DNA from: Methanomassiliicoccales archaeon
GTDB taxonomy: Archaea; Thermoplasmatota; Thermoplasmata; Methanomassiliicoccales; UBA472
Reading direction: 5' to 3'
Length of the DNA stretch: 64,000 nucleotides
Assembly: GCA_040765825.1 (NCBI GenBank)
Contig: JAXGRO010000006.1
Location: 4,203 to 68,202 of the forward strand
The position numbers and the translations under genes are program-made. Positions 1-64,000 of this stretch are shown here, one piece after another; positions within the stretch are counted from its first letter, which is position 1; each line of letters begins with the position of its first letter. The notes under the pieces are model-generated. The model searched no databases. It saw nothing but the letters and a program-made list of their open reading frames with translations, and was not told the DNA's origin.

Positions 1-58
1 GTGGACGGTGCGGGACGTGAAGACCTACCTGAGGGAGAACGGGGTTGAGGTGAGATGA
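1..58 (+). CDS. hisF: HisF (imidazole glycerol phosphate synthase cyclase subunit), last 18 codons only; gene begins upstream of the window
   Basis: The frame starting at nt 2 reads WTVRDVKTYLRENGVEVR-stop. This matches the conserved HisF C-terminal tail (..LKxYLxxxGVxVR). Its TGA (56-58) overlaps the hisIE ATG at 55 (ATGA coupling). Confidence 0.6.
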   Translation, partial: WTVRDVKTYLRENGVEVR

Positions 59-657
59 GCGCCCCCAAGTTCGACGCCAACGGCCTCATCCCGGTCATCG
101 TGCAGGACCACGTCACCAACGAGGTGCTCATGCTGGCCTACGCCAACGAGGAGGCCTACCGCCAGATGCTGAGCACCGGGAGGACGCACTTCTACTCCCG
201 CTCCAGGCAGGCCCAGTGGATGAAGGGGGAGACCTCCGGCCACGTGCAGGACATCGTCTCCATGCAGCTGGACTGCGATAACGACACCTTGCTGGTCAGG
301 GTCAAGCAGACCGGGGTGGCCTGCCACCTGGACCGCATGTCCTGCTTCGACGAGGTGGTGTACGGGGACACGGAAGGCACCGCGGCCATACTCCCGGAGC
401 TGCTCCGGGTGATCAGGGAGCGGAAGGAGAGCCCCGACCAGGAGAGCTACACCTGCAAGCTGTTCGCGGACGAGAACAAGCGCCTGAAGAAGGTGGTGGA
501 GGAGGCCGGGGAGGTGCTGCTGGCGGCCAAGGACCGCGACGTGGAGCAGCAGTCCTGGGAGGTGGCCGACCTGCTGTACCACCTGATGGTGGCCGTGGAG
601 GGCATGGAGGCCGGCTGGGAGGACGTCTACCGCAAGCTGGCCGGGAGGAGGAGATGA
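55..657 (+). CDS. hisIE: Bifunctional phosphoribosyl-AMP cyclohydrolase / phosphoribosyl-ATP pyrophosphatase HisIE
   Basis: The N-terminal half has HisI-type motifs (VIVQD, LMLAYANEEA, SRSRQ..W.KGETSGH, DCDNDTLL). The C-terminal half is HisE/MazG-like (SYTCKLF, KKVVEEAGE, ADLLYHLMV). Confidence 0.9.
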   Translation: MSAPKFDANGLIPVIVQDHVTNEVLMLAYANEEAYRQMLSTGRTHFYSRSRQAQWMKGETSGHVQDIVSMQLDCDNDTLLVRVKQTGVACHLDRMSCFDEVVYGDTEGTAAILPELLRVIRERKESPDQESYTCKLFADENKRLKKVVEEAGEVLLAAKDRDVEQQSWEVADLLYHLMVAVEGMEAGWEDVYRKLAGRRR

Positions 658-1313
658 GGGCCGAGCTGCACACCCATACCCTGCTGAGCGACGGCGAGCT
701 GCTGCCCATAGAGCTGGCCCGCCGGGCCCTGGTCAAGGGGACCAAGATACTAGCCTTCACGGACCACGTCTCCCTGAGCAACCTGGAAAGGGTCATCGAC
801 GAGGCCCGCCGGGACGCGGAGCTGGCCTCGGAGTGGGGCATGAAGGTACTGGTGGGCGTGGAGGTGACCCATGTGCCCGCCCGGCGCCTGGACGAGGTGG
901 TGGCCAAGGCCCGCCGCCTGGGCGCGGAGATCGTGGTGGTGCACGGGGAGACCATCAGCGAGCCGGTGGAGCGGGGGACCAACATGGCCGCGGTGCTGAA
1001 CCCGGAGGTGGACATCCTGGCGCACCCCGGGTTCATAACCTTGGAGGAGGCCCAGCTGGCCCGGGACAACGGGGTGGCCCTGGAGATCACCTCCCGGGGT
1101 TCGCACTGCAAGACCAACGGACACGTGGCCCGCATGGCCCAGCAGGCCGGGGCGCTGATGGTGGTGAACACCGACGCGCACTCCCCGGGGGACCTTATCG
1201 ACATGCAGACCGCGCTGCAGATCGCCCTGGCCGCCGGCCTCACCCGCGAGGAGGCCGACCGGGCGGTGGTGGAGACCCCCCGGCACATGGTCAAGAAGAG
1301 GTGGCGTGGTTGA
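654..1313 (+). CDS. PHP-domain metal-dependent phosphoesterase (candidate histidinol-phosphate phosphatase by context)
   Basis: N-terminal HTHTLLSDG PHP signature, with later HGE and NTDAHSPGD motifs. The ATG overlaps the hisIE stop, and its own stop overlaps the aspartate kinase start. Confidence 0.7.
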   Translation: MRAELHTHTLLSDGELLPIELARRALVKGTKILAFTDHVSLSNLERVIDEARRDAELASEWGMKVLVGVEVTHVPARRLDEVVAKARRLGAEIVVVHGETISEPVERGTNMAAVLNPEVDILAHPGFITLEEAQLARDNGVALEITSRGSHCKTNGHVARMAQQAGALMVVNTDAHSPGDLIDMQTALQIALAAGLTREEADRAVVETPRHMVKKRWRG

Positions 1314-2665
1314 AGGTACTGAAGTTCGGAGGCTCCTCGCTCAGGACCGGGGAGTGCATGCGCCAGGTGGCCGAGATCGTGGTGGCCGAGAGGGAGAAGA
1401 AGGCCGTGGTGCTTAGCGCGGTGACCGGGGTCACCGAGATGCTGGTGCAGTTCATCTCCCGCACGCGCAGCGAGGAGGACGTGGACGCCTTCATGGGACA
1501 GATCACCAAGCTGCACACCGACCTGGTGAAGGACGCCCTGCGCACGGAGAAGTGCCAGGCCAAGGCCATGGAGGAGCTGGTCTCCAAGCTGGTCAAGCTG
1601 GAGCGCATGCTCTACGGCTCCTGCTACATAGAGGAGGTCAACCCGCGCATCCGCGATTACGTGCAGTGCTTCGGAGAGCGCCTGTCGGTCATCATGCTGG
1701 CCGCGCTGCTCAACGAGATGGGTGCCAAGGCCCGGCCCATGGACGCGGACGAGCTGGGGATCATAACCGACGGGGAGTACGGCACGGCCACGGTCAACAT
1801 GGAGGCCACCCGGGTCAACATCCGCCCGAGGCTGATGAAGGCCCTGCAGGACGATGTGGTCCCGGTCATAACCGGCTTCTTCGGCCGGGCCCCGGAGGGC
1901 TCGGTCACCGTCTTCGGACGCAACGGCAGCGACTACAGCGCGGCCGCGGTGGCCAACGCCATGGGCGCCTCCTGCCTGGAGATATGGAAGGACGTGGACG
2001 GGTTCATGAGCGTGGACCCCAAGATCGTTCCGTCCGCCCGGCCCATCCCCCGCCTCAGCTACGACGAGGCGGCCGAGCTGGCCTACTTCGGAGCGAAGGT
2101 CGTGCACCCCATGACCATGGAGCCTGCGCGCTCCGGCAACATCGAGATCCGGGTGAAGAACGTCTTCCGGCCGGAGGCCCCGGGCACGGCCATCGGCGGC
2201 CTGGAGAACGTGGACAAGAGCATCAAGTCCATCTCCTGCATGAAGAACCTGTCCTTGGTGAAGGTGTTCGGGGAGGGGACCGGATACCGGCTGGGAGTGC
2301 TGGCGGACGTAGCCTCCATCCTGCGCGAGGCGGAGATCAACATCTACAGCGTGGTCACGTCCCTGACCTGCATCGCCCTGCTGGTGGACCGCAAGGACGT
2401 GGCCAAGGCCCAGAAGGCCCTGGCCGCCGGCGGTGCGACCCGAGTGGAGACGCACACTGACTTCGCGCTCATGTGCATCGTGGGCGAGGGGCTGGGGCAC
2501 CACAAGGGCCTGGCCTCCAGGGTGTTCCAGGCCGTGGCCAAGGAGGGCGTGAACGTGGGGCTGATCTCCGCGGGCGCGTCGCTGGTGGCATACCACTTCA
2601 CGGTGGACCAGGCCGACCTGGAGAGGGCCACCAGGGCGGTGCACGAGGAGCTGTTCGGGTGCTGA
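1310..2665 (+). CDS. lysC: Aspartate kinase (with C-terminal ACT-type regulatory region)
   Basis: The in-frame TTG at 1310 (GTG at 1301 also possible) gives MKVLKFGGSSL..., the typical aspartokinase N-terminus. Later motifs include GRNGSDYSAAAVA and ELAYFGAKVVHP, plus an ACT-like tail. The ORF-track start at 833 is an upstream read-through of the same frame. Confidence 0.85.
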   Translation: MKVLKFGGSSLRTGECMRQVAEIVVAEREKKAVVLSAVTGVTEMLVQFISRTRSEEDVDAFMGQITKLHTDLVKDALRTEKCQAKAMEELVSKLVKLERMLYGSCYIEEVNPRIRDYVQCFGERLSVIMLAALLNEMGAKARPMDADELGIITDGEYGTATVNMEATRVNIRPRLMKALQDDVVPVITGFFGRAPEGSVTVFGRNGSDYSAAAVANAMGASCLEIWKDVDGFMSVDPKIVPSARPIPRLSYDEAAELAYFGAKVVHPMTMEPARSGNIEIRVKNVFRPEAPGTAIGGLENVDKSIKSISCMKNLSLVKVFGEGTGYRLGVLADVASILREAEINIYSVVTSLTCIALLVDRKDVAKAQKALAAGGATRVETHTDFALMCIVGEGLGHHKGLASRVFQAVAKEGVNVGLISAGASLVAYHFTVDQADLERATRAVHEELFGC

Positions 2666-2666
2666 C

Positions 2667-3488
2667 ATGATGATCGCCTTCCAGGGAGTGAAGGGGGCCT
2701 ACAGCGAGGACGCGGTGTTCGCCTGGAGCCCGGAAGCGGAGACGCTGGAATGCCCGGAGTTCGTGGACCTCTTCGACGCGGTGCGCTCCGGACGCGCGGA
2801 ATACGGGATGCTGCCGGTGGAGAACAGCATCGAGGGCAGCGTCACCGCCGCCAACGACCTGCTGTTCCGCAGCGACCTGAAGGTGGTGGGGGAGGTGATG
2901 GTGCGCATCCGGCACTGCCTGATCGGGCACCGCGACGCCGAGCTCTCCGACATCCGCAGGGTCTACAGCCACCCCCAGGCCCTGGCCCAGTGCCGGGACC
3001 TGCTGACCTCCCATCCGGAGTGGCAGAAGGTGCCGGCGTTCGATACGGCCGGCTCGGTGCGCATGGTGAGGGAGCGCGGGGACCGGGAGGAGGCGGCCAT
3101 CGCCTCCCGGCGCGCGGCGGAGACCTACGGCATGAAGGTGCTGCTGGAGGACGTGCAGAGCATCCGGGACAACATAACCCGCTTCTTCGTGCTCTCCCGG
3201 GACCCCCGGATGGAGATGGGCGACAAGACCGCCCTGGCCTTCACCACCAAGAACCGCCCGGGAGCGCTGTTCGACTGCCTGAAGGCCTTCGCCTCCCATC
3301 AGGTGAACATAACCAAGCTGGAGTCCCGGCCCTGGCATGGGCGCACCTGGGAGTACGTGTTCTACCTGGACCTGGACGGGGACGGCCGGGACGGGAAGGT
3401 GGCCGCCGCGTTCCACGAGCTGCAGGAGAGCGCCTCCTGCGTGCGGGTGTTCGGCTCCTTCCTCAAGGCCCGCTCAGTCGGGCCTTAG
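2667..3488 (+). CDS. pheA: Prephenate dehydratase
   Basis: PDT domain (GMLPVENSIEGSV, SHPQALAQC) followed by an ACT domain with the TKLESRP motif. It starts 1 nt after the aspartate kinase stop. Confidence 0.9.
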   Translation: MMIAFQGVKGAYSEDAVFAWSPEAETLECPEFVDLFDAVRSGRAEYGMLPVENSIEGSVTAANDLLFRSDLKVVGEVMVRIRHCLIGHRDAELSDIRRVYSHPQALAQCRDLLTSHPEWQKVPAFDTAGSVRMVRERGDREEAAIASRRAAETYGMKVLLEDVQSIRDNITRFFVLSRDPRMEMGDKTALAFTTKNRPGALFDCLKAFASHQVNITKLESRPWHGRTWEYVFYLDLDGDGRDGKVAAAFHELQESASCVRVFGSFLKARSVGP

Positions 3489-4025
3489 GGCCTTGATGGG
3501 CTTGTCGGCCGAGGACCAGTATTCCCCGTCCCAGTAGAGCAGCGCCTGGCTGCGGTCGTAGTTCTCCACGATATCGGTGTGCTTGATCTCGCCCAGGTAC
3601 CAGGTGTGGTCCCCCACCTCGAAGGATCTGGTCTTCTTGAGCTCGATGTTGATCAGGCACTCGGCGATGCGCGGGGCCTTGGTGCGCTTGCCCTTCACCG
3701 GCGTGAGCCCGGAGAGCTTGAACTTGTCGGTCTCCGAGCCGCTCCGCTCCCCGCAGAGCATGACCTTGTCCAGGAGGTCCTTGCCGGGGATGTTGACCGT
3801 GAACTCGTCGTTCTCCTCCAGGAGCTTGTAGCTGTGCCTGGAGGTGGTCACCCCTATGCCGATGACCGGCGGGCGCACCGAGAACACGTTGAACATGCCC
3901 ACGGTGATGATGTTCTTGTCCGTCCAGTCCTTGTCGGCCACCCCCACCAGCACCACCGGCGCCGGCGGCAGGGACATGACCGCCCCCATGTGATCCAGGT
4001 CCACCTTGTCGTCCATGCTTACCAA
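3474..4025 (-). CDS. Flavin reductase-like FMN-binding protein (flavoredoxin-like), paralogue 1
   Basis: 183-aa ORF with flavin-reductase split-barrel family features (PVVLVGV, NIITVGMF, PPVIGIGV, SYKLLEE..EFTVNIP). Clearly paralogous to the next gene. Confidence 0.7.
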   Translation of the reverse strand: MVSMDDKVDLDHMGAVMSLPPAPVVLVGVADKDWTDKNIITVGMFNVFSVRPPVIGIGVTTSRHSYKLLEENDEFTVNIPGKDLLDKVMLCGERSGSETDKFKLSGLTPVKGKRTKAPRIAECLINIELKKTRSFEVGDHTWYLGEIKHTDIVENYDRSQALLYWDGEYWSSADKPIKALRPD

Positions 4026-4070
4026 GTTAGCACCGCTAATAGAACGGGAGCGGTGTGGTAATAAAGCTTT

Positions 4071-4598
4071 TCAGCGCTTGCGGATGACGTCGCCCAGCAC
4101 CCGGAACTCCCCGGACCAGTACATGAGGGTCTTCTCGCGGTCGGCGTCCTTGGCCATCTCCGCGTGCACCACCTCCCCCAGGTACCACACGTGGTCGCCG
4201 GCGTCCACCCGCTGCCTCTTCACGCACTCCAGGTTGACCACGCAGTCCGCGATGACCGGGGAGCGTATCTTCTTGGAGGGCAGGGGCTCGAACCCGCAGT
4301 CCTCGAACTTGTCCACCTCCCGCCCGGAGTGCTGCCCGCAGTACAGGACCTCCTCTACCAGGTCCTTGCCGGGGATGTTGATGGAGAAGTCCTCGGAGGT
4401 CTCCAGGAGCTCATAGCTGTGGCGGGCGGGAGATATCCCTATGCCCAGCACGGGAGGGTTGAACGAGAACATGTGCACCAGGGCCACGGTGAGAACGTTG
4501 CGTTCGCCCTTGGCGTCGCCCACCGCCACCAATACCACCGGGAAGGCGGGAAAGGCCCGGCATGCCCATATGGGGTTGACCTCGTTCTTCTCCAACAT
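4071..4598 (-). CDS. Flavin reductase-like FMN-binding protein (flavoredoxin-like), paralogue 2
   Basis: Same family (FPVVLVAVGD, NVLTVALVHMFSFNPPVLGIGIS, SYELLETSEDFSINIP). I chose the ATG at 4598 (MLEKNEV...) because an AT-rich TATA-like element (4628-4637) lies about 30 nt upstream. The ORF-track start at 4787 and the ATG at 4628 are alternatives. Confidence 0.65.
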   Translation of the reverse strand: MLEKNEVNPIWACRAFPAFPVVLVAVGDAKGERNVLTVALVHMFSFNPPVLGIGISPARHSYELLETSEDFSINIPGKDLVEEVLYCGQHSGREVDKFEDCGFEPLPSKKIRSPVIADCVVNLECVKRQRVDAGDHVWYLGEVVHAEMAKDADREKTLMYWSGEFRVLGDVIRKR

Positions 4599-4755
4599 GA
4601 CTTTCCCCTTGGGGATTTTTAAGGTCATAATATAATGTTTGGTAACCTTGTTCCGCAAGGATGGAAGATTAAGCGCCGTTAATCCATCCAGCGGACCCCC
4701 TAATGCCCTGACGGACAGTTTATTAGCGTCCCCGCGCCTACCCGGGAGGAGAAAG

Positions 4756-5541
4756 ATGAAGGCCAGGATTGGAATTATCGGAGGCACCGGGGTCTACGAC
4801 CCGGAGATGTTCGAGCTGAAGGAGACCGTCAGGCCGCACACCCCCTACGGGGCGGCCTCGGACGAGATACAGGTCGGGGAGCTCAGGGGAGTCCCGGTGG
4901 CCTTCCTGCCCCGGCACGGGCGCGGACATGTCCTCCCGCCGCACATGATCAACTACCGGGCCAACATATACGCCATGAAGCAGCTGGGGGTGGAGAGGAT
5001 CATATCCCCATGCGCGGTGGGCTCGCTGCAGGAGGAGTTTCAGCCCGGGGAGATCGTCCTGGTGGACCAGTTCATCGATCTCACCAAGTCCCGAAAGTAC
5101 ACCTTCTTCGACGGCCCCCGGACGGTGCACATCGGGGCGGCCGACCCTTTCTGCCCGGAGATGAACGCCCTGTTCGCCAAGGAGGCCAAGAAGGCCAAGA
5201 TCAAGGTGCATTCCGGGGGAACGTACGTGTGCATCGAGGGGCCCAGGTTCTCCACCAGGGCCGAGAGCCGGATGTATCGGGCCTTCGCCGACGTCATCGG
5301 CATGACCCTGGCGCCCGAATGCGCCCTGGCCCGGGAGATGGAGATGTGCTACACCAGCCTGGCCATGATAACCGATTACGATGTCTGGGCCGACCACCCG
5401 GTGGACACCGCGGCCATCCTGAAGGTCATGTCCGAGAACATGGACCGCATACGCGCCCTGCTATCGGCCACCGTCCCCAAGGTTCCCCAGGAAAGGAAGA
5501 AGTGCGAGTGCGGCAGGGTGCTGGAAGCGGCCGGGGCCTGA
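4756..5541 (+). CDS. mtnP: S-methyl-5'-thioadenosine phosphorylase / purine nucleoside phosphorylase family
   Basis: MKARIGIIGGTGVYD N-terminus, with LPRHGRGH, GPRFST.AES and VIGMTLAPE motifs typical of MTAP. An internal ATG at 4756 was chosen over the TTG at 4639. Confidence 0.85.
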   Translation: MKARIGIIGGTGVYDPEMFELKETVRPHTPYGAASDEIQVGELRGVPVAFLPRHGRGHVLPPHMINYRANIYAMKQLGVERIISPCAVGSLQEEFQPGEIVLVDQFIDLTKSRKYTFFDGPRTVHIGAADPFCPEMNALFAKEAKKAKIKVHSGGTYVCIEGPRFSTRAESRMYRAFADVIGMTLAPECALAREMEMCYTSLAMITDYDVWADHPVDTAAILKVMSENMDRIRALLSATVPKVPQERKKCECGRVLEAAGA

Positions 5542-6006
5542 TCACAGCCCCTTGATGATGTCCAGGGCCTGCTCGGCATGCTCCTTGGAGCGCAGCATGG
5601 AGTTGAAGACCAGGCGTATCCTCCATTCCTTGTCAATGACGTAGGTGATGCGCGCAGGAGTTCCGCCAATGCCGAAGGCCCCGAAGGCCTTCCTCAGCTC
5701 CTGCTTCTCGTCGCTAAGCAGCAGGAAGGTCAGCTCGTGGTCCGTGGCGAACTCCTTGTGCGTCTTGACGTCGTCCGAGGAGACCCCGATGACCTCCGCG
5801 CCCGCGGCCTGGAACTGCTCATGCATCTGCCGGAAGGAGACGGCCTCCATGGTGCACACCTTGGTGAAGTCGGCGGGATAGAAGTACAGGGCCAGGGCCT
5901 TCTTGCCCCTGAACTCCTTGGAGCTCACCATGCGTCCGTCCTGATCGGGAAGCTCGAAGTCCGGGGCGAGGTCGCCCTCTTTCAGCTTTTCAGCCATGGA
6001 TTCCAT
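5542..6006 (-). CDS. bcp: Thioredoxin-dependent peroxiredoxin, Bcp type
   Basis: APDFELPDQDG ... FYPADFTKVCTME matches the AhpC/TSA/Bcp peroxidatic-Cys motif (FTxxCTxE). Confidence 0.85.
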   Translation of the reverse strand: MESMAEKLKEGDLAPDFELPDQDGRMVSSKEFRGKKALALYFYPADFTKVCTMEAVSFRQMHEQFQAAGAEVIGVSSDDVKTHKEFATDHELTFLLLSDEKQELRKAFGAFGIGGTPARITYVIDKEWRIRLVFNSMLRSKEHAEQALDIIKGL

Positions 6007-6085
6007 TACTCGAGCTGAATGAGCTTAATGCTTTCCATGAAGGGGGTGAAACTTTTTTATTAGCATCAAGGATATACTATTCCTC

Positions 6086-6316
6086 ATGACCTGCTACTTC
6101 CGCCACCTTGACCCGGTGTTCAAGAGGGCTGGATTGCAGATAGACATCGACAACCGGAAAAGGGTGGATATCATAATCCACCGTATGGTGGGGGTGGAGT
6201 ACAAGGACTGCACCCAGACTTGGAAGGCGGTGAAGGAGCTGCTCAAGGACGAGGAGGCCTTCATCCAGCGGCTGCGCGAGGAGTGCCAGGCCTGCAATAT
6301 CTACCTGGACTATTGA
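6086..6316 (+). CDS. Small hypothetical protein (76 aa, Cys-containing)
   Basis: Intact ORF in a spacer preceded by an AT-rich promoter-like stretch (6050-6080). Composition is protein-like, but I recognise no family. Confidence 0.4.
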   Translation: MTCYFRHLDPVFKRAGLQIDIDNRKRVDIIIHRMVGVEYKDCTQTWKAVKELLKDEEAFIQRLREECQACNIYLDY

Positions 6317-6700
6317 TCACTCGCCGATGTGCTTGCGGTAGGCCGCAGCGTCCATTAACTTGCCTAGCTCGCCATCCTCGGACATCCTGATGCGGGCCAG
6401 CCATCCGTTCTGGTACGGGGATTTATTTATCAGGGAGGGATCGTCGTCCACCGGGGAGTTCACCTCCACGACCTCTCCGGACACCGGGGCGTACACGTCC
6501 GCGGTGTTCTTGACGCTCTCCACCACCGCCAGGACCTCGCCCTTCTTGACCTTGGCGCCCGTCTTGGGAAGCTGCACATAGACGAACTCGGTCAGCTCGC
6601 CCTGGGCATGGTCGGTGATGCCCACGGTGGCCACCTCGCCCTCGACCTTCGCCCACTCGTGGTCCTTGGTGTAACGGAGTCCCTCGGGTACCTCGCTCAT
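6317..6700 (-). CDS. gcvH: Glycine cleavage system H protein / lipoyl carrier
   Basis: MSEVPEGLRYTKDHEWAKVEG..., with the lipoyl-lysine motif VESVKNTADVYAP. I used the ATG at 6700; the ORF-track start at 6865 adds a non-conserved 55-aa extension. Confidence 0.85.
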   Translation of the reverse strand: MSEVPEGLRYTKDHEWAKVEGEVATVGITDHAQGELTEFVYVQLPKTGAKVKKGEVLAVVESVKNTADVYAPVSGEVVEVNSPVDDDPSLINKSPYQNGWLARIRMSEDGELGKLMDAAAYRKHIGE

Positions 6701-6776
6701 GATATCTTCCAAGGGAACTAGGTACGAATATTTATGCCCCACGCGTGAGGACCGATAAGGGATAAATAGCTGGGGC

Positions 6777-8975
6777 ATGATGGAAAGGGGCATGCGCATA
6801 ACCGTGCGGGGAGTGGTCCAGGGAGTGGGGTTCCGCCCCACCGTCCACCGCCTGGCCAGGTCCATGGGCTTGAACGGTTACGTGCAGAACAACGGTTCCA
6901 ACGTGGTCATTGAGATCGACGGGGATCCCCAGGAGTTCGTGGCCAGGCTCAGGGAGGCCCTGCCCCCGCTGGCCCGCCTGGACTCCGTGGAGGTGTCCGG
7001 GGGCCTTCCGGACGCCGAGCTGAGGGAGATGGGCTTCGCCATCGTGCCCAGCCAGGCCGGCACGGGAGGGGTGGGCATCCCCAACGACACCGCGGTGTGC
7101 GAGAGCTGCCTGAGGGAGATGTTCGACCCCGGGGACCGCAGGTACCTATACCCCTTCACCAACTGCACCGACTGCGGCGCGCGTTTCACGGTGATCGAGG
7201 ACCTGCCCTACGACCGGGAGAAGACCTCCATGCGGCCGTTCCATATGTGCCCGGAATGCTCCAGGGAGTATAAGGACCCGGACGCCAGGCGCTTCCATCA
7301 CCAGACCGTCACCTGCCCGGTGTGCGGTCCGCGCTATCATCTGCTGGGCCCGGACGGCGGCCGTGATTACGATGATCCAATACGCAAGTTCGCCAGGGCC
7401 CTGGATGAGGGGATGATCGGCGTGGCCAAGAGCTGGGGAGGGATGCACCTGTGCTGCACCCTGGACCGGCTGGAGCACATGCGCGAGTGGTACCGCAGGA
7501 GGGAGAAGCCCTTCGCCGTCATGGTGCGGGACCTGGAGGCCCTGGAACGGTACGCAAGGCCATCCCGGCAGGACATCCGCCTGCTCACCTCCAGCCACCG
7601 CCCCATCGTGCTGGTGGACAAGGTTGACGGGGAGGTGACGGAACTGGTGGCCCCCGGCCTCGGCAACATAGGGGTGTTCCTGCCCTACACCGCGATGCAG
7701 CATCTTCTCTTCCACTACCTGGACGATGACGCCCTGGTGATGACCTCGGCCAATGTGCCCGGGGAGCCCATGGTGCTCCGGGAGACGGACGCCCTGAAGC
7801 TGGGGGCGGACGTGTACCTCATGCACGACCGGGAGATCGTCAACCGCTGCGACGATTCGGTGGTGCGTTCCTTCGGAGATCTCACGTACTACATCCGCAA
7901 GTCCCGGGGCCACATCCCCTCGCACATCGACCTCCCTGTGAAGGGAACGGCGGTCGGAGTGGGGGCCCAGGAGGGGCTGGCCGGCGCCCTGGCCTTTGAC
8001 GGCCGGCTGTACGCCACCCAGTACATCGGCGACGCCACCTCCCCGGGGGTCCTGGAGTTCCTGGAGGAGAGCCTGAAATACCTCCGACGGCTGCTGGGCG
8101 CGTACCGCCTGGACGCCATCGGCATGGACATGCACCCCGGGCATTCCACGCGCCGCCTGGCCAAGCGCTGGGCGGAGGAGAGCGGGATCGAGCCGGTGGA
8201 GGTGCAGCATCACCACGCGCACGCCGCGGCCCTGCTGGTGGAATCCAGGCTGGAGCGGATGGCGGCCATCACCATCGACGGCACCGGGTACGGGGACGAC
8301 GGGGTGGCCTGGGGAGGGGAGGTGCTGCTCTCCGACCTCCGGGATTACCGCAGGGCCGGCCACCTGGCGGAGGTCCCGCTGCTGGGAGGGGAGAAGGCCG
8401 TTTACGACGTCAGGCGCATCGCCTTCGCCCTGGCCGAGATGACCGGGGGCGGCCTGGACTACTTCCCTGATGAGCAGGCCGGGCTGTTCCGCAAGATGAT
8501 GGCCCGTTCCGGCCGGACCACCTCCTTCGGACGGGTGCTGGACGCCGTGTCGGCTTACCTGGGGGTGTGCACCAGCCGAACCTACGACGGGGAGCCGGCC
8601 ATGAAGCTGGAGCGGTGGCTGAGGGACGCGAAGCGGCTGGACCTGGTGCCCACGCTGCGCAGGGGAGACGTCATAGACACCCCGTCCATGTTCCGGGCCA
8701 TGATGGAGGCCCGGGGGGACCGGGCCGACCTGGCCGGCAGCATGGCCTACGCCATGGTCCGCGGCCTGGTGGACATCGCCGCCGAGGAGGCCGAGGCCGA
8801 GGGCCTCAGGCACGTGGGGCTGAGCGGGGGGGTCAGCTACAACCATGCCATCTCCGCCTGGACCAAGGAACTGGTGGAGGCACGCGGTCTCATCTTCGTC
8901 GGCCACGACCTCACCCCCAACGGGGACGGCTGCATCTCCACCGGGCAGTGCGCGGTGGCCCTGTCACGGATGTGA
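6777..8975 (+). CDS. hypF: [NiFe]-hydrogenase maturation carbamoyltransferase HypF
   Basis: Acylphosphatase-like N-terminus (VRGVVQGVGFRP). Two CxxC-x18-CxxC zinc fingers (CESC..CTDCG; CPEC..CPVCG). YrdC-like and Kae1-like C-terminal domains (QHHHAH). Confidence 0.9.
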   Translation: MMERGMRITVRGVVQGVGFRPTVHRLARSMGLNGYVQNNGSNVVIEIDGDPQEFVARLREALPPLARLDSVEVSGGLPDAELREMGFAIVPSQAGTGGVGIPNDTAVCESCLREMFDPGDRRYLYPFTNCTDCGARFTVIEDLPYDREKTSMRPFHMCPECSREYKDPDARRFHHQTVTCPVCGPRYHLLGPDGGRDYDDPIRKFARALDEGMIGVAKSWGGMHLCCTLDRLEHMREWYRRREKPFAVMVRDLEALERYARPSRQDIRLLTSSHRPIVLVDKVDGEVTELVAPGLGNIGVFLPYTAMQHLLFHYLDDDALVMTSANVPGEPMVLRETDALKLGADVYLMHDREIVNRCDDSVVRSFGDLTYYIRKSRGHIPSHIDLPVKGTAVGVGAQEGLAGALAFDGRLYATQYIGDATSPGVLEFLEESLKYLRRLLGAYRLDAIGMDMHPGHSTRRLAKRWAEESGIEPVEVQHHHAHAAALLVESRLERMAAITIDGTGYGDDGVAWGGEVLLSDLRDYRRAGHLAEVPLLGGEKAVYDVRRIAFALAEMTGGGLDYFPDEQAGLFRKMMARSGRTTSFGRVLDAVSAYLGVCTSRTYDGEPAMKLERWLRDAKRLDLVPTLRRGDVIDTPSMFRAMMEARGDRADLAGSMAYAMVRGLVDIAAEEAEAEGLRHVGLSGGVSYNHAISAWTKELVEARGLIFVGHDLTPNGDGCISTGQCAVALSRM

Positions 8976-9509
8976 ACGGGGGTCGCCAACATCAATGACC
9001 TTCCTGATGGCGCTCCACTCCCTCCGCTTATCCTCGTATGGAATGGCGTGCAGCGGTGAAGAGGAGGGCAGGCAGGTTGCCGGAAGGGAGCGCCCCTTCA
9101 CCTTGACCTCCATATCCAGATAGTGCTTGTACGCCTTTTTTCCGTTCAGGAACACATGCACTATGGAATCGTGCCCTTCCAGAAATCCCTGGATGTCGTT
9201 GATGACCTCGTCCCTAATGGTCGAATCCTTGCTGTCGATTATGCAGCACTCCTTGAGAACATCCCAGATGGCGATATGATTGGTCCTGAGGAAGTTCGCA
9301 CGCGCCTCATAGCTCTCGGACGGGCTGCTGCCGAACATTTCGTGGACCATCCTCCAGAACTGGTTCCGGGGGTTGCCATAGTACTGTTCCTTGAGGGCCG
9401 ACCGCACGCTCGGTATCGTTCCTAGGATCAGGACCCTGGGACCATCCCCGGCGATCGGAGGAAACCCGACCCTGCGTTCGTAGGTCCGGTCGCCATTGGA
9501 TCTGACCAT
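8964..9509 (-). CDS. Uracil-DNA glycosylase superfamily protein, hypoxanthine-DNA glycosylase (family 6)-like
   Basis: VLILGTIPSVRS....YYGNPRNQFW and a C-terminal LPSSSP are as I recall for DNA-deoxyinosine glycosylases. The 60-nt row I counted has visibly lower G+C (about 48 percent) than its neighbours. Confidence 0.65.
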   Translation of the reverse strand: MVRSNGDRTYERRVGFPPIAGDGPRVLILGTIPSVRSALKEQYYGNPRNQFWRMVHEMFGSSPSESYEARANFLRTNHIAIWDVLKECCIIDSKDSTIRDEVINDIQGFLEGHDSIVHVFLNGKKAYKHYLDMEVKVKGRSLPATCLPSSSPLHAIPYEDKRREWSAIRKVIDVGDPRSHP

Positions 9510-9616
9510 ATCGGGACGGATGGGGTTCGAGGCATAAATGGATGACCGGGGTTGGAGGATATGACCAACAGATAATATATGGCCAAAGCCATCCGGAGGG
9601 CGTCAGGGCCTGTCAA

Positions 9617-10666
9617 ATGAGGAAGCTCATCATCCTGCTGGACGGCGCGGCCGACGAGCGCATATCCATATTCAACAACCGCACTCCCCTGGAGGCGGCC
9701 CACAAGGAGTTCCTGGACGGAGTGGCCAGGGACGGAGTGGTGGGGACCACCGACGGGAAGGACTACACCCACACCTTCCTGCTGGAGCTGCTCACCGGGA
9801 GACCGTACGACATTCCCAGGGGGGTCATCGAGGCCTATGGGCTGGAGCTGCCCATAGGCGAGGACCGCGTGGCCTACCGCATGACCCCGGCCAAGGTGCA
9901 GGACCACAACGTGGAATGGTACTACAACATCACCTGCGACGAGGAGATGTTCCTGCAGCGGGCCATCATCAAGAACCGCTCCAAGCTGGCGGGCATGGAC
10001 CCCAAGATCCTGGCCTATCACGGCGGCAAGGGGGTGCTGACCGTCAAGGGCGATATGATACTCGATCTTCCCAAGCCGCCGGGGCCGGCGACGCTGAACG
10101 GCGAGGACCTGGGGCCCTTCGAGGATTTCGCCCGCGGGGTCCGCGACAGCACCGGCGGGATCGCCCTCCTGCCCTGGGGTGGGGGGCTGGGCAAGGTGGC
10201 CGTGGACATACGCCGGGAGATAACCAGGGTCCCAGACATGACGGTCATCTCCAAGAGCCCCTCGGCCCTGGGCGTGGGCAAGTTCCTGGGCATGCAGACC
10301 CGGAGGGTGCAGGGGTTCAAGGAGGGCATCAAGGTGGCCGCCCAGCTTTTGGACGCGGAGGACGTTTTCCTGCATGTCGAGGAGACGGACGACATCAGCC
10401 ACAAGTGCAATCCAAAGAACAAGCTGAAGCTCATCGAGGAGATAGACCGGGAGCTGGTCCGCTACGGCAAACGCCTCCGGGAGTGCCAGGTGGCGCTGCT
10501 GATCGACCATGGCGCCTCCTCGCTCACCGGAGAGCACATGCGCATGAACGTCCCGTTCGCGGTCTGCGGCGGCAAATGGACCGGCGGAGGCAGCGACTCC
10601 TTCCGGGAGAACGGAGGGGAGCACCGCCCGCTCGGTACCCTTCTGGACAGCCTCCTGCAGGATTGA
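9617..10666 (+). CDS. ApgM-family (cofactor-independent phosphoglycerate mutase-like, alkaline-phosphatase superfamily) metalloenzyme paralogue
   Basis: MRKLIILLDGAADE...RTPLEAA, then HVEETDDISH and LLIDHGASSLTGEH, parallel the archaeal ApgM motifs (LDGxGD, ADEAGH, GDHSTP..H). The position of the nucleophilic Ser (GSDTSH in ApgM) reads GKDYTH. ATG at 9617 chosen; a TATA-like GATAATATAT lies at 9571-9580. Confidence 0.7.
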   Translation: MRKLIILLDGAADERISIFNNRTPLEAAHKEFLDGVARDGVVGTTDGKDYTHTFLLELLTGRPYDIPRGVIEAYGLELPIGEDRVAYRMTPAKVQDHNVEWYYNITCDEEMFLQRAIIKNRSKLAGMDPKILAYHGGKGVLTVKGDMILDLPKPPGPATLNGEDLGPFEDFARGVRDSTGGIALLPWGGGLGKVAVDIRREITRVPDMTVISKSPSALGVGKFLGMQTRRVQGFKEGIKVAAQLLDAEDVFLHVEETDDISHKCNPKNKLKLIEEIDRELVRYGKRLRECQVALLIDHGASSLTGEHMRMNVPFAVCGGKWTGGGSDSFRENGGEHRPLGTLLDSLLQD

Positions 10667-10685
10667 GCCCGGACCTTGGAATAGG

Positions 10686-10693
10686 TTATATAC
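10686..10693 (+). promoter_or_regulatory. TATA-like element upstream of cobT
   Basis: TTATATAC lies about 22 nt upstream of the palindrome centre and 67 nt upstream of the cobT ATG. Confidence 0.35.
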
Positions 10694-10708
10694 GTTCTTC
10701 GCATTGAA

Positions 10709-10725
10709 TTGGATGATACAACCAA
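10709..10725. promoter_or_regulatory. Palindromic operator-like site TTGGAT-GATAC-AACCAA (one arm mismatch) in front of cobT
   Basis: Same 6-5-6 architecture as the sites at 19618, 19640 and 23304. It lies between the TATA-like element and the cobT ATG (10760). Confidence 0.55.
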
Positions 10726-10759
10726 TCTGGTTCGTCCATCATACCCAGAGGTTCCGATC

Positions 10760-11863
10760 ATGCACGAGGCCGACATAATCTACGCGTTCGAGGAGCAGGC
10801 GGGAAGGAAGTTCGTGGAGAGGGTCTGGGGCAAGCGCCCGACCTACGCTGTGGTCATCGGGAACACCGAGACCGCCAAGATCCCTGGCGTTTCCGCTGCT
10901 GGCGCCGTGCCGGAGATCACCGACTTCACCCCCGCCGCGGACGTGGAGCTGCTGCATTACGGCCGGTGCAAGTGCATCGACGGCGTGCCGGTCACCCCCA
11001 CCGGCGTCCCCACCCCGGGGATAATCACCATGAGCGCCCTGCAGCTCTCGCCCATGCCCACCTTCGCCGTGAACGGGGGGGTCCGGGTCAGACCGCACAC
11101 CCCCTTCTTCGAGGTGGAGGGGGAGCCTGGCGAGGACATCCGCACCGGCAAGGCGCTCAAGGACCCCCGACGGGTGTATGAGAACGGCGTTCTGCTTGGA
11201 AGGGAGATGGCCAAGGGCAGCGAGTACTTGGTCATCGGGGAGAGCATCGCCGGGGGGACCACCACCGCCCTGGCGGTGCTCATGGCCATGGGATACGACG
11301 GCCATGGCAAGGTATCCAGCTCGATGATCGATAACCCCCATTCCCTGAAGGAGAAGATCGTCTCGGAGGGCATCTCCAACTCCCCGTTCTGCAGGGAGGA
11401 GATGAGGGCCGACCCCCTCAAGGCCGTGCAGGCCGTGGGCGACCCCATGATGCCCGCCGCCGCGGGAGTGGTGGCGGGAGCCGCGGAGAGCATACCTGTG
11501 ATAATGGCCGGGGGAACGCAGATGGCCGCGGTGATGGCCATCGTCAAGGGATTGGCGCCGAACGTCCTTTCGAACATCGCCCTGGGCACCACCAAGTGGA
11601 TAGTGAACGACCGAACGTCCGACGTTCGCTCGATAGTCAAGCAGATCGGCAGCGTTCCGATATTGGCCGCGGACCTGGACTTCGGACCGTCCAAGCACGA
11701 CGGGCTGAACGTTTACGAAAAGGGACTGGTCAAGGAGGGCGTGGGAGCCGGCGGCATATCCGTGGCGGCCTTCCTGGCCTCGCAGGGCAGGATCGGCAAA
11801 AATGAGATGCTGGCCAAGGTCGAGGAGAACTACGTCCAGCTCATGAGGATCATGGGCAAGTGA
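10760..11863 (+). CDS. cobT: Archaeal-type nicotinate-nucleotide--dimethylbenzimidazole phosphoribosyltransferase (CobT, UPF0284 family)
   Basis: Archaeal CobT-like sequence (VIGNTETAKIPGVSAAGA, VIGESIAGGTTTALAV, GDPMMPA, MAGGTQMAAV). ATG at 10760 chosen because the ORF-track TTG at 10709 is the first arm of the palindrome. Confidence 0.8.
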   Translation: MHEADIIYAFEEQAGRKFVERVWGKRPTYAVVIGNTETAKIPGVSAAGAVPEITDFTPAADVELLHYGRCKCIDGVPVTPTGVPTPGIITMSALQLSPMPTFAVNGGVRVRPHTPFFEVEGEPGEDIRTGKALKDPRRVYENGVLLGREMAKGSEYLVIGESIAGGTTTALAVLMAMGYDGHGKVSSSMIDNPHSLKEKIVSEGISNSPFCREEMRADPLKAVQAVGDPMMPAAAGVVAGAAESIPVIMAGGTQMAAVMAIVKGLAPNVLSNIALGTTKWIVNDRTSDVRSIVKQIGSVPILAADLDFGPSKHDGLNVYEKGLVKEGVGAGGISVAAFLASQGRIGKNEMLAKVEENYVQLMRIMGK

Positions 11864-12476
11864 GCCGCTGGTGCAGGACCTGCTCGGCCTTTTCCAGGTC
11901 CGGGACGGTATTTACGTTGATGGCCACATCGGGTGTGTCGGCGACGTAGTAGCTTCCTGGCAGATATTCCCGGGTGAGCATCCGTAGACGATCGACCACG
12001 CTCACCCCGCAGGGCATGAGCGGCCGACCGTCCACGTTCTCGTAGAACGTGACGTCCACCCCGAACTCTAAGGCCTTTTCCAAAGGTATGCCCACGGTCA
12101 GGGACTGCTCCTTCCTTTCTAGGTATTCCTTGACCACGTCGGCGACCAGTTCCGCTCTCAGCAGTGGCAGGTCGGCCGGGCAGATGAAGATGTGATCTTC
12201 GGATATCCCTTCCGCGGCCTGGATCAGGTCTTGGCAGTACTCGTCACCGGAGGTCTCCAGCAGCCTGACGCCCATCTGCGTGAGGTGCTCGCGCGTCCTC
12301 GGCACGTTATCGCTCACAGAAACGTAGACCGACCCTATCTCATCCACCAGCATGATCTGTTCCAGCACGTGGTCGATCATCGGCCGGCCGTGCAGGAGCG
12401 CCATCGGTTTCTCGGTCCCCAGCTCCCTGATCCTGGTACCCCGTCCTCCGGCGGTGATCAACGCGGCAACACTCAT
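11850..12476 (-). CDS. cobY: Adenosylcobinamide-phosphate guanylyltransferase, archaeal CobY type
   Basis: MSVAALITAGGRGTRI...EKPM is an NTP-transferase motif. The gene is small (about 208 aa) and last in the cob operon. Its ATG at 12476 overlaps the cobS stop. Confidence 0.8.
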   Translation of the reverse strand: MSVAALITAGGRGTRIRELGTEKPMALLHGRPMIDHVLEQIMLVDEIGSVYVSVSDNVPRTREHLTQMGVRLLETSGDEYCQDLIQAAEGISEDHIFICPADLPLLRAELVADVVKEYLERKEQSLTVGIPLEKALEFGVDVTFYENVDGRPLMPCGVSVVDRLRMLTREYLPGSYYVADTPDVAINVNTVPDLEKAEQVLHQRLTCP

Positions 12477-13228
12477 ACCGCCGCCCCCAGCAGGAGCAGG
12501 GCGATAAGCACCACCGGCCGACATATCTCGTTCGTCGCGCCCATGACATCACCGTTCACCGCCCCGAAGTTCCTCATGGCCACCCTGCTGTTCAGCAGCC
12601 CGACGGAGGCGCTGAACAACCCGCCGGCGACGGTGAACAGGGCGATCCTGTCGATGTACCAGTAACCGGTGGGCAGGCAAACCAATAGGATGATCCCGAA
12701 GGAGAGCAGGATGGACAGGATGATGGAGAGGAGGGCCTGCTTCCCCCGGGTATTGGTGACGAAGGAGTTCCCCAGCCCCTCCCGGGCCTTGCCTCCGAAG
12801 GCGCAGAACACCATGGCGTTCTTGTTCATGATCTCCGCGATGAGCGGCAGGAAGAGCAGCTCGGCCTTGCCGGTCAGCGAGGCCAGGGCGGCGAAGCTGA
12901 GCAGAGTGAATATCAGCGCATAACCTACCCCGCCAGCACCGGTCTTGGAGTCCTTCATGGCCGCCATACGACGCTCGGCGTCACCGCCGCAGACCATCCC
13001 GTCCCCGAAGTCGCTCAGCCCGTCCAGATGCAGGAAGCGGTTCAGAAGATGGAACGCCGCCAGGACGATGGCCGCCAGGACGGTCGTTGATAGACCGCCC
13101 TCCCCAAGGAAGAATATCCCGGAGGCCAGCAGCCCGTAAAGGGCGCCTATCAGGACGATTATGTGGAACCTCCTCGACAGTTCGTCCACGTCCTTCCCGC
13201 CCACCTTGGCCGGGATGACCGTGAACAT
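12473..13228 (-). CDS. cobS: Adenosylcobinamide-GDP ribazoletransferase (cobalamin-5'-phosphate synthase) CobS
   Basis: Polytopic membrane protein with HLDGLSDFGDG and GDVMGA motifs typical of CobS. The N-terminus (MFTVIP..) looks short, but no upstream in-frame ATG, GTG or TTG exists. Confidence 0.85.
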   Translation of the reverse strand: MFTVIPAKVGGKDVDELSRRFHIIVLIGALYGLLASGIFFLGEGGLSTTVLAAIVLAAFHLLNRFLHLDGLSDFGDGMVCGGDAERRMAAMKDSKTGAGGVGYALIFTLLSFAALASLTGKAELLFLPLIAEIMNKNAMVFCAFGGKAREGLGNSFVTNTRGKQALLSIILSILLSFGIILLVCLPTGYWYIDRIALFTVAGGLFSASVGLLNSRVAMRNFGAVNGDVMGATNEICRPVVLIALLLLGAAV

Positions 13229-13251
13229 GGTGAGAGCGGCCTTGAGCGCGC

Positions 13252-14397
13252 CTAGGAAAGCCGTCCCTCTCCCTCCAGTATCTCCGAGTAGATGACGGAC
13301 ATGGTCGAGCCTATGAGCGAAGCGACGATGTCGTCCATGAACGGCCCGAGCTTGGACAGTATTCCGGGTTTCTTCTTGTCATAGCGGATGTACTCGAACA
13401 GGCACTTGGTGCCCCCGATGTATTCTGCGAGCGCGATGCCTAGCAGCTCGTCGGCCAGGAGGTGCACGGGGTCCTCCTGGTACCTGGCCTCGGGAAGCCC
13501 GTACAGCTGCCCGTAGCGCCCCTTCTCCTCCAGGACCATGGCCGCGGTGAGCAGAGCGTTCACGTTCACGTCCTTGGCCAGCTGCTCGAGCTTGTTCTCG
13601 AACCTTTTTCTTATCGCCGATTCATCCCAGGCCGGGTCCAGGGCGTTCATCTGCCTGACGCATTCCCACATGTCATCGTAGGTGATGCCGCGGATGGCCA
13701 GATGCCTCAGGAAATGCACCGAGTCCCCGTTGGCGCCCTTCCACCTGGTGATCGATTCCCCCAGGGCCGAGCGCACGGCCACTGCCATGGCGATGCCGTG
13801 ATCGGAGGAGCTGCCGGACCACATGCACCTCTCACCCTCGGAGGGGCACATTATCAGCACGGCGTCGCTGGTGGTGCCGGTCCCGGGGATGTGATGGTCT
13901 TGAAGAGCGGCGGCCTTAGCCTCGGTCACGGTCATGACCGCGTTCGTCAGAGCGCAGTCGTCCAGCGGTTCGTCCGTCACCACCATGACGTTGATGGTGC
14001 CCACCTGGCGGTGCGGCACGCTGCCCTCGCGGGACGATTCGCCAGCGCGTATGGCGTTGGATATCCCGGCGCTAACGAAGGCCAGGGCCTCGGAGCCGTT
14101 CTGCTCGATGCCCTGGGAACAGAACGCCTTTTCCAGCTCGGCGGCGGTCATGAAGGAGACGGTGTCCGGGGGGAGCTCCAGCCGGGGAAGCAGCGACCGA
14201 AGGTGCTTCACCGGGTCCTCGTGGTCGTATTGCAGGGGCACCTGCAGCATGAGCACGGAATCGGTCTCCCCCAAGCCCCCGTTCAGTATGGTGGAGGCCA
14301 GTGTCCTCATGCGGCGGGGCAGCCTGATGGCCACGTAATTCAGCCCGTCCACCTTCCCCTTCTCTATCCGCACTTCCTCAAGCTTCATCTCAGACAC
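13252..14397 (-). CDS. cbiZ: Adenosylcobinamide amidohydrolase CbiZ fused to a C-terminal PgpA-like (CobZ-like alpha-ribazole phosphatase) domain
   Basis: The N-terminal 220 aa or so carry CbiZ motifs (TLASTILNGG, VGTINVMVV, TEAKAAAL, GTGTTSD). The C-terminal 150 aa or so end in GPFMDDIVASLIG, resembling the PgpA-family LDDxxAG motif. Confidence 0.75.
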   Translation of the reverse strand: MSEMKLEEVRIEKGKVDGLNYVAIRLPRRMRTLASTILNGGLGETDSVLMLQVPLQYDHEDPVKHLRSLLPRLELPPDTVSFMTAAELEKAFCSQGIEQNGSEALAFVSAGISNAIRAGESSREGSVPHRQVGTINVMVVTDEPLDDCALTNAVMTVTEAKAAALQDHHIPGTGTTSDAVLIMCPSEGERCMWSGSSSDHGIAMAVAVRSALGESITRWKGANGDSVHFLRHLAIRGITYDDMWECVRQMNALDPAWDESAIRKRFENKLEQLAKDVNVNALLTAAMVLEEKGRYGQLYGLPEARYQEDPVHLLADELLGIALAEYIGGTKCLFEYIRYDKKKPGILSKLGPFMDDIVASLIGSTMSVIYSEILEGEGRLS

Positions 14398-15385
14398 CCA
14401 TCAGTCCCAGCAGCAGGCCCTCCAGGAGGACCTGTGCCTCCGCCCCCACCAGCAGGTAGAGGGGCAGCACTATCGCGATCACGAAGAGATACGAGGCCAG
14501 GGTCATGACCTTTATGGTGTCCCTGAGCACCTCGGGGCCCGACGGCAGCGGACCGTCGCCCATCACGTACCAGCCGATCTTCTCGAAGCGGATGCCCAGG
14601 CCGCCGGCGAAGGCGGACATGTGCCAACCCTTGTTGGGGGAGAGGGTCTGGTCGTGGTACTTCCGGGAGGCCCTCCACCCGGCCCTCCAGTCCTTGCCCA
14701 GCAGCGCCAGCGCCGCCAGGATGAAGGGCACCGCCGCCCGGGCCATGAGCCAGTTGGTGCAGTCGTCCAGCTTGGCCGAGAACCAGCCCACGTGGCGGTG
14801 CCTGTCGTTCAGGTAGCCGACCATGGCGTCCAATGTGTTCGATACGCGATACGCCACGGCCGCCGGCAGCCCCAGAAGACCGAAGTAGAACAGCGGGGAG
14901 AAGATGGAGTCCACGGTGTTCTCCGCCGCGCTCTCCGCGGCGCAGGAGATCACGTGCCCCTCGTCCAGCTGGCTGACGTCCCGGGAGACCATCATGGCCG
15001 CCTTCTCCCGGCCAAGCTCCAGGTCGCCGGCCAGCAGCGCCTCTCGCACCGGCTCGGTGTGCTTGCCCATGGCCGCCATGGCGAACATGGTCTTCAGGAC
15101 CACCCCGCCCACCAGGGCCCAGGCCAGCAGCCCCAGGTAATGGCGCACCAGGGCCATGAGCAGCAGGGCCAGGAAGGAGAAGGTGATGATCACCGCCAGG
15201 GCCATCAGCGCCCCCAGCAGCCGCTCCCTCCGGGGATGCCCCCGGGAGATGCGCCTGTCGAAAAAGGATATCATGCCCCCCATCCACACCACCGGGTGCA
15301 GGGCGTTGGGAGGTTCGCCCAGCAGGCGGTCCACCAGCAGGGCCACCAGCAGCATCAGCAGTGCGTAGGGGAGAAGCTCAAACAT
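14390..15385 (-). CDS. cbiB: Adenosylcobinamide-phosphate synthase CbiB/CobD (membrane)
   Basis: LLGEPPNALHPVVWMG N-terminal motif, ESAAENTVD and SPNKGW motifs, and a polytopic membrane profile. Confidence 0.9.
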   Translation of the reverse strand: MFELLPYALLMLLVALLVDRLLGEPPNALHPVVWMGGMISFFDRRISRGHPRRERLLGALMALAVIITFSFLALLLMALVRHYLGLLAWALVGGVVLKTMFAMAAMGKHTEPVREALLAGDLELGREKAAMMVSRDVSQLDEGHVISCAAESAAENTVDSIFSPLFYFGLLGLPAAVAYRVSNTLDAMVGYLNDRHRHVGWFSAKLDDCTNWLMARAAVPFILAALALLGKDWRAGWRASRKYHDQTLSPNKGWHMSAFAGGLGIRFEKIGWYVMGDGPLPSGPEVLRDTIKVMTLASYLFVIAIVLPLYLLVGAEAQVLLEGLLLGLMGV

Positions 15386-16523
15386 GCATGCGCGCTCCGA
15401 AGGCCGTGCTGCGCATCTCCTGCGCCGTCTCCTCCATGGCGGAGATGAGCAGGTCGTTCTTCTCCGGGGTCTTCACGCTGAAGCGCACGAAGCGGTCGAA
15501 CGGCCTGCCGAAGGTGGAGCAGTCCCTGACCAGCACCCTGCGGGGAAGGAGGTGCTCCACCACGTCCTCGGCGGAGAGCCGGGGATTGGATACCCGGGTG
15601 AAGAAGAAGAAGCACTGGTCGGGCAGGGGGGAGAACAGCCCGGTGCGGTCCACGGCCCTCTTGATGCGGCCGCGCTCCGAGGCCATCATCTCCGCGGCCT
15701 TGCGCACGTGGCCGCGGTGGTCGCGGAGCAGCCGGGCCCCCACCTGCTGCTCCACCACCCCCAGGTTCCAGGAGAGCCTGGCGCGGTCCAGCATGTCCAC
15801 GATCTCCTCGCTTCCCACCCCATAGCCCACGCGCATCCCCGGGATGGCGTACGATTTGGTGAGCGAGGAGATGATGAACATGTTGCGGTGGTTGCGGACC
15901 TCCGGCATGCAGGTGATGGCCTCGTAGCCGTCCACCAGGTCCAGGAGGGTCTCGTCCAGGAATATCAGCTTGCCCAGGGACTCGCACTCCTCCACCAGCT
16001 CCATTATGCGCCGCCTGGTCTCCAGGGTGCCGGTGGGGTTGTTGGGGTTGCAGACGTATACCGCCTTCACCAGGGGGAGCTTCTCGCGTATGGCGTTCAT
16101 GTCCAGGCGGAACCCGTCCCCCTCGACCAGGGGCACGTCCAGAACGTTGGCCCCCTGCATGCGGCAGGCGTGGGAGTACTCGGAGAAGGTCGGCCGGGGA
16201 ATGATCACCCGGGACTTGCGGGACAGGAACACCTCCGGATACAGGCGGATCAGCTCCGCGGAGCCGGCCCCGGCGATGACGTTCTCCGGGGACACATGGT
16301 GCAGGGAGGCCACCGCCTCCCGGAAGTCCGCGGAGGAATCGTCGGGGTAATGGGTCAGATGCTCCACGGCCTCGGCCACCAGCTGCGGAAGCTCGGCTGG
16401 AGGCCCGTAGGGGTTCAGGTTGTGGCTGAAGTCCTCCACCCCGGAGAACCTCCATCCCTGCCCCCCGTGAACGGGCCGCTTAATCGGCAACAATTCCTTT
16501 TTCACAAGGTCTTGGATCTGCAT
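15378..16523 (-). CDS. cobD: L-threonine-O-3-phosphate decarboxylase (CobD, class I/II aminotransferase fold)
   Basis: HGG...DFSHNLNP, CNPNNPTG and SLTKSYAIPGMRVGY (PLP lysine) motifs. Positioned between cbiB and the transporter genes. It has no N-terminal kinase extension. Confidence 0.8.
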   Translation of the reverse strand: MQIQDLVKKELLPIKRPVHGGQGWRFSGVEDFSHNLNPYGPPAELPQLVAEAVEHLTHYPDDSSADFREAVASLHHVSPENVIAGAGSAELIRLYPEVFLSRKSRVIIPRPTFSEYSHACRMQGANVLDVPLVEGDGFRLDMNAIREKLPLVKAVYVCNPNNPTGTLETRRRIMELVEECESLGKLIFLDETLLDLVDGYEAITCMPEVRNHRNMFIISSLTKSYAIPGMRVGYGVGSEEIVDMLDRARLSWNLGVVEQQVGARLLRDHRGHVRKAAEMMASERGRIKRAVDRTGLFSPLPDQCFFFFTRVSNPRLSAEDVVEHLLPRRVLVRDCSTFGRPFDRFVRFSVKTPEKNDLLISAMEETAQEMRSTAFGARMHV

Positions 16524-17343
16524 CGTCGCCCTTCTCCGGTTCCGCCGGCCTCAGGGGGATCACGAATATCTCGCCCTTCTCCCTGATCACCGTGACCTCC
16601 ACGCCGTACACCGCGCGGATGATCTCCTCGTTGATGACCTCCGAAGGAGGTCCGTAGCTCAGTATCCCGCCGTCGCTTATCACTATCACCAGATCCGCGT
16701 ACTTGGCGATCAGGTTGATGTCGTGCGAGGCGGTGATGACCGTCACGCCCTGCCGGGAGAGGTCCTTCAGGGCCTGCATCACCTGCAGCTTGAACTTGAG
16801 GTCCAGATGGGCGCTGGGCTCGTCCGCCAGCAGTATCTTCGGCTGCTGCACCGCCCCCTTGGCCAAAAGCACACGGGCCTTCTCCCCGCTGCTCAGCTCC
16901 CCCAGCTTGCGGTCCTTTAGGTGGGTGACGTGATAGGCGGCCATGGCCTCCCTGACCATCCTCTCGTCCTTCTCCCCCTCCCACCATATTCCGGTGACGA
17001 ACGGGTATCGCCCCAGGGCCACGAACTCCTCCACGGACAGGTGGAAATCGTCCGGGACGTCCGCGGGGATGTTGGCGCAGAGCTTGGCCACCTCCATCAT
17101 CTTCAGGCGGTCCAGGTCCTTGCCGTCGATGAGTATGACGCCCTCCTGGGGCTTTAATACCTTGTTTATGCAGCGCATGAAGGTGGTCTTGCCGCAGCCG
17201 TTGGGCCCCATTATGCCGATGAGCTGCCCCTTGCGGGCGTGGATGGTGACGTCCTTCAGCGTCTTGCCGCAGGGGTTCCTCTTGGAGCCGTAGCTGAAGG
17301 AGATGCTGTCCACCCTCACCGTCAGCTCGTCCTCACATGACAT
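16480..17343 (-). CDS. ABC transporter ATP-binding protein, iron-siderophore/cobalamin (FepC/BtuD-like) family
   Basis: Walker A GPNGCGKTT, signature LSSGEKARV and Walker B LLADEPSAHLD. The gene overlaps its neighbours. Confidence 0.85.
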   Translation of the reverse strand: MSCEDELTVRVDSISFSYGSKRNPCGKTLKDVTIHARKGQLIGIMGPNGCGKTTFMRCINKVLKPQEGVILIDGKDLDRLKMMEVAKLCANIPADVPDDFHLSVEEFVALGRYPFVTGIWWEGEKDERMVREAMAAYHVTHLKDRKLGELSSGEKARVLLAKGAVQQPKILLADEPSAHLDLKFKLQVMQALKDLSRQGVTVITASHDINLIAKYADLVIVISDGGILSYGPPSEVINEEIIRAVYGVEVTVIREKGEIFVIPLRPAEPEKGDDADPRPCEKGIVAD

Positions 17344-18400
17344 ATTCCTTGCCCATCCTGATCATCAGGTAGCCGAAGAACGGCGCCCCGATGATCGATA
17401 TTATGGCCCCTATCGGCAGCTCCGAGGGGGCCATCACCGTCTTACATACAATGTCCGCCAGCAAAAGAATGTTTGCCCCGACCACCATGGAGGCCGGGAG
17501 CAGCAGGCGGTGATCGCCGCCGATGATCATACGCACCAGGTGCGGGACGATCAGCCCGACGAAGCCTATGACCCCGGTGAAGGCCACCGAGATGGCGGCC
17601 AGCGCCGATACCAGTATGAACATGCCGGTCTTGAACTTCTTGACGTCCATGCCCAGCTGCCGGGCCTGCTCGTCCCCCAGGAGCACCACGTTGAACTCCT
17701 TGGCGAAGAGCAGCATTATCGCCGAGAGCACGGAGACGCCGATGATCATGATGATCACCGACAGCCAGTCCAGGTAGGCGAAGGAGCCGAACAGCCAGAA
17801 CAGCACCCCGTGCAGCCGGTCGGCGTTGTAGTACATGAGTATGGTGGTTCCGGACTGCAGGGCTATGCCCACGATGACCCCGCCCAGCACGTAGCTTATC
17901 GGCCGGCCCCCGGCGGCCTCGGCCAGGAGCATGGTGAAGATGAACGCGCCCACCGCCCCGATGAAGGCCATGACCGGGGTCACGAAGGTACCAAGCCCTC
18001 CGATGGTGACCCCGGCCAGCACGGCCGCGGTCACTCCCAGGGCCGCCCCGGAGGAGACCCCGGTGATGTATGGATCGACCAGCGGGTTCTTGATCAGGGC
18101 CTGCATGACCGCCCCGGAGACGGAAAGCCCGACGCCCACGGCGATCACGCCCAGGGCCCGGGGGATGCGCAGCTGCCAGAGCACCAGCTCCTGCACGTTC
18201 TGATGCATGCCCCCGTTCTGTATGAGGTTCCACACCCCGGACATGGCCTCGGTGAAGGATATGTCCATCACCCCGGTGGTGAGGGAGAGGATGAAAAGAA
18301 GGACCAGGCTGAGGGAACCGAACCCCAGTATCAGGGCCAATTTGATCTTGGCCCGCCTGGCCTTGGAATCGTTCACGTGGAGCACCTCGTGGTTGGACAA
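17333..18400 (-). CDS. ABC transporter permease, FecCD/BtuC family
   Basis: About 10 predicted TM segments, with RIPR and GxxxGxxG-type motifs (LRIPRALGVIAVG, PIGAIISIIGAPFF). The ORF-track start is TTG at 18400; GTG at 18385 or 18376 is possible. Confidence 0.85.
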   Translation of the reverse strand: MSNHEVLHVNDSKARRAKIKLALILGFGSLSLVLLFILSLTTGVMDISFTEAMSGVWNLIQNGGMHQNVQELVLWQLRIPRALGVIAVGVGLSVSGAVMQALIKNPLVDPYITGVSSGAALGVTAAVLAGVTIGGLGTFVTPVMAFIGAVGAFIFTMLLAEAAGGRPISYVLGGVIVGIALQSGTTILMYYNADRLHGVLFWLFGSFAYLDWLSVIIMIIGVSVLSAIMLLFAKEFNVVLLGDEQARQLGMDVKKFKTGMFILVSALAAISVAFTGVIGFVGLIVPHLVRMIIGGDHRLLLPASMVVGANILLLADIVCKTVMAPSELPIGAIISIIGAPFFGYLMIRMGKEYVM

Positions 18401-18402
18401 AG

Positions 18403-18425
18403 GGGGCCGGCCATCGGCCGACCCC
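18403..18425 (-). other. Intercistronic GC-rich hairpin between the binding-protein and permease genes
   Basis: On the minus-strand RNA, GGGGUCGGCC-GAU-GGCCGGCCCC forms a 10-bp stem with one G-U pair. The same position is a C-A mismatch on the plus strand, which argues for function in the minus-strand transcript. Confidence 0.4.
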
Positions 18426-18498
18426 GGATGTCGTTTGGTTCCCGTAACGCGGGGCGTCTATTATATTTGCGCCCTGGTCACGGGTAAGGAGGATGTTC

Positions 18499-19593
18499 TC
18501 ATTCGATTCTGGCCATCATCACCTGTCCCAGGTTCAGGGCGCTCTCGAGGGAGTCCACATGGGAGCTGGACCCCGCCGACAGCAGGTCGACGTAGTCGTT
18601 GGATATCACATGCGGCATGTCCTCACCGAACACATCGGGGTGGAGGATCTTGGCCATGATCTCCACGGCGTCCACCATGCGCGGGCCGGGGCGGCAGAAC
18701 ACGTTGTCGGCCTGTCCGGTCATGATGTACACGCGGCCGTTCTGGACTGCGGAAAGCTCGGACCATATGGTGTCGTTCTCCAGATCGGAGATAATCTGCT
18801 CACCGGGGTTGGGCAGGTACATCATGGACACGATCAGGTAGTCAGGGTCCTTCTCCAGCAGGGACTCCACGGCCACGTCCGGCCATCCGCCGGTCATGTT
18901 CCCGTAGGCGTTCTCGCCCTTCGAATAGTCCATGACATCCTGGACGAAGGTATCGCCGGCGCTCAGGTAGATGGGCTCCAGCCAGACGGCGAACACCATG
19001 GATGGGGGCTCATCCACATCGCCCATGGCCGCCTCTATGGTGGCCAGGCGGCCCTGCATGGAGGCCACCAGGCCCTCGGCCTCGTCCTTGACCCAGCAGA
19101 CCTCTCCGAGCAATTCGATGGTCGAGTAGACCTCCTCGAAGGTCGCGCCCTTGTCCAGTATTATGACCTTCTGGGCGGACCCCTCCAGCTGGGAGAGCAT
19201 GTCCATCTGGGCCTGCACGCCCTTGTCGAGCAGCACCAGGTCGCCTCCGGCGGCGATGATCGCCTCCACGCTGGGGGTCCAGTAGCCGCCTATGGAGACC
19301 AGGGATCCGTCGGTCTTCCTGTCGCCCACATCCGTGGGCCAGTCGCAATAGTCGGTCACCGCCACCAGGCGGTCACCGATGCCCAGAGCGTAGACGATCT
19401 CCGTCAGAGATGGAGAGCAGGACACCAAGCGCGCCGGAGCTTCCTTGGTGACCACCAACCGTCCGTCGGCGTCGATGACCGACACCGGTCCCTCGCCCTC
19501 CCCACCAGAGGGGTTCATGGCCAGAACTGCAATGGTACCAACGGCCACCATGGCCAGGACCACTAAAACCGCTATTATCATCTTCCTGTTCAT
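18499..19593 (-). CDS. Periplasmic-type substrate-binding protein, BtuF/FhuD (cobalamin/siderophore) family, membrane-anchored
   Basis: MNRKMIIAVLVVLAMVAVG signal/anchor, then class III SBP features (VSCSPSLTEIVYALG, DLVLL, PGPR). ATG at 19593 chosen over the upstream ORF-track start at 19692. Confidence 0.8.
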   Translation of the reverse strand: MNRKMIIAVLVVLAMVAVGTIAVLAMNPSGGEGEGPVSVIDADGRLVVTKEAPARLVSCSPSLTEIVYALGIGDRLVAVTDYCDWPTDVGDRKTDGSLVSIGGYWTPSVEAIIAAGGDLVLLDKGVQAQMDMLSQLEGSAQKVIILDKGATFEEVYSTIELLGEVCWVKDEAEGLVASMQGRLATIEAAMGDVDEPPSMVFAVWLEPIYLSAGDTFVQDVMDYSKGENAYGNMTGGWPDVAVESLLEKDPDYLIVSMMYLPNPGEQIISDLENDTIWSELSAVQNGRVYIMTGQADNVFCRPGPRMVDAVEIMAKILHPDVFGEDMPHVISNDYVDLLSAGSSSHVDSLESALNLGQVMMARIE

Positions 19594-19617
19594 TTGATCA
19601 CGCTGGTTGATGTTAAA

Positions 19618-19634
19618 TTGGATGTATAATCCAA
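19618..19634. promoter_or_regulatory. Palindromic operator-like site 1: TTGGAT-GTATA-ATCCAA
   Basis: Perfect 6-bp inverted arms around an AT-rich 5-nt spacer. The centre is 33 nt upstream of the binding-protein ATG, so it overlaps the expected TATA/BRE position. Confidence 0.6.
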
Positions 19635-19639
19635 CTGAA

Positions 19640-19656
19640 TTGGATATATCATCCAA
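19640..19656. promoter_or_regulatory. Palindromic operator-like site 2: TTGGAT-ATATC-ATCCAA
   Basis: Perfect arms, centred 22 bp (two helical turns) from site 1. It abuts the TATA-like AAGTATATTAG (19656-19666) of the divergent plus-strand gene. Confidence 0.6.
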
Positions 19657-19737
19657 GTATATTAGCGTTGGCGAAATGCTCCGACCTAGCAAGGCATAAG
19701 AACTCCGCTAGCGCCTTACCGGCTGGGAGATGGAACC

Positions 19738-20217
19738 GTGAAGATCATCGACGAGCTCAGGAGCGAACCTATCCTGCTGGCCCACCATCCCCTCTGCGGC
19801 AGGTTCGAGGACCACTTCCTGGTGTGGAGGGGAAGGCGCCTCTGCCGGGGGTGCTTCACAGTGTACCCGACCGCGGCGGCGGTGCTTCTGGTCATGTGGG
19901 CGCTGGGCGCGGGGTTCCAGGCCTCCTTCGTTCTGGCGGTGACCCTTTTCGCCGTCCAGCTCCTGCGGGCCCTGCCCGCGCTGAGGCCGCTCAAGGTACT
20001 TTTCAACGTCATCATGGGTGTGAGCCTGGCCTCGGTGCTCCTAGCCGTGATCACCTGCCCTCCGCAGCTGAGGTGGTACGTGTACCCCTTCGTCCTCGCG
20101 GTCTACGTCACCTTCGTCTACCTGAAGGGCCGAAGGGTCCTGAGGACCTGCAGGGAATGCTCCGATCACGCCTCCTTCCCGGGATGCGCCAGGGGGAGCG
20201 CGAGGAACGGAAGGTGA
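19738..20217 (+). CDS. DUF2085-like Cys-rich integral membrane protein
   Basis: GTG start. HHPLCGRF...RLCRGCFTVYP resembles the DUF2085 CHQ..ER..CARCTG pattern. About 4 TM helices and a C-terminal CRECSDH..PGC. Confidence 0.55.
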   Translation: MKIIDELRSEPILLAHHPLCGRFEDHFLVWRGRRLCRGCFTVYPTAAAVLLVMWALGAGFQASFVLAVTLFAVQLLRALPALRPLKVLFNVIMGVSLASVLLAVITCPPQLRWYVYPFVLAVYVTFVYLKGRRVLRTCRECSDHASFPGCARGSARNGR

Positions 20218-20266
20218 GGCGAGGGATTAATTATCAGGTAATTGAATTCAGGCCGGGGGAAAGAAA

Positions 20267-20632
20267 GTGACCAAGACATTCACTGGGGATTGGATCATCG
20301 TCATCATCCTGCTCATCGTGTGCTGGCCGGTGGCGGTGATCTACCTGTTGATGAAGTACGAGGAGGTTCCGCCATACGCTCCGCCAGGAGCCCCTCCCGC
20401 CGGGGGCCCGGCCCCGGGAGGCGCCTACGGCCCGCACGGTGGCATGCGGGTCTGCGGGGCCTGCGGCAGCAGCTACGATTACAGCAAGGACGCCTGCCCG
20501 TACTGCGGCAAGCCCTCTTACTACGCCAACGCCGCCCCGCCCTATGACCACAGCGTAAAATATTGTCCCAATTGCCGTGGCCCCAACGACATGAGGGCGG
20601 AGTACTGCTCAAAGTGCGGGACCAAGCTCTGA
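20267..20632 (+). CDS. Membrane-anchored double zinc-ribbon protein
   Basis: N-terminal TM helix (WIIVIILLIVCWPVAVIYLL), a Pro/Gly-rich linker, then CGACG..CPYCG and CPNCRG..CSKCG ribbons. Confidence 0.55.
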   Translation: MTKTFTGDWIIVIILLIVCWPVAVIYLLMKYEEVPPYAPPGAPPAGGPAPGGAYGPHGGMRVCGACGSSYDYSKDACPYCGKPSYYANAAPPYDHSVKYCPNCRGPNDMRAEYCSKCGTKL

Positions 20633-20638
20633 CCGTCT

Positions 20639-21466
20639 TCAGAGCAGGCGTTCCAGGGCCACCAGGTCCAGGGCGCCCGACCAGCCCTCCAGCAGATCAT
20701 CCAGTCCGCCCAGCCACCGCTGGCGGACGTCCCCGCCGACGCCCGAGTGTCCGTGTTCCCTCCCCAGGTCCATGGAGTCCTCCGCGGGGGCGCTGAACCG
20801 GACCATGGGGAGCACCCCCAGGCAGGGCATCTCCATGCGGGATTCCAGCTCGGAGATCCCGGGCCCCAGAATGGAGGGGTCTCCGCGGAAGCGGTTTATC
20901 ACGAAGCCCTTCAGGAGGTCCCTCTCCTCCTCGTCCATCAGCAGGTAGGTTCCGTAGATGCCGGCGAAGGCCCCGCCCTTCTCGATGTCCCCCACCAGCA
21001 CCACCGGGGAGCGCACCGCCTTGGCCAGCCACATGTTGGCCACGTCCCTTTCCTTCAGGTTCATCTCCACCGGGGAGCCCATGCCCTCCAGCAGCACCGC
21101 CTCCCTGCCCAGGGCATTGTCGCGGAAGGACCGGAGGACCTCCTCCCTCAGCTGGTCGATCGGCCGGCGGCCGTCCCCTGGCGCCAGGTCCATCCAGGGC
21201 CGGCCCCGCAGGACTATCTGGCATTGCCCGTTGCCCTTGGGCTTGATCAGAACGGGGTTCATGTCCGCCGAAGGTTCCAGTCCGCAGGCCCAGGCCTGAT
21301 AGGCCTGCGAGATGGCCATCTCCTTCCCGTCGGCGGTGACGAACGAGTTCAGGGACACGTTCTGGGCCTTGAAGGGGGCCACGTCCATTCCCTTCCGGGA
21401 GAGGTGGCGGCAAAGCGCCGCGGTCAGGGTGGTCTTCCCCGCGCCGGAGGTGACCCCCTGGACCAT
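20639..21466 (-). CDS. CobQ-like protein consisting only of the N-terminal nucleotide-binding/corrinoid domain (no glutamine amidotransferase domain)
   Basis: It aligns with the upstream CobQ from the P-loop (MVQGVTSGAGKTT vs MVLGATSGAGKS) to PAEDSMDLGRE vs PVEDSMDLGRR. It then jumps to a short tail (LDLVALERLL vs LDIDRLLG). The ATG at 21466 shares its A with the cobQ TGA. Confidence 0.75.
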   Translation of the reverse strand: MVQGVTSGAGKTTLTAALCRHLSRKGMDVAPFKAQNVSLNSFVTADGKEMAISQAYQAWACGLEPSADMNPVLIKPKGNGQCQIVLRGRPWMDLAPGDGRRPIDQLREEVLRSFRDNALGREAVLLEGMGSPVEMNLKERDVANMWLAKAVRSPVVLVGDIEKGGAFAGIYGTYLLMDEEERDLLKGFVINRFRGDPSILGPGISELESRMEMPCLGVLPMVRFSAPAEDSMDLGREHGHSGVGGDVRQRWLGGLDDLLEGWSGALDLVALERLL

Positions 21467-23316
21467 CAGCCTACGCACCGTCGCCTCCACCCCCCCAGCA
21501 GCCTGTCGATGTCCAGATGCGCCTCCAGCTCCCGGGCCAGGCGGTCGAGCGAGGCGTCCACCTCGGCGTCGTGGTCCTGCCCTCCCGAGGGATGGCATCG
21601 TTCACCGCCCAGCGAAAGGAACAGCTCGCGGAAGGCCGGCAGGTCGAAGGCCCCGTGCAGGTAGGTCCCCATGACCTTCCTCTCCCGGTCCCAGGCCCCC
21701 TCCTCCCTTCCGTCCGGCTCCAGCAGGAACAGCGGAGGGGCGCGCACCTCCGTGCTCCCCATGTGTATCTCGTACCCGCGGACCTGCCCTCCGTCCACCA
21801 GCCTCCCTGCGACCTGCACGGTCCTCTTGTCGTAGGTGTCGAAGCGGGTCACCGCGTCCAGAAGCCCGAGCCCTTCCACATGGGCGGAGGTACCGCCCTC
21901 CAGGCCCTGCTCGTCGATTATCGCCGCCCCGAGCATCTGGTAACCTCCGCATATGCCCAGGATGGGGACCTCCCCCGCCCGGCGCACTATGACCGAGGCC
22001 ATGCCCGAGCCGCGCAGCCAATGGAGGTCCTGCACCGAGTTCTTGGTCCCGGGGATGATGATGGCGTCCGCGCATTCCAGCTGCTCCGGGCGTTCGGCGT
22101 AGACCACCGAGACGCCCTCCTCCAGCCCCAGGGCGTCGAAGTCGGTGAAGTTGGAGATCATGGGCAGACGGACCACCGCCACCACCTTTCCGCCCCCCTC
22201 GGCCCTCCGGCCAAGGTCCATGGAGTCCTCCACCGGCAGGTACAGGCCGGGGACGTGGGGCATCTCCGCCACCACCGGCACGCCGGTAAGCCTCTCGACC
22301 ACCTCCAGGGCGGGACCCAAGGAGCCCCCGCCGGGGCACATGTTGTTGATCACCACGCCCTTGAACAGCGCCCTGTCCTGGGGGTCCAGCAGGTCCAGGG
22401 TCCCCACGGCGAAGGCGAAGGCCCCTCCCCAGTCCACGTTGACAACCAGAAGGCAATCAGCATTCACCAGCCTGGCCACGTACATGTTGGCCACGTCCCT
22501 GCCCCGCAGGTTGATCTCGGCCGGGGAACCGGCGCCCTCGATGACCACCACGTCGTTGGAGCGCATGAGCCGTTCCAGATTGCGTTCGATTATGGACGGC
22601 GCCTCGTTCGGAACAAAGTCGGCATAGTACTCCTGCACCGTGTAATCCCGGTAGGGCCGTCCCTCCACGATGACCTGGGAGACCACCCCGCCCTTGGGCT
22701 TCAGCAGAATGGGATTGAGCTCCCCCCGGGGCCGGGTGCCCGCTGCGCGGGCTTGCAGGTCCTGGATGCGGGCGATCTCCTCGCCCCCCTCGGTGACCAT
22801 GGAGTTCAGGGACATGTTCTGCGATTTGAACGGGGAGACCTTCAGCCCCCGGTTGCGCAGGGCCCGGCACAGCGCGGCGACGATGAGGGATTTTCCGGCT
22901 CCGGAGGTGGCCCCCAGCACCATGATGGCCTTGGCCCTCCTGCGGTGCCTGGCCACGAGCGCCCCCTTGAGCTCGTCCCTGGTCTGGCGGTCCAGTCCCT
23001 GAGGGCCTATCTCCGGCATGGCCTGGAACAGGGATGCGGCGACATCCTGGCGATGGGTCCACAGGCACCGCTGGCATGACCATACGCTTCCGCCGGTGCG
23101 CCTCGACACCACGAACTCGCCCAGCTCGGGGTCCTCGCATGGATACAGCGGGCAGAAGCAGAAGGTGCAGTCCTGATCGGAATGGTGGCAGGGGAAGTGG
23201 GGGCATTCGGTGTTGCTTCCGATAATCCCCCTGGCCATCTGCGAGCGCAGGACGCCGACGTGCTTGGAGTAGTTCTCCTCGGAGTCGTCCTGCCGTCCCT
23301 CAATTGGATTAATCAT
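21466..23316 (-). CDS. cobQ: Cobyric acid synthase CobQ/CbiP with N-terminal cysteine-rich small domain
   Basis: Residues about 30-90 are Cys-rich (CPHFPCHH..CTFCFCPLYPC...CQRC). Then come the CobQ ATP-binding domain (P-loop GATSGAGKS) and a GATase-1 domain (IIIPGTKN, ILGICGGYQML, GYEIHMG). Confidence 0.85.
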   Translation of the reverse strand: MINPIEGRQDDSEENYSKHVGVLRSQMARGIIGSNTECPHFPCHHSDQDCTFCFCPLYPCEDPELGEFVVSRRTGGSVWSCQRCLWTHRQDVAASLFQAMPEIGPQGLDRQTRDELKGALVARHRRRAKAIMVLGATSGAGKSLIVAALCRALRNRGLKVSPFKSQNMSLNSMVTEGGEEIARIQDLQARAAGTRPRGELNPILLKPKGGVVSQVIVEGRPYRDYTVQEYYADFVPNEAPSIIERNLERLMRSNDVVVIEGAGSPAEINLRGRDVANMYVARLVNADCLLVVNVDWGGAFAFAVGTLDLLDPQDRALFKGVVINNMCPGGGSLGPALEVVERLTGVPVVAEMPHVPGLYLPVEDSMDLGRRAEGGGKVVAVVRLPMISNFTDFDALGLEEGVSVVYAERPEQLECADAIIIPGTKNSVQDLHWLRGSGMASVIVRRAGEVPILGICGGYQMLGAAIIDEQGLEGGTSAHVEGLGLLDAVTRFDTYDKRTVQVAGRLVDGGQVRGYEIHMGSTEVRAPPLFLLEPDGREEGAWDRERKVMGTYLHGAFDLPAFRELFLSLGGERCHPSGGQDHDAEVDASLDRLARELEAHLDIDRLLGGWRRRCVG

Positions 23317-23320
23317 CCAA
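23304..23320. promoter_or_regulatory. Palindromic operator-like site TTGGAT-TAATC-ATCCAA overlapping the cobQ start codon and predicted TSS
   Basis: The arms are perfect and extend to 7 bp (ATTGGAT / ATCCAAT). The annotated ATG (23316-23314) lies inside the right arm. A TATA-like ATAATATC lies at 23341-23348, about 30 nt upstream on the minus strand. Confidence 0.6.
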
Positions 23321-23340
23321 TCGGGTCAAGCCCCTGAGCC

Positions 23341-23348
23341 ATAATATC
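23341..23348 (-). promoter_or_regulatory. TATA-like element for cobQ (minus strand GATATTAT)
   Basis: AT-rich octamer 25-32 nt upstream of the cobQ ATG in a GC-rich spacer. This is consistent with a leaderless transcript. Confidence 0.35.
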
Positions 23349-23406
23349 CTTTTGCCCTAGCCTGCAAGAATTTAAGTCGGGGATTGCTTACTGCCATCTG
23401 ATCGAG

Positions 23407-26013
<2,607 letters not shown>

Positions 26014-26046
26014 GCTCATTATCACTGAGCCCCTTGGGGTGCTCCC

Positions 26047-27027
26047 GTGGTGAACGGTGACAAGGTCATAGAGGTGGAGGACCTCACCAAGGTGTACCCG
26101 GCAGCCCGCAGGCTGCTGGGGGACGGCGGCGTGGAAAAGCTGGCCGTGGACCGGGTCTCCTTCGACGTGCGCAGGGGCGAGATATTCGGGCTGCTCGGTC
26201 CGAACGGGGCCGGGAAGACCACCACCATCAAGATGCTGTCCACCCTGCTGATTCCCACCTCCGGGAAGGCCAGGGTCCTGGGCCTGGACGTGGTCGGGGA
26301 CGCCGTCCGCCTGCGGCCGCGCATCAACCTGGTGTCCGGGGGGGAGCGGGGGCTGTACTTCCGACTGACCGGCAGGCAGAACCTGGATTTCTTCTCGGAC
26401 ATGTACCGGGTGCCCAGGGACCGGAAGCGGGAGAAGGTGGACGGGCTGCTGGAGATGGTGGGCCTGGCCGAGGCCGCGGACATCCGGGTGGAGAACTACT
26501 CCCGGGGGATGAAGCAGCGGCTGCACCTGGCCCGGGGGCTGGTCAACGACCCGGAGGTGCTGTTCCTGGACGAGCCCACCTTGGGCCTGGACCCGGAGAT
26601 CTCCCGGGAGACCCGCGCGCTCATCAAGCAGCTCTCGGAGAAGGGCATGACCATATTGCTCACCACCCACTACATGTTCGAGGCCGACCAGCTCTGCGAC
26701 CGCCTGGCCATCATATCCGAGGGGCGCATCAAGGCCATCGGGACCCCCTACTCCATGAAGGAGGCCGTGCGCAACGACACGGTCATCGAGGTGGAGGCCA
26801 GGGAGCTGGGGGAGGCCAGGAGGGCCGAGCTGGCCGAGCTGCCGGGGGTCTCCGCCGTCTCCCTGGAGGCCCTGGAGGGAAGGCAGCTCCTGCGCATGGT
26901 GGTGGACGACGCCCCTTCGCTGATTCCCACCGTGGCCGCCATGCTGGAGAGGTGCAAGGTGATCAGCATCCGGGTGGACCAGCCCACCCTGGAGGACGCC
27001 TACATAAAGATGGTGAACGTGAAATGA
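26047..27027 (+). CDS. ABC transporter ATP-binding protein (DrrA/ABC-2 exporter type)
   Basis: Walker A GPNGAGKTT, signature YSRGMKQRL and Walker B LFLDEPTLGLD. GTG start. Confidence 0.85.
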   Translation: MVNGDKVIEVEDLTKVYPAARRLLGDGGVEKLAVDRVSFDVRRGEIFGLLGPNGAGKTTTIKMLSTLLIPTSGKARVLGLDVVGDAVRLRPRINLVSGGERGLYFRLTGRQNLDFFSDMYRVPRDRKREKVDGLLEMVGLAEAADIRVENYSRGMKQRLHLARGLVNDPEVLFLDEPTLGLDPEISRETRALIKQLSEKGMTILLTTHYMFEADQLCDRLAIISEGRIKAIGTPYSMKEAVRNDTVIEVEARELGEARRAELAELPGVSAVSLEALEGRQLLRMVVDDAPSLIPTVAAMLERCKVISIRVDQPTLEDAYIKMVNVK

Positions 27028-27809
27028 TCAGCCTCCGGGCCATGAAGGCCGCCCTGAAGCAGCAGTCCATCCACTTCTTCGTGGACCCGCAGTGGGTGAT
27101 CCCCAGCATCATCGCCCCCTTCATCTTCACCACCGTGACCCTGTTCCTGTTCAGGCATACCGGGGGGGACCTCCTGCTGTACGCCGTGCTGGGCGGCGGA
27201 GTCCTGGGCATGTGGGGGAACACCATACACAGCAGCAGCTGGTCCATAGGGTACGACCGCATGAACGGCACCCTGGAGGCCATAATGGTGACCCCCGCCC
27301 CGCTGTCCTCGGTGGTCTTCGGGCGCTGCCTTTGGAACTCCTTCCTGGGGCTCCTGAACGCCCTGGCGGTGTTCCTGGTGGCCCAGTTCGCCTTCGGCAT
27401 AGACGTGGCCCTGAACGACCCCCTGGGTTTCGTCGTCGCCCTGTTCGCCACCCTGCTGTCGCTCTCGGTGCTGGGAATGGTCTTCGGGGCCTTCTACGTG
27501 GTGACCCGGGCCTCCAGCGCCTTCTTCCAGATACTGGAGTTCCCCATCTACGTGCTCTCGGGGGCGGTGTTCCCCCTGATGATACTGCCGGAGTGGAGCC
27601 GCCCCTTCTCGTACGTCATCCCGGCCACCTGGGGCGCGGAGGCCCTCAAGATATCCACCTTCGCCGGATACGACTCCCTGGGCCTGGGGTTCTCCGGAGC
27701 GCTGGGCCTCACGGCCCTGACCACGATCGTCTACCTGCTGCTGTCCTTCCAGCTTTTCTCCTACCTGGAGAGCAAGGCCAAGGTCAACGGCTCCCTGGTG
27801 AGGTATTGA
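27024..27809 (+). CDS. ABC-2 type transporter permease 1
   Basis: Six-TM profile. The ATG at 27024 overlaps the ATPase stop (ATGA). Paralogous to the next gene. Confidence 0.8.
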   Translation: MISLRAMKAALKQQSIHFFVDPQWVIPSIIAPFIFTTVTLFLFRHTGGDLLLYAVLGGGVLGMWGNTIHSSSWSIGYDRMNGTLEAIMVTPAPLSSVVFGRCLWNSFLGLLNALAVFLVAQFAFGIDVALNDPLGFVVALFATLLSLSVLGMVFGAFYVVTRASSAFFQILEFPIYVLSGAVFPLMILPEWSRPFSYVIPATWGAEALKISTFAGYDSLGLGFSGALGLTALTTIVYLLLSFQLFSYLESKAKVNGSLVRY

Positions 27810-27810
27810 G

Positions 27811-28605
27811 ATGCTGCGGGACGTGATCGGGGTGAAGGCCTCTGCGCTGGTGGCCATGCGCTCGCAGTTCGCGGTGGTGGGCCCGGTGCTGTGGATGGTG
27901 CAGATACTCTCCACCTCCCTATTCCAGATGTGGTTCTTCGTGCTGGTCAGCGACTTCGCCGACGATCCCGGGGCCGGACCTGCGTACGTGGCCCTGGGCA
28001 ATGCCGTTTCGTCCCTGACCTACGCGGCCGTTTACGGGGTGACCATGTCCGCGGGGGCGGAGAAGCACATAGGCACCATGGCCACCATAATGTCCACGCC
28101 CACGCGCATGTTCTACGTGTTCCTGGGCAAGGGGGCGTACCAGTCGCTGATCGGCCTCTTCACCGTGAGCATGTCCCTGCTCTTCGCCTCCCTGTTCTTC
28201 GGGGTGGACCTGACCTACGCGGAGCCGGCGGCCCTGGCGGCGGTGCTCCTGGTCACCTGCTTCAGCATGGTGGGCTTCGGCATGGTCATCGGCAGCGTGG
28301 GCGTGTACCTGCGCTCGTCCATGATCCTCGGCTCGGTGGTGCTGTACCTGGGGCTGCTGCTCTGCGGGGTGAACTTCCCCATCTCCTACCTGCCGGGATG
28401 GCTGCAGCCCGCCTCGTACGTGTTCCCGCTCACCTACGGGGTGGAGGCGGTTCGCCAGGTGGCCGCGGGGGCCGGGCTTCCGGAGGTGTACGGCCTCCTG
28501 GCCCTCATGCTGGCCCTGGGGACCGCCTTCTACGTCCTGGCCTACCTGCTGTTCGACTTCTTCGAGAGGCTGGCCCTGAAGAGCGGCTCCCTGGACGTGT
28601 TCTGA
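27811..28605 (+). CDS. ABC-2 type transporter permease 2
   Basis: Six-TM profile. It starts 2 nt after the previous stop. Confidence 0.8.
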   Translation: MLRDVIGVKASALVAMRSQFAVVGPVLWMVQILSTSLFQMWFFVLVSDFADDPGAGPAYVALGNAVSSLTYAAVYGVTMSAGAEKHIGTMATIMSTPTRMFYVFLGKGAYQSLIGLFTVSMSLLFASLFFGVDLTYAEPAALAAVLLVTCFSMVGFGMVIGSVGVYLRSSMILGSVVLYLGLLLCGVNFPISYLPGWLQPASYVFPLTYGVEAVRQVAAGAGLPEVYGLLALMLALGTAFYVLAYLLFDFFERLALKSGSLDVF

Positions 28606-28992
28606 TCACAGCAGCCCCAGGACGATGAGCGCGGCGCTGATCAGGGCGTAGGACAGGTAGGAATAGGAGAACTGTCCGCGGAGCAGCGATCGGGAGGCCT
28701 CCTTGAGCCCGTCCTTGGATATCAGCACCTGGACGGCCCTGACCAGCAATATCGTGCCCAGGAGGGCGATCAGGAGCGAGCGTCCGGCCTCCGCGGTGAA
28801 GTGCAGGTACCAGAGAGCGGCCACCCCGGCCAGGGACCCCGAGATGAGCGCCCAGGCCCAGGCCGGCCTTCCGGACTCCCTGCCGGCGTCGGCGAGCAAT
28901 CTGGCCCAGCGCAGGGGGAGCGCCCTGGTGGACAGCAGCAGAAGGGCGCTGATGGACCCCAGGAACACGCTGAAGGCGGAAAGGAACTCCAT
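28606..28992 (-). CDS. Hypothetical small membrane protein (4 TM)
   Basis: 128-aa hydrophobic ORF with four helix-length segments. No family recognised. Confidence 0.5.
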   Translation of the reverse strand: MEFLSAFSVFLGSISALLLLSTRALPLRWARLLADAGRESGRPAWAWALISGSLAGVAALWYLHFTAEAGRSLLIALLGTILLVRAVQVLISKDGLKEASRSLLRGQFSYSYLSYALISAALIVLGLL

Positions 28993-29015
28993 GGCATATA
29001 AAAATATAGCGCTGA

Positions 29016-29483
29016 TTATTTAAGTTCTTGCACCGGACCCTCCTTGCGGGCCCGCTCCACGTCCCCTACCAGGATCCAATCGTCCAGGGTGTGGAAGTCC
29101 CGGCGGGTGAAGCGGAATCGGGGGACCTCCTGGAAGCGGTCCACGGTGACCAGCACCAGGTAGCGCTTCCCGGCCATGCGTAGGAACTGGGCCTCCGATA
29201 GCCAGAGCGGCCTCCGGAACTGCTCCAGCATGGCCTCGCTCTCCTCGTGACCCAGCTTGGGGGAGTCGAAGACCTTGATCACCCCTCCCCGCCCGTAGAT
29301 TATCTGGCGCCCGTCGTTCTCCGTGAAGTAGAGGGTGTCCCCTACCTTGACCTTCCCGTAGGGGGACCGGCGGCCGTTGTAGGCCCTGGCCACCATGGTC
29401 TTGTCCCCCCGGCGCATGGCCTCCAGGGCGCCGGCGGGCTTGTCCAAGTACACGATGTGGTCCATCCACACCCTGATGGCCAC
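29016..29483 (-). CDS. Hypothetical protein, ASCH/PUA-like beta-barrel suspected
   Basis: EAMRRGDKTMVAR....GKVKVGDTLYF...GGVIKVF resembles the ASCH-domain pattern. Weak, by eye only. Confidence 0.4.
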   Translation of the reverse strand: MAIRVWMDHIVYLDKPAGALEAMRRGDKTMVARAYNGRRSPYGKVKVGDTLYFTENDGRQIIYGRGGVIKVFDSPKLGHEESEAMLEQFRRPLWLSEAQFLRMAGKRYLVLVTVDRFQEVPRFRFTRRDFHTLDDWILVGDVERARKEGPVQELK

Positions 29484-29511
29484 GGTAGGATAAAACAGAT
29501 TTCCCGTCCTT

Positions 29512-31011
29512 TCAGTGTACCGGGTGCAGAATGGTCAGCTGCCTGACGCCCTCGCCGTGGTCGAACGGCATCACGTAGCAGTCCATGGCCTGGACGGAAC
29601 CGTCCTTGCAGGACACCAGGCAGGGCATTATCATCCGGCCGTCATCGCTAGCCCGGCGCACCTCGCTGCCCTGCCTCCGGGGGCGCATGATGGCCGAGGG
29701 ACCCCCCAGGGCGTTGAGCTCGGCGACGCTGTAGCCCAGGCTGCGGACCAGTATGCGGTTCACGGAGATGACCCTTCCATCGGCCGAGCTCACCATGACC
29801 GGGTGCGGGCAGCCGTTCATGGTCCCCCGGAAGGAGCCCTCGGGGTCCTGGGCCTCCATGGCCATGGCCCCGGCCCGGTCCCACATCTCCTGCATCTGCC
29901 GGGGATTGGCGCTCCTCTGGCGGGCTATGACCACTATGCGGTCCACGCGTTCCATCATCTTTATGGGGACCAGCCTGAGCTCGGCCTCCACGCGCCCCGC
30001 CGCGGCGTCCAGGGACACGTCCACGATGGTGCTGCACCCGTACTGGAAGATCTCCTCGAATATCCTCCGCCCGCTGCTGGGAGCCCCTGGGAACAGCTCG
30101 TACACGCCGCGGCCCTCGTAGGACGTGGGCATGCCCGCGTCCTCCAGGTACCGGACGAAGGTCTGGTTGCCGTTGGTGACCCGCAGCTCGCGGTCCACCA
30201 TGAACACCATATCCTCGATCGCGTCCAGCATGGTGCGCAGGTTGATGTCGGCCTGCAGCAGGGAGAACTCCATCATCTTCCGCCGCAGGACCTCGCCCTG
30301 CAGCTCGCGGTTGACCCTGGCCAGCCGGGACCTCTCCTCCTCCGCGCTCAGGCGCTCCTCCTGCTCGACCCTGATATTGTCGAGGAGGTGGAACAGGTCG
30401 CGGTTGGGGTCCGCGACGCCCTCCCCCATGCTGGGCAGGTAATAGGAGTTGCGGCTGAGCACCCCGTCGATAATCACCATGGGATAGGAGGCCAGGGACC
30501 GGAGCAGGAACTCGGGCGACAGCAAGGACATGTCATAGAGGCAGACGACCGTTAAGTTCAGTTCCTCCCGGACCGCGTCCAGGTCCCTCCAGGCCCGGTC
30601 CGACGGCACCTGCGCGGCCAGGTCCTCGGGCACGTTCAGGATCAGGCGGGCCCCGGAATACCCAAGCGCCCTCGCCTGTTTGGCGAACGCCCGCATCTGC
30701 TCCCCGATGGTCGCCTCGGACATGCGGCCGATGTTGGCCCTGTCCATGTGTATCAGGACCACGGACGGGTGCATGTCCAGGTCCAGTCCCCCGTCCCTCA
30801 GGAGCTCCCTGAGCCGGGCCGGGGGCGTGCGGCACACGAAGGCGCACATCTCCCTCTGCTCGATGCTGTCCCTGAGCAGGCAGGCCACGGTGTCCAGCAC
30901 ATCCTCCAGGCGGCGGTAGAAGACCGCAGCCTTCTCCCCGGGGGGCAGCGGGGACGGTACGCGGGGTGGAACGGTTGAGGTTTCGATCTGCGGACCATCC
31001 GAACCGGCCAC
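29512..31011 (-). CDS. Sensor protein: N-terminal MEDS domain, coiled coil, two PAS domains, no recognisable output domain
   Basis: MEDS-like pattern (REMCAFVC.., LTVVCLYDMSLLSPEFLLRSLASYPMVIIDGVLSRNSYY). An E/R-rich coiled-coil segment follows, then two PAS-like modules (MLDAIEDMVFMVD...; HPVMVSSADGRVISVN...). GTG start. Confidence 0.7.
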   Translation of the reverse strand: MAGSDGPQIETSTVPPRVPSPLPPGEKAAVFYRRLEDVLDTVACLLRDSIEQREMCAFVCRTPPARLRELLRDGGLDLDMHPSVVLIHMDRANIGRMSEATIGEQMRAFAKQARALGYSGARLILNVPEDLAAQVPSDRAWRDLDAVREELNLTVVCLYDMSLLSPEFLLRSLASYPMVIIDGVLSRNSYYLPSMGEGVADPNRDLFHLLDNIRVEQEERLSAEEERSRLARVNRELQGEVLRRKMMEFSLLQADINLRTMLDAIEDMVFMVDRELRVTNGNQTFVRYLEDAGMPTSYEGRGVYELFPGAPSSGRRIFEEIFQYGCSTIVDVSLDAAAGRVEAELRLVPIKMMERVDRIVVIARQRSANPRQMQEMWDRAGAMAMEAQDPEGSFRGTMNGCPHPVMVSSADGRVISVNRILVRSLGYSVAELNALGGPSAIMRPRRQGSEVRRASDDGRMIMPCLVSCKDGSVQAMDCYVMPFDHGEGVRQLTILHPVH

Positions 31012-31032
31012 ATTTGGGTGATACCGTTCGAT

Positions 31033-31041
31033 TTTTTATAA
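31033..31041. promoter_or_regulatory. AT-rich TATA-like element in the divergent MEDS-sensor / dcd spacer
   Basis: TTTTTATAA is centred about 27 nt upstream of the minus-strand GTG at 31011. A second element, CGATAATTCT (31071-31080), lies about 27-36 nt upstream of the dcd ATG. Confidence 0.35.
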
Positions 31042-31106
31042 GTTGGTCTGATCTTTCTTGAAGTGAGGAACGATAATTCTAATTCACCGGGCTCCGTTCC
31101 ACCATC

Positions 31107-31595
31107 ATGTGCCTAGTCCCCGACCATGAGATCGAATCGAGGATGCGCGACGGTACGCTGGTCATCACCGACTTCTCCCCGGAGAGCCTGACCCCCAACG
31201 GTTACGACCTGCGGGTGGCCGAGGCGCGCCTGGAAGGGGGTGAGAGCGTCACCTCCGGAACTTTCATCATCCCCCCGGGCCGGCTGTTCTTCGTCTCCAC
31301 CGTGGAGCGCGTGGAGCTGCCGGACGATCTGGCGGCGCAGCTGTGGACCAGGACCTCATGGCTGCGGAAGGGGCTGCTCATGGGACTGGGAAAGATAGAT
31401 GCTGGCTTCCATGGGACGCTCACCTTCAGCGGGTTCAACGCCTCGTCCGTTCCCGTGGAACTGCCCATCGGCAGCCGGATGGTGCAGATGGTGCTGGAGC
31501 ACATGCGCTCCCCGGTGGAGCGCACCTACGCCAGACGCAGCGGGAACTATCAGGACCAGCGCGGGATAACCCTAAAGCCATCCGGCAAGGAGTAA
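31107..31595 (+). CDS. dcd: dCTP deaminase / dUTPase-superfamily protein
   Basis: NGYDLRV, the S..R.GL...G.IDAGF.G motif and a VQMV strand are typical of the archaeal Dcd/Dut fold. At 162 aa it is compact. Confidence 0.75.
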   Translation: MCLVPDHEIESRMRDGTLVITDFSPESLTPNGYDLRVAEARLEGGESVTSGTFIIPPGRLFFVSTVERVELPDDLAAQLWTRTSWLRKGLLMGLGKIDAGFHGTLTFSGFNASSVPVELPIGSRMVQMVLEHMRSPVERTYARRSGNYQDQRGITLKPSGKE

Positions 31596-32582
31596 GTCCG
31601 CCGAGAACACCGAGGCCGTGGGGGAATAGGTCTTCAGCTCCTCGCTGCGCAGCACCTCCAGCTCCACGCCCATGCCGTTGGCGATGCGCCGCAGGTCCTC
31701 CAGCACGCCATGGAAGTCGTTGCGGTCGCAGATGTGGTACAGGTGCATAACCCCGCCCAGCTTCAGGCGGGTCAGGGCGTCGGCGAAGAAGTCAATGGCC
31801 GAATGCGGCAGGTTCATGACCACCCGGTCGGCGCAGGGCAGGTCGAACACCCACTGCCGGGCGTCGCCCTCCAGGGGAACGACTCCCTCTACCTTGTTCA
31901 GATGGATGTTCTCGATCATCAGCTGCACCGCATCAGGGTTGAGGTCGATGGCGTAGACCGCGGCCGGACGCGCCAGCTTGGCGATCATGATGGCGAAGGG
32001 GCCCACGCCGGAGAACATGTCCACCACCACCTCCCCCTCCCTCACCAGGGAGGCGATCCTGCGCCTCTCGTTCGAAAGCCGGGGATTGAAGTAGGCCTTC
32101 CGGGGATCGACCCTGAAGCGCAGCCCGTATTCGGTATGAACGGTCCCGCTGACGTCCTGGCCGGCGATGGCCTCCAGGTCCAGCGTGCGGAACTCCCCCA
32201 CGACGCCATGGTCCAGGAACACCGAGCGCAGGCGGGGGAACGCCGCCATGAGCGCGCCGCCGACCTCCTTGGCGTAGGCCAGCAGCTCATCCGGAAGGCG
32301 GACGATGGCGATGTCGCCCAGGGTGTCGAAGGCCGTGGGCAGCAGCGGCCTCAGCTCCTCGGGGACCTTGGCCAGGGCCTTGTAGTCGCGCTCCTCCCGC
32401 TCCCTCTCCTTGAAGTCGCGCTCCTCGGCGGGCATTCCCGCCGGGGCGGAGGTCACCGGCAGGTAAAGGTGCTCCTGGTCCCTTTCGACGTACAGCGATT
32501 GGTCCAGCAGCCCCTCCTCTAAAAGCTTTTTACGGAGGGACTCTCCTTCACCCTTCAGAACCCTGACGCAAAGGGAACGCAC
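31572..32582 (-). CDS. trm5: tRNA (guanine37-N1)-methyltransferase Trm5 (Met-10+ family)
   Basis: FDTLGDIAIV, SAM motif VVDMFSGVGPFAI and catalytic VMNLPH. GTG start. Its 3' end overlaps dcd convergently. Confidence 0.8.
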   Translation of the reverse strand: MRSLCVRVLKGEGESLRKKLLEEGLLDQSLYVERDQEHLYLPVTSAPAGMPAEERDFKEREREERDYKALAKVPEELRPLLPTAFDTLGDIAIVRLPDELLAYAKEVGGALMAAFPRLRSVFLDHGVVGEFRTLDLEAIAGQDVSGTVHTEYGLRFRVDPRKAYFNPRLSNERRRIASLVREGEVVVDMFSGVGPFAIMIAKLARPAAVYAIDLNPDAVQLMIENIHLNKVEGVVPLEGDARQWVFDLPCADRVVMNLPHSAIDFFADALTRLKLGGVMHLYHICDRNDFHGVLEDLRRIANGMGVELEVLRSEELKTYSPTASVFSADLLLAGWL

Positions 32583-32591
32583 GGTGTTGCC

Positions 32592-33392
32592 ATGGGAGAA
32601 TTGATATTTGTTGGTTTAGGGCTGGGAGGGGTGGACGACCTCAGCGCCAGGGCGCTTGCGGCCCTGCGGGAATGCGACCGGGTGTTCGGGGAGTTCTACA
32701 CCTCCAGGCTCATCGACTCCACCCCGGACGACCTGGAGACGGCCATCGGCAAGAAGATCATCAGGCTGTGCCGGAAGGAGGTCGAGGAGGACGAGGTGGT
32801 CATCGAGGCCGCAAGGAAGGGCAAGGTGGCCTTCGTCACCGCCGGGGACACCATGGCCGCCACCACCCACGTGGACCTGAGGATCCAGGCCATGGAGGAG
32901 GGCATACCCACCCAGGTGTTCTACGGCGTTTCCATATTCAGCGCCTGCGCCTCCGCGCTGGGGCTGCAGCCGTACAAGTTCGGGAGGACGGTGACCATCC
33001 CCTTCCCGGAACCGGGCTACACCCCCCTTTCCCCGTACGAGAACATTTTCGAGAACTGGTCACGGGGGCTGCACACCCTGGTGCTGCTGGACATCCGGGA
33101 GGAGGAGGGGCGGTACATGACCGCCAACCAGGCGGTGCAATGGCTGCTGGACGCGGAGCGGGCCAAGGGGCTGGGGATGATCACCCCGTCCACGGTGATC
33201 TGCGCCGCGGCGCGGGTAGGCTCTCGCACGGAGAAGGTGGCCGCCGGCTACCCATCGAGGATGCTCGATGAGGACATGGGCCCGCCGCTGCACGCCGTGG
33301 TGGTCCCGGGCAAGCTGCACTTCATCGAGGCTTACGCGCTGGTGAGGTTCGCCGGGGCGCCGGAGGAGATCGCCGAGGATCAGAACCTGTAG
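32592..33392 (+). CDS. dph5: Diphthine synthase
   Basis: Tetrapyrrole-methylase fold with LIFVGLGLG and TAGDTMAATTH motifs. About 266 aa, as for archaeal DphB. Confidence 0.85.
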   Translation: MGELIFVGLGLGGVDDLSARALAALRECDRVFGEFYTSRLIDSTPDDLETAIGKKIIRLCRKEVEEDEVVIEAARKGKVAFVTAGDTMAATTHVDLRIQAMEEGIPTQVFYGVSIFSACASALGLQPYKFGRTVTIPFPEPGYTPLSPYENIFENWSRGLHTLVLLDIREEEGRYMTANQAVQWLLDAERAKGLGMITPSTVICAAARVGSRTEKVAAGYPSRMLDEDMGPPLHAVVVPGKLHFIEAYALVRFAGAPEEIAEDQNL

Positions 33393-34318
33393 CCCAGCAG
33401 CAGGGAGACCTTGACCCTGCGGCCCAGCGCCGGGTCGATGTGCGAGGCCACCAGGACCTTCCTGGCGGAGGTCCGACCGGCCAGCTCCATCACGCAATCC
33501 TCCAGGCCGACGCGGTCCGGCTGCCCCTGTCCGACCAGCATCAGGGCGGTGTCCGCCTGGAAGTCGGATGAGGGGAACCACGGCGAGGTCAGGGCGTCCT
33601 CCACGGCCAGCCTCTCCTTCTCCAGCCCCATGCCGTAGCCTATGCCGGCCCGCAGCTCCCTGCGGCCCAGGTGCTCCTTCAGCAGGGGTGTGGCCTCCGC
33701 GGTCAGGCATCCGGAGAGGTCCGCGGGGACCGAAAGCATGATCTGGTCCATGACCGAGAAGGCCTTTCCCAGGGGAAGGTTGGGGGCCAGCTTTATCAGG
33801 GGATCGTTGGCGTATACGGCCACCATGCTGGCCGATCCCTTGAGGCGGGCCAGCCCTTCCTTGGCCATGGACCTGCGGTTGGAGCCCTCCACGGAGAAGG
33901 GCAGGCATACGCTGGCGAAGGTCATGGTGGAGTAATGCGCCAGCTCGGCGATCAGCGGGGATATGTAGCTTCCCGTCTCCCCGCCCAGGCCGCTGAACAA
34001 GAAGAGGACGTCCGGCCGGCCGACGGCCTCCTTCAGCCGTTTCTTCCAGGGAAGGTCGGAGACGTGCAGGGCGGTGGAGGAGCTGGTGCGGGCCACCGCC
34101 ACCTCGCTCCTGCGCAGCAGCACCTGCGGGTGCCCGTTCTGGCCCGCGTCACCCTCCTGGCATATGGTCAAACGCTGGCCGGGCATCTGCGCGGCCATGT
34201 GCCTTCCCGCCCCGCCGATGCCCACCACCAGTACCTCTGGCCGGGGAAGGGCGGATTGGGCGGGAAGCTCGATGACCTCGGGCGGCACAGGTCCATTAAC
34301 GCCCTCCTCGCTTATCAC
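33380..34318 (-). CDS. Divergent FtsZ/tubulin-superfamily paralogue with degenerate GTP-binding motifs
   Basis: VVGIGGAGRHMA (FtsZ GxGGxG strand 1). FSGLGGETGSYISPLIAE stands in place of the tubulin signature GGGTGSG. Also present are CLPFSVEGSNRR...A..GL..L (FtsZ PFxFEGxxR) and YANDPL. The T3 GLGAG and NTD motifs are absent. Confidence 0.65.
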   Translation of the reverse strand: MISEEGVNGPVPPEVIELPAQSALPRPEVLVVGIGGAGRHMAAQMPGQRLTICQEGDAGQNGHPQVLLRRSEVAVARTSSSTALHVSDLPWKKRLKEAVGRPDVLFLFSGLGGETGSYISPLIAELAHYSTMTFASVCLPFSVEGSNRRSMAKEGLARLKGSASMVAVYANDPLIKLAPNLPLGKAFSVMDQIMLSVPADLSGCLTAEATPLLKEHLGRRELRAGIGYGMGLEKERLAVEDALTSPWFPSSDFQADTALMLVGQGQPDRVGLEDCVMELAGRTSARKVLVASHIDPALGRRVKVSLLLGYRF

Positions 34319-34356
34319 ATTTTCACCGCACCCTCAGAAATTACTATACCCCCAGG

Positions 34357-35910
34357 ATGTCATCGTCCGCCCGGATGAGCGAGCTGGGAAGGGTTTTCGG
34401 CAACCGGGTTATGGAACTGCGCTTCCGCACCTCCGAGGCGGAGGACCTGCAGGTGGGAGAGATGCTGGTGGTGGAGGCCGACCAGGCCAAGTTCCTGGTG
34501 CGCACCATGGACATCCTGTACGGGGCGGATTCGGATGACGACGACTGGCTGCCGAGGCAGGCCGGGGTGGCCCTCCGGGACGGGAGCGGCGAATACGATT
34601 ACGAGAGGGTGAGGAGCGCCCTCTACAAGGTGGGGGTGTGCACTCCCCTGGGATGCCTGAAGGAGGGCGGCTACCGCAAGGCCAAGTCCATCCCCCGGCA
34701 CTTCTCCTCCGTGCGCAGGGCGGACCAGGGCGACTACGATTTCCTGAGGCCCATGATGGGGGACGTGGAGGTCGGACGGCTGCGCTCCGGCGACCGCGTG
34801 CTGGACTTCCGGGTGGGCGTGGAATCCAGGTCCTTCCCGCACCATGTGGGCATCTTCGCCACCACTGGTATGGGCAAGAGCAACCTGATGAAGTCCCTGG
34901 CCCTCTCGTGCATGGAATCCAGACGCTGCGGCTTCCTGATCCTGGACCCGCACGGCGAGTACTTCGACGGCGGGGAGCGCAACAAGCGCGGACTCTCCCA
35001 TTCCAAGCTGGCCCCGGAGGCCCTGGACGTCTACTCCTCCCGCCGGCTGGACGGCCCTCACAACTCCATTCACATCTCCAGCGCGGAGATCGAGATACCG
35101 GACCTGGCCAACCTGTACGAGTTCACCGGGGCCCAGCTGGAATGCCTGCAGGCCTCCCAGTGGAAGTACGGCGAGAGGTGGCTGGAGGAGCTTCGGGACC
35201 GCAGCGTGGCCAACATCGTGAATGACCTGAACGGGCGTTTCCACGAGGGCAGCGTGAACGTGATAAAACGCCGTCTGGACTCCATATTCAAGTACGACCT
35301 CATCACCACCGACCGCGGGCTGAGCATGACCAAGGCGGTGATCTCCGCCCTGCAGAACGGCAGGACCGTGCTGGTGGACACCTCCAACATGTTCGAGGCC
35401 GAGGAGCTGCTGGTCTCCACCGTGCTGGTGCGGGCGGTCTTCGAGCACAACAAGGCCATGTATTCCGACAAGCCCCGCTTCGAGAGGGCCCCGCCGGTGC
35501 TGATCGCCCTGGAGGAGGCGCAGCGCGTGCTCTCGCAGTCCAAGGGCACGGTCTTCGCGCAGCTGGCCAGGGAGGGGCGCAAGTTCAAGGTCGGGCTGTG
35601 CGCCGTATCGCAGCAGCCCAAGCTGATCAACGAGGAGATCATCTCCCAGTTCAACACCCTGTTCATCCTGGGGCTGGCGGACAAGCGCGACCGGGACATC
35701 CTGCGCAACTCGGCGAAGCAGGACATATCCATGCTGGACAACGAGATACAGATGCTGATGCCCGGCGAGGCCCTGGTATCCTCCCCGTTCACGCCCTTCG
35801 CCATCCCCTGCCGGGTGCACCTCTACGAGGAATACCTGGAGGAATCGAACCTCCGGGCGGGGGAAATAAAAAATAAGGTCAAGAGGGATGTGGGGCAGAC
35901 TTTCTTCTGA
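34357..35910 (+). CDS. herA: HerA-type (FtsK/HerA superfamily, DUF87) hexameric DNA helicase/translocase
   Basis: N-terminal barrel-like region, Walker A ATTGMGKSN, the LDPHGEY motif, Walker B LIALEEAQ, and REGRKFKVGLCAVSQQP (Arg finger region). Confidence 0.8.
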   Translation: MSSSARMSELGRVFGNRVMELRFRTSEAEDLQVGEMLVVEADQAKFLVRTMDILYGADSDDDDWLPRQAGVALRDGSGEYDYERVRSALYKVGVCTPLGCLKEGGYRKAKSIPRHFSSVRRADQGDYDFLRPMMGDVEVGRLRSGDRVLDFRVGVESRSFPHHVGIFATTGMGKSNLMKSLALSCMESRRCGFLILDPHGEYFDGGERNKRGLSHSKLAPEALDVYSSRRLDGPHNSIHISSAEIEIPDLANLYEFTGAQLECLQASQWKYGERWLEELRDRSVANIVNDLNGRFHEGSVNVIKRRLDSIFKYDLITTDRGLSMTKAVISALQNGRTVLVDTSNMFEAEELLVSTVLVRAVFEHNKAMYSDKPRFERAPPVLIALEEAQRVLSQSKGTVFAQLAREGRKFKVGLCAVSQQPKLINEEIISQFNTLFILGLADKRDRDILRNSAKQDISMLDNEIQMLMPGEALVSSPFTPFAIPCRVHLYEEYLEESNLRAGEIKNKVKRDVGQTFF

Positions 35911-35919
35911 GGGGCAAAC

Positions 35920-37673
35920 ATGGAGGCGAACGGGGACCTGCTGTTCGAATTGGCCATAATCCTGGTCACCGCCGGGGCCATATCCGTGCTGTTCTCCAAG
36001 CTGAAACTGCCGGTGGTCGTGGGATATCTGGCCGCGGGAATGATCCTCGGCCCCAACCTGTTCGAGCCCTCCTTCGTCAACGACGTGGAGATCATCAACG
36101 CCCTGGCCGACGCCGGCATCGTCCTGCTCATGTTCACCCTGGGGCTGGAGTTCAACCTGAAGAGGCTGCGGAAGGTGGGACTGTTCGCCGCCCTGGCCGG
36201 AACGGTCGAGATAGTGCTGATGATCACCCTGGGATATGGGCTGGGGACCATGCTGGGCTGGAGCCCGGTGCAGTCCATATTCCTGGGGGCGGTGATGAGC
36301 ATATCTTCCACGGCCGTCATAATCAAGGTGCTCTCCGACGCGGACATGATGAAGAAGGAGTTCGCCGAGGCCATCGTTGGGATACTTATAATCGAGGACA
36401 TCGCCGCGGTCATCATCCTGACCCTGGCCTCCCCGCTGGCCGCCGGGGACGGCATCTCCTTCAGCGGCATAATCCTGCAGATCGCCTACATCGCCATATT
36501 CATGCTCATCCTGCTCATCCTGGGACTGGCGGTGGTACCCCGGCTCCTGGACCGCTTCTATCCCACCGCCGCCCCGGAGACCCTGCTGATAGTGTCCCTG
36601 GGACTGTGCTTCGGCATGGCCATCGCCGCCCAGTTCTTCGGGCTGTCCGTGGCCATCGGGGCCTTCCTGATGGGCATAATCATCTCCCAGTCCAGGGTCC
36701 AGGAGAGGCTGGTGGAGAGGATCGTGCCCATCAAGGAGATGTTCATGGCCCTGTTCTTCATCTCCATCGGGCTGCTGATCGACCGTGGCTGATCATGGAC
36801 AACCTGCTGGTGGCCCTGGCCATCGCCGTGGCCTTCATCGCGGGCAAGTTGTTCAGCGTGAGCCTGGGCACCTTCCTGAGCAACAAGGACGCCCGGACCT
36901 CGCTGATGGCCGGCATGGGCATGCTGGCCATGGGGGAGTTCTCCTTCGTCATCGCCAAGACCGCCTTCGACCTGGGGGCGGTGGACCAGCTGTTCTCCTC
37001 GGTCATCGGGGCGGCGCTGGTGACCATGTTCTTCCCTCCCCCTCCTTCCGCCGGGCCCGCGCACCATCGAGCTGAGCGGGGCACTCCTTCCCTCCATCCG
37101 GGAATCGCTGCGCCGGGTGGACCACCTGCGCACATACGTACGGACATGGGGGTGTGGATGAACGCACGCCGACCGGCGCCGCGAGGGTGCGGCAGATATT
37201 CTGGATCGTCATCGACGTGATCATCATCTTCCTGCTGCAGGTCATGGCCGTGACCTTCTGCCCCTTGACCTGGTCAGGCTCTTCGGCGTGGACCCGGAGG
37301 GGCACGGGCGCGGTGTGGTACATGGCGGCCATCGCCGCCTTCATCGGGCTGATGCTACCCCGCGCTGCTGAACATACTGAGCAGGGTCAGGGTCGTGGGC
37401 CTCATGCTCATACGCGGGGTCATGGAGGCCGGGCATTTTCGAAGGAGGCGCGGAGGCCGCCTGTTCAGGTGTTCGTGAACACGCATCATCGTGGCCATAA
37501 TCGGGGTGGTATCTTCTTCCTCTTCATCCCCATCGCCCCCGGGTGTGCAGGCTCGGTGCTGCCTTATCTTCGGGGCCGCGGTGGGGCTGGTGATCGCCTA
37601 CCTCCTGTAGGACGCCAACCGCAGCGCCTACGACCGGGTATGCCACCTGCTCACCGACGGCCTGAACAAGTGA
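35920..37673 (+). pseudogene. CPA2/Kef-type cation:proton antiporter, disrupted by multiple frameshifts after codon 288 or so (or locally erroneous sequence)
   Basis: 35920-36792 encodes an intact N-terminal 290 aa of a Na+/H+-exchanger-family protein. The continuation (WLIMDNLLVALAIAVAFIAGK...AMGEFSFVIAK...) is in another frame from about 36785. Further recognisable pieces lie in all three frames down to a plausible end ...LLTDGLNK-stop near 37673. Confidence 0.7.
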
Positions 37674-37698
37674 CATTTTCAACGCCCCCATCGAATGG

Positions 37699-37706
37699 TT
37701 ATTTAA
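37699..37706 (+). promoter_or_regulatory. TATA-like element upstream of mre11
   Basis: TTATTTAA lies 23-30 nt upstream of the ATG at 37729. Confidence 0.35.
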
Positions 37707-37728
37707 GCCCGGCCCCTAATCCCGGCGG

Positions 37729-38837
37729 ATGAGGGATAGCGCACATGGCCGACACACCGCATGTCGGCTACACCTACCGCCGCACCGACCCGGAGACGGG
37801 CATGAACCAGCGGGAAGTGGACGTGTACCGCGCGTTCGAGCGCGCCATCGATTCCATCATCTCCAGGCGTCCGGACGTGGTCCTGCATTCGGGGACCTCT
37901 TCGATTCCGTGCGCCCTTCCAACCGCGCGCTCTCGGTGGTCCTGGAGCAGCTGCTCCGCCTGTCCGACCGGGCATTCCAGTGGTGCTCATCGCCGGGAAC
38001 CATTCCACCCCCGGCTGGCAAGGGAGACCGGCAGCGTGTTCCGCCTCTTCGAGCATTTGGACGGTGTTCACCCGTTCCTACGCACCCCGGGGTTCACCGC
38101 AAGGGGATTCGGGACCTGCTCGTGACCGCCTTCCCCCACCAGGACCGGGAGACGGTCATGCCGGTGCTGCAAGGATTGGAAGAGGGGCCGGCACCGCTAC
38201 GAGGTGGGCATGCTGCACGCCGGGATCGAGGCTGTCGCGCTACGGCACCGGGGAGGCCAACGAGCTCAGCCTGCCCTCCTCGCTGCTGGACGCGGACTTC
38301 GTCGCCCTGGAGCACTACCACATGCAGGAGCAGATCACCGCCAACGCCTGGTACAGCGGCTCCCTGGAAGCGCCTGTCCTTCGCGGAGGCCGGGCAGGCG
38401 AAGGGATACATGCTGGTGGACCTGGAGAGGGGAGGAAGGAGTTCGTGCGCCTTCCCGTCCGGCCCATGTTCTCCCTGGGCCCCATCAGCGCCAAGGGCCG
38501 CGCCGCCGGCGAGAAGCTGCAGACCGAGCTGGCCGAGGCCCTGGGCTCGAACCTGGAGGGGGCCATCGTGCGCCTGGTGGTGAATGACATACCCTCCCCG
38601 CTGTATCGCAGCCTGGACCAGAACGCCCTGCGGGCGCAGGCGGAGAAGGCCGTGCACCTGGAGCTCAAGTTCGGCATCGTGCAGGGAAACAGCTCGGTGC
38701 AGTGGAGGTCCACCTCGCTCAGCTCCCTGGACCAGGAGTTCGAATCCTACCTGTCGCAGTGCCCGGTGGAGGGGGCGGACCGGGAGCAGCTGAGGGTGCG
38801 CGGACTGGAGTACATACGCAGGGGGAGGGGCGAATGA
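37729..38837 (+). pseudogene. mre11: Mre11 DNA double-strand-break repair nuclease, split over about 9 frame segments (pseudogene or sequence errors)
   Basis: Calcineurin-like phosphoesterase motifs are present but lie in different frames: ..ADT.H.GY (37745 frame), GDLFDS (37729 frame), VVLIAGNHSTP (37980 frame), then RLARETGSVFRLFEHL, GMLHAGIE and GEANELSLP.. The last segment ends ..RRGRGE-stop at 38837, overlapping the rad50 ATG (ATGA). Confidence 0.75.
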
Positions 38838-41254
38838 GGCTGCGCTTCATGGAGCTGCGCAACTACCGCAAGTTCCGCAGCGCGGCCATAGAGTTCCCGG
38901 ACGGGGTGGTGGCCATCGTCGGTCAGAACGGAGCGGGCAAGACCACCCTCCTGGAGGCGGTCACCTGGGCCCTTTTCGGCAACGAGAGCTCGGTGGTGCG
39001 CGACGGGAAGGAGGGGGTCATGAGCGCGGCGGCCGCCCCGGGCGAGGAGTGCTCGGTGGTGCTGGAGTTCGACCTCGACGAGGACAGCTACCGCCTGGCC
39101 AGGAGCATGAAGGGCAAGGGGCTGAAGGTGGAGGCCTCCCTGGAGGTCAACGGGAACCTGGTGGCCACCGGGGACACCGATGTCAGCCGCTCGGTCGCCG
39201 CAAGGCTGGGCATGGACCACAAGGCCTTCTTCGTTTCCGTTTTCGCCAAGCAGAAGGACCTCAACGCCCTGGCCAACCTGCGCCCGGCGGAACGCAAGAC
39301 CCTGGTCCTGCGCATGCTGGGGGTGGACTTCCTGGATGAGGTGATAAAGGAGGTGGACAGGGACGCCAAGTCCGCCAAGAGGGAGGCCGAGCAGCTCTCC
39401 GCCCTGCTCCGGGACGAGCAGGGGAGGGACAAGGAGGAGCTGCTGCGGGAGGAGGAGAGGGCCATCGACCTAGCGGCCACCGAGGCCGAGCAGGTGCTGC
39501 TCCGGCTCACCGAGGAAAGGGCCAGGGCATGCGAGGAGGCCGAGAGGGCCAAGGCCGCCTGGGAGGCCGAGGAGGAACGCTACCGAAGGGACGTGGCCCT
39601 GGAGCGCCGCATCACCGGCCTGAGGTCCGGGCTGCAGGCCAAGCGGGAATCGCTGGCCCGGCTGGACCGGGAGATAGCCGACCTGGAGGACCTGCAGGCG
39701 TCCCTGCCGGAGCTGGAGGCCAAGGAGAACGAGTACCACCGGGCCGTGCAGGGGCTGGAGCGGCAGGCCTCGCTCCGAGAGGCCTTCCTGCGGCGGGAGA
39801 GGCTGGAGAGGGACCTGGAGGGACGCCGTGCGGAGCTGGGGGCCCTGCGGGCGGAGAGCGAGGGAACGGAGAGGGACCTGGCGGGCCTGCCGGACCTGGA
39901 GGCCAGCCTGAGCACGGTGGAGGCCAGCCTGGAGGAGGTCCGGGACCTGGCCACCTCCATAGCCTCCCAGCAGCGCCTGGCCGAGGCCGAGCTGGCCCGG
40001 ATGCGCTCCTCGCTGTCCGAGGTCGTCAGGAGGACGGAGGAGATCGAGAGGCTGGGAGAGGAGGCCGACTGCCCCACCTGCCGGAGGCCCATGGGCCGCC
40101 AGTACGCGGACCTGCTGCGCACCTACGGGGAGGAGAGGCAGGCCCTGGAGAGGGGCATGGGGGAGCTGGAGACCAGCCTCAGCTCATTGGAGGAGCAGAG
40201 GGGAAGGAACGCCCAGCGCCGGAAGGTGCTGGAGGACCGCCGCTCCAAGTTCCTGGCGCAGTCGAGGCAGAAGGCCTCCCTGCAGGAGAGGTCCGACAGG
40301 GAGAGGCGCGCCATCGTGGACCTGGAGGGCAAGATGGCCTCCCTCAAGGAGGAGCTGGCCGCAGCGGGCCCCGCGGAATACCAGCTGGAGGAGCACGAGA
40401 GGGCCAGGACCAGGGTGCGGGAGCTCGAGCCGGCCCACCTGGCCCTCAGCCGGGCCCAGGCCAAGATGGAGAGGCTGCCCCGGGCCCGCCAGGAGAGGGA
40501 GGGGGGCCAGGCCGTCGTGATCCAGGAGGAGGCCGACCTGGCCAAGCTGACGGAGGACCGCACCGCGCTGGGATTCCTGCCCAAGGTCCTTCAGGAACGC
40601 CGCGCGGCCTACGATCAGGCCCGTTCCCGCTCGGGGACCCTGGCGGAGGAGGCGGCCAGGGCCGAGGGCGACATGAGGAGGCTGGGAGCGGAGCGGGCCG
40701 CCCTGCGCCGGCGCCGGGAGGAGCTGCAGGGGGTCCGGGACCGCCACCGCTCCATGATGGCGGAGCAGGACACCCTTAACCGCCTGGCCTCGATCATGAA
40801 GGGCTTCAAGGAGAACGTCATCTCCCGCATCGTTCCCACCCTCTCCGAGACGTCCTCGGACCTGCTGTCGCAGCTCACCGAGGGCAAGTACGGCGGTCTG
40901 AGGTTGGACGACGACTATCAGATGTACCTCTACGACCAGGGGGACGAGCACCGCCTGGAGAGGTTCTCCGGCGGGGAGACGGATCTGGCCAACCTTTGCC
41001 TGCGGCTGGCCATATCGCGCATGATCATGGAGCGTTCGGGAAGCCAGATGAACTTCCTGGTCCTGGACGAGATATTCGGCTCCCAGGACCAGAACCGCAA
41101 GCGCAACATACTGGAGACCCTGGGCCAGTTGCAGAAGCAGTTCCGGCAGATACTGCTGATAACCCACATCGACGACGTCAAGGACAGCGTCAGCGCGGTG
41201 CTGAGGGTCAGGGAGAAAGAAGACGGCTCCAGCACCGCGGTGCTGGAGGATTAG
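38834..41254 (+). CDS. rad50: Rad50 DNA double-strand-break repair ATPase
   Basis: MRLRFMELRNYRKF, Walker A GQNGAGKTT and long E/R/L-rich coiled coils. The zinc-hook CPTC (ADCPTCRRP) sits mid-protein. Signature FSGGE and Walker B LVLDE are present. Confidence 0.9.
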   Translation: MRLRFMELRNYRKFRSAAIEFPDGVVAIVGQNGAGKTTLLEAVTWALFGNESSVVRDGKEGVMSAAAAPGEECSVVLEFDLDEDSYRLARSMKGKGLKVEASLEVNGNLVATGDTDVSRSVAARLGMDHKAFFVSVFAKQKDLNALANLRPAERKTLVLRMLGVDFLDEVIKEVDRDAKSAKREAEQLSALLRDEQGRDKEELLREEERAIDLAATEAEQVLLRLTEERARACEEAERAKAAWEAEEERYRRDVALERRITGLRSGLQAKRESLARLDREIADLEDLQASLPELEAKENEYHRAVQGLERQASLREAFLRRERLERDLEGRRAELGALRAESEGTERDLAGLPDLEASLSTVEASLEEVRDLATSIASQQRLAEAELARMRSSLSEVVRRTEEIERLGEEADCPTCRRPMGRQYADLLRTYGEERQALERGMGELETSLSSLEEQRGRNAQRRKVLEDRRSKFLAQSRQKASLQERSDRERRAIVDLEGKMASLKEELAAAGPAEYQLEEHERARTRVRELEPAHLALSRAQAKMERLPRARQEREGGQAVVIQEEADLAKLTEDRTALGFLPKVLQERRAAYDQARSRSGTLAEEAARAEGDMRRLGAERAALRRRREELQGVRDRHRSMMAEQDTLNRLASIMKGFKENVISRIVPTLSETSSDLLSQLTEGKYGGLRLDDDYQMYLYDQGDEHRLERFSGGETDLANLCLRLAISRMIMERSGSQMNFLVLDEIFGSQDQNRKRNILETLGQLQKQFRQILLITHIDDVKDSVSAVLRVREKEDGSSTAVLED

Positions 41255-41258
41255 CTTT

Positions 41259-41540
41259 TCACTTCTGGTCGGTGACCTTGATCAGGTGGAACCCGAACTG
41301 GGTCTTCACAGGACCGACGATCTCGCCCTTGGCGTGATTGAAGGCCGCGTCCTCGAACTCCTTGACCATCATGTTCCTTCCGAACCACCCCAGGTCCCCG
41401 CCCTTGCGCCCGGAGGGGCACATGGAGTTCTGCTTGGCCAGCTCCTCGAAGCTGGCCCCGTTCTTGATCTGCTGCAGGAGTTCCTTGGCCTTGTCCTCTT
41501 TGGCCACCAGGATGTGAGCTGCCCTTACCTCTTTGACCAT
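41259..41540 (-). CDS. Parvulin-type peptidyl-prolyl cis-trans isomerase
   Basis: 93 aa: RAAHILV...A....G.SFEELAK..S.CPS...GGDLGWF....MV.EFE.AAF....GE..GPV.T.FG.HLIKV. This is the classic PpiC/parvulin pattern. Confidence 0.85.
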   Translation of the reverse strand: MVKEVRAAHILVAKEDKAKELLQQIKNGASFEELAKQNSMCPSGRKGGDLGWFGRNMMVKEFEDAAFNHAKGEIVGPVKTQFGFHLIKVTDQK

Positions 41541-41641
41541 GCCCTCAGCATGGAAAGGGCGGTATAAACTTGTTCTCCCCGGGCCGGCCGGAGCCCTTGG
41601 GTGGATCGCGGCCTGGCGATCCCTCCTGGTCAGAATGGGCG

Positions 41642-42718
41642 CTACCGGGAAGACCGCCCCGGTTCCTGCGGCCTTGCGGCGACCACCTTGAGGCTCTCGA
41701 CCGGCATCCCCCGGTACTGCTCTTTGCTGATGCCCCGGTCCTCGGAGGTTCTTTCCACCGTGAAACCTGCGGAGGCGATCAGCTCCAGGTACTCCTCCTT
41801 CAGGACCGCCCCGGCCACGCATCCGGTGATGAGCTCCTCGTCCGACCTCTGCTCCTCGCTCAGCTCCTGCAGCAGGACCATGTCGGAGATGTACATCCTG
41901 CCGCCCGGCCTCAGCACCCTGAAGGCCTCCCTGAAGGCTCTGGACTTGTCGGGCACCAGGTTGATGACGCAGTTGCTCAGGACCAGGTCCACCGAGCCGT
42001 CCTCCACCGGAAGGTCCTCGATGTCCCCCAGCATGAACTCCACGTTGGTGAGGCCGTGGTCCTCGGCGATCCTCCGCGCCCTGTCCACCATCTCCGTGGT
42101 GATATCCACTCCGATCACACGGCCGCGGGGGCCGACCCTTCTGGCGGCCAGGAAGGCGTCCATGCCGGACCCGCTGCCCAGGTCGAGCACGGTCTCCCCC
42201 TCCCTGATGTCGCCCAGGGCCCCCGGGTTCCCGCATCCCAATCCCAGGTTCGATGCCGGGACGGCCCCCATCTCCTCGCCGGAGTAGCCGATCGCGGCGG
42301 AGATCCGCATGGGGCTCTGGCCGCCGCAGCATCCGGGGCCGCATGAGCCGCCCTCCTGGGCGATGGTGCCGTACCTCTTGCGGACAGCCTTCCGTATCTG
42401 CCCTTCCGAGGGGGATCCCCCGGGGCAGCGGGATTCCTGCTCCTCAACGCCCATGGCCCTGAGGCGTTCCCGCATCTCCGGGCTGGAGATGCGGTACACG
42501 ACCTTGCGCCCCTGCTTCTCGAACCTAACCACCCCCGCCTCGTGAAGCACCTTGAGGTGCCTGGATACGGTGGTCTGGTCCTTGTTCACGGCATGGAAAT
42601 CGCAGGCGCAATGCTCCTCCCTCAGGAGGTAGCCCACAATGGTCAGCCGGGTCTCGTCGCCCAGGGCCCTGAAAAGTTTGACGTTATCGGATGGCACAAA
42701 TAATGCATATATGAGCAT
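41642..42718 (-). CDS. ArsR-family HTH domain fused to an arsenite S-adenosylmethionine methyltransferase (ArsM)-like domain
   Basis: N-terminal ArsR wHTH with a metal-site-like CAC (LFRALGDETRL..., EEHCACDF, VSRHLKVLHEAG). Then an ArsM-like region: Cys-rich GGSCGPGCCGG, GLGCGNP and the SAM motif VLDLGSGSGMD. An alternative GTG start lies at 42697. Confidence 0.75.
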   Translation of the reverse strand: MLIYALFVPSDNVKLFRALGDETRLTIVGYLLREEHCACDFHAVNKDQTTVSRHLKVLHEAGVVRFEKQGRKVVYRISSPEMRERLRAMGVEEQESRCPGGSPSEGQIRKAVRKRYGTIAQEGGSCGPGCCGGQSPMRISAAIGYSGEEMGAVPASNLGLGCGNPGALGDIREGETVLDLGSGSGMDAFLAARRVGPRGRVIGVDITTEMVDRARRIAEDHGLTNVEFMLGDIEDLPVEDGSVDLVLSNCVINLVPDKSRAFREAFRVLRPGGRMYISDMVLLQELSEEQRSDEELITGCVAGAVLKEEYLELIASAGFTVERTSEDRGISKEQYRGMPVESLKVVAARPQEPGRSSR

Positions 42719-42813
42719 ATATACATATATTGTGAGGAGGAAAGGAACGCTAGGACGATGATCATTCAGCCCTTGAGGTCCGGAGCCTGGAGCTAAGCGG
42801 TCCTAGGCCAGCA

Positions 42814-43812
42814 TCATTCGAACACCTTGTCCAGGTCCACGTTGTCCCGGACGGCCTTCTCCACCAGCCTGACCTTCTCGCAGTCCTCGGGCTCGATGCG
42901 GGCGATGAGGTTGTCCACCAGCTCGGAGGTGGCCAGGGTGTCGTAGCGGGTGACCAGTATGGGTATCCCGCGCTCGAACGCCCTCGACACCACCTGGTTG
43001 GCCGGGTACATCCCCCCGGTGAGGATCAGGCAGGAGGTGTCCGTGGAGAGCGCGGCCAGCTGAATGTCGGAGCGGTCTCCGCCGGTGATGATGGCCTTGC
43101 GGCGGTGGCGGCGCATGTACTTCAGCGCCGTCTCCACGGTCATGGCCCCGATGAACACCCCCTCCACCCGGTTGTCCTCGTTCTCCTGCCCCACCACCAC
43201 GTCGGCCGAGAGCGCCTCCACCACCTCCTTTACGGTGAAGTAGGTCATCTCCGGGATGTGCGGGATGCATCCCAGCACCCGGATGCCCTTGGCCTCCAGG
43301 AAGTTGGCCACGGCCAGGTCGTCGGTCTTGTTCAGGATCACCCCCTTCAGGTCGATCTTGTAGTTGCTGACCAGCTTGGTGAGCATGGCGATCTTGTCCA
43401 GGGCCGCCGGTTCCGGCGTGGAGATCAGCACCAGGTCGGAGCCGGTGGCCTCGGTTATGGCCAGGCCGGAGACGTCGTTCATGTAGCCGGTGGTGACCTC
43501 CCTGGTCCCCTCGATGAGCATCATGTCGCAGTCGCAGGACGCCTTCTCGTATGCGTTCCGCACCTCCGCCATGCGCACCGGCCGGAATATGTCGTAGGTG
43601 AAGGGGCACAGCACCTCCTCGGGCTTCTCCATTCCCAGCACCTGGCGCATGAGGTAGGCGTCCTGGTCGATGACCCGGTCGCCCACGCGCATGAGGCGTT
43701 CCTTGAAGGGCTTGAAGAAGCCCACCTGGCCCTGGAAGTTCTTGGCCAGGCCCAGGGTCACCATGGACTTGCCAGACTTCTCCACCACCGAACCCAGATA
43801 TACAGATCTCAT
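42814..43812 (-). CDS. BioD-like P-loop + DRTGG domain protein (equivalent to the N-terminal regulatory module of class II phosphotransacetylases), no PTA catalytic domain
   Basis: N-terminal EKSGKS P-loop-like segment and MLIEG core. The C-terminal half has IITGGDRSD (DRTGG-type motif). The ATG overlaps the stop of the acetyl-CoA synthetase gene (ATGA). Confidence 0.7.
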   Translation of the reverse strand: MRSVYLGSVVEKSGKSMVTLGLAKNFQGQVGFFKPFKERLMRVGDRVIDQDAYLMRQVLGMEKPEEVLCPFTYDIFRPVRMAEVRNAYEKASCDCDMMLIEGTREVTTGYMNDVSGLAITEATGSDLVLISTPEPAALDKIAMLTKLVSNYKIDLKGVILNKTDDLAVANFLEAKGIRVLGCIPHIPEMTYFTVKEVVEALSADVVVGQENEDNRVEGVFIGAMTVETALKYMRRHRRKAIITGGDRSDIQLAALSTDTSCLILTGGMYPANQVVSRAFERGIPILVTRYDTLATSELVDNLIARIEPEDCEKVRLVEKAVRDNVDLDKVFE

Positions 43813-45962
43813 TTCTGATCCCCCTTGATCGTGACCAGGGCGTCCACCGCCGTCACTCCCGTTCCCTCGTCGCCCACCATCACCGGGTTCATCTCCAGCT
43901 CCTCCATCTCCGGGAAGTCCATGGACAGCTGGGAGATCTTCAGGATGACCTCCACCAGCCCCGGGATGTCGCCAGGCCGCCGTCCCCGGGCCCCGGTGAG
44001 CGTCGGGTAGGCCTTTATGGAGCGCACCATGCGCTCCACCTCCTCGCGGTCCAGGGGGGCGATCCCCTGGGTGACGTCCTTCAGGATCTCCACGAATATG
44101 CCGCCCAGGCCGAAGGTTATCACCGGCCCGAACTGGTCGTCGCGGACCATTCCGACGATGACCTCGCGGCCCTTGACCATCTTCTGTATGGAGACCCCGG
44201 TTATCCTGGCCCGGGGCAGCTTCTCCCGGACCTTGTTCAGCATGACCTCGTAGGAGCGTTCCAGCTCCTCCGTGGAATCGATGTTCAGCACCACCCCGCC
44301 CACATCGGTCTTGTGGGCTATGTCCGGCGATTCGACCTTCATGACCACCGGGTAGCCGATGGTCTCCGCCAGGTCCACGGCCCGGCGCAGGTCCCGGGCG
44401 ATGCCCTCCTGGGGAATGGAGATCCCGTAGGCCTTCAGTATGCCCTTGCCCTCGGCCTCGCTGAGCTGCAGACGGCCCTCCGAGCGGACGTGGGCCATGA
44501 TGTCCAGCACGGACTGGCGGTCCACCGGGTACTCCGGGACCGGCTGCGGTTCCGGACGGCCCAGGGAGCGTCGGTGCTCCACCATGGCCGCCAGGGCCCT
44601 GATGCCGCGGTCGGGCGAGGGATAGTTCGGGATCCCCGCGGCCTTGAGCATCTCGATGGGGGCGGCCATCTCCTTGCCCCCGACGAACGATGTGACTATG
44701 GGCTTGGGAGAGGAGCCGGCAAAGGCCGTGAGCGTGCGGGCGATGGTGGAGACGTCCACCAGGTCCGTGGGCGCCAGCAGCGCCACCACGCAGGCCACGT
44801 TCGGATCGTCCATCACCGTGCGGATGGCGTGGTCGTAGCGCTCGGAATCGGCGTCCCCCACCACGTCTATGGGGTTATACAGGCTGGCCGCCGGAGGCAG
44901 CCTCTCCTTCAGCCTCTGGATGGTGGATGGCTCGAAGCTCGCCAGCGGCAGCCCGTTGTCGGCGCAGGCGTCCGCGGCCATGACCCCGAGGCCGCCGGCG
45001 TTGGTGACTATGGCCACGCCCTCCCCCTGGGGCAGCGGCATGCTGGAGAAGGCCTGCAGCAGGTCGAACATCTCCTCGATGTTCTTGACCCGGACCACTC
45101 CGGCCTGCTTCATGGCCGCCTCGTACACCTGGTCGCTGCCGGACATGGCTCCGGTGTGCGAGGATGCGGCCTTCGCGCCGCTGCTGGTCCTCCCGGCCTT
45201 CAGCGCGATGACCGGCTTCACCTTGGTGGTGAGCTCGGCCTGGCGCAGGAACTCCCGTCCGCGGTCCGCACCCTCGATGTACATGCCGATCACCGAGGTC
45301 CTGGGGTCCCCGCGCAGGTACTCCAGCAGATGCCCCTCGTCCACATCCAGCTTGTTGCCGACGCTGATGAACTTCGAGAAGCCTATGTTTATGTTGGCCG
45401 CCCAGTCCAATACCACCACGCATATGGCCCCGGACTGCGACGATATGGCGATGTTCCCCGGACGGGGGGCCTCCTTGGCGAAGGTGGCGTTCATGCTGTG
45501 GTGGGTGTTCACCAGGCCCAGGCAGTTGGGTCCCAGGACCCGCATCCCGTAGCGGTGGGCGATCTCCCCCAGCCTCTTCTCCAGCTGGGCGCCCTCCAGC
45601 CCCACCTCCTTGAAGCCGGCGCTGATGACGATGGCCGCCTTGACCCCCTTATCCCCGCACTCCTCCATGACCTGCAGGACGAACTTGGCCGGGACCACCA
45701 CCACGGCCATCTCCACCTCCCCGGGGACGTCCTTCACGCTGGGGTAGCATTTTCTGCCCAGCACCTCCGTGTAGCGGGGATTCACCGGATAGATCGGGCC
45801 CAGGAAGCCGGAATCGATGATGTTCCTCAGAATAATGAAGCCCACCTTGTTGCCGTCGGCGGTCGCGCCGATGACCGCCACGCTGGCCGGTTCGAAGAGC
45901 TCTCGCATCCGGACTGGTAATGGCTGGGCGGCGGTCATATCCTTTGCGGTGCGCATCGTCAT
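43809..45962 (-). CDS. acd: Acetyl-CoA synthetase (ADP-forming), fused alpha-beta form (NDP-forming acyl-CoA synthetase superfamily)
   Basis: CoA-binding N-terminus (SVAVIGAT...VGF), a phosphohistidine loop (ASSHTGAMSGSD) and a C-terminal ATP-grasp domain. 717 aa. Confidence 0.85.
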   Translation of the reverse strand: MTMRTAKDMTAAQPLPVRMRELFEPASVAVIGATADGNKVGFIILRNIIDSGFLGPIYPVNPRYTEVLGRKCYPSVKDVPGEVEMAVVVVPAKFVLQVMEECGDKGVKAAIVISAGFKEVGLEGAQLEKRLGEIAHRYGMRVLGPNCLGLVNTHHSMNATFAKEAPRPGNIAISSQSGAICVVVLDWAANINIGFSKFISVGNKLDVDEGHLLEYLRGDPRTSVIGMYIEGADRGREFLRQAELTTKVKPVIALKAGRTSSGAKAASSHTGAMSGSDQVYEAAMKQAGVVRVKNIEEMFDLLQAFSSMPLPQGEGVAIVTNAGGLGVMAADACADNGLPLASFEPSTIQRLKERLPPAASLYNPIDVVGDADSERYDHAIRTVMDDPNVACVVALLAPTDLVDVSTIARTLTAFAGSSPKPIVTSFVGGKEMAAPIEMLKAAGIPNYPSPDRGIRALAAMVEHRRSLGRPEPQPVPEYPVDRQSVLDIMAHVRSEGRLQLSEAEGKGILKAYGISIPQEGIARDLRRAVDLAETIGYPVVMKVESPDIAHKTDVGGVVLNIDSTEELERSYEVMLNKVREKLPRARITGVSIQKMVKGREVIVGMVRDDQFGPVITFGLGGIFVEILKDVTQGIAPLDREEVERMVRSIKAYPTLTGARGRRPGDIPGLVEVILKISQLSMDFPEMEELEMNPVMVGDEGTGVTAVDALVTIKGDQK

Positions 45963-46067
45963 TCAGCACAAGGTTAATAAGTCAGGGCGTTCGTGGAGTC
46001 TCCGCCGCCAGTAAAAATGAGGGTGACCGTGATCCCTACAATAATCTGGCGGTGCACAGTGCGCCGA

Positions 46068-46258
46068 TAGGTCCCTGCAGGAACAACGATGCGACATCGC
46101 GTGATGACTGGAGGACAACCCCGGGGCACGACAACGAACCCCCTGCCCGGGTCAGTGCGGGGAGCGCGGTCCGCCGCGGCCGTGAACCGATCTGTTAGGG
46201 CGGGGGGCACACCCGGGGCCTTCGGCGAACGGTTGTTCGCTGAGGACCTGCATTTTTT
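46068..46258 (+). ncRNA. Candidate structured small RNA (rod-like nested helices, UNCG-capped hairpin, T6 terminator); identity unknown
   Basis: Four nested pairings: 46068-74 with 46244-50; 46081-87 (GAACAAC) with 46232-38 (GTTGTTC); 46119-25 with 46212-18; 46139-48 (CCCCCTGCCC) with 46198-207 (GGGCGGGGGG). The apical hairpin is CGCGG-UCCG-CCGCG (46165-78), and a T6 run lies at 46253-58. There is no credible ORF. Strand is inferred only from the T-run. Confidence 0.3.
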
Positions 46259-46338
46259 GGCTACGCAATTCACCGCTCCACGAACGGGACCAGGTGCTGC
46301 AACCCATCTTCACATGAGCATGCAATGCCTCCGTTCCA

Positions 46339-47316
46339 TCATTTCAGGAACACGCTGCCCGCGCTCCTGTCCTGCACCCAGTCGTCCTCGGTGCTGGCGG
46401 TGGCCTTGACCGTGATCATGTCCTCGATCCGGGTGTCGGCAAGGTCGGCCATGGCCAGGGCCTGGGCCTCCGGGAACATGGGGACCTTCGGAGAGCCATA
46501 CTCGACGGTCCCGTGGCTGGACAGCACCATGTGCTGCACCTTCAAGCTCAGTTCAGGGGGGAAATCCCCCAGCAGCCGGCAGGCGTCGTTCACCATGCCG
46601 GCCCCGATGACCAGATGCCCCACCAGCCGTCCGTCGTCGGTGGCGCCGATGATGCTGGTGACCGCGTACTCGCGCAGCTTGCCGATGTCGTGCAGCACCG
46701 CTCCGGTCACCAGCAGGTCGCGGTCCAGTCCGGGGTACTGTTGCGCGAAGAACTCGCACAGCTTGGTCACCCGCAGCGTGTGCTCCAGCAGCCCGCCTAT
46801 CCAGTTGGCGTGATGGGTGATGGAGGCCGGGCAGGAGCAGAACTGCCTTACGAACTCCTCGTCCCCGAAGAAGGACTCCAGCAGCTGTCTGAGGTGCGCA
46901 TCGCTGACCTTCCTGATGGCGGTGAAGAGCTGCGAGCGCATCTGCTCGACGTCCTCCTTGGTGGAGGCCACGAAGTCCGCGATATCGTACTCCCCCTCCC
47001 CGAGCGCCTCCACCGAGTCGCCCGAGGTGGGGTTCACGTGGACCTCCAGGGCGTTGTTGTACTCGGTGACCTTCCCCTTGACATGGACCACCGATCCCTT
47101 GGCCATGGTGTCGAAGAGCGCCCTCACCTTCCTCTCGTCCCGCTCGCCCCAGTACTTCACGGCCATGTCGCCACCGGAATCGGAGACCCAGAGCTGGAAG
47201 CTGTATCCGTTCTTGTACGCGGAGACCGGCTTCTTGAAGCGCACCGCGAACAGGTCATCCACCGCCCCTCCGGCCTTGAGCTCGTTGATCCTTATGGTCT
47301 TCTTCATCTCCATCAT
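46339..47316 (-). CDS. OB-fold + HD-domain phosphohydrolase (YhaM-like 3'-5' exoribonuclease family)
   Basis: N-terminal OB-like domain (FAVRFKK......YSFQLWVSD..G...VKYW), then an HD domain (HHANWIGGLLEHTL, AVLHDIGK, HLV.G). Confidence 0.7.
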   Translation of the reverse strand: MMEMKKTIRINELKAGGAVDDLFAVRFKKPVSAYKNGYSFQLWVSDSGGDMAVKYWGERDERKVRALFDTMAKGSVVHVKGKVTEYNNALEVHVNPTSGDSVEALGEGEYDIADFVASTKEDVEQMRSQLFTAIRKVSDAHLRQLLESFFGDEEFVRQFCSCPASITHHANWIGGLLEHTLRVTKLCEFFAQQYPGLDRDLLVTGAVLHDIGKLREYAVTSIIGATDDGRLVGHLVIGAGMVNDACRLLGDFPPELSLKVQHMVLSSHGTVEYGSPKVPMFPEAQALAMADLADTRIEDMITVKATASTEDDWVQDRSAGSVFLK

Positions 47317-47357
47317 CCCCGGTTTGGTCTTGCGTCCTTAAAAGAATTCTGCCCGCC

Positions 47358-48092
47358 TCATCGAAACTGAGGGTCGGCGACCACCTTCCTCAGCCACCTC
47401 TCCGCCTCCTCGTGGTGCGGATGCAGGGCCTCCCGCTCCCGGAACTCCCGGTCGTGATAGGAACCGCAGCGCAGTCCGTTCTCCTGGTGCAGGAGCTCGT
47501 GGTACAGCACGTAGCCGGGAACGTACGAGGGTATGTCCTTGCGGTCCAGTGCCCTGCTCACCACCACCACGCGCATGATCACGCTGCAGTAGCCCACCCT
47601 CTGACGGTTGTTCCCCCTGGTCCAGGTGATGTACGAGTGCGGCGTCCTGCGTACCAATCCCATGTCCCATAGGTCCTGCTGTAGCGCCTCCAGGTCGTGG
47701 GCGCCGCCCTTGGGGGTGTAGGCCAGGTTCCGGCTGCGCCTCAGGTAGAGGGGCTGGTTCCTGATTATGAACTCCGGGCTCAGGAAGTGCCTCTTAAGCC
47801 GTTCCGAGTACACGTCCCGGGGGCCTCCCCGTCCGAACCTGCCGAAGATCCCACGGGCCAGGTCGGTGATGAGGTCCGCCCCGGAATCCATCATGTAGTC
47901 GGTTATGTGCAGCTCCGCGCTGGCGGCGCACCGCTTCCAGGTGGCCTTGAACTCCTTGAACCGCTCCCAGCTGGCCTGCACCTCCGTGAAGCCGTGCTCC
48001 CCGCCCACCCTGGCGAAGCACTCCTGCAGAAGCCGTTCCCTGTCACCCATGCCGCTGGCACCCCAGTAGGATACGTCCGTCATCCATGTCAC
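47358..48092 (-). CDS. DUF45/SprT-like zincin metallohydrolase (HExxH)
   Basis: ITWTRGNNRQRVGYCSVIMRVVVVSRAL....PSYV.GYVLYHELLHQ....H..EF......P.......WL matches the YgjP/DUF45 (and SprT-like) pattern. The start could be the ATG at 48050, which would reduce the overlap with the upstream gene. Confidence 0.6.
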   Translation of the reverse strand: MTWMTDVSYWGASGMGDRERLLQECFARVGGEHGFTEVQASWERFKEFKATWKRCAASAELHITDYMMDSGADLITDLARGIFGRFGRGGPRDVYSERLKRHFLSPEFIIRNQPLYLRRSRNLAYTPKGGAHDLEALQQDLWDMGLVRRTPHSYITWTRGNNRQRVGYCSVIMRVVVVSRALDRKDIPSYVPGYVLYHELLHQENGLRCGSYHDREFREREALHPHHEEAERWLRKVVADPQFR

Positions 48093-48729
48093 CTACCATC
48101 AGAGTGGTTCGGCCGTGATTTAACCAGTGGGAGTAGATGCAGGCTGCGCAGACCCAGGCGTCCAGTATGTCCTCCAGGGCCTTGTCCGGCGACCCGGCGA
48201 GAAGAGCGGAGGGCGCCTCCAGGGCCGGTTCCCAGCCGGTGATGAGTTCGACCACCTGCCTGCGGCCTTCGGCGCGATGGGGCGGTGCACCCTTCTTGTA
48301 GTCCGGGCGGCGCCCTCCAGAGAGCAGGTGCAGGGTGCCGTGCGGGAAGGCCTCGAATATCAGCCTTCCCCGTTCCCCTCCCTTCTCGGCGGTACGGTAC
48401 CCCAGGTCCGAGAGCTTATCGACCATCACCTCGCCCCTGCTCCCCCCGAACCGGGCCAGGAAGCGGCGGTTGGTCGGCAGCACCCTGATCCCCAGGCCCC
48501 TCAGGGCCCGTTCGCAGGAGCGCAGCCCGGTCTCGTTCGGGACCTTCAGGGAGGCGTCTATGGCCACCCAGGCCTCGCCCGCTCTGGCCACGGCGTCCAG
48601 TATGTCCTGGTCGGAGGTCATGGTCCGGGCTACCTCCACCTTCCCGCCATCGTCCAGCTGGCAGAACCCGGTCCCCTCCTCCCTGGGAGGGTCCATCCTC
48701 CAGCCCAGGTCCACCCCTATGAATCGCAC
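48043..48729 (-). CDS. DUF429-like protein (predicted RNase H-fold nuclease)
   Basis: From GTG at 48729 the protein starts VRFIGVDLGW.., the typical DUF429 N-terminal strand with an acidic residue. Later WVAIDASL. The ORF-track ATG at 48795 adds an AT-rich, promoter-like extension. Confidence 0.5.
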   Translation of the reverse strand: MRFIGVDLGWRMDPPREEGTGFCQLDDGGKVEVARTMTSDQDILDAVARAGEAWVAIDASLKVPNETGLRSCERALRGLGIRVLPTNRRFLARFGGSRGEVMVDKLSDLGYRTAEKGGERGRLIFEAFPHGTLHLLSGGRRPDYKKGAPPHRAEGRRQVVELITGWEPALEAPSALLAGSPDKALEDILDAWVCAACIYSHWLNHGRTTLMVGDMDDGRILLGCQRHG

Positions 48730-48832
48730 ATCACCGCATGGCCTCCCGCGGATATCAATCCTGAGGTGAATAATGAAAATTAGATAATTTGCCATAGATT
48801 TATGTAGTCTGGAGTCCCATTACTTTCACCGG

Positions 48833-49801
48833 ATGGGAAACGGTTGCTTTTCGAGGGACGACCGAGACAAGCACCTCATTACCAGAGGCAATGTTGACGG
48901 CATCGTTTCTGCGGCCATATTTCTGAACCGATTCCCCAATGCCAGGGTCACCTTCGTAACCTCGCCCACCGCCGGAGCCAGGGTACTGGCCGCGGACACC
49001 TCGTCCTCGGATATCTTCATGGTGGACCTGGCCCCCGTTCCGGAGATGGTGCAGGCGGTGCGCGACCTCCGTTCCAGCCAGCAGCTCACCCTGGTGGACC
49101 ACCACCCCACCTCCCTGGCCGTGGAATGCTCCACCCTGGTGGAGGAGGGGGTGAGCGCGGCCAACGTGCTCTACCATCACCTTCGCCCGGACCCCTCCCT
49201 GCGCAAGCTGGTGGCGGTGGCCGACCTGGTGGAGTACATGCCCACCTCCCTGCTGGAGCAGGAGATGAGGAGGCATGGGAGGGAGAGGGTGGACCAGGAA
49301 TCCATGGTCCTGGACTTCTCCTGGCGGCTCATGATCGATGACGACCGGTTCCGCTACCATGCCGCCCGGCAGCTGTCCCTGGGCTCGTGGCCTTCCGAGG
49401 TGGACTCGGTGAAGAGGCGGTACATGCAGGTGGTGAACGAGAAGAGGTGGCCCCGGGCCCTGGCCAAGGTGGAGAGCTGCCTGAAGGTGAGGGGGCCCCT
49501 GGGGATAATGGACGAGATGGACCGCAACCGCACCCTTTTCGGATTCGGAACCCGGGCCCTGGTGGAGGTGGCCCACCGCCGCGGATGCGGGTACGCGGTG
49601 ATGATCAATCCCCGGGGCAGGTACTCCTCGGTGTCCGTGCGGGGCATCTCGAGGGAGGGCGTGGACCTGGGCCGCTTCGTGGAGGACTTCACCAGCGCGA
49701 ACGGGGTGGACGGGGGAGGGCACCCCCAGGCCGCCGGGGCGCGCATACCGACCGGAAGCGGGGAGCTTTTCCTGGACCGCCTGCTGGAGCGGGTGTCCTG
49801 A
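48833..49801 (+). CDS. DHH/DHHA1-family phosphoesterase (NrnA/RecJ-like)
   Basis: Motifs GNVDGIVSA (I), FMVDL (II), LVDHHP (III, DHH) and the C-terminal GGGHPQAAGA (DHHA1). Confidence 0.7.
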   Translation: MGNGCFSRDDRDKHLITRGNVDGIVSAAIFLNRFPNARVTFVTSPTAGARVLAADTSSSDIFMVDLAPVPEMVQAVRDLRSSQQLTLVDHHPTSLAVECSTLVEEGVSAANVLYHHLRPDPSLRKLVAVADLVEYMPTSLLEQEMRRHGRERVDQESMVLDFSWRLMIDDDRFRYHAARQLSLGSWPSEVDSVKRRYMQVVNEKRWPRALAKVESCLKVRGPLGIMDEMDRNRTLFGFGTRALVEVAHRRGCGYAVMINPRGRYSSVSVRGISREGVDLGRFVEDFTSANGVDGGGHPQAAGARIPTGSGELFLDRLLERVS

Positions 49802-50263
49802 TCACTTCAGGCTGAAGTTCTTCCTGAACATGACCATCAGCATGATCACGCATATCTGGATGGCGATCACCGAGAGCACTATGGCCAGTATGGGCAGCAG
49901 GGCGTCCACGCTCTCCTTGGCCGGGACGGTCACGGAAAGGGAGTTGCTGGGAGCGCTCTCGTTGCCCCCTTCCAGGGCCGTGATATGATATGTGAAGGTG
50001 ACACCGTCCTCCAGTCCCCCGTCGTGATAGGAGGTGAAGGGAGCGGACACGTTGGCCAGCAGGGTCATCCCGGAGGGGCTGCCCCGATAGACGTTATAGC
50101 TTTCAGCCCCTGGAACGGGCTGCCAGCCCAGGTCCACGTAGTCCCGTCCCACCTCGGCCTGCAGCGCCCCCGGCGGGGACGTATCGGCAATGACCGAAGG
50201 GAACGTCAGGAGCAGGGCTATGATCGCTAGCGGCAGCAGATAGGCGAACTTGCGGACGGACAT
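49802..50263 (-). CDS. Secreted, C-terminally membrane-anchored fibronectin type III domain protein
   Basis: Signal-like N-terminus (MSVRKFAYLLPLAIIALLL), an FN3-like core (VDLGWQPVPGAESYNVYRG...TSYHD.GLEDGVTFTYHITA) and a C-terminal TM helix. Confidence 0.6.
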   Translation of the reverse strand: MSVRKFAYLLPLAIIALLLTFPSVIADTSPPGALQAEVGRDYVDLGWQPVPGAESYNVYRGSPSGMTLLANVSAPFTSYHDGGLEDGVTFTYHITALEGGNESAPSNSLSVTVPAKESVDALLPILAIVLSVIAIQICVIMLMVMFRKNFSLK

Positions 50264-50312
50264 GGCGGTTTCCCGCACGCTCCATGCCCCGGGCACCATT
50301 AAAATCTTGGCA

Positions 50313-50750
50313 TCAGGAAAGGCGCTTGCGCATGACCAGGTTGTTCCCGTTGCGGTGGGCCAGGTCGTACCCCTGATAGTAGTAGAACTCTATGGCCCTC
50401 TCGTTGGTGAACTGCACGCACAGCTCCACCTCGGCCTTGCCGTGCTGCATGGCCTTCTGCTCGATCATGTCCATCATCGCAGAGCCCAGCCCCATCCCCT
50501 GGCGGTCCCGGCGCACCTGGAAGGAGGAGATGAACATGTACTCGTCGATGTCCTCCACGCAGAAGTAGGCCATTATGCCCTCATCGTCCTCCAGGACGGT
50601 GGTCTCCACCCTCTGGTCCAGCAGGAGCTCCAGCAGCTTCTCGTCCTTCCACTCCTCGCCCCAGGAGGAGAGGATGATGCCGGCCATGTTCTCACGGCTC
50701 ATGCTCACGAGCTCGGGAAGGTCGGTCCTCTGCAGGCAGCGGCAGCGCAT
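50313..50750 (-). CDS. GNAT-family N-acetyltransferase
   Basis: 145 aa with the acetyl-CoA-binding motif VRRDRQGMGLGSAMM and FY...GY near the C-terminus. The internal ATG at 50750 was chosen. Confidence 0.75.
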   Translation of the reverse strand: MRCRCLQRTDLPELVSMSRENMAGIILSSWGEEWKDEKLLELLLDQRVETTVLEDDEGIMAYFCVEDIDEYMFISSFQVRRDRQGMGLGSAMMDMIEQKAMQHGKAEVELCVQFTNERAIEFYYYQGYDLAHRNGNNLVMRKRLS

Positions 50751-50773
50751 CGGACCTGGAGGCCCATGCGAAT

Positions 50774-50780
50774 AAAAAAA
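50774..50780 (-). terminator. Oligo-T run downstream of the P-type ATPase gene
   Basis: T7 on the minus strand (A7 at 50774-50780), about 27 nt after the stop at 50807. This is the archaeal intrinsic terminator type. Confidence 0.4.
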
Positions 50781-50806
50781 GGTGATTGAAAGAGGTTTGG
50801 CCCTTC

Positions 50807-53611
50807 TCACTCGTCCCCGGAGCAGACGATGGTCTTCACCTTCTTCCGGCGGAAGTGCTTGTAGACCTCCATGACCGCCAGCAGGATCACGGCCGCCAGC
50901 AGCGTGGCCCCCCACTCCTGGAGGCTCACCGGCTCCACCCTCAGCACCTCCTGCATCAGGGGGATCTGCATGGCCAGGAGGTGCACGCCCTGGGCGGCCA
51001 GAACCCCGAACAGCAGGAAGCGGTTGCGGGAGATGGGCACGCGGAACGCCGACTCGGTCTCCGAGCGGCAGTTGAACACGTGCACGTTCTCCAGCATGAC
51101 CATCAGCAGGAAGACCATGTTGGTGGCCGCGAAGGCGGTGTACCCCCAGACCTCGTAGAGCAGGTAGAAGGCCGTGAAGGCCATCACGCCCATGGTCAGG
51201 GCGCTGATCAGCACCTGCTGCACCATCTGGCGGTTGAATATCCCTTCCGACGGGTCCCTGGGGGGCTGGCGCATCACCTTGGGGTCGCCGCCCTCCATGG
51301 CCAGGGCCACATGCTGTATGCCGTTGGTGACCACGTTGAGCCACAGCAGCTGGATGGCTATCAGCGGCAGTATCAGCACACCCTCGTCGGTGGTGACCCC
51401 GATGAACACCGCCAGCAGGAAGAGCACTATCTCCGCCGCGCCGGTGGACACCAGCAGGTAGGTGACCTTGCGGATGTTGTCGTAGGCGTATCGTCCTTCC
51501 TCCACCCCGGCCACGATGGACGCGAAGTTGTCGTCGGTGACGATGATGGAGGAGGTGTCCTTGGCCACGTCCGTTCCGGAGCCCATGGCCACCCCGATGT
51601 TGGCCTTGCGCATGGCCGGGGCATCGTTGACCCCGTCCCCGGTGACCGCGACGAAGTTACCGAGGCGGATAAGGGCGTCCACTATCTCCAGCTTCTGCAG
51701 GGGGGTCACCCTGGCGAAGACCTTGCTCCCGGCAACCTTGTCCAGGTAGGCGGGGACGCCGGGGTCCCCGATGGCCTCCAGATCCGCGCCGGTCACCACC
51801 TGCGAGCCGTCCTCGGCTATGGCCAGCTCCTTGGCAATGGCCAGGGCCGTGGCTGGATGGTCCCCGGTGACCATGACCACCTTGATGCCGGCGCAGCGGC
51901 AGCTCTCCACCGCCTCCCTGACCTCAGGGCGAGGCGGGTCGATGAGGCCTATCAGCCCCAGAAGGCACAGCTCCGGAAGCTCCTCCTCGGAGGCATGGTC
52001 GCTCTCCCCGGATGCGATGGCCAGTACGCGGTACCCCTCGGAGGCCATGGCCTCCCCGGCCTCCTTGACCTTGTGGGGATCGATGTCCCTGCGGCCCTCG
52101 GGGGTCATGATGCTCCGGCACTTTGGGAGAAGGGCCTCGATGGCCCCCTTGGCCGCCACGCCCGGCCGGCCATCCCGGCGGAAGTACTTGGCGGCGAACA
52201 TGCGCTCCGATTCGAAGGGCACGTCCAGCACCGTTTCCACCGCCGCCCTCTCCGCGCCGGGATCCAGGCCGGACTTGTAGGCCAGGGCCAGCAGGGCCAC
52301 GTCCACCGCGTCCCCGCTGCTCTCCCATCCGCTGTCCGTGCGCACCAGGGTCCCCTCGTTGCTCAGGGCCCCCGACAGTGCCAGCTCCCGGACCATCTTG
52401 GCGGCGGCCTCGTCCAGGCCCCCGCCGTCCTGGGCTGTGATATGGCCCTCGCCGTTGTATCCCTCGCCGCTCACCCGGTGCTCGACACCGTCTATCCAGA
52501 TCGCCCTGACCGTCTGCTTGTTGACGGTGAGGGTCCCGGTCTTGTCGCTGGCGATGCAGGTGCAGCTCCCCAGGCTCTCCACCGCCGCCAGACGGCGGGT
52601 TAGCACGTTACGCTTGGACATGCGGGTCACGCGAATGGCCAGGGCCACGGTCACCGCCACGGGCAGCCCCTCGGGTATGGCCGCCACGGCCAATGCCACG
52701 GATAGGAAGAAAACCTCCAGCAGGTCGATGCCCCGGAAGGTGGCTATCACGCCCAGCAGCACAGCTGCCCCCAGCATCAGATAGCTGACCTGCTTGGAGA
52801 ACTTCTCCAGGCGGATCAGCAGGGGGGGCTTGGCGCTCACGGTCTCGGTCACCGCCTGGGCGATGGTCCCGATCTCGGTGTTCGCGCCTATGCAGGCCAC
52901 CACGCCCACCCCGCGGCCGGTGGCCACGGTGGTTCCGGCAAAGGCCATGTTCCTTCGGTCGCCCACCACCGCGTCCGGCTCCACCTGCCCGGGGGACTTC
53001 TCCGCGGGCATGGACTCGCCGGTCAGCAGCGACTCGTCCACGCTCAGGTTGTTGGTGCTGACGAACAGCAGGTCCGCAGGCACCCGGTTTCCGGATTCCA
53101 GGAGCACTATGTCCCCCGGCACGAGCTCCTCCGCGGGGACCACGGTCTCCCGGCCGCCCCTTCTGACCCGGGCGGTGGTGCGCATAAGCTTTTGCAGCTG
53201 TTCCGCGCTCTTCTCCGCCTTGAGCTCTTGGACGCTGCCGATGACCGCGTTTATGAGCAGCACTATCATGATGAAGGCGGCGTCGGTGATGTCGTCCAAT
53301 AACAGCGATATCAGAGCTGCGGCCAGCAGCACGTATATCAGGGGGGACAGGAACTGCCTTAGGAAGACCTCCACCGCCCCGGGGGGCTTGCGGGAGGGCA
53401 GCTGGTTGGGCCCGAACTCGTTCCTGCGACGTTGCACCTCCTGACCGTCCAGGCCGTCCTTGCTCGCGCTCAGCTTGCCCAACGCCTCTTCAAGGCCCAA
53501 GGAGTGCCATTTCACCCTGGGGGCCCTGTTCTCATACACGCGCTCCCCGCCGTTCTTCCTGAAGTAGCGGGAGATGGTATGAGGGAATCTGGTGGTCTTA
53601 TCAGAACTCAT
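50807..53611 (-). CDS. P-type cation-transporting ATPase (type IIA, Ca2+/Mg2+-ATPase-like)
   Basis: DKTGTLT phosphorylation site, TGES, MVTGDHP, VTGDGVNDAPAM and about 10 TM segments. ATG at 53611 preferred over the ORF-track TTG at 53623. Confidence 0.9.
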   Translation of the reverse strand: MSSDKTTRFPHTISRYFRKNGGERVYENRAPRVKWHSLGLEEALGKLSASKDGLDGQEVQRRRNEFGPNQLPSRKPPGAVEVFLRQFLSPLIYVLLAAALISLLLDDITDAAFIMIVLLINAVIGSVQELKAEKSAEQLQKLMRTTARVRRGGRETVVPAEELVPGDIVLLESGNRVPADLLFVSTNNLSVDESLLTGESMPAEKSPGQVEPDAVVGDRRNMAFAGTTVATGRGVGVVACIGANTEIGTIAQAVTETVSAKPPLLIRLEKFSKQVSYLMLGAAVLLGVIATFRGIDLLEVFFLSVALAVAAIPEGLPVAVTVALAIRVTRMSKRNVLTRRLAAVESLGSCTCIASDKTGTLTVNKQTVRAIWIDGVEHRVSGEGYNGEGHITAQDGGGLDEAAAKMVRELALSGALSNEGTLVRTDSGWESSGDAVDVALLALAYKSGLDPGAERAAVETVLDVPFESERMFAAKYFRRDGRPGVAAKGAIEALLPKCRSIMTPEGRRDIDPHKVKEAGEAMASEGYRVLAIASGESDHASEEELPELCLLGLIGLIDPPRPEVREAVESCRCAGIKVVMVTGDHPATALAIAKELAIAEDGSQVVTGADLEAIGDPGVPAYLDKVAGSKVFARVTPLQKLEIVDALIRLGNFVAVTGDGVNDAPAMRKANIGVAMGSGTDVAKDTSSIIVTDDNFASIVAGVEEGRYAYDNIRKVTYLLVSTGAAEIVLFLLAVFIGVTTDEGVLILPLIAIQLLWLNVVTNGIQHVALAMEGGDPKVMRQPPRDPSEGIFNRQMVQQVLISALTMGVMAFTAFYLLYEVWGYTAFAATNMVFLLMVMLENVHVFNCRSETESAFRVPISRNRFLLFGVLAAQGVHLLAMQIPLMQEVLRVEPVSLQEWGATLLAAVILLAVMEVYKHFRRKKVKTIVCSGDE

Positions 53612-53766
53612 CTCTCCTCGCAACCCCTTTCCAGCCGGGCGTATAATATAGTTTTGTCGTTGTGGGCGCCCCCGTTTTTGCGACGATATTCCATCCCAGC
53701 AGGTGGGGATGATACAATTGTTTATATACGTCCTGTTGATTTGAAAGTTTTAGGAGACAGGTACAA

Positions 53767-54090
53767 ATGGTCACTGTAACCGATGAAGCCAGCAAGTACA
53801 TCGTTGATCTGATAGCCAAGAACGACAAGGCCGGATACGGCATCAGGATCTACCTGGCCGGCATGGGATGTTCCGGCGCCCAGTTCGGGATGTCCTTCCA
53901 GAAGGACCCCAAGGAGGGGGACCTCGAGCAGAAGTTGGATGGATTCTCCGTTTACTACGACGAGGAGACCAAGGAGGTCCTGGACGCCTGCACCGTGGAC
54001 TTCGTGGAGACCCCGTACGGTTCCGGCCTGGTGGTCAACAACCCCAACGCCACCAGCAGCTGCGGTTCCTGCGGCGGCGGATGCCACTAA
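53767..54090 (+). CDS. HesB/IscA-family iron-sulfur cluster insertion protein
   Basis: 107 aa. GYGIRIYLAGMGCSGAQFGMSF and the C-terminal CGSCGGGC match the A-type carrier Cys pattern. Confidence 0.85.
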   Translation: MVTVTDEASKYIVDLIAKNDKAGYGIRIYLAGMGCSGAQFGMSFQKDPKEGDLEQKLDGFSVYYDEETKEVLDACTVDFVETPYGSGLVVNNPNATSSCGSCGGGCH

Positions 54091-54142
54091 ACCCCCCACC
54101 AACCCCCTTTCCTTTTAATTATCCAGTCGTAGATTACCAATC

Positions 54143-55708
54143 GTGTATTATGAGCACCCCCTGATACAGCCGCAATGCGTGCAGCAGCGCGACTACCAGG
54201 TGGAGCTGGCCCGGCGGGCCGCAAGGTCCTCCACCCTGCTGGTGCTGCCCACCGGACTGGGGAAGACCGTGGTGGCGGCCATGGTCATCGCCAAGGTGCT
54301 GCAGGAGAAGGGCGGAAAGGTGCTGTTCCTGGCCCCCACCCGTCCCCTGGTGGAGCAGCACCATCGCTCCATGGAGGGGATGATCAGGGGGAAGCGCATA
54401 GGCATGATGACCGGCGAGGTGGACCCCCTGGAGAGGGAGCTGGTCTTCCTGGAGAGCGACATTGTCACCTCCACCCCGCAGGTGGTGGCCAACGACCTGA
54501 AGAACGGCCGCCTGGACCTCTCCAAGGTTAAGCTGATCGTTTTCGACGAGGCCCATCGGGCGGTGGGCAACTACGCCTACGTGGACGTGGCCAGGGCCTA
54601 CCTGGAGTACGACGGCCTGGTCCTGGGGATGACCGCGTCCCCCGGCAGTGACAAGGCCAAGGTCCAGGAGGTGTGCCGGAACCTTAACATCCAGGACATA
54701 GAGGTCCGCACGGAGCGCGACCCGGACGTGGCCAAGTACGTCCAGTCCGTGCACATGGACTGGGTGGAGGTGGAGCTGCCTCCGGAGATGAAGGCCCTCT
54801 CCCAGTCCATCCACAAGCTCTACGAGCAGTACCTGCGCGAACTGGTGGACCTGGGGGTGGTGGACAAGGACCGGGTGCTGAACAAGCGCTACCTGCTGGA
54901 GATGGCCGCCACCTGGCAGGCCCGGCTGCGCGGCGGGGAGAAGAGCAGGGCGCTGTACAAGGCCATAAGCGCCCAGGCCAAGGCGGTGAAGGTGGAGCAC
55001 GCCCTGGACCTGGTGGAGACCCAGGGCATGTCCTCGCTGCGGGCCTACCTGGAGCGCCTGAAGGATGAGGCGTCCTCTGACGCCGGCTCCAAGGCCTCCC
55101 GGGACATCGTCTCCTCGGAACACTTCCAGAGGATCTGGGAGCAGGCCCTGGCGGTGAAGGCCGAGCATCCCAAGCTCTCCCGGGTCATGGGGGTGGTGGC
55201 CAGGCAGCTGGCGGAGAGCCCCACCTCCCGGGTGCTGGTCTTCACCCACTACCGCGACACCTGCGACCTGGTGGCCAACAAGCTGGGCAAGGTGGAGGAG
55301 GCCAGGGTGGCCAAGCTGGTGGGGCAGTCGGACCGCAAGGGGGAGAAGGGGCTGCGCCAGAAGGAGCAGGTGGGCGTGCTGGAGCGGTTCCGGCAGGGTG
55401 AGTTCAACGTGCTGGTGGCGACGTCGGTCGGCGAGGAGGGCCTGGATGTGGCCAGCACCGACCTGGTGGTGTTCTATGAGCCGGTGCCGTCAGAGATCCG
55501 CAGCATACAGCGCCGCGGGCGCACCGGCCGCTCCCGCGCGGGCAAGGTGGTCATCCTGATCACCAAGGACACCAGGGACGAGGCCTACTACTACTCGTCG
55601 CTCAACAAGGAGAAGAGCATGCGCCGCCGCCTGGAGACCATGAAGGCCGAGCTGGCGCCTGAGACCCCGGGCAGGGAGCCGGGGCAGCGCACCCTGGGCG
55701 ACTTCTGA
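54143..55708 (+). CDS. Hef/FANCM-like SF2 helicase (helicase domains only, no ERCC4 nuclease domain)
   Basis: RDYQ, Walker A PTGLGKT, DEAH box VFDEAHRAV, an inserted helical domain, and motif VI QRRGRTGR. At 521 aa it ends shortly after motif VI. GTG start. Confidence 0.75.
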   Translation: MYYEHPLIQPQCVQQRDYQVELARRAARSSTLLVLPTGLGKTVVAAMVIAKVLQEKGGKVLFLAPTRPLVEQHHRSMEGMIRGKRIGMMTGEVDPLERELVFLESDIVTSTPQVVANDLKNGRLDLSKVKLIVFDEAHRAVGNYAYVDVARAYLEYDGLVLGMTASPGSDKAKVQEVCRNLNIQDIEVRTERDPDVAKYVQSVHMDWVEVELPPEMKALSQSIHKLYEQYLRELVDLGVVDKDRVLNKRYLLEMAATWQARLRGGEKSRALYKAISAQAKAVKVEHALDLVETQGMSSLRAYLERLKDEASSDAGSKASRDIVSSEHFQRIWEQALAVKAEHPKLSRVMGVVARQLAESPTSRVLVFTHYRDTCDLVANKLGKVEEARVAKLVGQSDRKGEKGLRQKEQVGVLERFRQGEFNVLVATSVGEEGLDVASTDLVVFYEPVPSEIRSIQRRGRTGRSRAGKVVILITKDTRDEAYYYSSLNKEKSMRRRLETMKAELAPETPGREPGQRTLGDF

Positions 55709-55741
55709 GCAATTAAATAATCGCGAGTCGTTGGCATAGCT

Positions 55742-57499
55742 ATGCTGTTCCGGGAACTGGCCGACACCTACGAGAGGTTGGAGGCCACCTCCTCCAGGCT
55801 GGAGATGACCGACATCCTGGCGGAGGCCTTCCGCCGCTTCGATCCCTCGGAGATCGGGATGGCGGTGTACCTTACCCAGGGGCAGCTGTACCCGGACTTC
55901 AACCCCCTCAAGCTGGGCATGGCCGACAAGATGATACTCAAGGCCATCTCCTTCGCCTCCGGGATGGCCGAGGCCAGGGTCCAGGAGCTGATGCTGAAGG
56001 AGGGGGACCCCGGGCTGGTGGCCCAGATCGCCTTCCAGAACAGGAAGCAGACCACCCTGTTCTCCGAGCCGCTGACCCTGCGCCGGGCCTACCAGACCCT
56101 GGAATCGATTGCCAGGGCGGAGGGCAACGGTTCCATGGACATGAAGATCAAGCTCATGTCCAAGCTGCTCAGCGACGCCTCGTCCTCGGAGGCCAAGTTC
56201 CTCTCCCGGGTGATCACCGGCCGCATGCGCCTGGGGGTCTCCTCCATGACCGTGCTGGACGCCCTGGCGGTGGCCTTCGCCTCCAAGGAGGACCGGGATG
56301 CCGTGGAGAGGGCCTTCAACGTCTCCTCGGACCTGGGGCTGGTGGCCGAGGAGATGGCCCTGCACGGCCTCGAGGGCGTCCGGGGGATACATGTGCAGGT
56401 GAACCGCCCGCTGCGGGCCATGCTGGCCGAGCGCATGTCCTCGCCGGAGGAGATACTGGAGAAGATGGGGGGCACCTGCGCCTTCGAGTACAAGTACGAC
56501 GGCGTGCGCCTCCAGGCGCACGTTTGCAAGGGGGAGGTCCGCCTCTTCTCCCGCAAGCTGGACGAGCTGACCTCGCAGTTCCCGGACGTGGTGGCCGGCC
56601 TGAAGCGCACAGTGCGCGCCGACAGCGCCATCCTGGAGGGGGAGTGCGTGCCGGTGGACCTGAACACCGGGGAGTTCCTGCCCTTCCAGGAGGTCTCCCA
56701 CCGCCGCGGACGGAAGTACGGGGTCAAGGAGGCCATCGAGGACTACCCGGTCAAGCTTTGCCTGTTCGACTGCATCCTGAAGGACGGCGAGGACCTCACC
56801 GACCGGCCGTTCCTGCAGCGCAGGGAGGCCCTCTCCTCCCTGGTCACCCCGGATGATTCTGTGGCCCTGTCGGAGATCCGGGTGCTCTCCTCCGCCGAGG
56901 AGGCCCAGGCATTCTTCCAGGAGGCCATAAAGGACGGGTGCGAGGGGCTCATGGCCAAGTCGGTGGCCGACAGCTCCGTGTACAGGGCCGGCAACCGCGG
57001 CTTCCTGTGGATCAAGTACAAGAAGGAGTACCGCTCGGAGATGAACGACACCGTGGACCTGGCGGTGGTGGGGGCCTTCGCCGGTCGGGGGAAGCGCAAG
57101 GGGTTCTACGGGGCATTGCTCATGGCCACTTACGATACGGCCACGGACACCTTCCAGACCGTGTCCAAGCTGGGCTCGGGCTTCGACGACGCGAACCTGG
57201 CGGCCCTGGTGGAGATGCTGGCCCCGGACCGGCTGGGAGAACGGCATCATCTGGTGGACTCCAAGATGACCGCCGACTACTGGTTCCAGCCCCGTCTGGT
57301 GCTGGAGGTGCGCGGGGCGGAGATCACGCTCTCCCCGATACACACCTGCTCCTTCGGGGCCGTGCGCCCGGACTCCGGGCTGGCCATACGGTTCCCCAGG
57401 TTCACCGGGCGCTTCCGTGAGGACAAGGAGGGGCGGGAGGCCACCACCAGCCAGGAGCTGCTGTCCATGTACCAGGCCCAGCTCAAGCGCGTGGAGTGA
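55742..57499 (+). CDS. lig: ATP-dependent DNA ligase
   Basis: Adenylation motif FEYKYDGVR, with EGECV, LFDCI, EGLMAK, WIKYK and an OB-fold C-terminal domain. 585 aa. Confidence 0.9.
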   Translation: MLFRELADTYERLEATSSRLEMTDILAEAFRRFDPSEIGMAVYLTQGQLYPDFNPLKLGMADKMILKAISFASGMAEARVQELMLKEGDPGLVAQIAFQNRKQTTLFSEPLTLRRAYQTLESIARAEGNGSMDMKIKLMSKLLSDASSSEAKFLSRVITGRMRLGVSSMTVLDALAVAFASKEDRDAVERAFNVSSDLGLVAEEMALHGLEGVRGIHVQVNRPLRAMLAERMSSPEEILEKMGGTCAFEYKYDGVRLQAHVCKGEVRLFSRKLDELTSQFPDVVAGLKRTVRADSAILEGECVPVDLNTGEFLPFQEVSHRRGRKYGVKEAIEDYPVKLCLFDCILKDGEDLTDRPFLQRREALSSLVTPDDSVALSEIRVLSSAEEAQAFFQEAIKDGCEGLMAKSVADSSVYRAGNRGFLWIKYKKEYRSEMNDTVDLAVVGAFAGRGKRKGFYGALLMATYDTATDTFQTVSKLGSGFDDANLAALVEMLAPDRLGERHHLVDSKMTADYWFQPRLVLEVRGAEITLSPIHTCSFGAVRPDSGLAIRFPRFTGRFREDKEGREATTSQELLSMYQAQLKRVE

Positions 57500-57509
57500 T
57501 GTCAAAAGG

Positions 57510-57516
57510 TTTATAG
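57510..57516 (+). promoter_or_regulatory. TATA-like element upstream of rpoL
   Basis: TTTATAG lies 25-31 nt upstream of the ATG at 57541, implying a leaderless or short-leader transcript. Confidence 0.35.
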
Positions 57517-57540
57517 CCCCCTCCCATATTGGTCCAATCC

Positions 57541-57816
57541 ATGGAGATCGAGCTCTTAGAGAAGGAAAAGGACTCCATCAAGGTCCGCATCATCGGAGCG
57601 GACATGACCTTGATCACCCCCTTGGTGCAGGGGCTGTTGGAGGACAAGGACGTGGCCGAGGTCAAGTACACCATCGGGCACAGCCAGATGGAGGACCCCA
57701 CCCTCTACATCCGGGTCAAGACCGGAAAGCCCCAGTCGGCCCTTAAGAAGACCGCGAAGGCCCTGACCAACGAGTTCAAGGAGGCCAGGGAAGCTTTGCA
57801 GAAGGACCTGAAGTAA
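57541..57816 (+). CDS. rpoL: DNA-directed RNA polymerase subunit L (Rpo11)
   Basis: About 91 aa. MEIELLEKEKDSIKVRIIGADMTLITPLVQGLLED..V....Y.I.H......LYI.. follows the RpoL pattern (E.HTL.N.L). ATG at 57541 preferred over the TTG at 57529. Confidence 0.75.
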   Translation: MEIELLEKEKDSIKVRIIGADMTLITPLVQGLLEDKDVAEVKYTIGHSQMEDPTLYIRVKTGKPQSALKKTAKALTNEFKEAREALQKDLK

Positions 57817-57821
57817 TTTTC

Positions 57822-59123
57822 ATGGTGCAGCCCAGCGGAGACCGCGAGCGGGACATCGGCCTGGAGGTTTTTTACTCGGACACCGCCGGGAGCGGCGGGA
57901 AGCTCAAGGCCGAGCCCGAGGACTTCGTGGTGGACGAGGTCTCCAAGTACCCTCCGGCCAAGCCCGAGGGAAAGGTGTGCGTGGCCCGGGTCACCGCCAC
58001 CAACTGGGAGACCAACCGCCTGGTGCGGCACATGTCCAAGGCCCTGGGCATCTCCCGCAACCGCATCGGGTTCGCCGGAACCAAGGACAAGAGGGCGGTG
58101 ACCGCCCAGCTGATGTCCTTCGAGGCCCCGGTCGAGGAGGTCATGGCCCTGCGCCTTTCGCAGGTCCTGATCGAGGACGGATACATGGCCAAGAGGGGAA
58201 TGACCATCGGGGACCTGGTCGGCAACAACTTCAGAATAAGGGTCCGGGAGACCCGCCTCAGGGGCGGGGACCTCAGGGACTCGCTGCAGGGGACCGAGGA
58301 GGCCCTGCGCTCGCTGAACGGCTTCCCCAACTACTTCGGGGTTCAGCGCTTCGGAACCGTGCGTCCGGTCACCCACCTGGTCGGAAGGGCCATAGTCAAG
58401 GGGGACCTGGAGGCCGCGGTGCTGCTTTACATTGGAAATCCGAGCGAGGAGGAGGACGAGCGGTCCAGGGCGGCCCGCGAGGCCCTGCAGAGGGACCGGG
58501 ACTACACCGCCGCGCTGCGGGACTTCCCGCACAAGCTGACCTTCGAGCGCATGGTCATCGGATTCCTGGAGCGCAACCCGGGGGACTTCGCCGGGGCCAT
58601 ATGCGTGCTGCCGACCAACCTGCAGATGATGTTCGTGCACGCCTACCAGTCATACCTGTTCAACCTCATGCTCTCGGAGAGGATGCGCCGGGGAATGCCG
58701 CTGAACGCCCCGAGCGTGGGCGACATCGTGCTTCCGGCGGACAGGGACGGCAATCCGGACCACGACAAGCCGGTGCCGGTCACCGGGACCAACATCGACC
58801 TGGTGGAGAGGCAGGTCAGGGACCGCCGGGCGTTCATCTCGGCCACTCTCTTCGGCTCCGAATCCGTGCTCGCGGAGGGAGAGATGGGGAAGATAGAACG
58901 CCAGGCCATCCAGAGGGAGGGACTGCGCCCGGAGGACTTCCTGGTGCCTGCGATACCGCACTGCTCCTCCCGGGGCTCCCGCAGGGAGCTGATATGCGAG
59001 TATCGCGACCTGAGGCTGGACGTGGGAGAGGACGGGTACACCGCCTCCTTCTTCCTGGGGAAGGGCTGCTACGCCACCGTCCTCCTTAGGGAGTTCATGA
59101 AGTCGGACCTGGACGAGTACTGA
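57822..59123 (+). CDS. truD: tRNA pseudouridine synthase TruD/Pus7 family
   Basis: PEDFVVDEV, the catalytic FAGTKDKRAVT motif and NYFG.QRFG. Confidence 0.85.
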   Translation: MVQPSGDRERDIGLEVFYSDTAGSGGKLKAEPEDFVVDEVSKYPPAKPEGKVCVARVTATNWETNRLVRHMSKALGISRNRIGFAGTKDKRAVTAQLMSFEAPVEEVMALRLSQVLIEDGYMAKRGMTIGDLVGNNFRIRVRETRLRGGDLRDSLQGTEEALRSLNGFPNYFGVQRFGTVRPVTHLVGRAIVKGDLEAAVLLYIGNPSEEEDERSRAAREALQRDRDYTAALRDFPHKLTFERMVIGFLERNPGDFAGAICVLPTNLQMMFVHAYQSYLFNLMLSERMRRGMPLNAPSVGDIVLPADRDGNPDHDKPVPVTGTNIDLVERQVRDRRAFISATLFGSESVLAEGEMGKIERQAIQREGLRPEDFLVPAIPHCSSRGSRRELICEYRDLRLDVGEDGYTASFFLGKGCYATVLLREFMKSDLDEY

Positions 59124-62100
59124 TCACAGTCGGCTCCAGTCCCGCTCCTCCGGTTCGGAGGGCGCGGGCGGTTCCCCGGCATCGACCCTCTCCCCCTTCT
59201 TCGGCGCCTTGCCCCCGAGGACGAAGCCGCAGCGCGGGCACTTCTCCCCGGCCTGGCACTCCTTGCAGAGCATGCTGCCGCAGTTGGGGCATGCCGACAC
59301 CGCCAGGCCGCCATGGAACAGGCAGCGCCGGCCCTGCAGGTCATCCTTCTTCTCCGTCCTCTTCTCCTCCTTGGGCGGATAGAATGTATCGTATAGATCG
59401 CGCTCCTCCTGGCCGAAGAGACGCACCCCGTCCTTCTCGTAGCGGTCGGTGGACGTCCGCTCGTCGGGCAGCATGACCGCGTCGACCTTGGGCTGCCTCT
59501 TGCGCTTGGGCGCCTCCACGAACAGGTCGTCGGAGCTGCGCTGCGCCGGGGGGGCCCTCTGCCCCTTGGAGCGGGGCATGGGCACCGGCCGCTCCCCGGC
59601 CTTCAGGGAGTTCATGATGGCGATTATGTTGCGGGCCTTGTACACCCCGATGCTCAGCCCCTCCATGAGCGCGAACAGGTTGCGCTTCTCCTCCGGCATG
59701 TTCAGGGCGGTGCGAAGAAGCCGTTCCGTCTCCTCGTCCGGCAGGACGTAGGTGAAGTCGATGTCGTTCACCCCCTCGATGTATCCGAGCACGCGCTTGG
59801 CCCGGGCGATGTTGCGCTCCGGCAGCGACGAATATACGTCCGCCAGGGACATGCCCCCCTGCCCGCTCCGCGCCGAGCGATAGTAGGTGAGCAGGGCGGT
59901 GCGGGACTGCATCTCCAGGGAGGCGAACTCCTCCTCGGAGAGCTGCGCGGGATCCACGTACTCCCGCTGGTCGATGAAGTTGAACACATCGTCCAGCATC
60001 TGATAGGGAACGTTCACCTCCCGGAACACCTCCTCCTTGCTCAGACGCCGGCCGTTCCGGAACTGGTATTCCAGCACCTTCCCGGCCATGTCCGCCACGT
60101 CCTTCTCCCGCTGCTTGCCCTCGGCGATCCTCAGGCCCTCATGTGCCGAGGACAGGTTGGGGCTCAGCTCCAGGGCCTTCTCGAAGCCCCGGCGGGCCTG
60201 GTCGTAGCGGCCCAGCCGCAGCAGGGCGAAGCCCTTCCCGTTCCAGGCCGCGGGGTCGCTCGGATCGAGTCCGATGGCGTTGTCGTAGCTCTTCAGGACC
60301 TCCTCGTCCCTCTTCAGCTTCTCCGTGATGTCCGCCCTCTCCATCCAAGCATGGCGGTTGCGCGGATCGGCGGCCAGCGAGCGGTCCAGCAGCTCCAGGG
60401 CCCGGCCCTGGTTGCCCATGCGGTCCTCCAGCAGGGCCATGCCCTCCAGCACGCTCGGTTCCTCCGGCTCCATGGCCAGGGCCTTCTCGTAGGAGTCCAT
60501 GGCGTCCTCCAGCCGGCCCAGCTCCTCCATGACCCGGCCGCGCATCTTGTAGATGGCGAACTCGTCGGCCCCCAGCTCCAGCGCGCGGTTGAAGCTGACC
60601 ATGGCGTTCTCCATCTCCCCCAGGCGGTACAGGGCGTTGCCCTTGTACTTCCAGGTCTGGGCATCGCCCCGGTCCAGGGAGAGGGCCTTGTCGAAGGCCT
60701 CCACCGCATCGTCCAGGCGGTTCAGGGAGGCCAGGGCGCGTCCGCGGTCGCTGTGGTAGCGGGCCACGGTGCTGTCCTGCCCGATGCACTGGTCGAACAC
60801 GTTCAGCGCCAGGTCGTAATTGCGCATCATGAGCAGGGCCCGCCCCTTGTTGGCCAGGGCCTCCAAGTCGTGGTCCAGACGGAAGGCCATGTCATAGGCC
60901 TCGCTGGCCTCCCCGTACTTGCCGAGGGACATGAGCACCCGGCCCCTGCCCTTGTGCATCTGGGCGTCCGACTCGTCGAGCATGATGGCCGCGGAGAAGG
61001 TGGACAGGGCCTCCTCCAGCCTGCCCAGCTTCTCCAGGGCGGTGGCCTTGTCCATGAGGGCGGCCTTGTTGCGCGGGTCCAGGCGCAAGATGTCCTCGCA
61101 GACCTTCACGATCTCCGCGGGATCGCCCTTGGCCACCACCGCGTTGCGCTTCATCTGCTGCACCTGCATGTCCCCGGGCTCCACCTCCAGGGCATGATCG
61201 TACGAGCGTATGGCCTCCTGGTGGTTATTCAGGCGGAACTGGGCCTGCCCGCGGTCCACCCAGGCGGACCTGTTCTTCGGTTCCAGCTTGATTATGCGGT
61301 CGCACACCTTCACGATGTCCTCGTAGCGGCCCAGGGTCTTCAGGCTGGACTTCTTGGAGGCCAGGACCTCCAGGTCCTTGGGCCCCATCTCCAGGGCCTT
61401 GTCGAAGGAGGCCACCGCCTCGTCGTGCCGGGAGAGCTTGGCCAGCACCTGCCCGCGGCGGGCGTGCACGAAGCGGCCCTCCTTGTCCAGGGCCAAGGCC
61501 TGGTCGTAGCAGGCCAGGGCCTCCTCGAACCTCTCCAGCCATTCCAGGGATATTCCCTTGCTGATCCAGATGTTCTTGTTCTTGGCGTCCAGGGCCAGGG
61601 CCTGATCGTAGCAGACCACCGCCTCCTCGAAGCGCCTCAGGCTCTCCAGGCTCAACCCCTTCTGGTAGAGCAGTTTCTGATCCTGCGGGGATATGGCGAT
61701 GGCCCGGTCGTAGGCCTTGACCGCCTCCTCGAAGCGCTTGAGCATGAACAGGGAATCGCCCTGTATGCGCCAGAAAACTATCTGTCCAGGGTCGTGAAGG
61801 GCGCCCTGCGCCGATCTGGCCAGAGCCTCATCGTACTTCTCCAGGGAGAACAGGGCGATGGATATGCCCTTGGAGGCGTCCACGTCGTTGTGGTCGATGG
61901 TCAGCACCTGCGCGTAGAGGGCGATGGCCTCCTCCTTGCGGTCCAGGCGGTCCAATGCCACAGCCTTATCGAACATGGCGACCTTGTCGTTCGGGCGCAG
62001 GCGCAGCAGCCGATCGCTGACCTCCACCACGTCCTTGTCCCTCTCGGCCCTCTTGTAGCATTCCCGGAGCAGGTCCAGCATCTCCGGGTCCTCGGGATGG

Positions 62101-63503
62101 ATCTTCAATCCCCGGTCCAGGGTCTTCACGGCATCGGTGACGCTCCCCAGGCCGATCTGGGCCGCGCCCATGTCCCGGATGGCCGGAAGATGGTCGCTCT
62201 TGATGGCCAGCTGCGCCTCGCTGAGGGCGATGACCTCCTGGAACCTCTTGTTCTTGGAGAGGAATGTCCTGCGGCGGTCCAGCACGCCCATGTCCTTCGG
62301 GAAGTCCGCCTGCGCTTTGGCCAGATGCTCCTCGGCCTCCGCGTCGAGGTTGGAGGCCAGCAGCAGGTCGATGGCGAAGATGCGGGCCGCGGGGTCCTTG
62401 GGGGCGGCGTCGATGAGGGTCCTGATGGCCTCCAGAAGGTCGGAGGTGTTCTTCATGGCCGCGAGCACCCTGCACCTGCCGTAGAGGGCGTCCTGACCGT
62501 CGGGGTCCACCAACTGCAGACGCTCGTAGGCCTGCAGGCTCTCCTCGAACCTCTCCATCTCGTACAGCAGGGAGGCCGTCTCCTTCCAGCTCACCGGGCT
62601 GTCCGGGTCCGCCCGGAGCGCCTGCTTGTAGTGATCGAGCGCTTTGGACCTGTCCCCGGCCTCGCGTGCCTTGCGGGCCAGCATGAGATTGGCATGCCGG
62701 TTGCTGGGATCGCGCTGCAGTATCTCCTCCAGCAGGTCCCCGGCCTCCTCCTTGCGGTCCAGCTTCTCCAGGGCCTCGACCTTTATGGCCATGAGGGTCA
62801 GGTCCCTGGGAGCCAGGCCCAGGGCCCTGTCCAGCTCGAACAGGGCCGATTCCGCCTTGTCCTGATGAATGAGCGCCGAGGCCTTCCTGCCCATCCAGAG
62901 GGGTTTGTCACCGGTCCTTTCCAGGATCAGGTCGTAGGTCTCCTCGTTCAACGGGTCGGCGTCCAGGGCCTTGAGCAGGGCCTGCATGGCCTCCTCCGGT
63001 CTCTTCAGCTCCTCCAGGACCTCCATTCGCAGCAGGTGGGAAGAGCGATCATCGGGCCAGGTGGTCACCGTCCCGTCCAGAACGGCCAGGGCCTCCTCGG
63101 TCTTTCCGGACCTGCGCAGGACGGACACCTTGAGCTTTTGAGCCTTGAGGTCCTTGGGCATGGAGGAGGTGAGGCGGTCTATGACCTGGATGGCCAGGGC
63201 GGTTATGCCCATGTCCATATAGGCGTTGGAAAGGCGCTCGATGGACCGCCGGTACTCATCAACGTTGGAGACTGCCTTGGGGTCCATCCCCTCCAGGATC
63301 TCCCGGGCCTTCTCGAGCTCGGACCTGGTCCTCTCCACCTCCTTGGCCTTGAAGTTCTTTTCGGCCGCGTCCATGGAGCGGTTGGCCTTCTTGACCGTCC
63401 TCATCTCGGAATCCAACAGACCGTCTAACAATCCCAAAAGCTCACCTTTCCCGGGCTTGAATAGAACCCTGACGATTAATATGTTTGTTGAACTTTCCAC
63501 CAT
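59124..63503 (-). CDS. Very large tetratricopeptide-repeat protein (1459 aa) with C-terminal helical region and zinc ribbon
   Basis: Dozens of 34-residue TPR-like units (recurring ..EA...YD.AL.LDP.....W..KG..L..L.R.EEA pattern). After a basic linker, the C-terminus has CLFHGG..CPNCG..CKEC....CPRCG. Confidence 0.8.
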   Translation of the reverse strand: MVESSTNILIVRVLFKPGKGELLGLLDGLLDSEMRTVKKANRSMDAAEKNFKAKEVERTRSELEKAREILEGMDPKAVSNVDEYRRSIERLSNAYMDMGITALAIQVIDRLTSSMPKDLKAQKLKVSVLRRSGKTEEALAVLDGTVTTWPDDRSSHLLRMEVLEELKRPEEAMQALLKALDADPLNEETYDLILERTGDKPLWMGRKASALIHQDKAESALFELDRALGLAPRDLTLMAIKVEALEKLDRKEEAGDLLEEILQRDPSNRHANLMLARKAREAGDRSKALDHYKQALRADPDSPVSWKETASLLYEMERFEESLQAYERLQLVDPDGQDALYGRCRVLAAMKNTSDLLEAIRTLIDAAPKDPAARIFAIDLLLASNLDAEAEEHLAKAQADFPKDMGVLDRRRTFLSKNKRFQEVIALSEAQLAIKSDHLPAIRDMGAAQIGLGSVTDAVKTLDRGLKIHPEDPEMLDLLRECYKRAERDKDVVEVSDRLLRLRPNDKVAMFDKAVALDRLDRKEEAIALYAQVLTIDHNDVDASKGISIALFSLEKYDEALARSAQGALHDPGQIVFWRIQGDSLFMLKRFEEAVKAYDRAIAISPQDQKLLYQKGLSLESLRRFEEAVVCYDQALALDAKNKNIWISKGISLEWLERFEEALACYDQALALDKEGRFVHARRGQVLAKLSRHDEAVASFDKALEMGPKDLEVLASKKSSLKTLGRYEDIVKVCDRIIKLEPKNRSAWVDRGQAQFRLNNHQEAIRSYDHALEVEPGDMQVQQMKRNAVVAKGDPAEIVKVCEDILRLDPRNKAALMDKATALEKLGRLEEALSTFSAAIMLDESDAQMHKGRGRVLMSLGKYGEASEAYDMAFRLDHDLEALANKGRALLMMRNYDLALNVFDQCIGQDSTVARYHSDRGRALASLNRLDDAVEAFDKALSLDRGDAQTWKYKGNALYRLGEMENAMVSFNRALELGADEFAIYKMRGRVMEELGRLEDAMDSYEKALAMEPEEPSVLEGMALLEDRMGNQGRALELLDRSLAADPRNRHAWMERADITEKLKRDEEVLKSYDNAIGLDPSDPAAWNGKGFALLRLGRYDQARRGFEKALELSPNLSSAHEGLRIAEGKQREKDVADMAGKVLEYQFRNGRRLSKEEVFREVNVPYQMLDDVFNFIDQREYVDPAQLSEEEFASLEMQSRTALLTYYRSARSGQGGMSLADVYSSLPERNIARAKRVLGYIEGVNDIDFTYVLPDEETERLLRTALNMPEEKRNLFALMEGLSIGVYKARNIIAIMNSLKAGERPVPMPRSKGQRAPPAQRSSDDLFVEAPKRKRQPKVDAVMLPDERTSTDRYEKDGVRLFGQEERDLYDTFYPPKEEKRTEKKDDLQGRRCLFHGGLAVSACPNCGSMLCKECQAGEKCPRCGFVLGGKAPKKGERVDAGEPPAPSEPEERDWSRL

Positions 63504-63640
63504 CCTCTTGTCATACGTTACGGCAATAATCGTCTGACGTTGTGAACATCACCCCTCTTCATCGGAACCTGTGCTATTTTTATCATACTGGCTATGCAAA
63601 ATAATAAACTATATATACCCTGAGACGCAATAGCATACTT

Positions 63641-63658
63641 GTCCGACGAAAGTCGGAC
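63641..63658 (+). other. Perfect stem-loop GTCCGAC-GAAA-GTCGGAC (GNRA loop) about 25 nt downstream of a TATA-like box
   Basis: 7-bp perfect stem with a GAAA tetraloop. ACTATATATACC lies at 63609-63620, so the hairpin would sit at the very 5' end of the transcript. Confidence 0.4.
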
Positions 63659-63665
63659 GGATGGG

Positions 63666-63848
63666 ATGCAAATGAGGCGAAACGAGGATTCGCATCGGGA
63701 ACAACAGTACGATGGCCATGCCGTCGAGTGGATGAAGACCCACACCATAAAGGACCTGAAGCTGATGGCCTTTGAATTGGACCAGCAGGGACAGGAGACC
63801 TTTCAGCTGTGGGACCTCATCAATGACCTCAAGGTCATGAGCCGTTAG
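63666..63848 (+). CDS. Small hypothetical protein (60 aa)
   Basis: ORF with a protein-like charged/helical composition in an AT-richer region. It is followed by an inverted repeat (CTAGTGG...CCACTAG) and T-runs (about 63920-63935). No family recognised. Confidence 0.3.
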   Translation: MQMRRNEDSHREQQYDGHAVEWMKTHTIKDLKLMAFELDQQGQETFQLWDLINDLKVMSR

Positions 63849-64000
63849 GCTCAAAGGTTCCAGGATCCTCACTAGTGGCGAGTCCCCCCCCCCTTACACT
63901 CCCCACTAGCCTCAACCTTTTATTTTTTCCTCTATGGCCAGTATTTTTCGCTTCATGAAAGGGTTAAAATAGGAAATGTCCATTATCACGGCACCGCGCA

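Follow-up and report, generated by a model that had tools for sequence, protein, structure and literature searches.

A conserved palindrome at three cobamide promoters of Methanomassiliicoccales is a candidate operator of an archaeal B12 regulon

Results

Gene content of the locus

The window, by which we mean the whole 64-kb stretch of DNA that was analyzed, comes from a methane-producing archaeon of the Methanomassiliicoccales and carries a cluster of cobamide genes, mapped here by GC3-guided ORF calling together with Pfam and NCBIfam searches (Table 1). The btuF operon is recognizable by its domains: Peripla_BP_2, FecCD, and ABC_tran for btuFCD, Aminotran_1_2 for the cobD-type gene, CobD_Cbib for cbiB, CbiZ and CobS for the genes of those names, and NTP_transf_3 for cobY. 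Its gene order is identical in related loci L009-L011, L133, and L134, and the pair formed by cobQ and the CbiA-like gene is also present in relatives. Two divergent genes face the btuF operon across a spacer (19594-19737) that is bounded on one side by the btuF ATG (19593, minus strand) and on the other by a GTG (19738). Neither divergent gene could be assigned to a family; for the 159-residue product, the Pfam and NCBIfam searches gave no match. The pair is missing in L011, L090, and L133, all of which retain the sites described below, and its membership in the regulon is uncertain.

Table 1. Genes, palindromic sites, and predicted promoter elements of the cobamide cluster, in window coordinates
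Feature	Position	Strand	Sequence	Basis or remark
cobT TATA box, predicted	10686..10692	+	TTATATA	16-17 bp upstream of site; conserved AGGTTA(A/T)ATA block
cobT candidate operator site	10709-10725		TTGGATGATACAACCAA	1 mismatch; weaker half-site AACCAA, conserved
cobT, archaeal-type nicotinate-mononucleotide phosphoribosyltransferase	10760..11863	+		TIGR00303, 389 bits against a cut-off of 240
btuF operon: btuF, btuC, btuD, cobD-type aminotransferase, cbiB, cbiZ, cobS, cobY	11850..19593	-		Pfam domains
btuF second candidate operator site	19618-19634		TTGGATGTATAATCCAA	Perfect match; covers or edges the predicted btuF transcription start
btuF TATA-proximal candidate operator site	19640-19656		TTGGATATATCATCCAA; reads TTGGATGATATATCCAA in btuF direction	Perfect match
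btuF TATA box, predicted	19657..19664	-	TAATATAC on minus strand	Conserved (T/A)(T/A)TATA(C/T) block upstream of double site
Divergent genes: 159-aa Cys-rich membrane protein; TM plus zinc-ribbon protein	19738..20632	+		No family assignment
cobQ/cbiP and downstream CbiA-like NTPase gene	20639..23316	-		Pfam
cobQ/cbiP alone (N-terminal Cys-rich zf-like, CbiA, GATase_3)	23316-21466	-		Pfam
cobQ/cbiP candidate operator site	23304-23320		TTGGATTAATCATCCAA	Perfect match; encloses start codon
cobQ TATA box, predicted	23341..23347	-	ATATTAT	AAAGG BRE-like block before it; 20 bp to site

An Rfam search of the window at gathering thresholds returned no RNA family, the cobalamin riboswitch (RF00174) included, so a riboswitch of this class is absent from the window, as the original prediction had stated. 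That prediction had also seen no plausible regulator gene, and our search led to the same view. The sole protein with a helix-turn-helix is a fusion of an ArsR-type HTH with a SAM-methyltransferase (41642-42718), which was rejected as the direct binder and resembles SahR-type regulators. A MEDS-PAS protein (29512-31011) was rejected because it has no DNA-binding domain, and the 159-residue divergent gene product because it is a membrane protein. The gene for the MEDS-PAS sensor is kept near the cluster in relatives, and in L133 and L077 it lies immediately upstream of btuF.

A rare palindrome on the cobamide promoters

Four copies of TTGGAT-N5-ATCCAA had been predicted, two in the btuF spacer and one each at cobQ and cobT. 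A pattern search of the window allowing at most one mismatch recovered the same four and no others: three perfect, one with a single mismatch, all at the coordinates claimed. All of them stand on promoters of cobamide genes (btuF operon, cobQ/cbiP, and cobT). With one mismatch allowed, dinucleotide-preserving shuffles of the window lead to an expectation of 0.06 matches, and four were not reached in any of 100 shuffles; from base composition (65% G+C), 0.00065 perfect sites are expected in 64 kb. The motif is indeed far rarer by chance than it is here, and the four sites are real and non-random. Half-sites, by comparison, are as frequent as composition predicts: there are 20 in the window, seven of them within the four sites and 13 outside, where about 13 are expected. 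It is therefore the full palindrome that is the special feature. The isolated half-sites cited in the original prediction are there and are not enriched, except that one example lies at 15586-15591 and not at 15587-15592. A related sequence, TGGAT-N6-ATCCA at position 6165, is within a small coding ORF and was set aside as probably a chance match.

Closer inspection of the four copies modified the picture of a perfect palindrome. The arms do match, but each site, suitably oriented, takes the form TTGGATG-(4 nt, mostly A/T)-ATCCAA with an invariant G at position 7, so that the motif is not fully symmetric. The arms of the cobQ site can be extended to 7 bp, as had been pointed out, in the source genome only. 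The centers of the two btuF sites are 22 bp apart, the predicted distance (22-23 bp across loci), which corresponds to two helical turns.

Conservation of the sites in related loci

The BtuF relatives in the genome collection, 47-70% identical to the protein of the window, are all from Methanomassiliicoccales or Methanomassiliicoccus MAGs; more distant relatives, down to 35% identity, were added through protein look-ups. Gene order around the cluster is strongly conserved among them. Across 15 Methanomassiliicoccales loci whose BtuF proteins are 35-70% identical, the sites recur at the three promoters, and the flanking sequences have diverged. In total, the 209,656 bp from the 15 related loci contain 36 perfect and 11 one-mismatch copies. 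Within the annotated syntenic loci, these are confined to the btuF, cobQ, and cobT promoters with one exception, at position 4461 of L011; this extra site precedes an ABC-2 transporter, is not conserved in relatives, and was not taken as part of the regulon. Also set aside was L008, which lacks the motif; its BtuF match (47% identity) is a fusion protein found in a different context.

The double site at btuF is present and perfect in L001-L007, L009-L011, L134, and L090. The 1.74-Mb contig JAWDGN010000001.1 of GCA_032942435.1 has all four sites. When the region upstream of btuF was aligned for 12 loci, no intergenic block other than the TATA-like element and the 40-bp double site proved invariant. 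A single spacer base varies in the TATA-proximal site and all other positions are invariant; in the second site the arms are invariant, and its 22-23-bp spacing to the first is kept. The cobQ site is retained in 10 relatives; no locus that covers the region lacks it. At cobT, the variant with the weak half-site recurs in L002, L007, L009, L010, L011, and L134, and a perfect version is found in L109. Moreover, the most distant loci keep both site and layout. In L133 (BtuF 35% identical), a perfect site follows GATATATAC at a distance of 21 bp and a one-mismatch site follows the cobT TATA box at 17 bp, and L132 (43% identical) has two one-mismatch sites, the first of them 17 bp from TTTATATATGG; the TATA-to-site distance in these two loci is thus 17-21 bp. 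The sites are conserved and tied to cobamide genes. Phylogenetic footprinting at three promoters and 15 loci with diverging flanks strongly supports the proposal of a protein operator for a cobamide regulon, and upstream of orthologous cobamide operons the sites persist down to 35% BtuF identity.

Promoter layout

The sites are preceded, at a distance of 0-22 bp, by conserved TATA-like blocks that are not part of the palindromes. At btuF, such a block is found directly upstream of the double site in all relatives; the first site abuts it, and the second starts 22-23 bp further on. This puts the second site at the TATA distance of the single sites elsewhere (16-22 bp at cobT, at cobQ, and in L132 and L133), and on that basis the btuF start is predicted at the edge of the second site. 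At cobQ, the block AAAGGATATTATGG at the TATA box is invariant in alignment A2, and the start codon (23316-23314, minus strand) is inside the site itself, which reads TTGG-ATG-ATTAATCCAA. Codon-like conservation begins exactly at this ATG within the motif, and the altered spacer of L003 remains in frame. Since the TATA box is centered about 28 bp upstream of the ATG, the cobQ transcript is probably leaderless. At cobT, a leader of about 35-40 nt follows the site and contains an SD-like CCAGAGGT; this element and the ATG at 10760 are conserved. As judged from these distances, the sites would overlap the predicted transcription starts.

The original prediction held that the sites are at or next to TATA-like elements or starts of cobamide genes, and the Pfam and NCBIfam assignments and the conserved TATA-like blocks agree with this. 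It also took the spacers to be TATA-like and a bound dimer to compete with TBP and TFB. The TATA boxes, however, are outside the palindromes, so that a bound protein would be expected to block the start site and the access of polymerase or TFB and not simply to replace TBP. Archaeal repressors that block polymerase recruitment, such as MDR1, LrpA, TrmB, and NrpR, typically bind downstream of the TATA box, across the start site. Given this placement, we consider repression, and not activation, to be the likely mode of action.

Occurrence of the motif at other promoters

A metagenome scan with TTGGATGATNNATCCAA returned at least 120 stretches. Most of the 120 matches listed are chance occurrences in unrelated low-GC contigs, and the collection offers no basis for an enrichment statistic. 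Nevertheless, among the matches listed are the btuF promoters of L090 and L077, a cobT promoter in L109 (CobT 66% identical to that of the window), a site in the divergent region between cbiX and sirC-hemA (L122), one at an ABC ATPase/FecCD transporter (L064), and one before a gene for a methyltransferase-MarR fusion (L085). Also among the matches listed, L076 (45% G+C) has five sites within 8 kb, and a start codon follows each of them after 3-12 nt; the genes behind them encode FecCD-FecCD-ABC proteins, two secreted or anchored proteins, and a 151-residue protein, and all adjoin cobN.

A candidate regulator: the DUF4443/PH0730 family

A candidate for the binding protein emerged from the same matches. 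Five of the 120 listed (L033, L045, L060, L063, and L095) encode a DUF4443 protein within 2 kb of the motif; DUF4443 genes are rare in metagenomes, and five is therefore far above chance (fewer than 0.02 expected, by a rough estimate). The DUF4443 proteins of L095, L045, and L033 are winged-helix proteins with the Pfam domains PH0730-like_N/CggR_N and DUF4443. The site overlaps the start of the DUF4443 ORF in L095 and heads the order ECF S-component, DUF4430, regulator in L045; in L033 it separates a PgpA-like gene and cobS from an ECF S-component, a diphthamide-synthase-like gene, and the regulator. L060 and L063 came from an HMM search of all fetched DNA; in both, the site stands between cbtA, a putative cobalt transporter gene, and the regulator gene.

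Starting from the protein instead of the motif, a TGGAT/ATCCA palindrome was found at the promoter of the regulator operon in four of five look-ups. In Bathyarchaeota (L135/136 and L138-140), an operon of S-component, DUF4430, and DUF4443 genes is preceded by a perfect TTGGATGATCCATCCAA beside a TATA-like block. The same three genes form an operon in L137, and L142 has a divergent pair plus the regulator; the palindromes there are GGTTGGAT-T-ATCCAACC and GGCTGGAT-A-ATCCAGCC, respectively (TGGAT-N1-ATCCA). The fifth look-up, a DUF4443 gene of Thermoplasmatota (L141), has neither the motif nor cob genes nearby, which means that the family is not uniformly tied to B12. Motif and DUF4443 genes thus co-occur in contigs that resemble Nitrososphaerota and Iainarchaeota as well as in Bathyarchaeota. 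Transcobalamins have DUF4430 as their C-terminal domain (PMC4350170). The half-sites are separated by N5 in L033, L045, L060, L063, L095, L135, and L138, as in the window, and by N1 in L137 and L142, a lineage difference that needs explaining for one DNA-binding family.

The DUF4443 family comprises about 1,400 clusters at 50% identity and is not represented by an NCBIfam model; its named members belong to Bathyarchaeota, Nitrososphaerota, Thermoplasmatota, and "Ca. Iainarchaeum". A single structure has been solved for the family, that of the hypothetical protein PH0730 (2P8T), which the candidate regulators match by sequence (E = 6e-21) and which is also their best Foldseek match. Pfam detected PH0730-like_N/CggR_N and DUF4443 in the candidates and no known B12-binding domain. 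The C-terminal domain of a DUF4443 protein, as predicted (pLDDT 80.6), appears to resemble PH0730 and the AspRS insertion domain only, and the fold search, which returned only these and winged-helix regulators, gave no clue to a ligand. An HMM search found no DUF4443 gene in the window, in 14 syntenic loci, or in about 250 kb of Methanomassiliicoccales DNA, and no named member from Methanomassiliicoccales was found in two profile searches, an HMM search of 1.84 billion proteins, or the cluster names. From the identity of the motif with that of the DUF4443-linked loci, we infer that a DUF4443 protein is the binding protein in the source organism, an assignment that we favor by a little.

Discussion

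Our reading of the four palindromes is that they are operators of a candidate repressor of the cobamide regulon, most likely a DUF4443/PH0730-like protein, which acts when corrinoid is sufficient; we regard this as probable. That the palindromes are binding sites of a protein is almost certain; this protein is likely a repressor and probably belongs to an uncharacterized family. For the effector, regulon content and the transcobalamin-like DUF4430 partner gene tip the balance slightly toward a corrinoid. In the mechanism that we propose, a dimeric winged-helix repressor would, most likely, bind each palindrome, with the two dimers at the btuF double site occupying one face of the DNA. Sufficient corrinoid would shut off the three promoters together and so repress cobamide uptake and salvage (btuFCD-cobD-cbiB-cbiZ-cobS-cobY), activation of the lower ligand (cobT), and cobyric acid synthase (cobQ/cbiP). 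TBP would still bind, and TFB or RNA polymerase would be excluded from the start site, the sites being placed between the TATA box and the predicted start or on the start; the cobQ site would hold the start codon of a probably leaderless mRNA. Taken beyond the source organism, the data are best read as a widely distributed archaeal system of B12-responsive repressor and operator. A broader version can be put forward tentatively: DUF4443/PH0730-like proteins may be the corrinoid-sensing repressors of Methanomassiliicoccales, Bathyarchaeia, Nitrososphaerota, and DPANN, with TGGAT/ATCCA operators defining an archaeal B12 regulon (transport, salvage, late biosynthesis, and cobalt uptake) and with the protein, through a previously unknown corrinoid-binding domain, as the counterpart of the bacterial cobalamin riboswitch.

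The operator could be real and yet serve another regulator in Methanomassiliicoccales, for example a winged helix of the TrmB, ArsR, or MarR type, with the likeness to the DUF4443-linked motif due to convergence or to replacement of the regulator. We give this a modest chance. It would account for the lack of a DUF4443 gene in the window, in the 14 syntenic loci, and among named homologues, although regulators are often encoded far from their targets and absence from 64 kb means little. The 6-N5-6 layout would also suit sites of the TrmB family, such as the TGM of Thermococcales, and the motif of L085 precedes a methyltransferase-MarR fusion gene. What speaks for DUF4443 over such a protein is that the same 13 specified bases, TTGGATG....ATCCAA, adjoin DUF4443 genes in L060, L063, and L095 and stand, with an extra nested half-site, by DUF4443 genes in L033, L045, L135, and L138. 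A separate question is the signal, which instead of a corrinoid might be cobalt or another metal, or the methylated growth substrates that set the demand for corrinoid proteins; this seems unlikely to us. The regulon of the window consists of salvage and nucleotide-loop assembly genes, which do not handle free cobalt, and the regulator-encoding operons contain the transcobalamin-like DUF4430 gene. A metal signal would fit the fact that the motif in L060 and L063 appears to control the putative cobalt transporter gene cbtA, but bacterial cbtA is under B12 riboswitch control. FecCD/Peripla_BP_2 transporters also take up metal chelates, and the conserved position of the MEDS-PAS sensor gene, near the cluster or directly upstream of btuF, would likewise be in keeping with a signal of another kind.

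Two further readings deny that the palindromes are operators. As hairpins at the 5' end of the mRNA they might govern translation or stability, and they do fold in silico (-13.8 kcal/mol for cobQ and -15.8 kcal/mol for the btuF pair); moreover, transcription probably extends over the second btuF site and the cobT site. We nonetheless hold this to be very improbable. The arms are invariant, with no compensatory changes, and it is the loop or spacer that varies; the stem extension that strengthens the cobQ hairpin is restricted to the source genome; and the conserved cobT variant breaks a pair of the stem, with folding no better than that of shuffled sequences (z = -0.94). Furthermore, the TATA-proximal btuF site is upstream of the predicted start, the left arm of the cobQ site would not be transcribed if that mRNA is leaderless, and Rfam had no match in the window. 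That the copies arose by chance or are left over from a small mobile repeat, with no regulatory role, is hardly credible: nothing but the AT-richness of promoters suggests it, and it is excluded by the shuffles, by the lack of further copies in 64 kb, and by positions that are kept at orthologous promoters across 35-70% protein identity.

The proposed repressor/operator system covers the same gene set as the bacterial cobalamin riboswitch (RF00174), namely, btuF-type transporters, late cob/cbi genes, and cbtA, presumably with the same feedback logic. The riboswitch, however, is an RNA aptamer in the mRNA leader, in contrast to a short DNA palindrome at the start site of an archaeal promoter. 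By analogy, the system would be the archaeal functional counterpart of the bacterial riboswitch regulon, with a mechanism that looks like that of a classical archaeal repressor and operator. MDR1, LrpA, TrmB/TrmBL1, and NrpR have palindromic operators downstream of the TATA box that overlap the start, as is predicted for the sites in the window, and in repressors of this type paired operators on the same DNA face allow cooperative binding; the window sites, as putative operators, differ in recognition sequence and in candidate family. The TGM of Thermococcales is TATCAC-N5-GTGATA and the TrmB site of Halobacterium is TACT-N7-8-GAGTA. The TTGGAT/ATCCAA arms match neither recognition sequence and have only the 6-N5-6 geometry in common with TGM. 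Halobacterium TrmB is reported to control cobalamin genes, through its different motif.

Among protein regulators, the closest relative by structure is PH0730 of Pyrococcus horikoshii (2P8T), a structural-genomics entry without a function, which the candidate regulators match. Their DNA-binding domain resembles the N-terminal winged helix of CggR/SorC proteins; CggR, however, senses fructose bisphosphate through a sugar-binding domain unrelated to the candidates. The bacterial CarH/CarA proteins are regulators with a cobalamin ligand, as is proposed here, but CarH, a MerR-type light sensor that controls carotenoid genes, has a canonical B12-binding domain, which Pfam did not detect in the DUF4443 candidates. 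RbkR (riboflavin) and ThiR (thiamine), both found by comparative genomics, are archaeal winged-helix regulators with palindromic operators on vitamin genes and a riboswitch-like role; their sensor domains, motifs, and vitamins are different from those considered here.

Archaea account for a large part of the production and consumption of cobamides in the environment, and corrinoid proteins are indispensable to methylotrophic methanogens. We know of no B12 riboswitches in archaea and of no B12-responsive regulator characterized there. A full-text literature search found no description of the motif or of a function for DUF4443, and the reviews consulted make no mention of archaeal B12 regulators. 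The original prediction called the regulon undescribed, and for the motif this agrees with the full-text literature searched, subject to one caveat. Methanomassiliicoccales were not known in 2003. In that year, Rodionov et al. (J Biol Chem) reportedly described, for some archaea, a "CBL-box" as the signal of a hypothetical B12 regulator. The CBL-box is reported to be likewise a palindromic DNA signal upstream of archaeal B12 genes, and our full-text search found no text that cites it. To our knowledge, it was not linked to DUF4443, and no regulator was attached to it. Judged by the searchable literature, three aspects are new: the connection with DUF4443/PH0730, the promoter layout that is conserved among loci, and the distribution over several archaeal phyla.

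The present analysis supplies a conserved candidate operator whose promoter layout is clear, a putative regulon that is small and coherent, and a candidate regulator family with a crystal structure (2P8T), which makes the long-standing question of archaeal B12 regulation directly testable. A further use of the motif is in annotation: it can point to B12 transporters and salvage genes of uncultured archaea, for example the membrane and secreted proteins without annotation in L076 and L095 and the pairs of ECF S-component and DUF4430 genes. It could likewise separate B12-type FecCD systems from iron transporters, from which they are otherwise indistinguishable.

Operator geometry

The two-copy site at btuF was compared between two close relatives, the BtuF-related locus L011 and the metagenomic locus L090. 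The 40-bp double-site module of the former (L011:9938-9977) is the exact reverse complement of its counterpart (L090:108-147), despite collinear flanks. The pattern resembles the outcome of an inversion between the inverted arms of the module itself, and suggests that function is indifferent to the orientation of the asymmetric spacers. At cobQ/cbiP, the ATG lies inside the operator, and the first codons (M-I-N-P) are thus constrained by the predicted DNA-binding site. In the related locus L003, the spacer of this operator is altered and the reading frame is kept.

Loci from two lineages encoding DUF4443, the candidate regulator family, carry (T/C)TGGAT-N-ATCCA(A/G) (L137:6701-6721 and L142:5908-5928). 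Their half-sites are identical to those of the motif, but the spacing is N1, compared with N5 in the window. A Bathyarchaeota site, TTGGATGATCCATCCAA, fits both patterns simultaneously. The window's sites have a conserved GAT following TTGGAT, which may be left over from the N1 arrangement.

Genes associated with the motif

Two further motif-bearing contigs came from the metagenome scan. L076 (45% G+C) has five copies within 3419-6089, preceding unannotated proteins that adjoin cobN and are candidates for new corrinoid-binding or uptake components. On L085 (59% G+C), two copies (1198-1214 and 8905-8921) flank a FecCD/ABC transporter; one copy is 18 nt upstream of a gene for an O-methyltransferase-MarR fusion. 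The fusion protein may act as a regulator, whether alternative or additional, or the arrangement may be due to chance.

In two more distant relatives, a MEDS + PAS gene like that of the window is directly upstream of btuF (L133:8370-9887 and L077:436-2073); its proximity to the cob cluster may be mere conserved gene order. The divergent 159-aa gene beside btuF begins with GTG at 19738. Most relatives have ATC at the aligned position, after a GGAGGTG Shine-Dalgarno-like block (columns 25-40 of A1, the btuF upstream alignment), which suggests either that the start codon is non-canonical or that the start site lies elsewhere.

Features of the window and of L076
Feature	Position	Strand	Remarks
Unannotated 76-codon ORF	6087-6317	plus	good coding signature; gap between AhpC-like and GcvH-like genes
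Operator with cobQ/cbiP start codon inside	23304-23320		TTGG-ATG-ATTAATCCAA
MEDS + PAS sensor protein	29512-31011	minus	without DNA-binding domain; conserved near cob cluster
Rad50-like SMC_N gene	38702-41254		
ArsR-type HTH + SAM-dependent methyltransferase fusion	41642-42718	minus	
L076 protein, 354 aa			unannotated; TM anchor, internal repeats
L076 protein, 420 aa			unannotated; weak Peripla_BP_2 match
L076 protein, 151 aa			unannotated

Other features of the window

The ArsR-HTH/methyltransferase fusion is similar in architecture to SahR, a regulator that senses SAH. The gene for the fusion has no copy of the motif nearby. The region 35920-38700 holds a Na+/H+ exchanger gene broken across two reading frames: 35920-36792 corresponds to positions 4-276 of the Pfam profile, and 36606-37220 to positions 279-370. 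Upstream of the Rad50-like gene, where L133 has an Mre11-type gene (Pfam Metallophos), none was detectable. The split exchanger and the undetected Mre11-type gene indicate either frameshift or decay, or else assembly errors. TGGAT-N6-ATCCA inside the 76-codon ORF is probably a chance occurrence.
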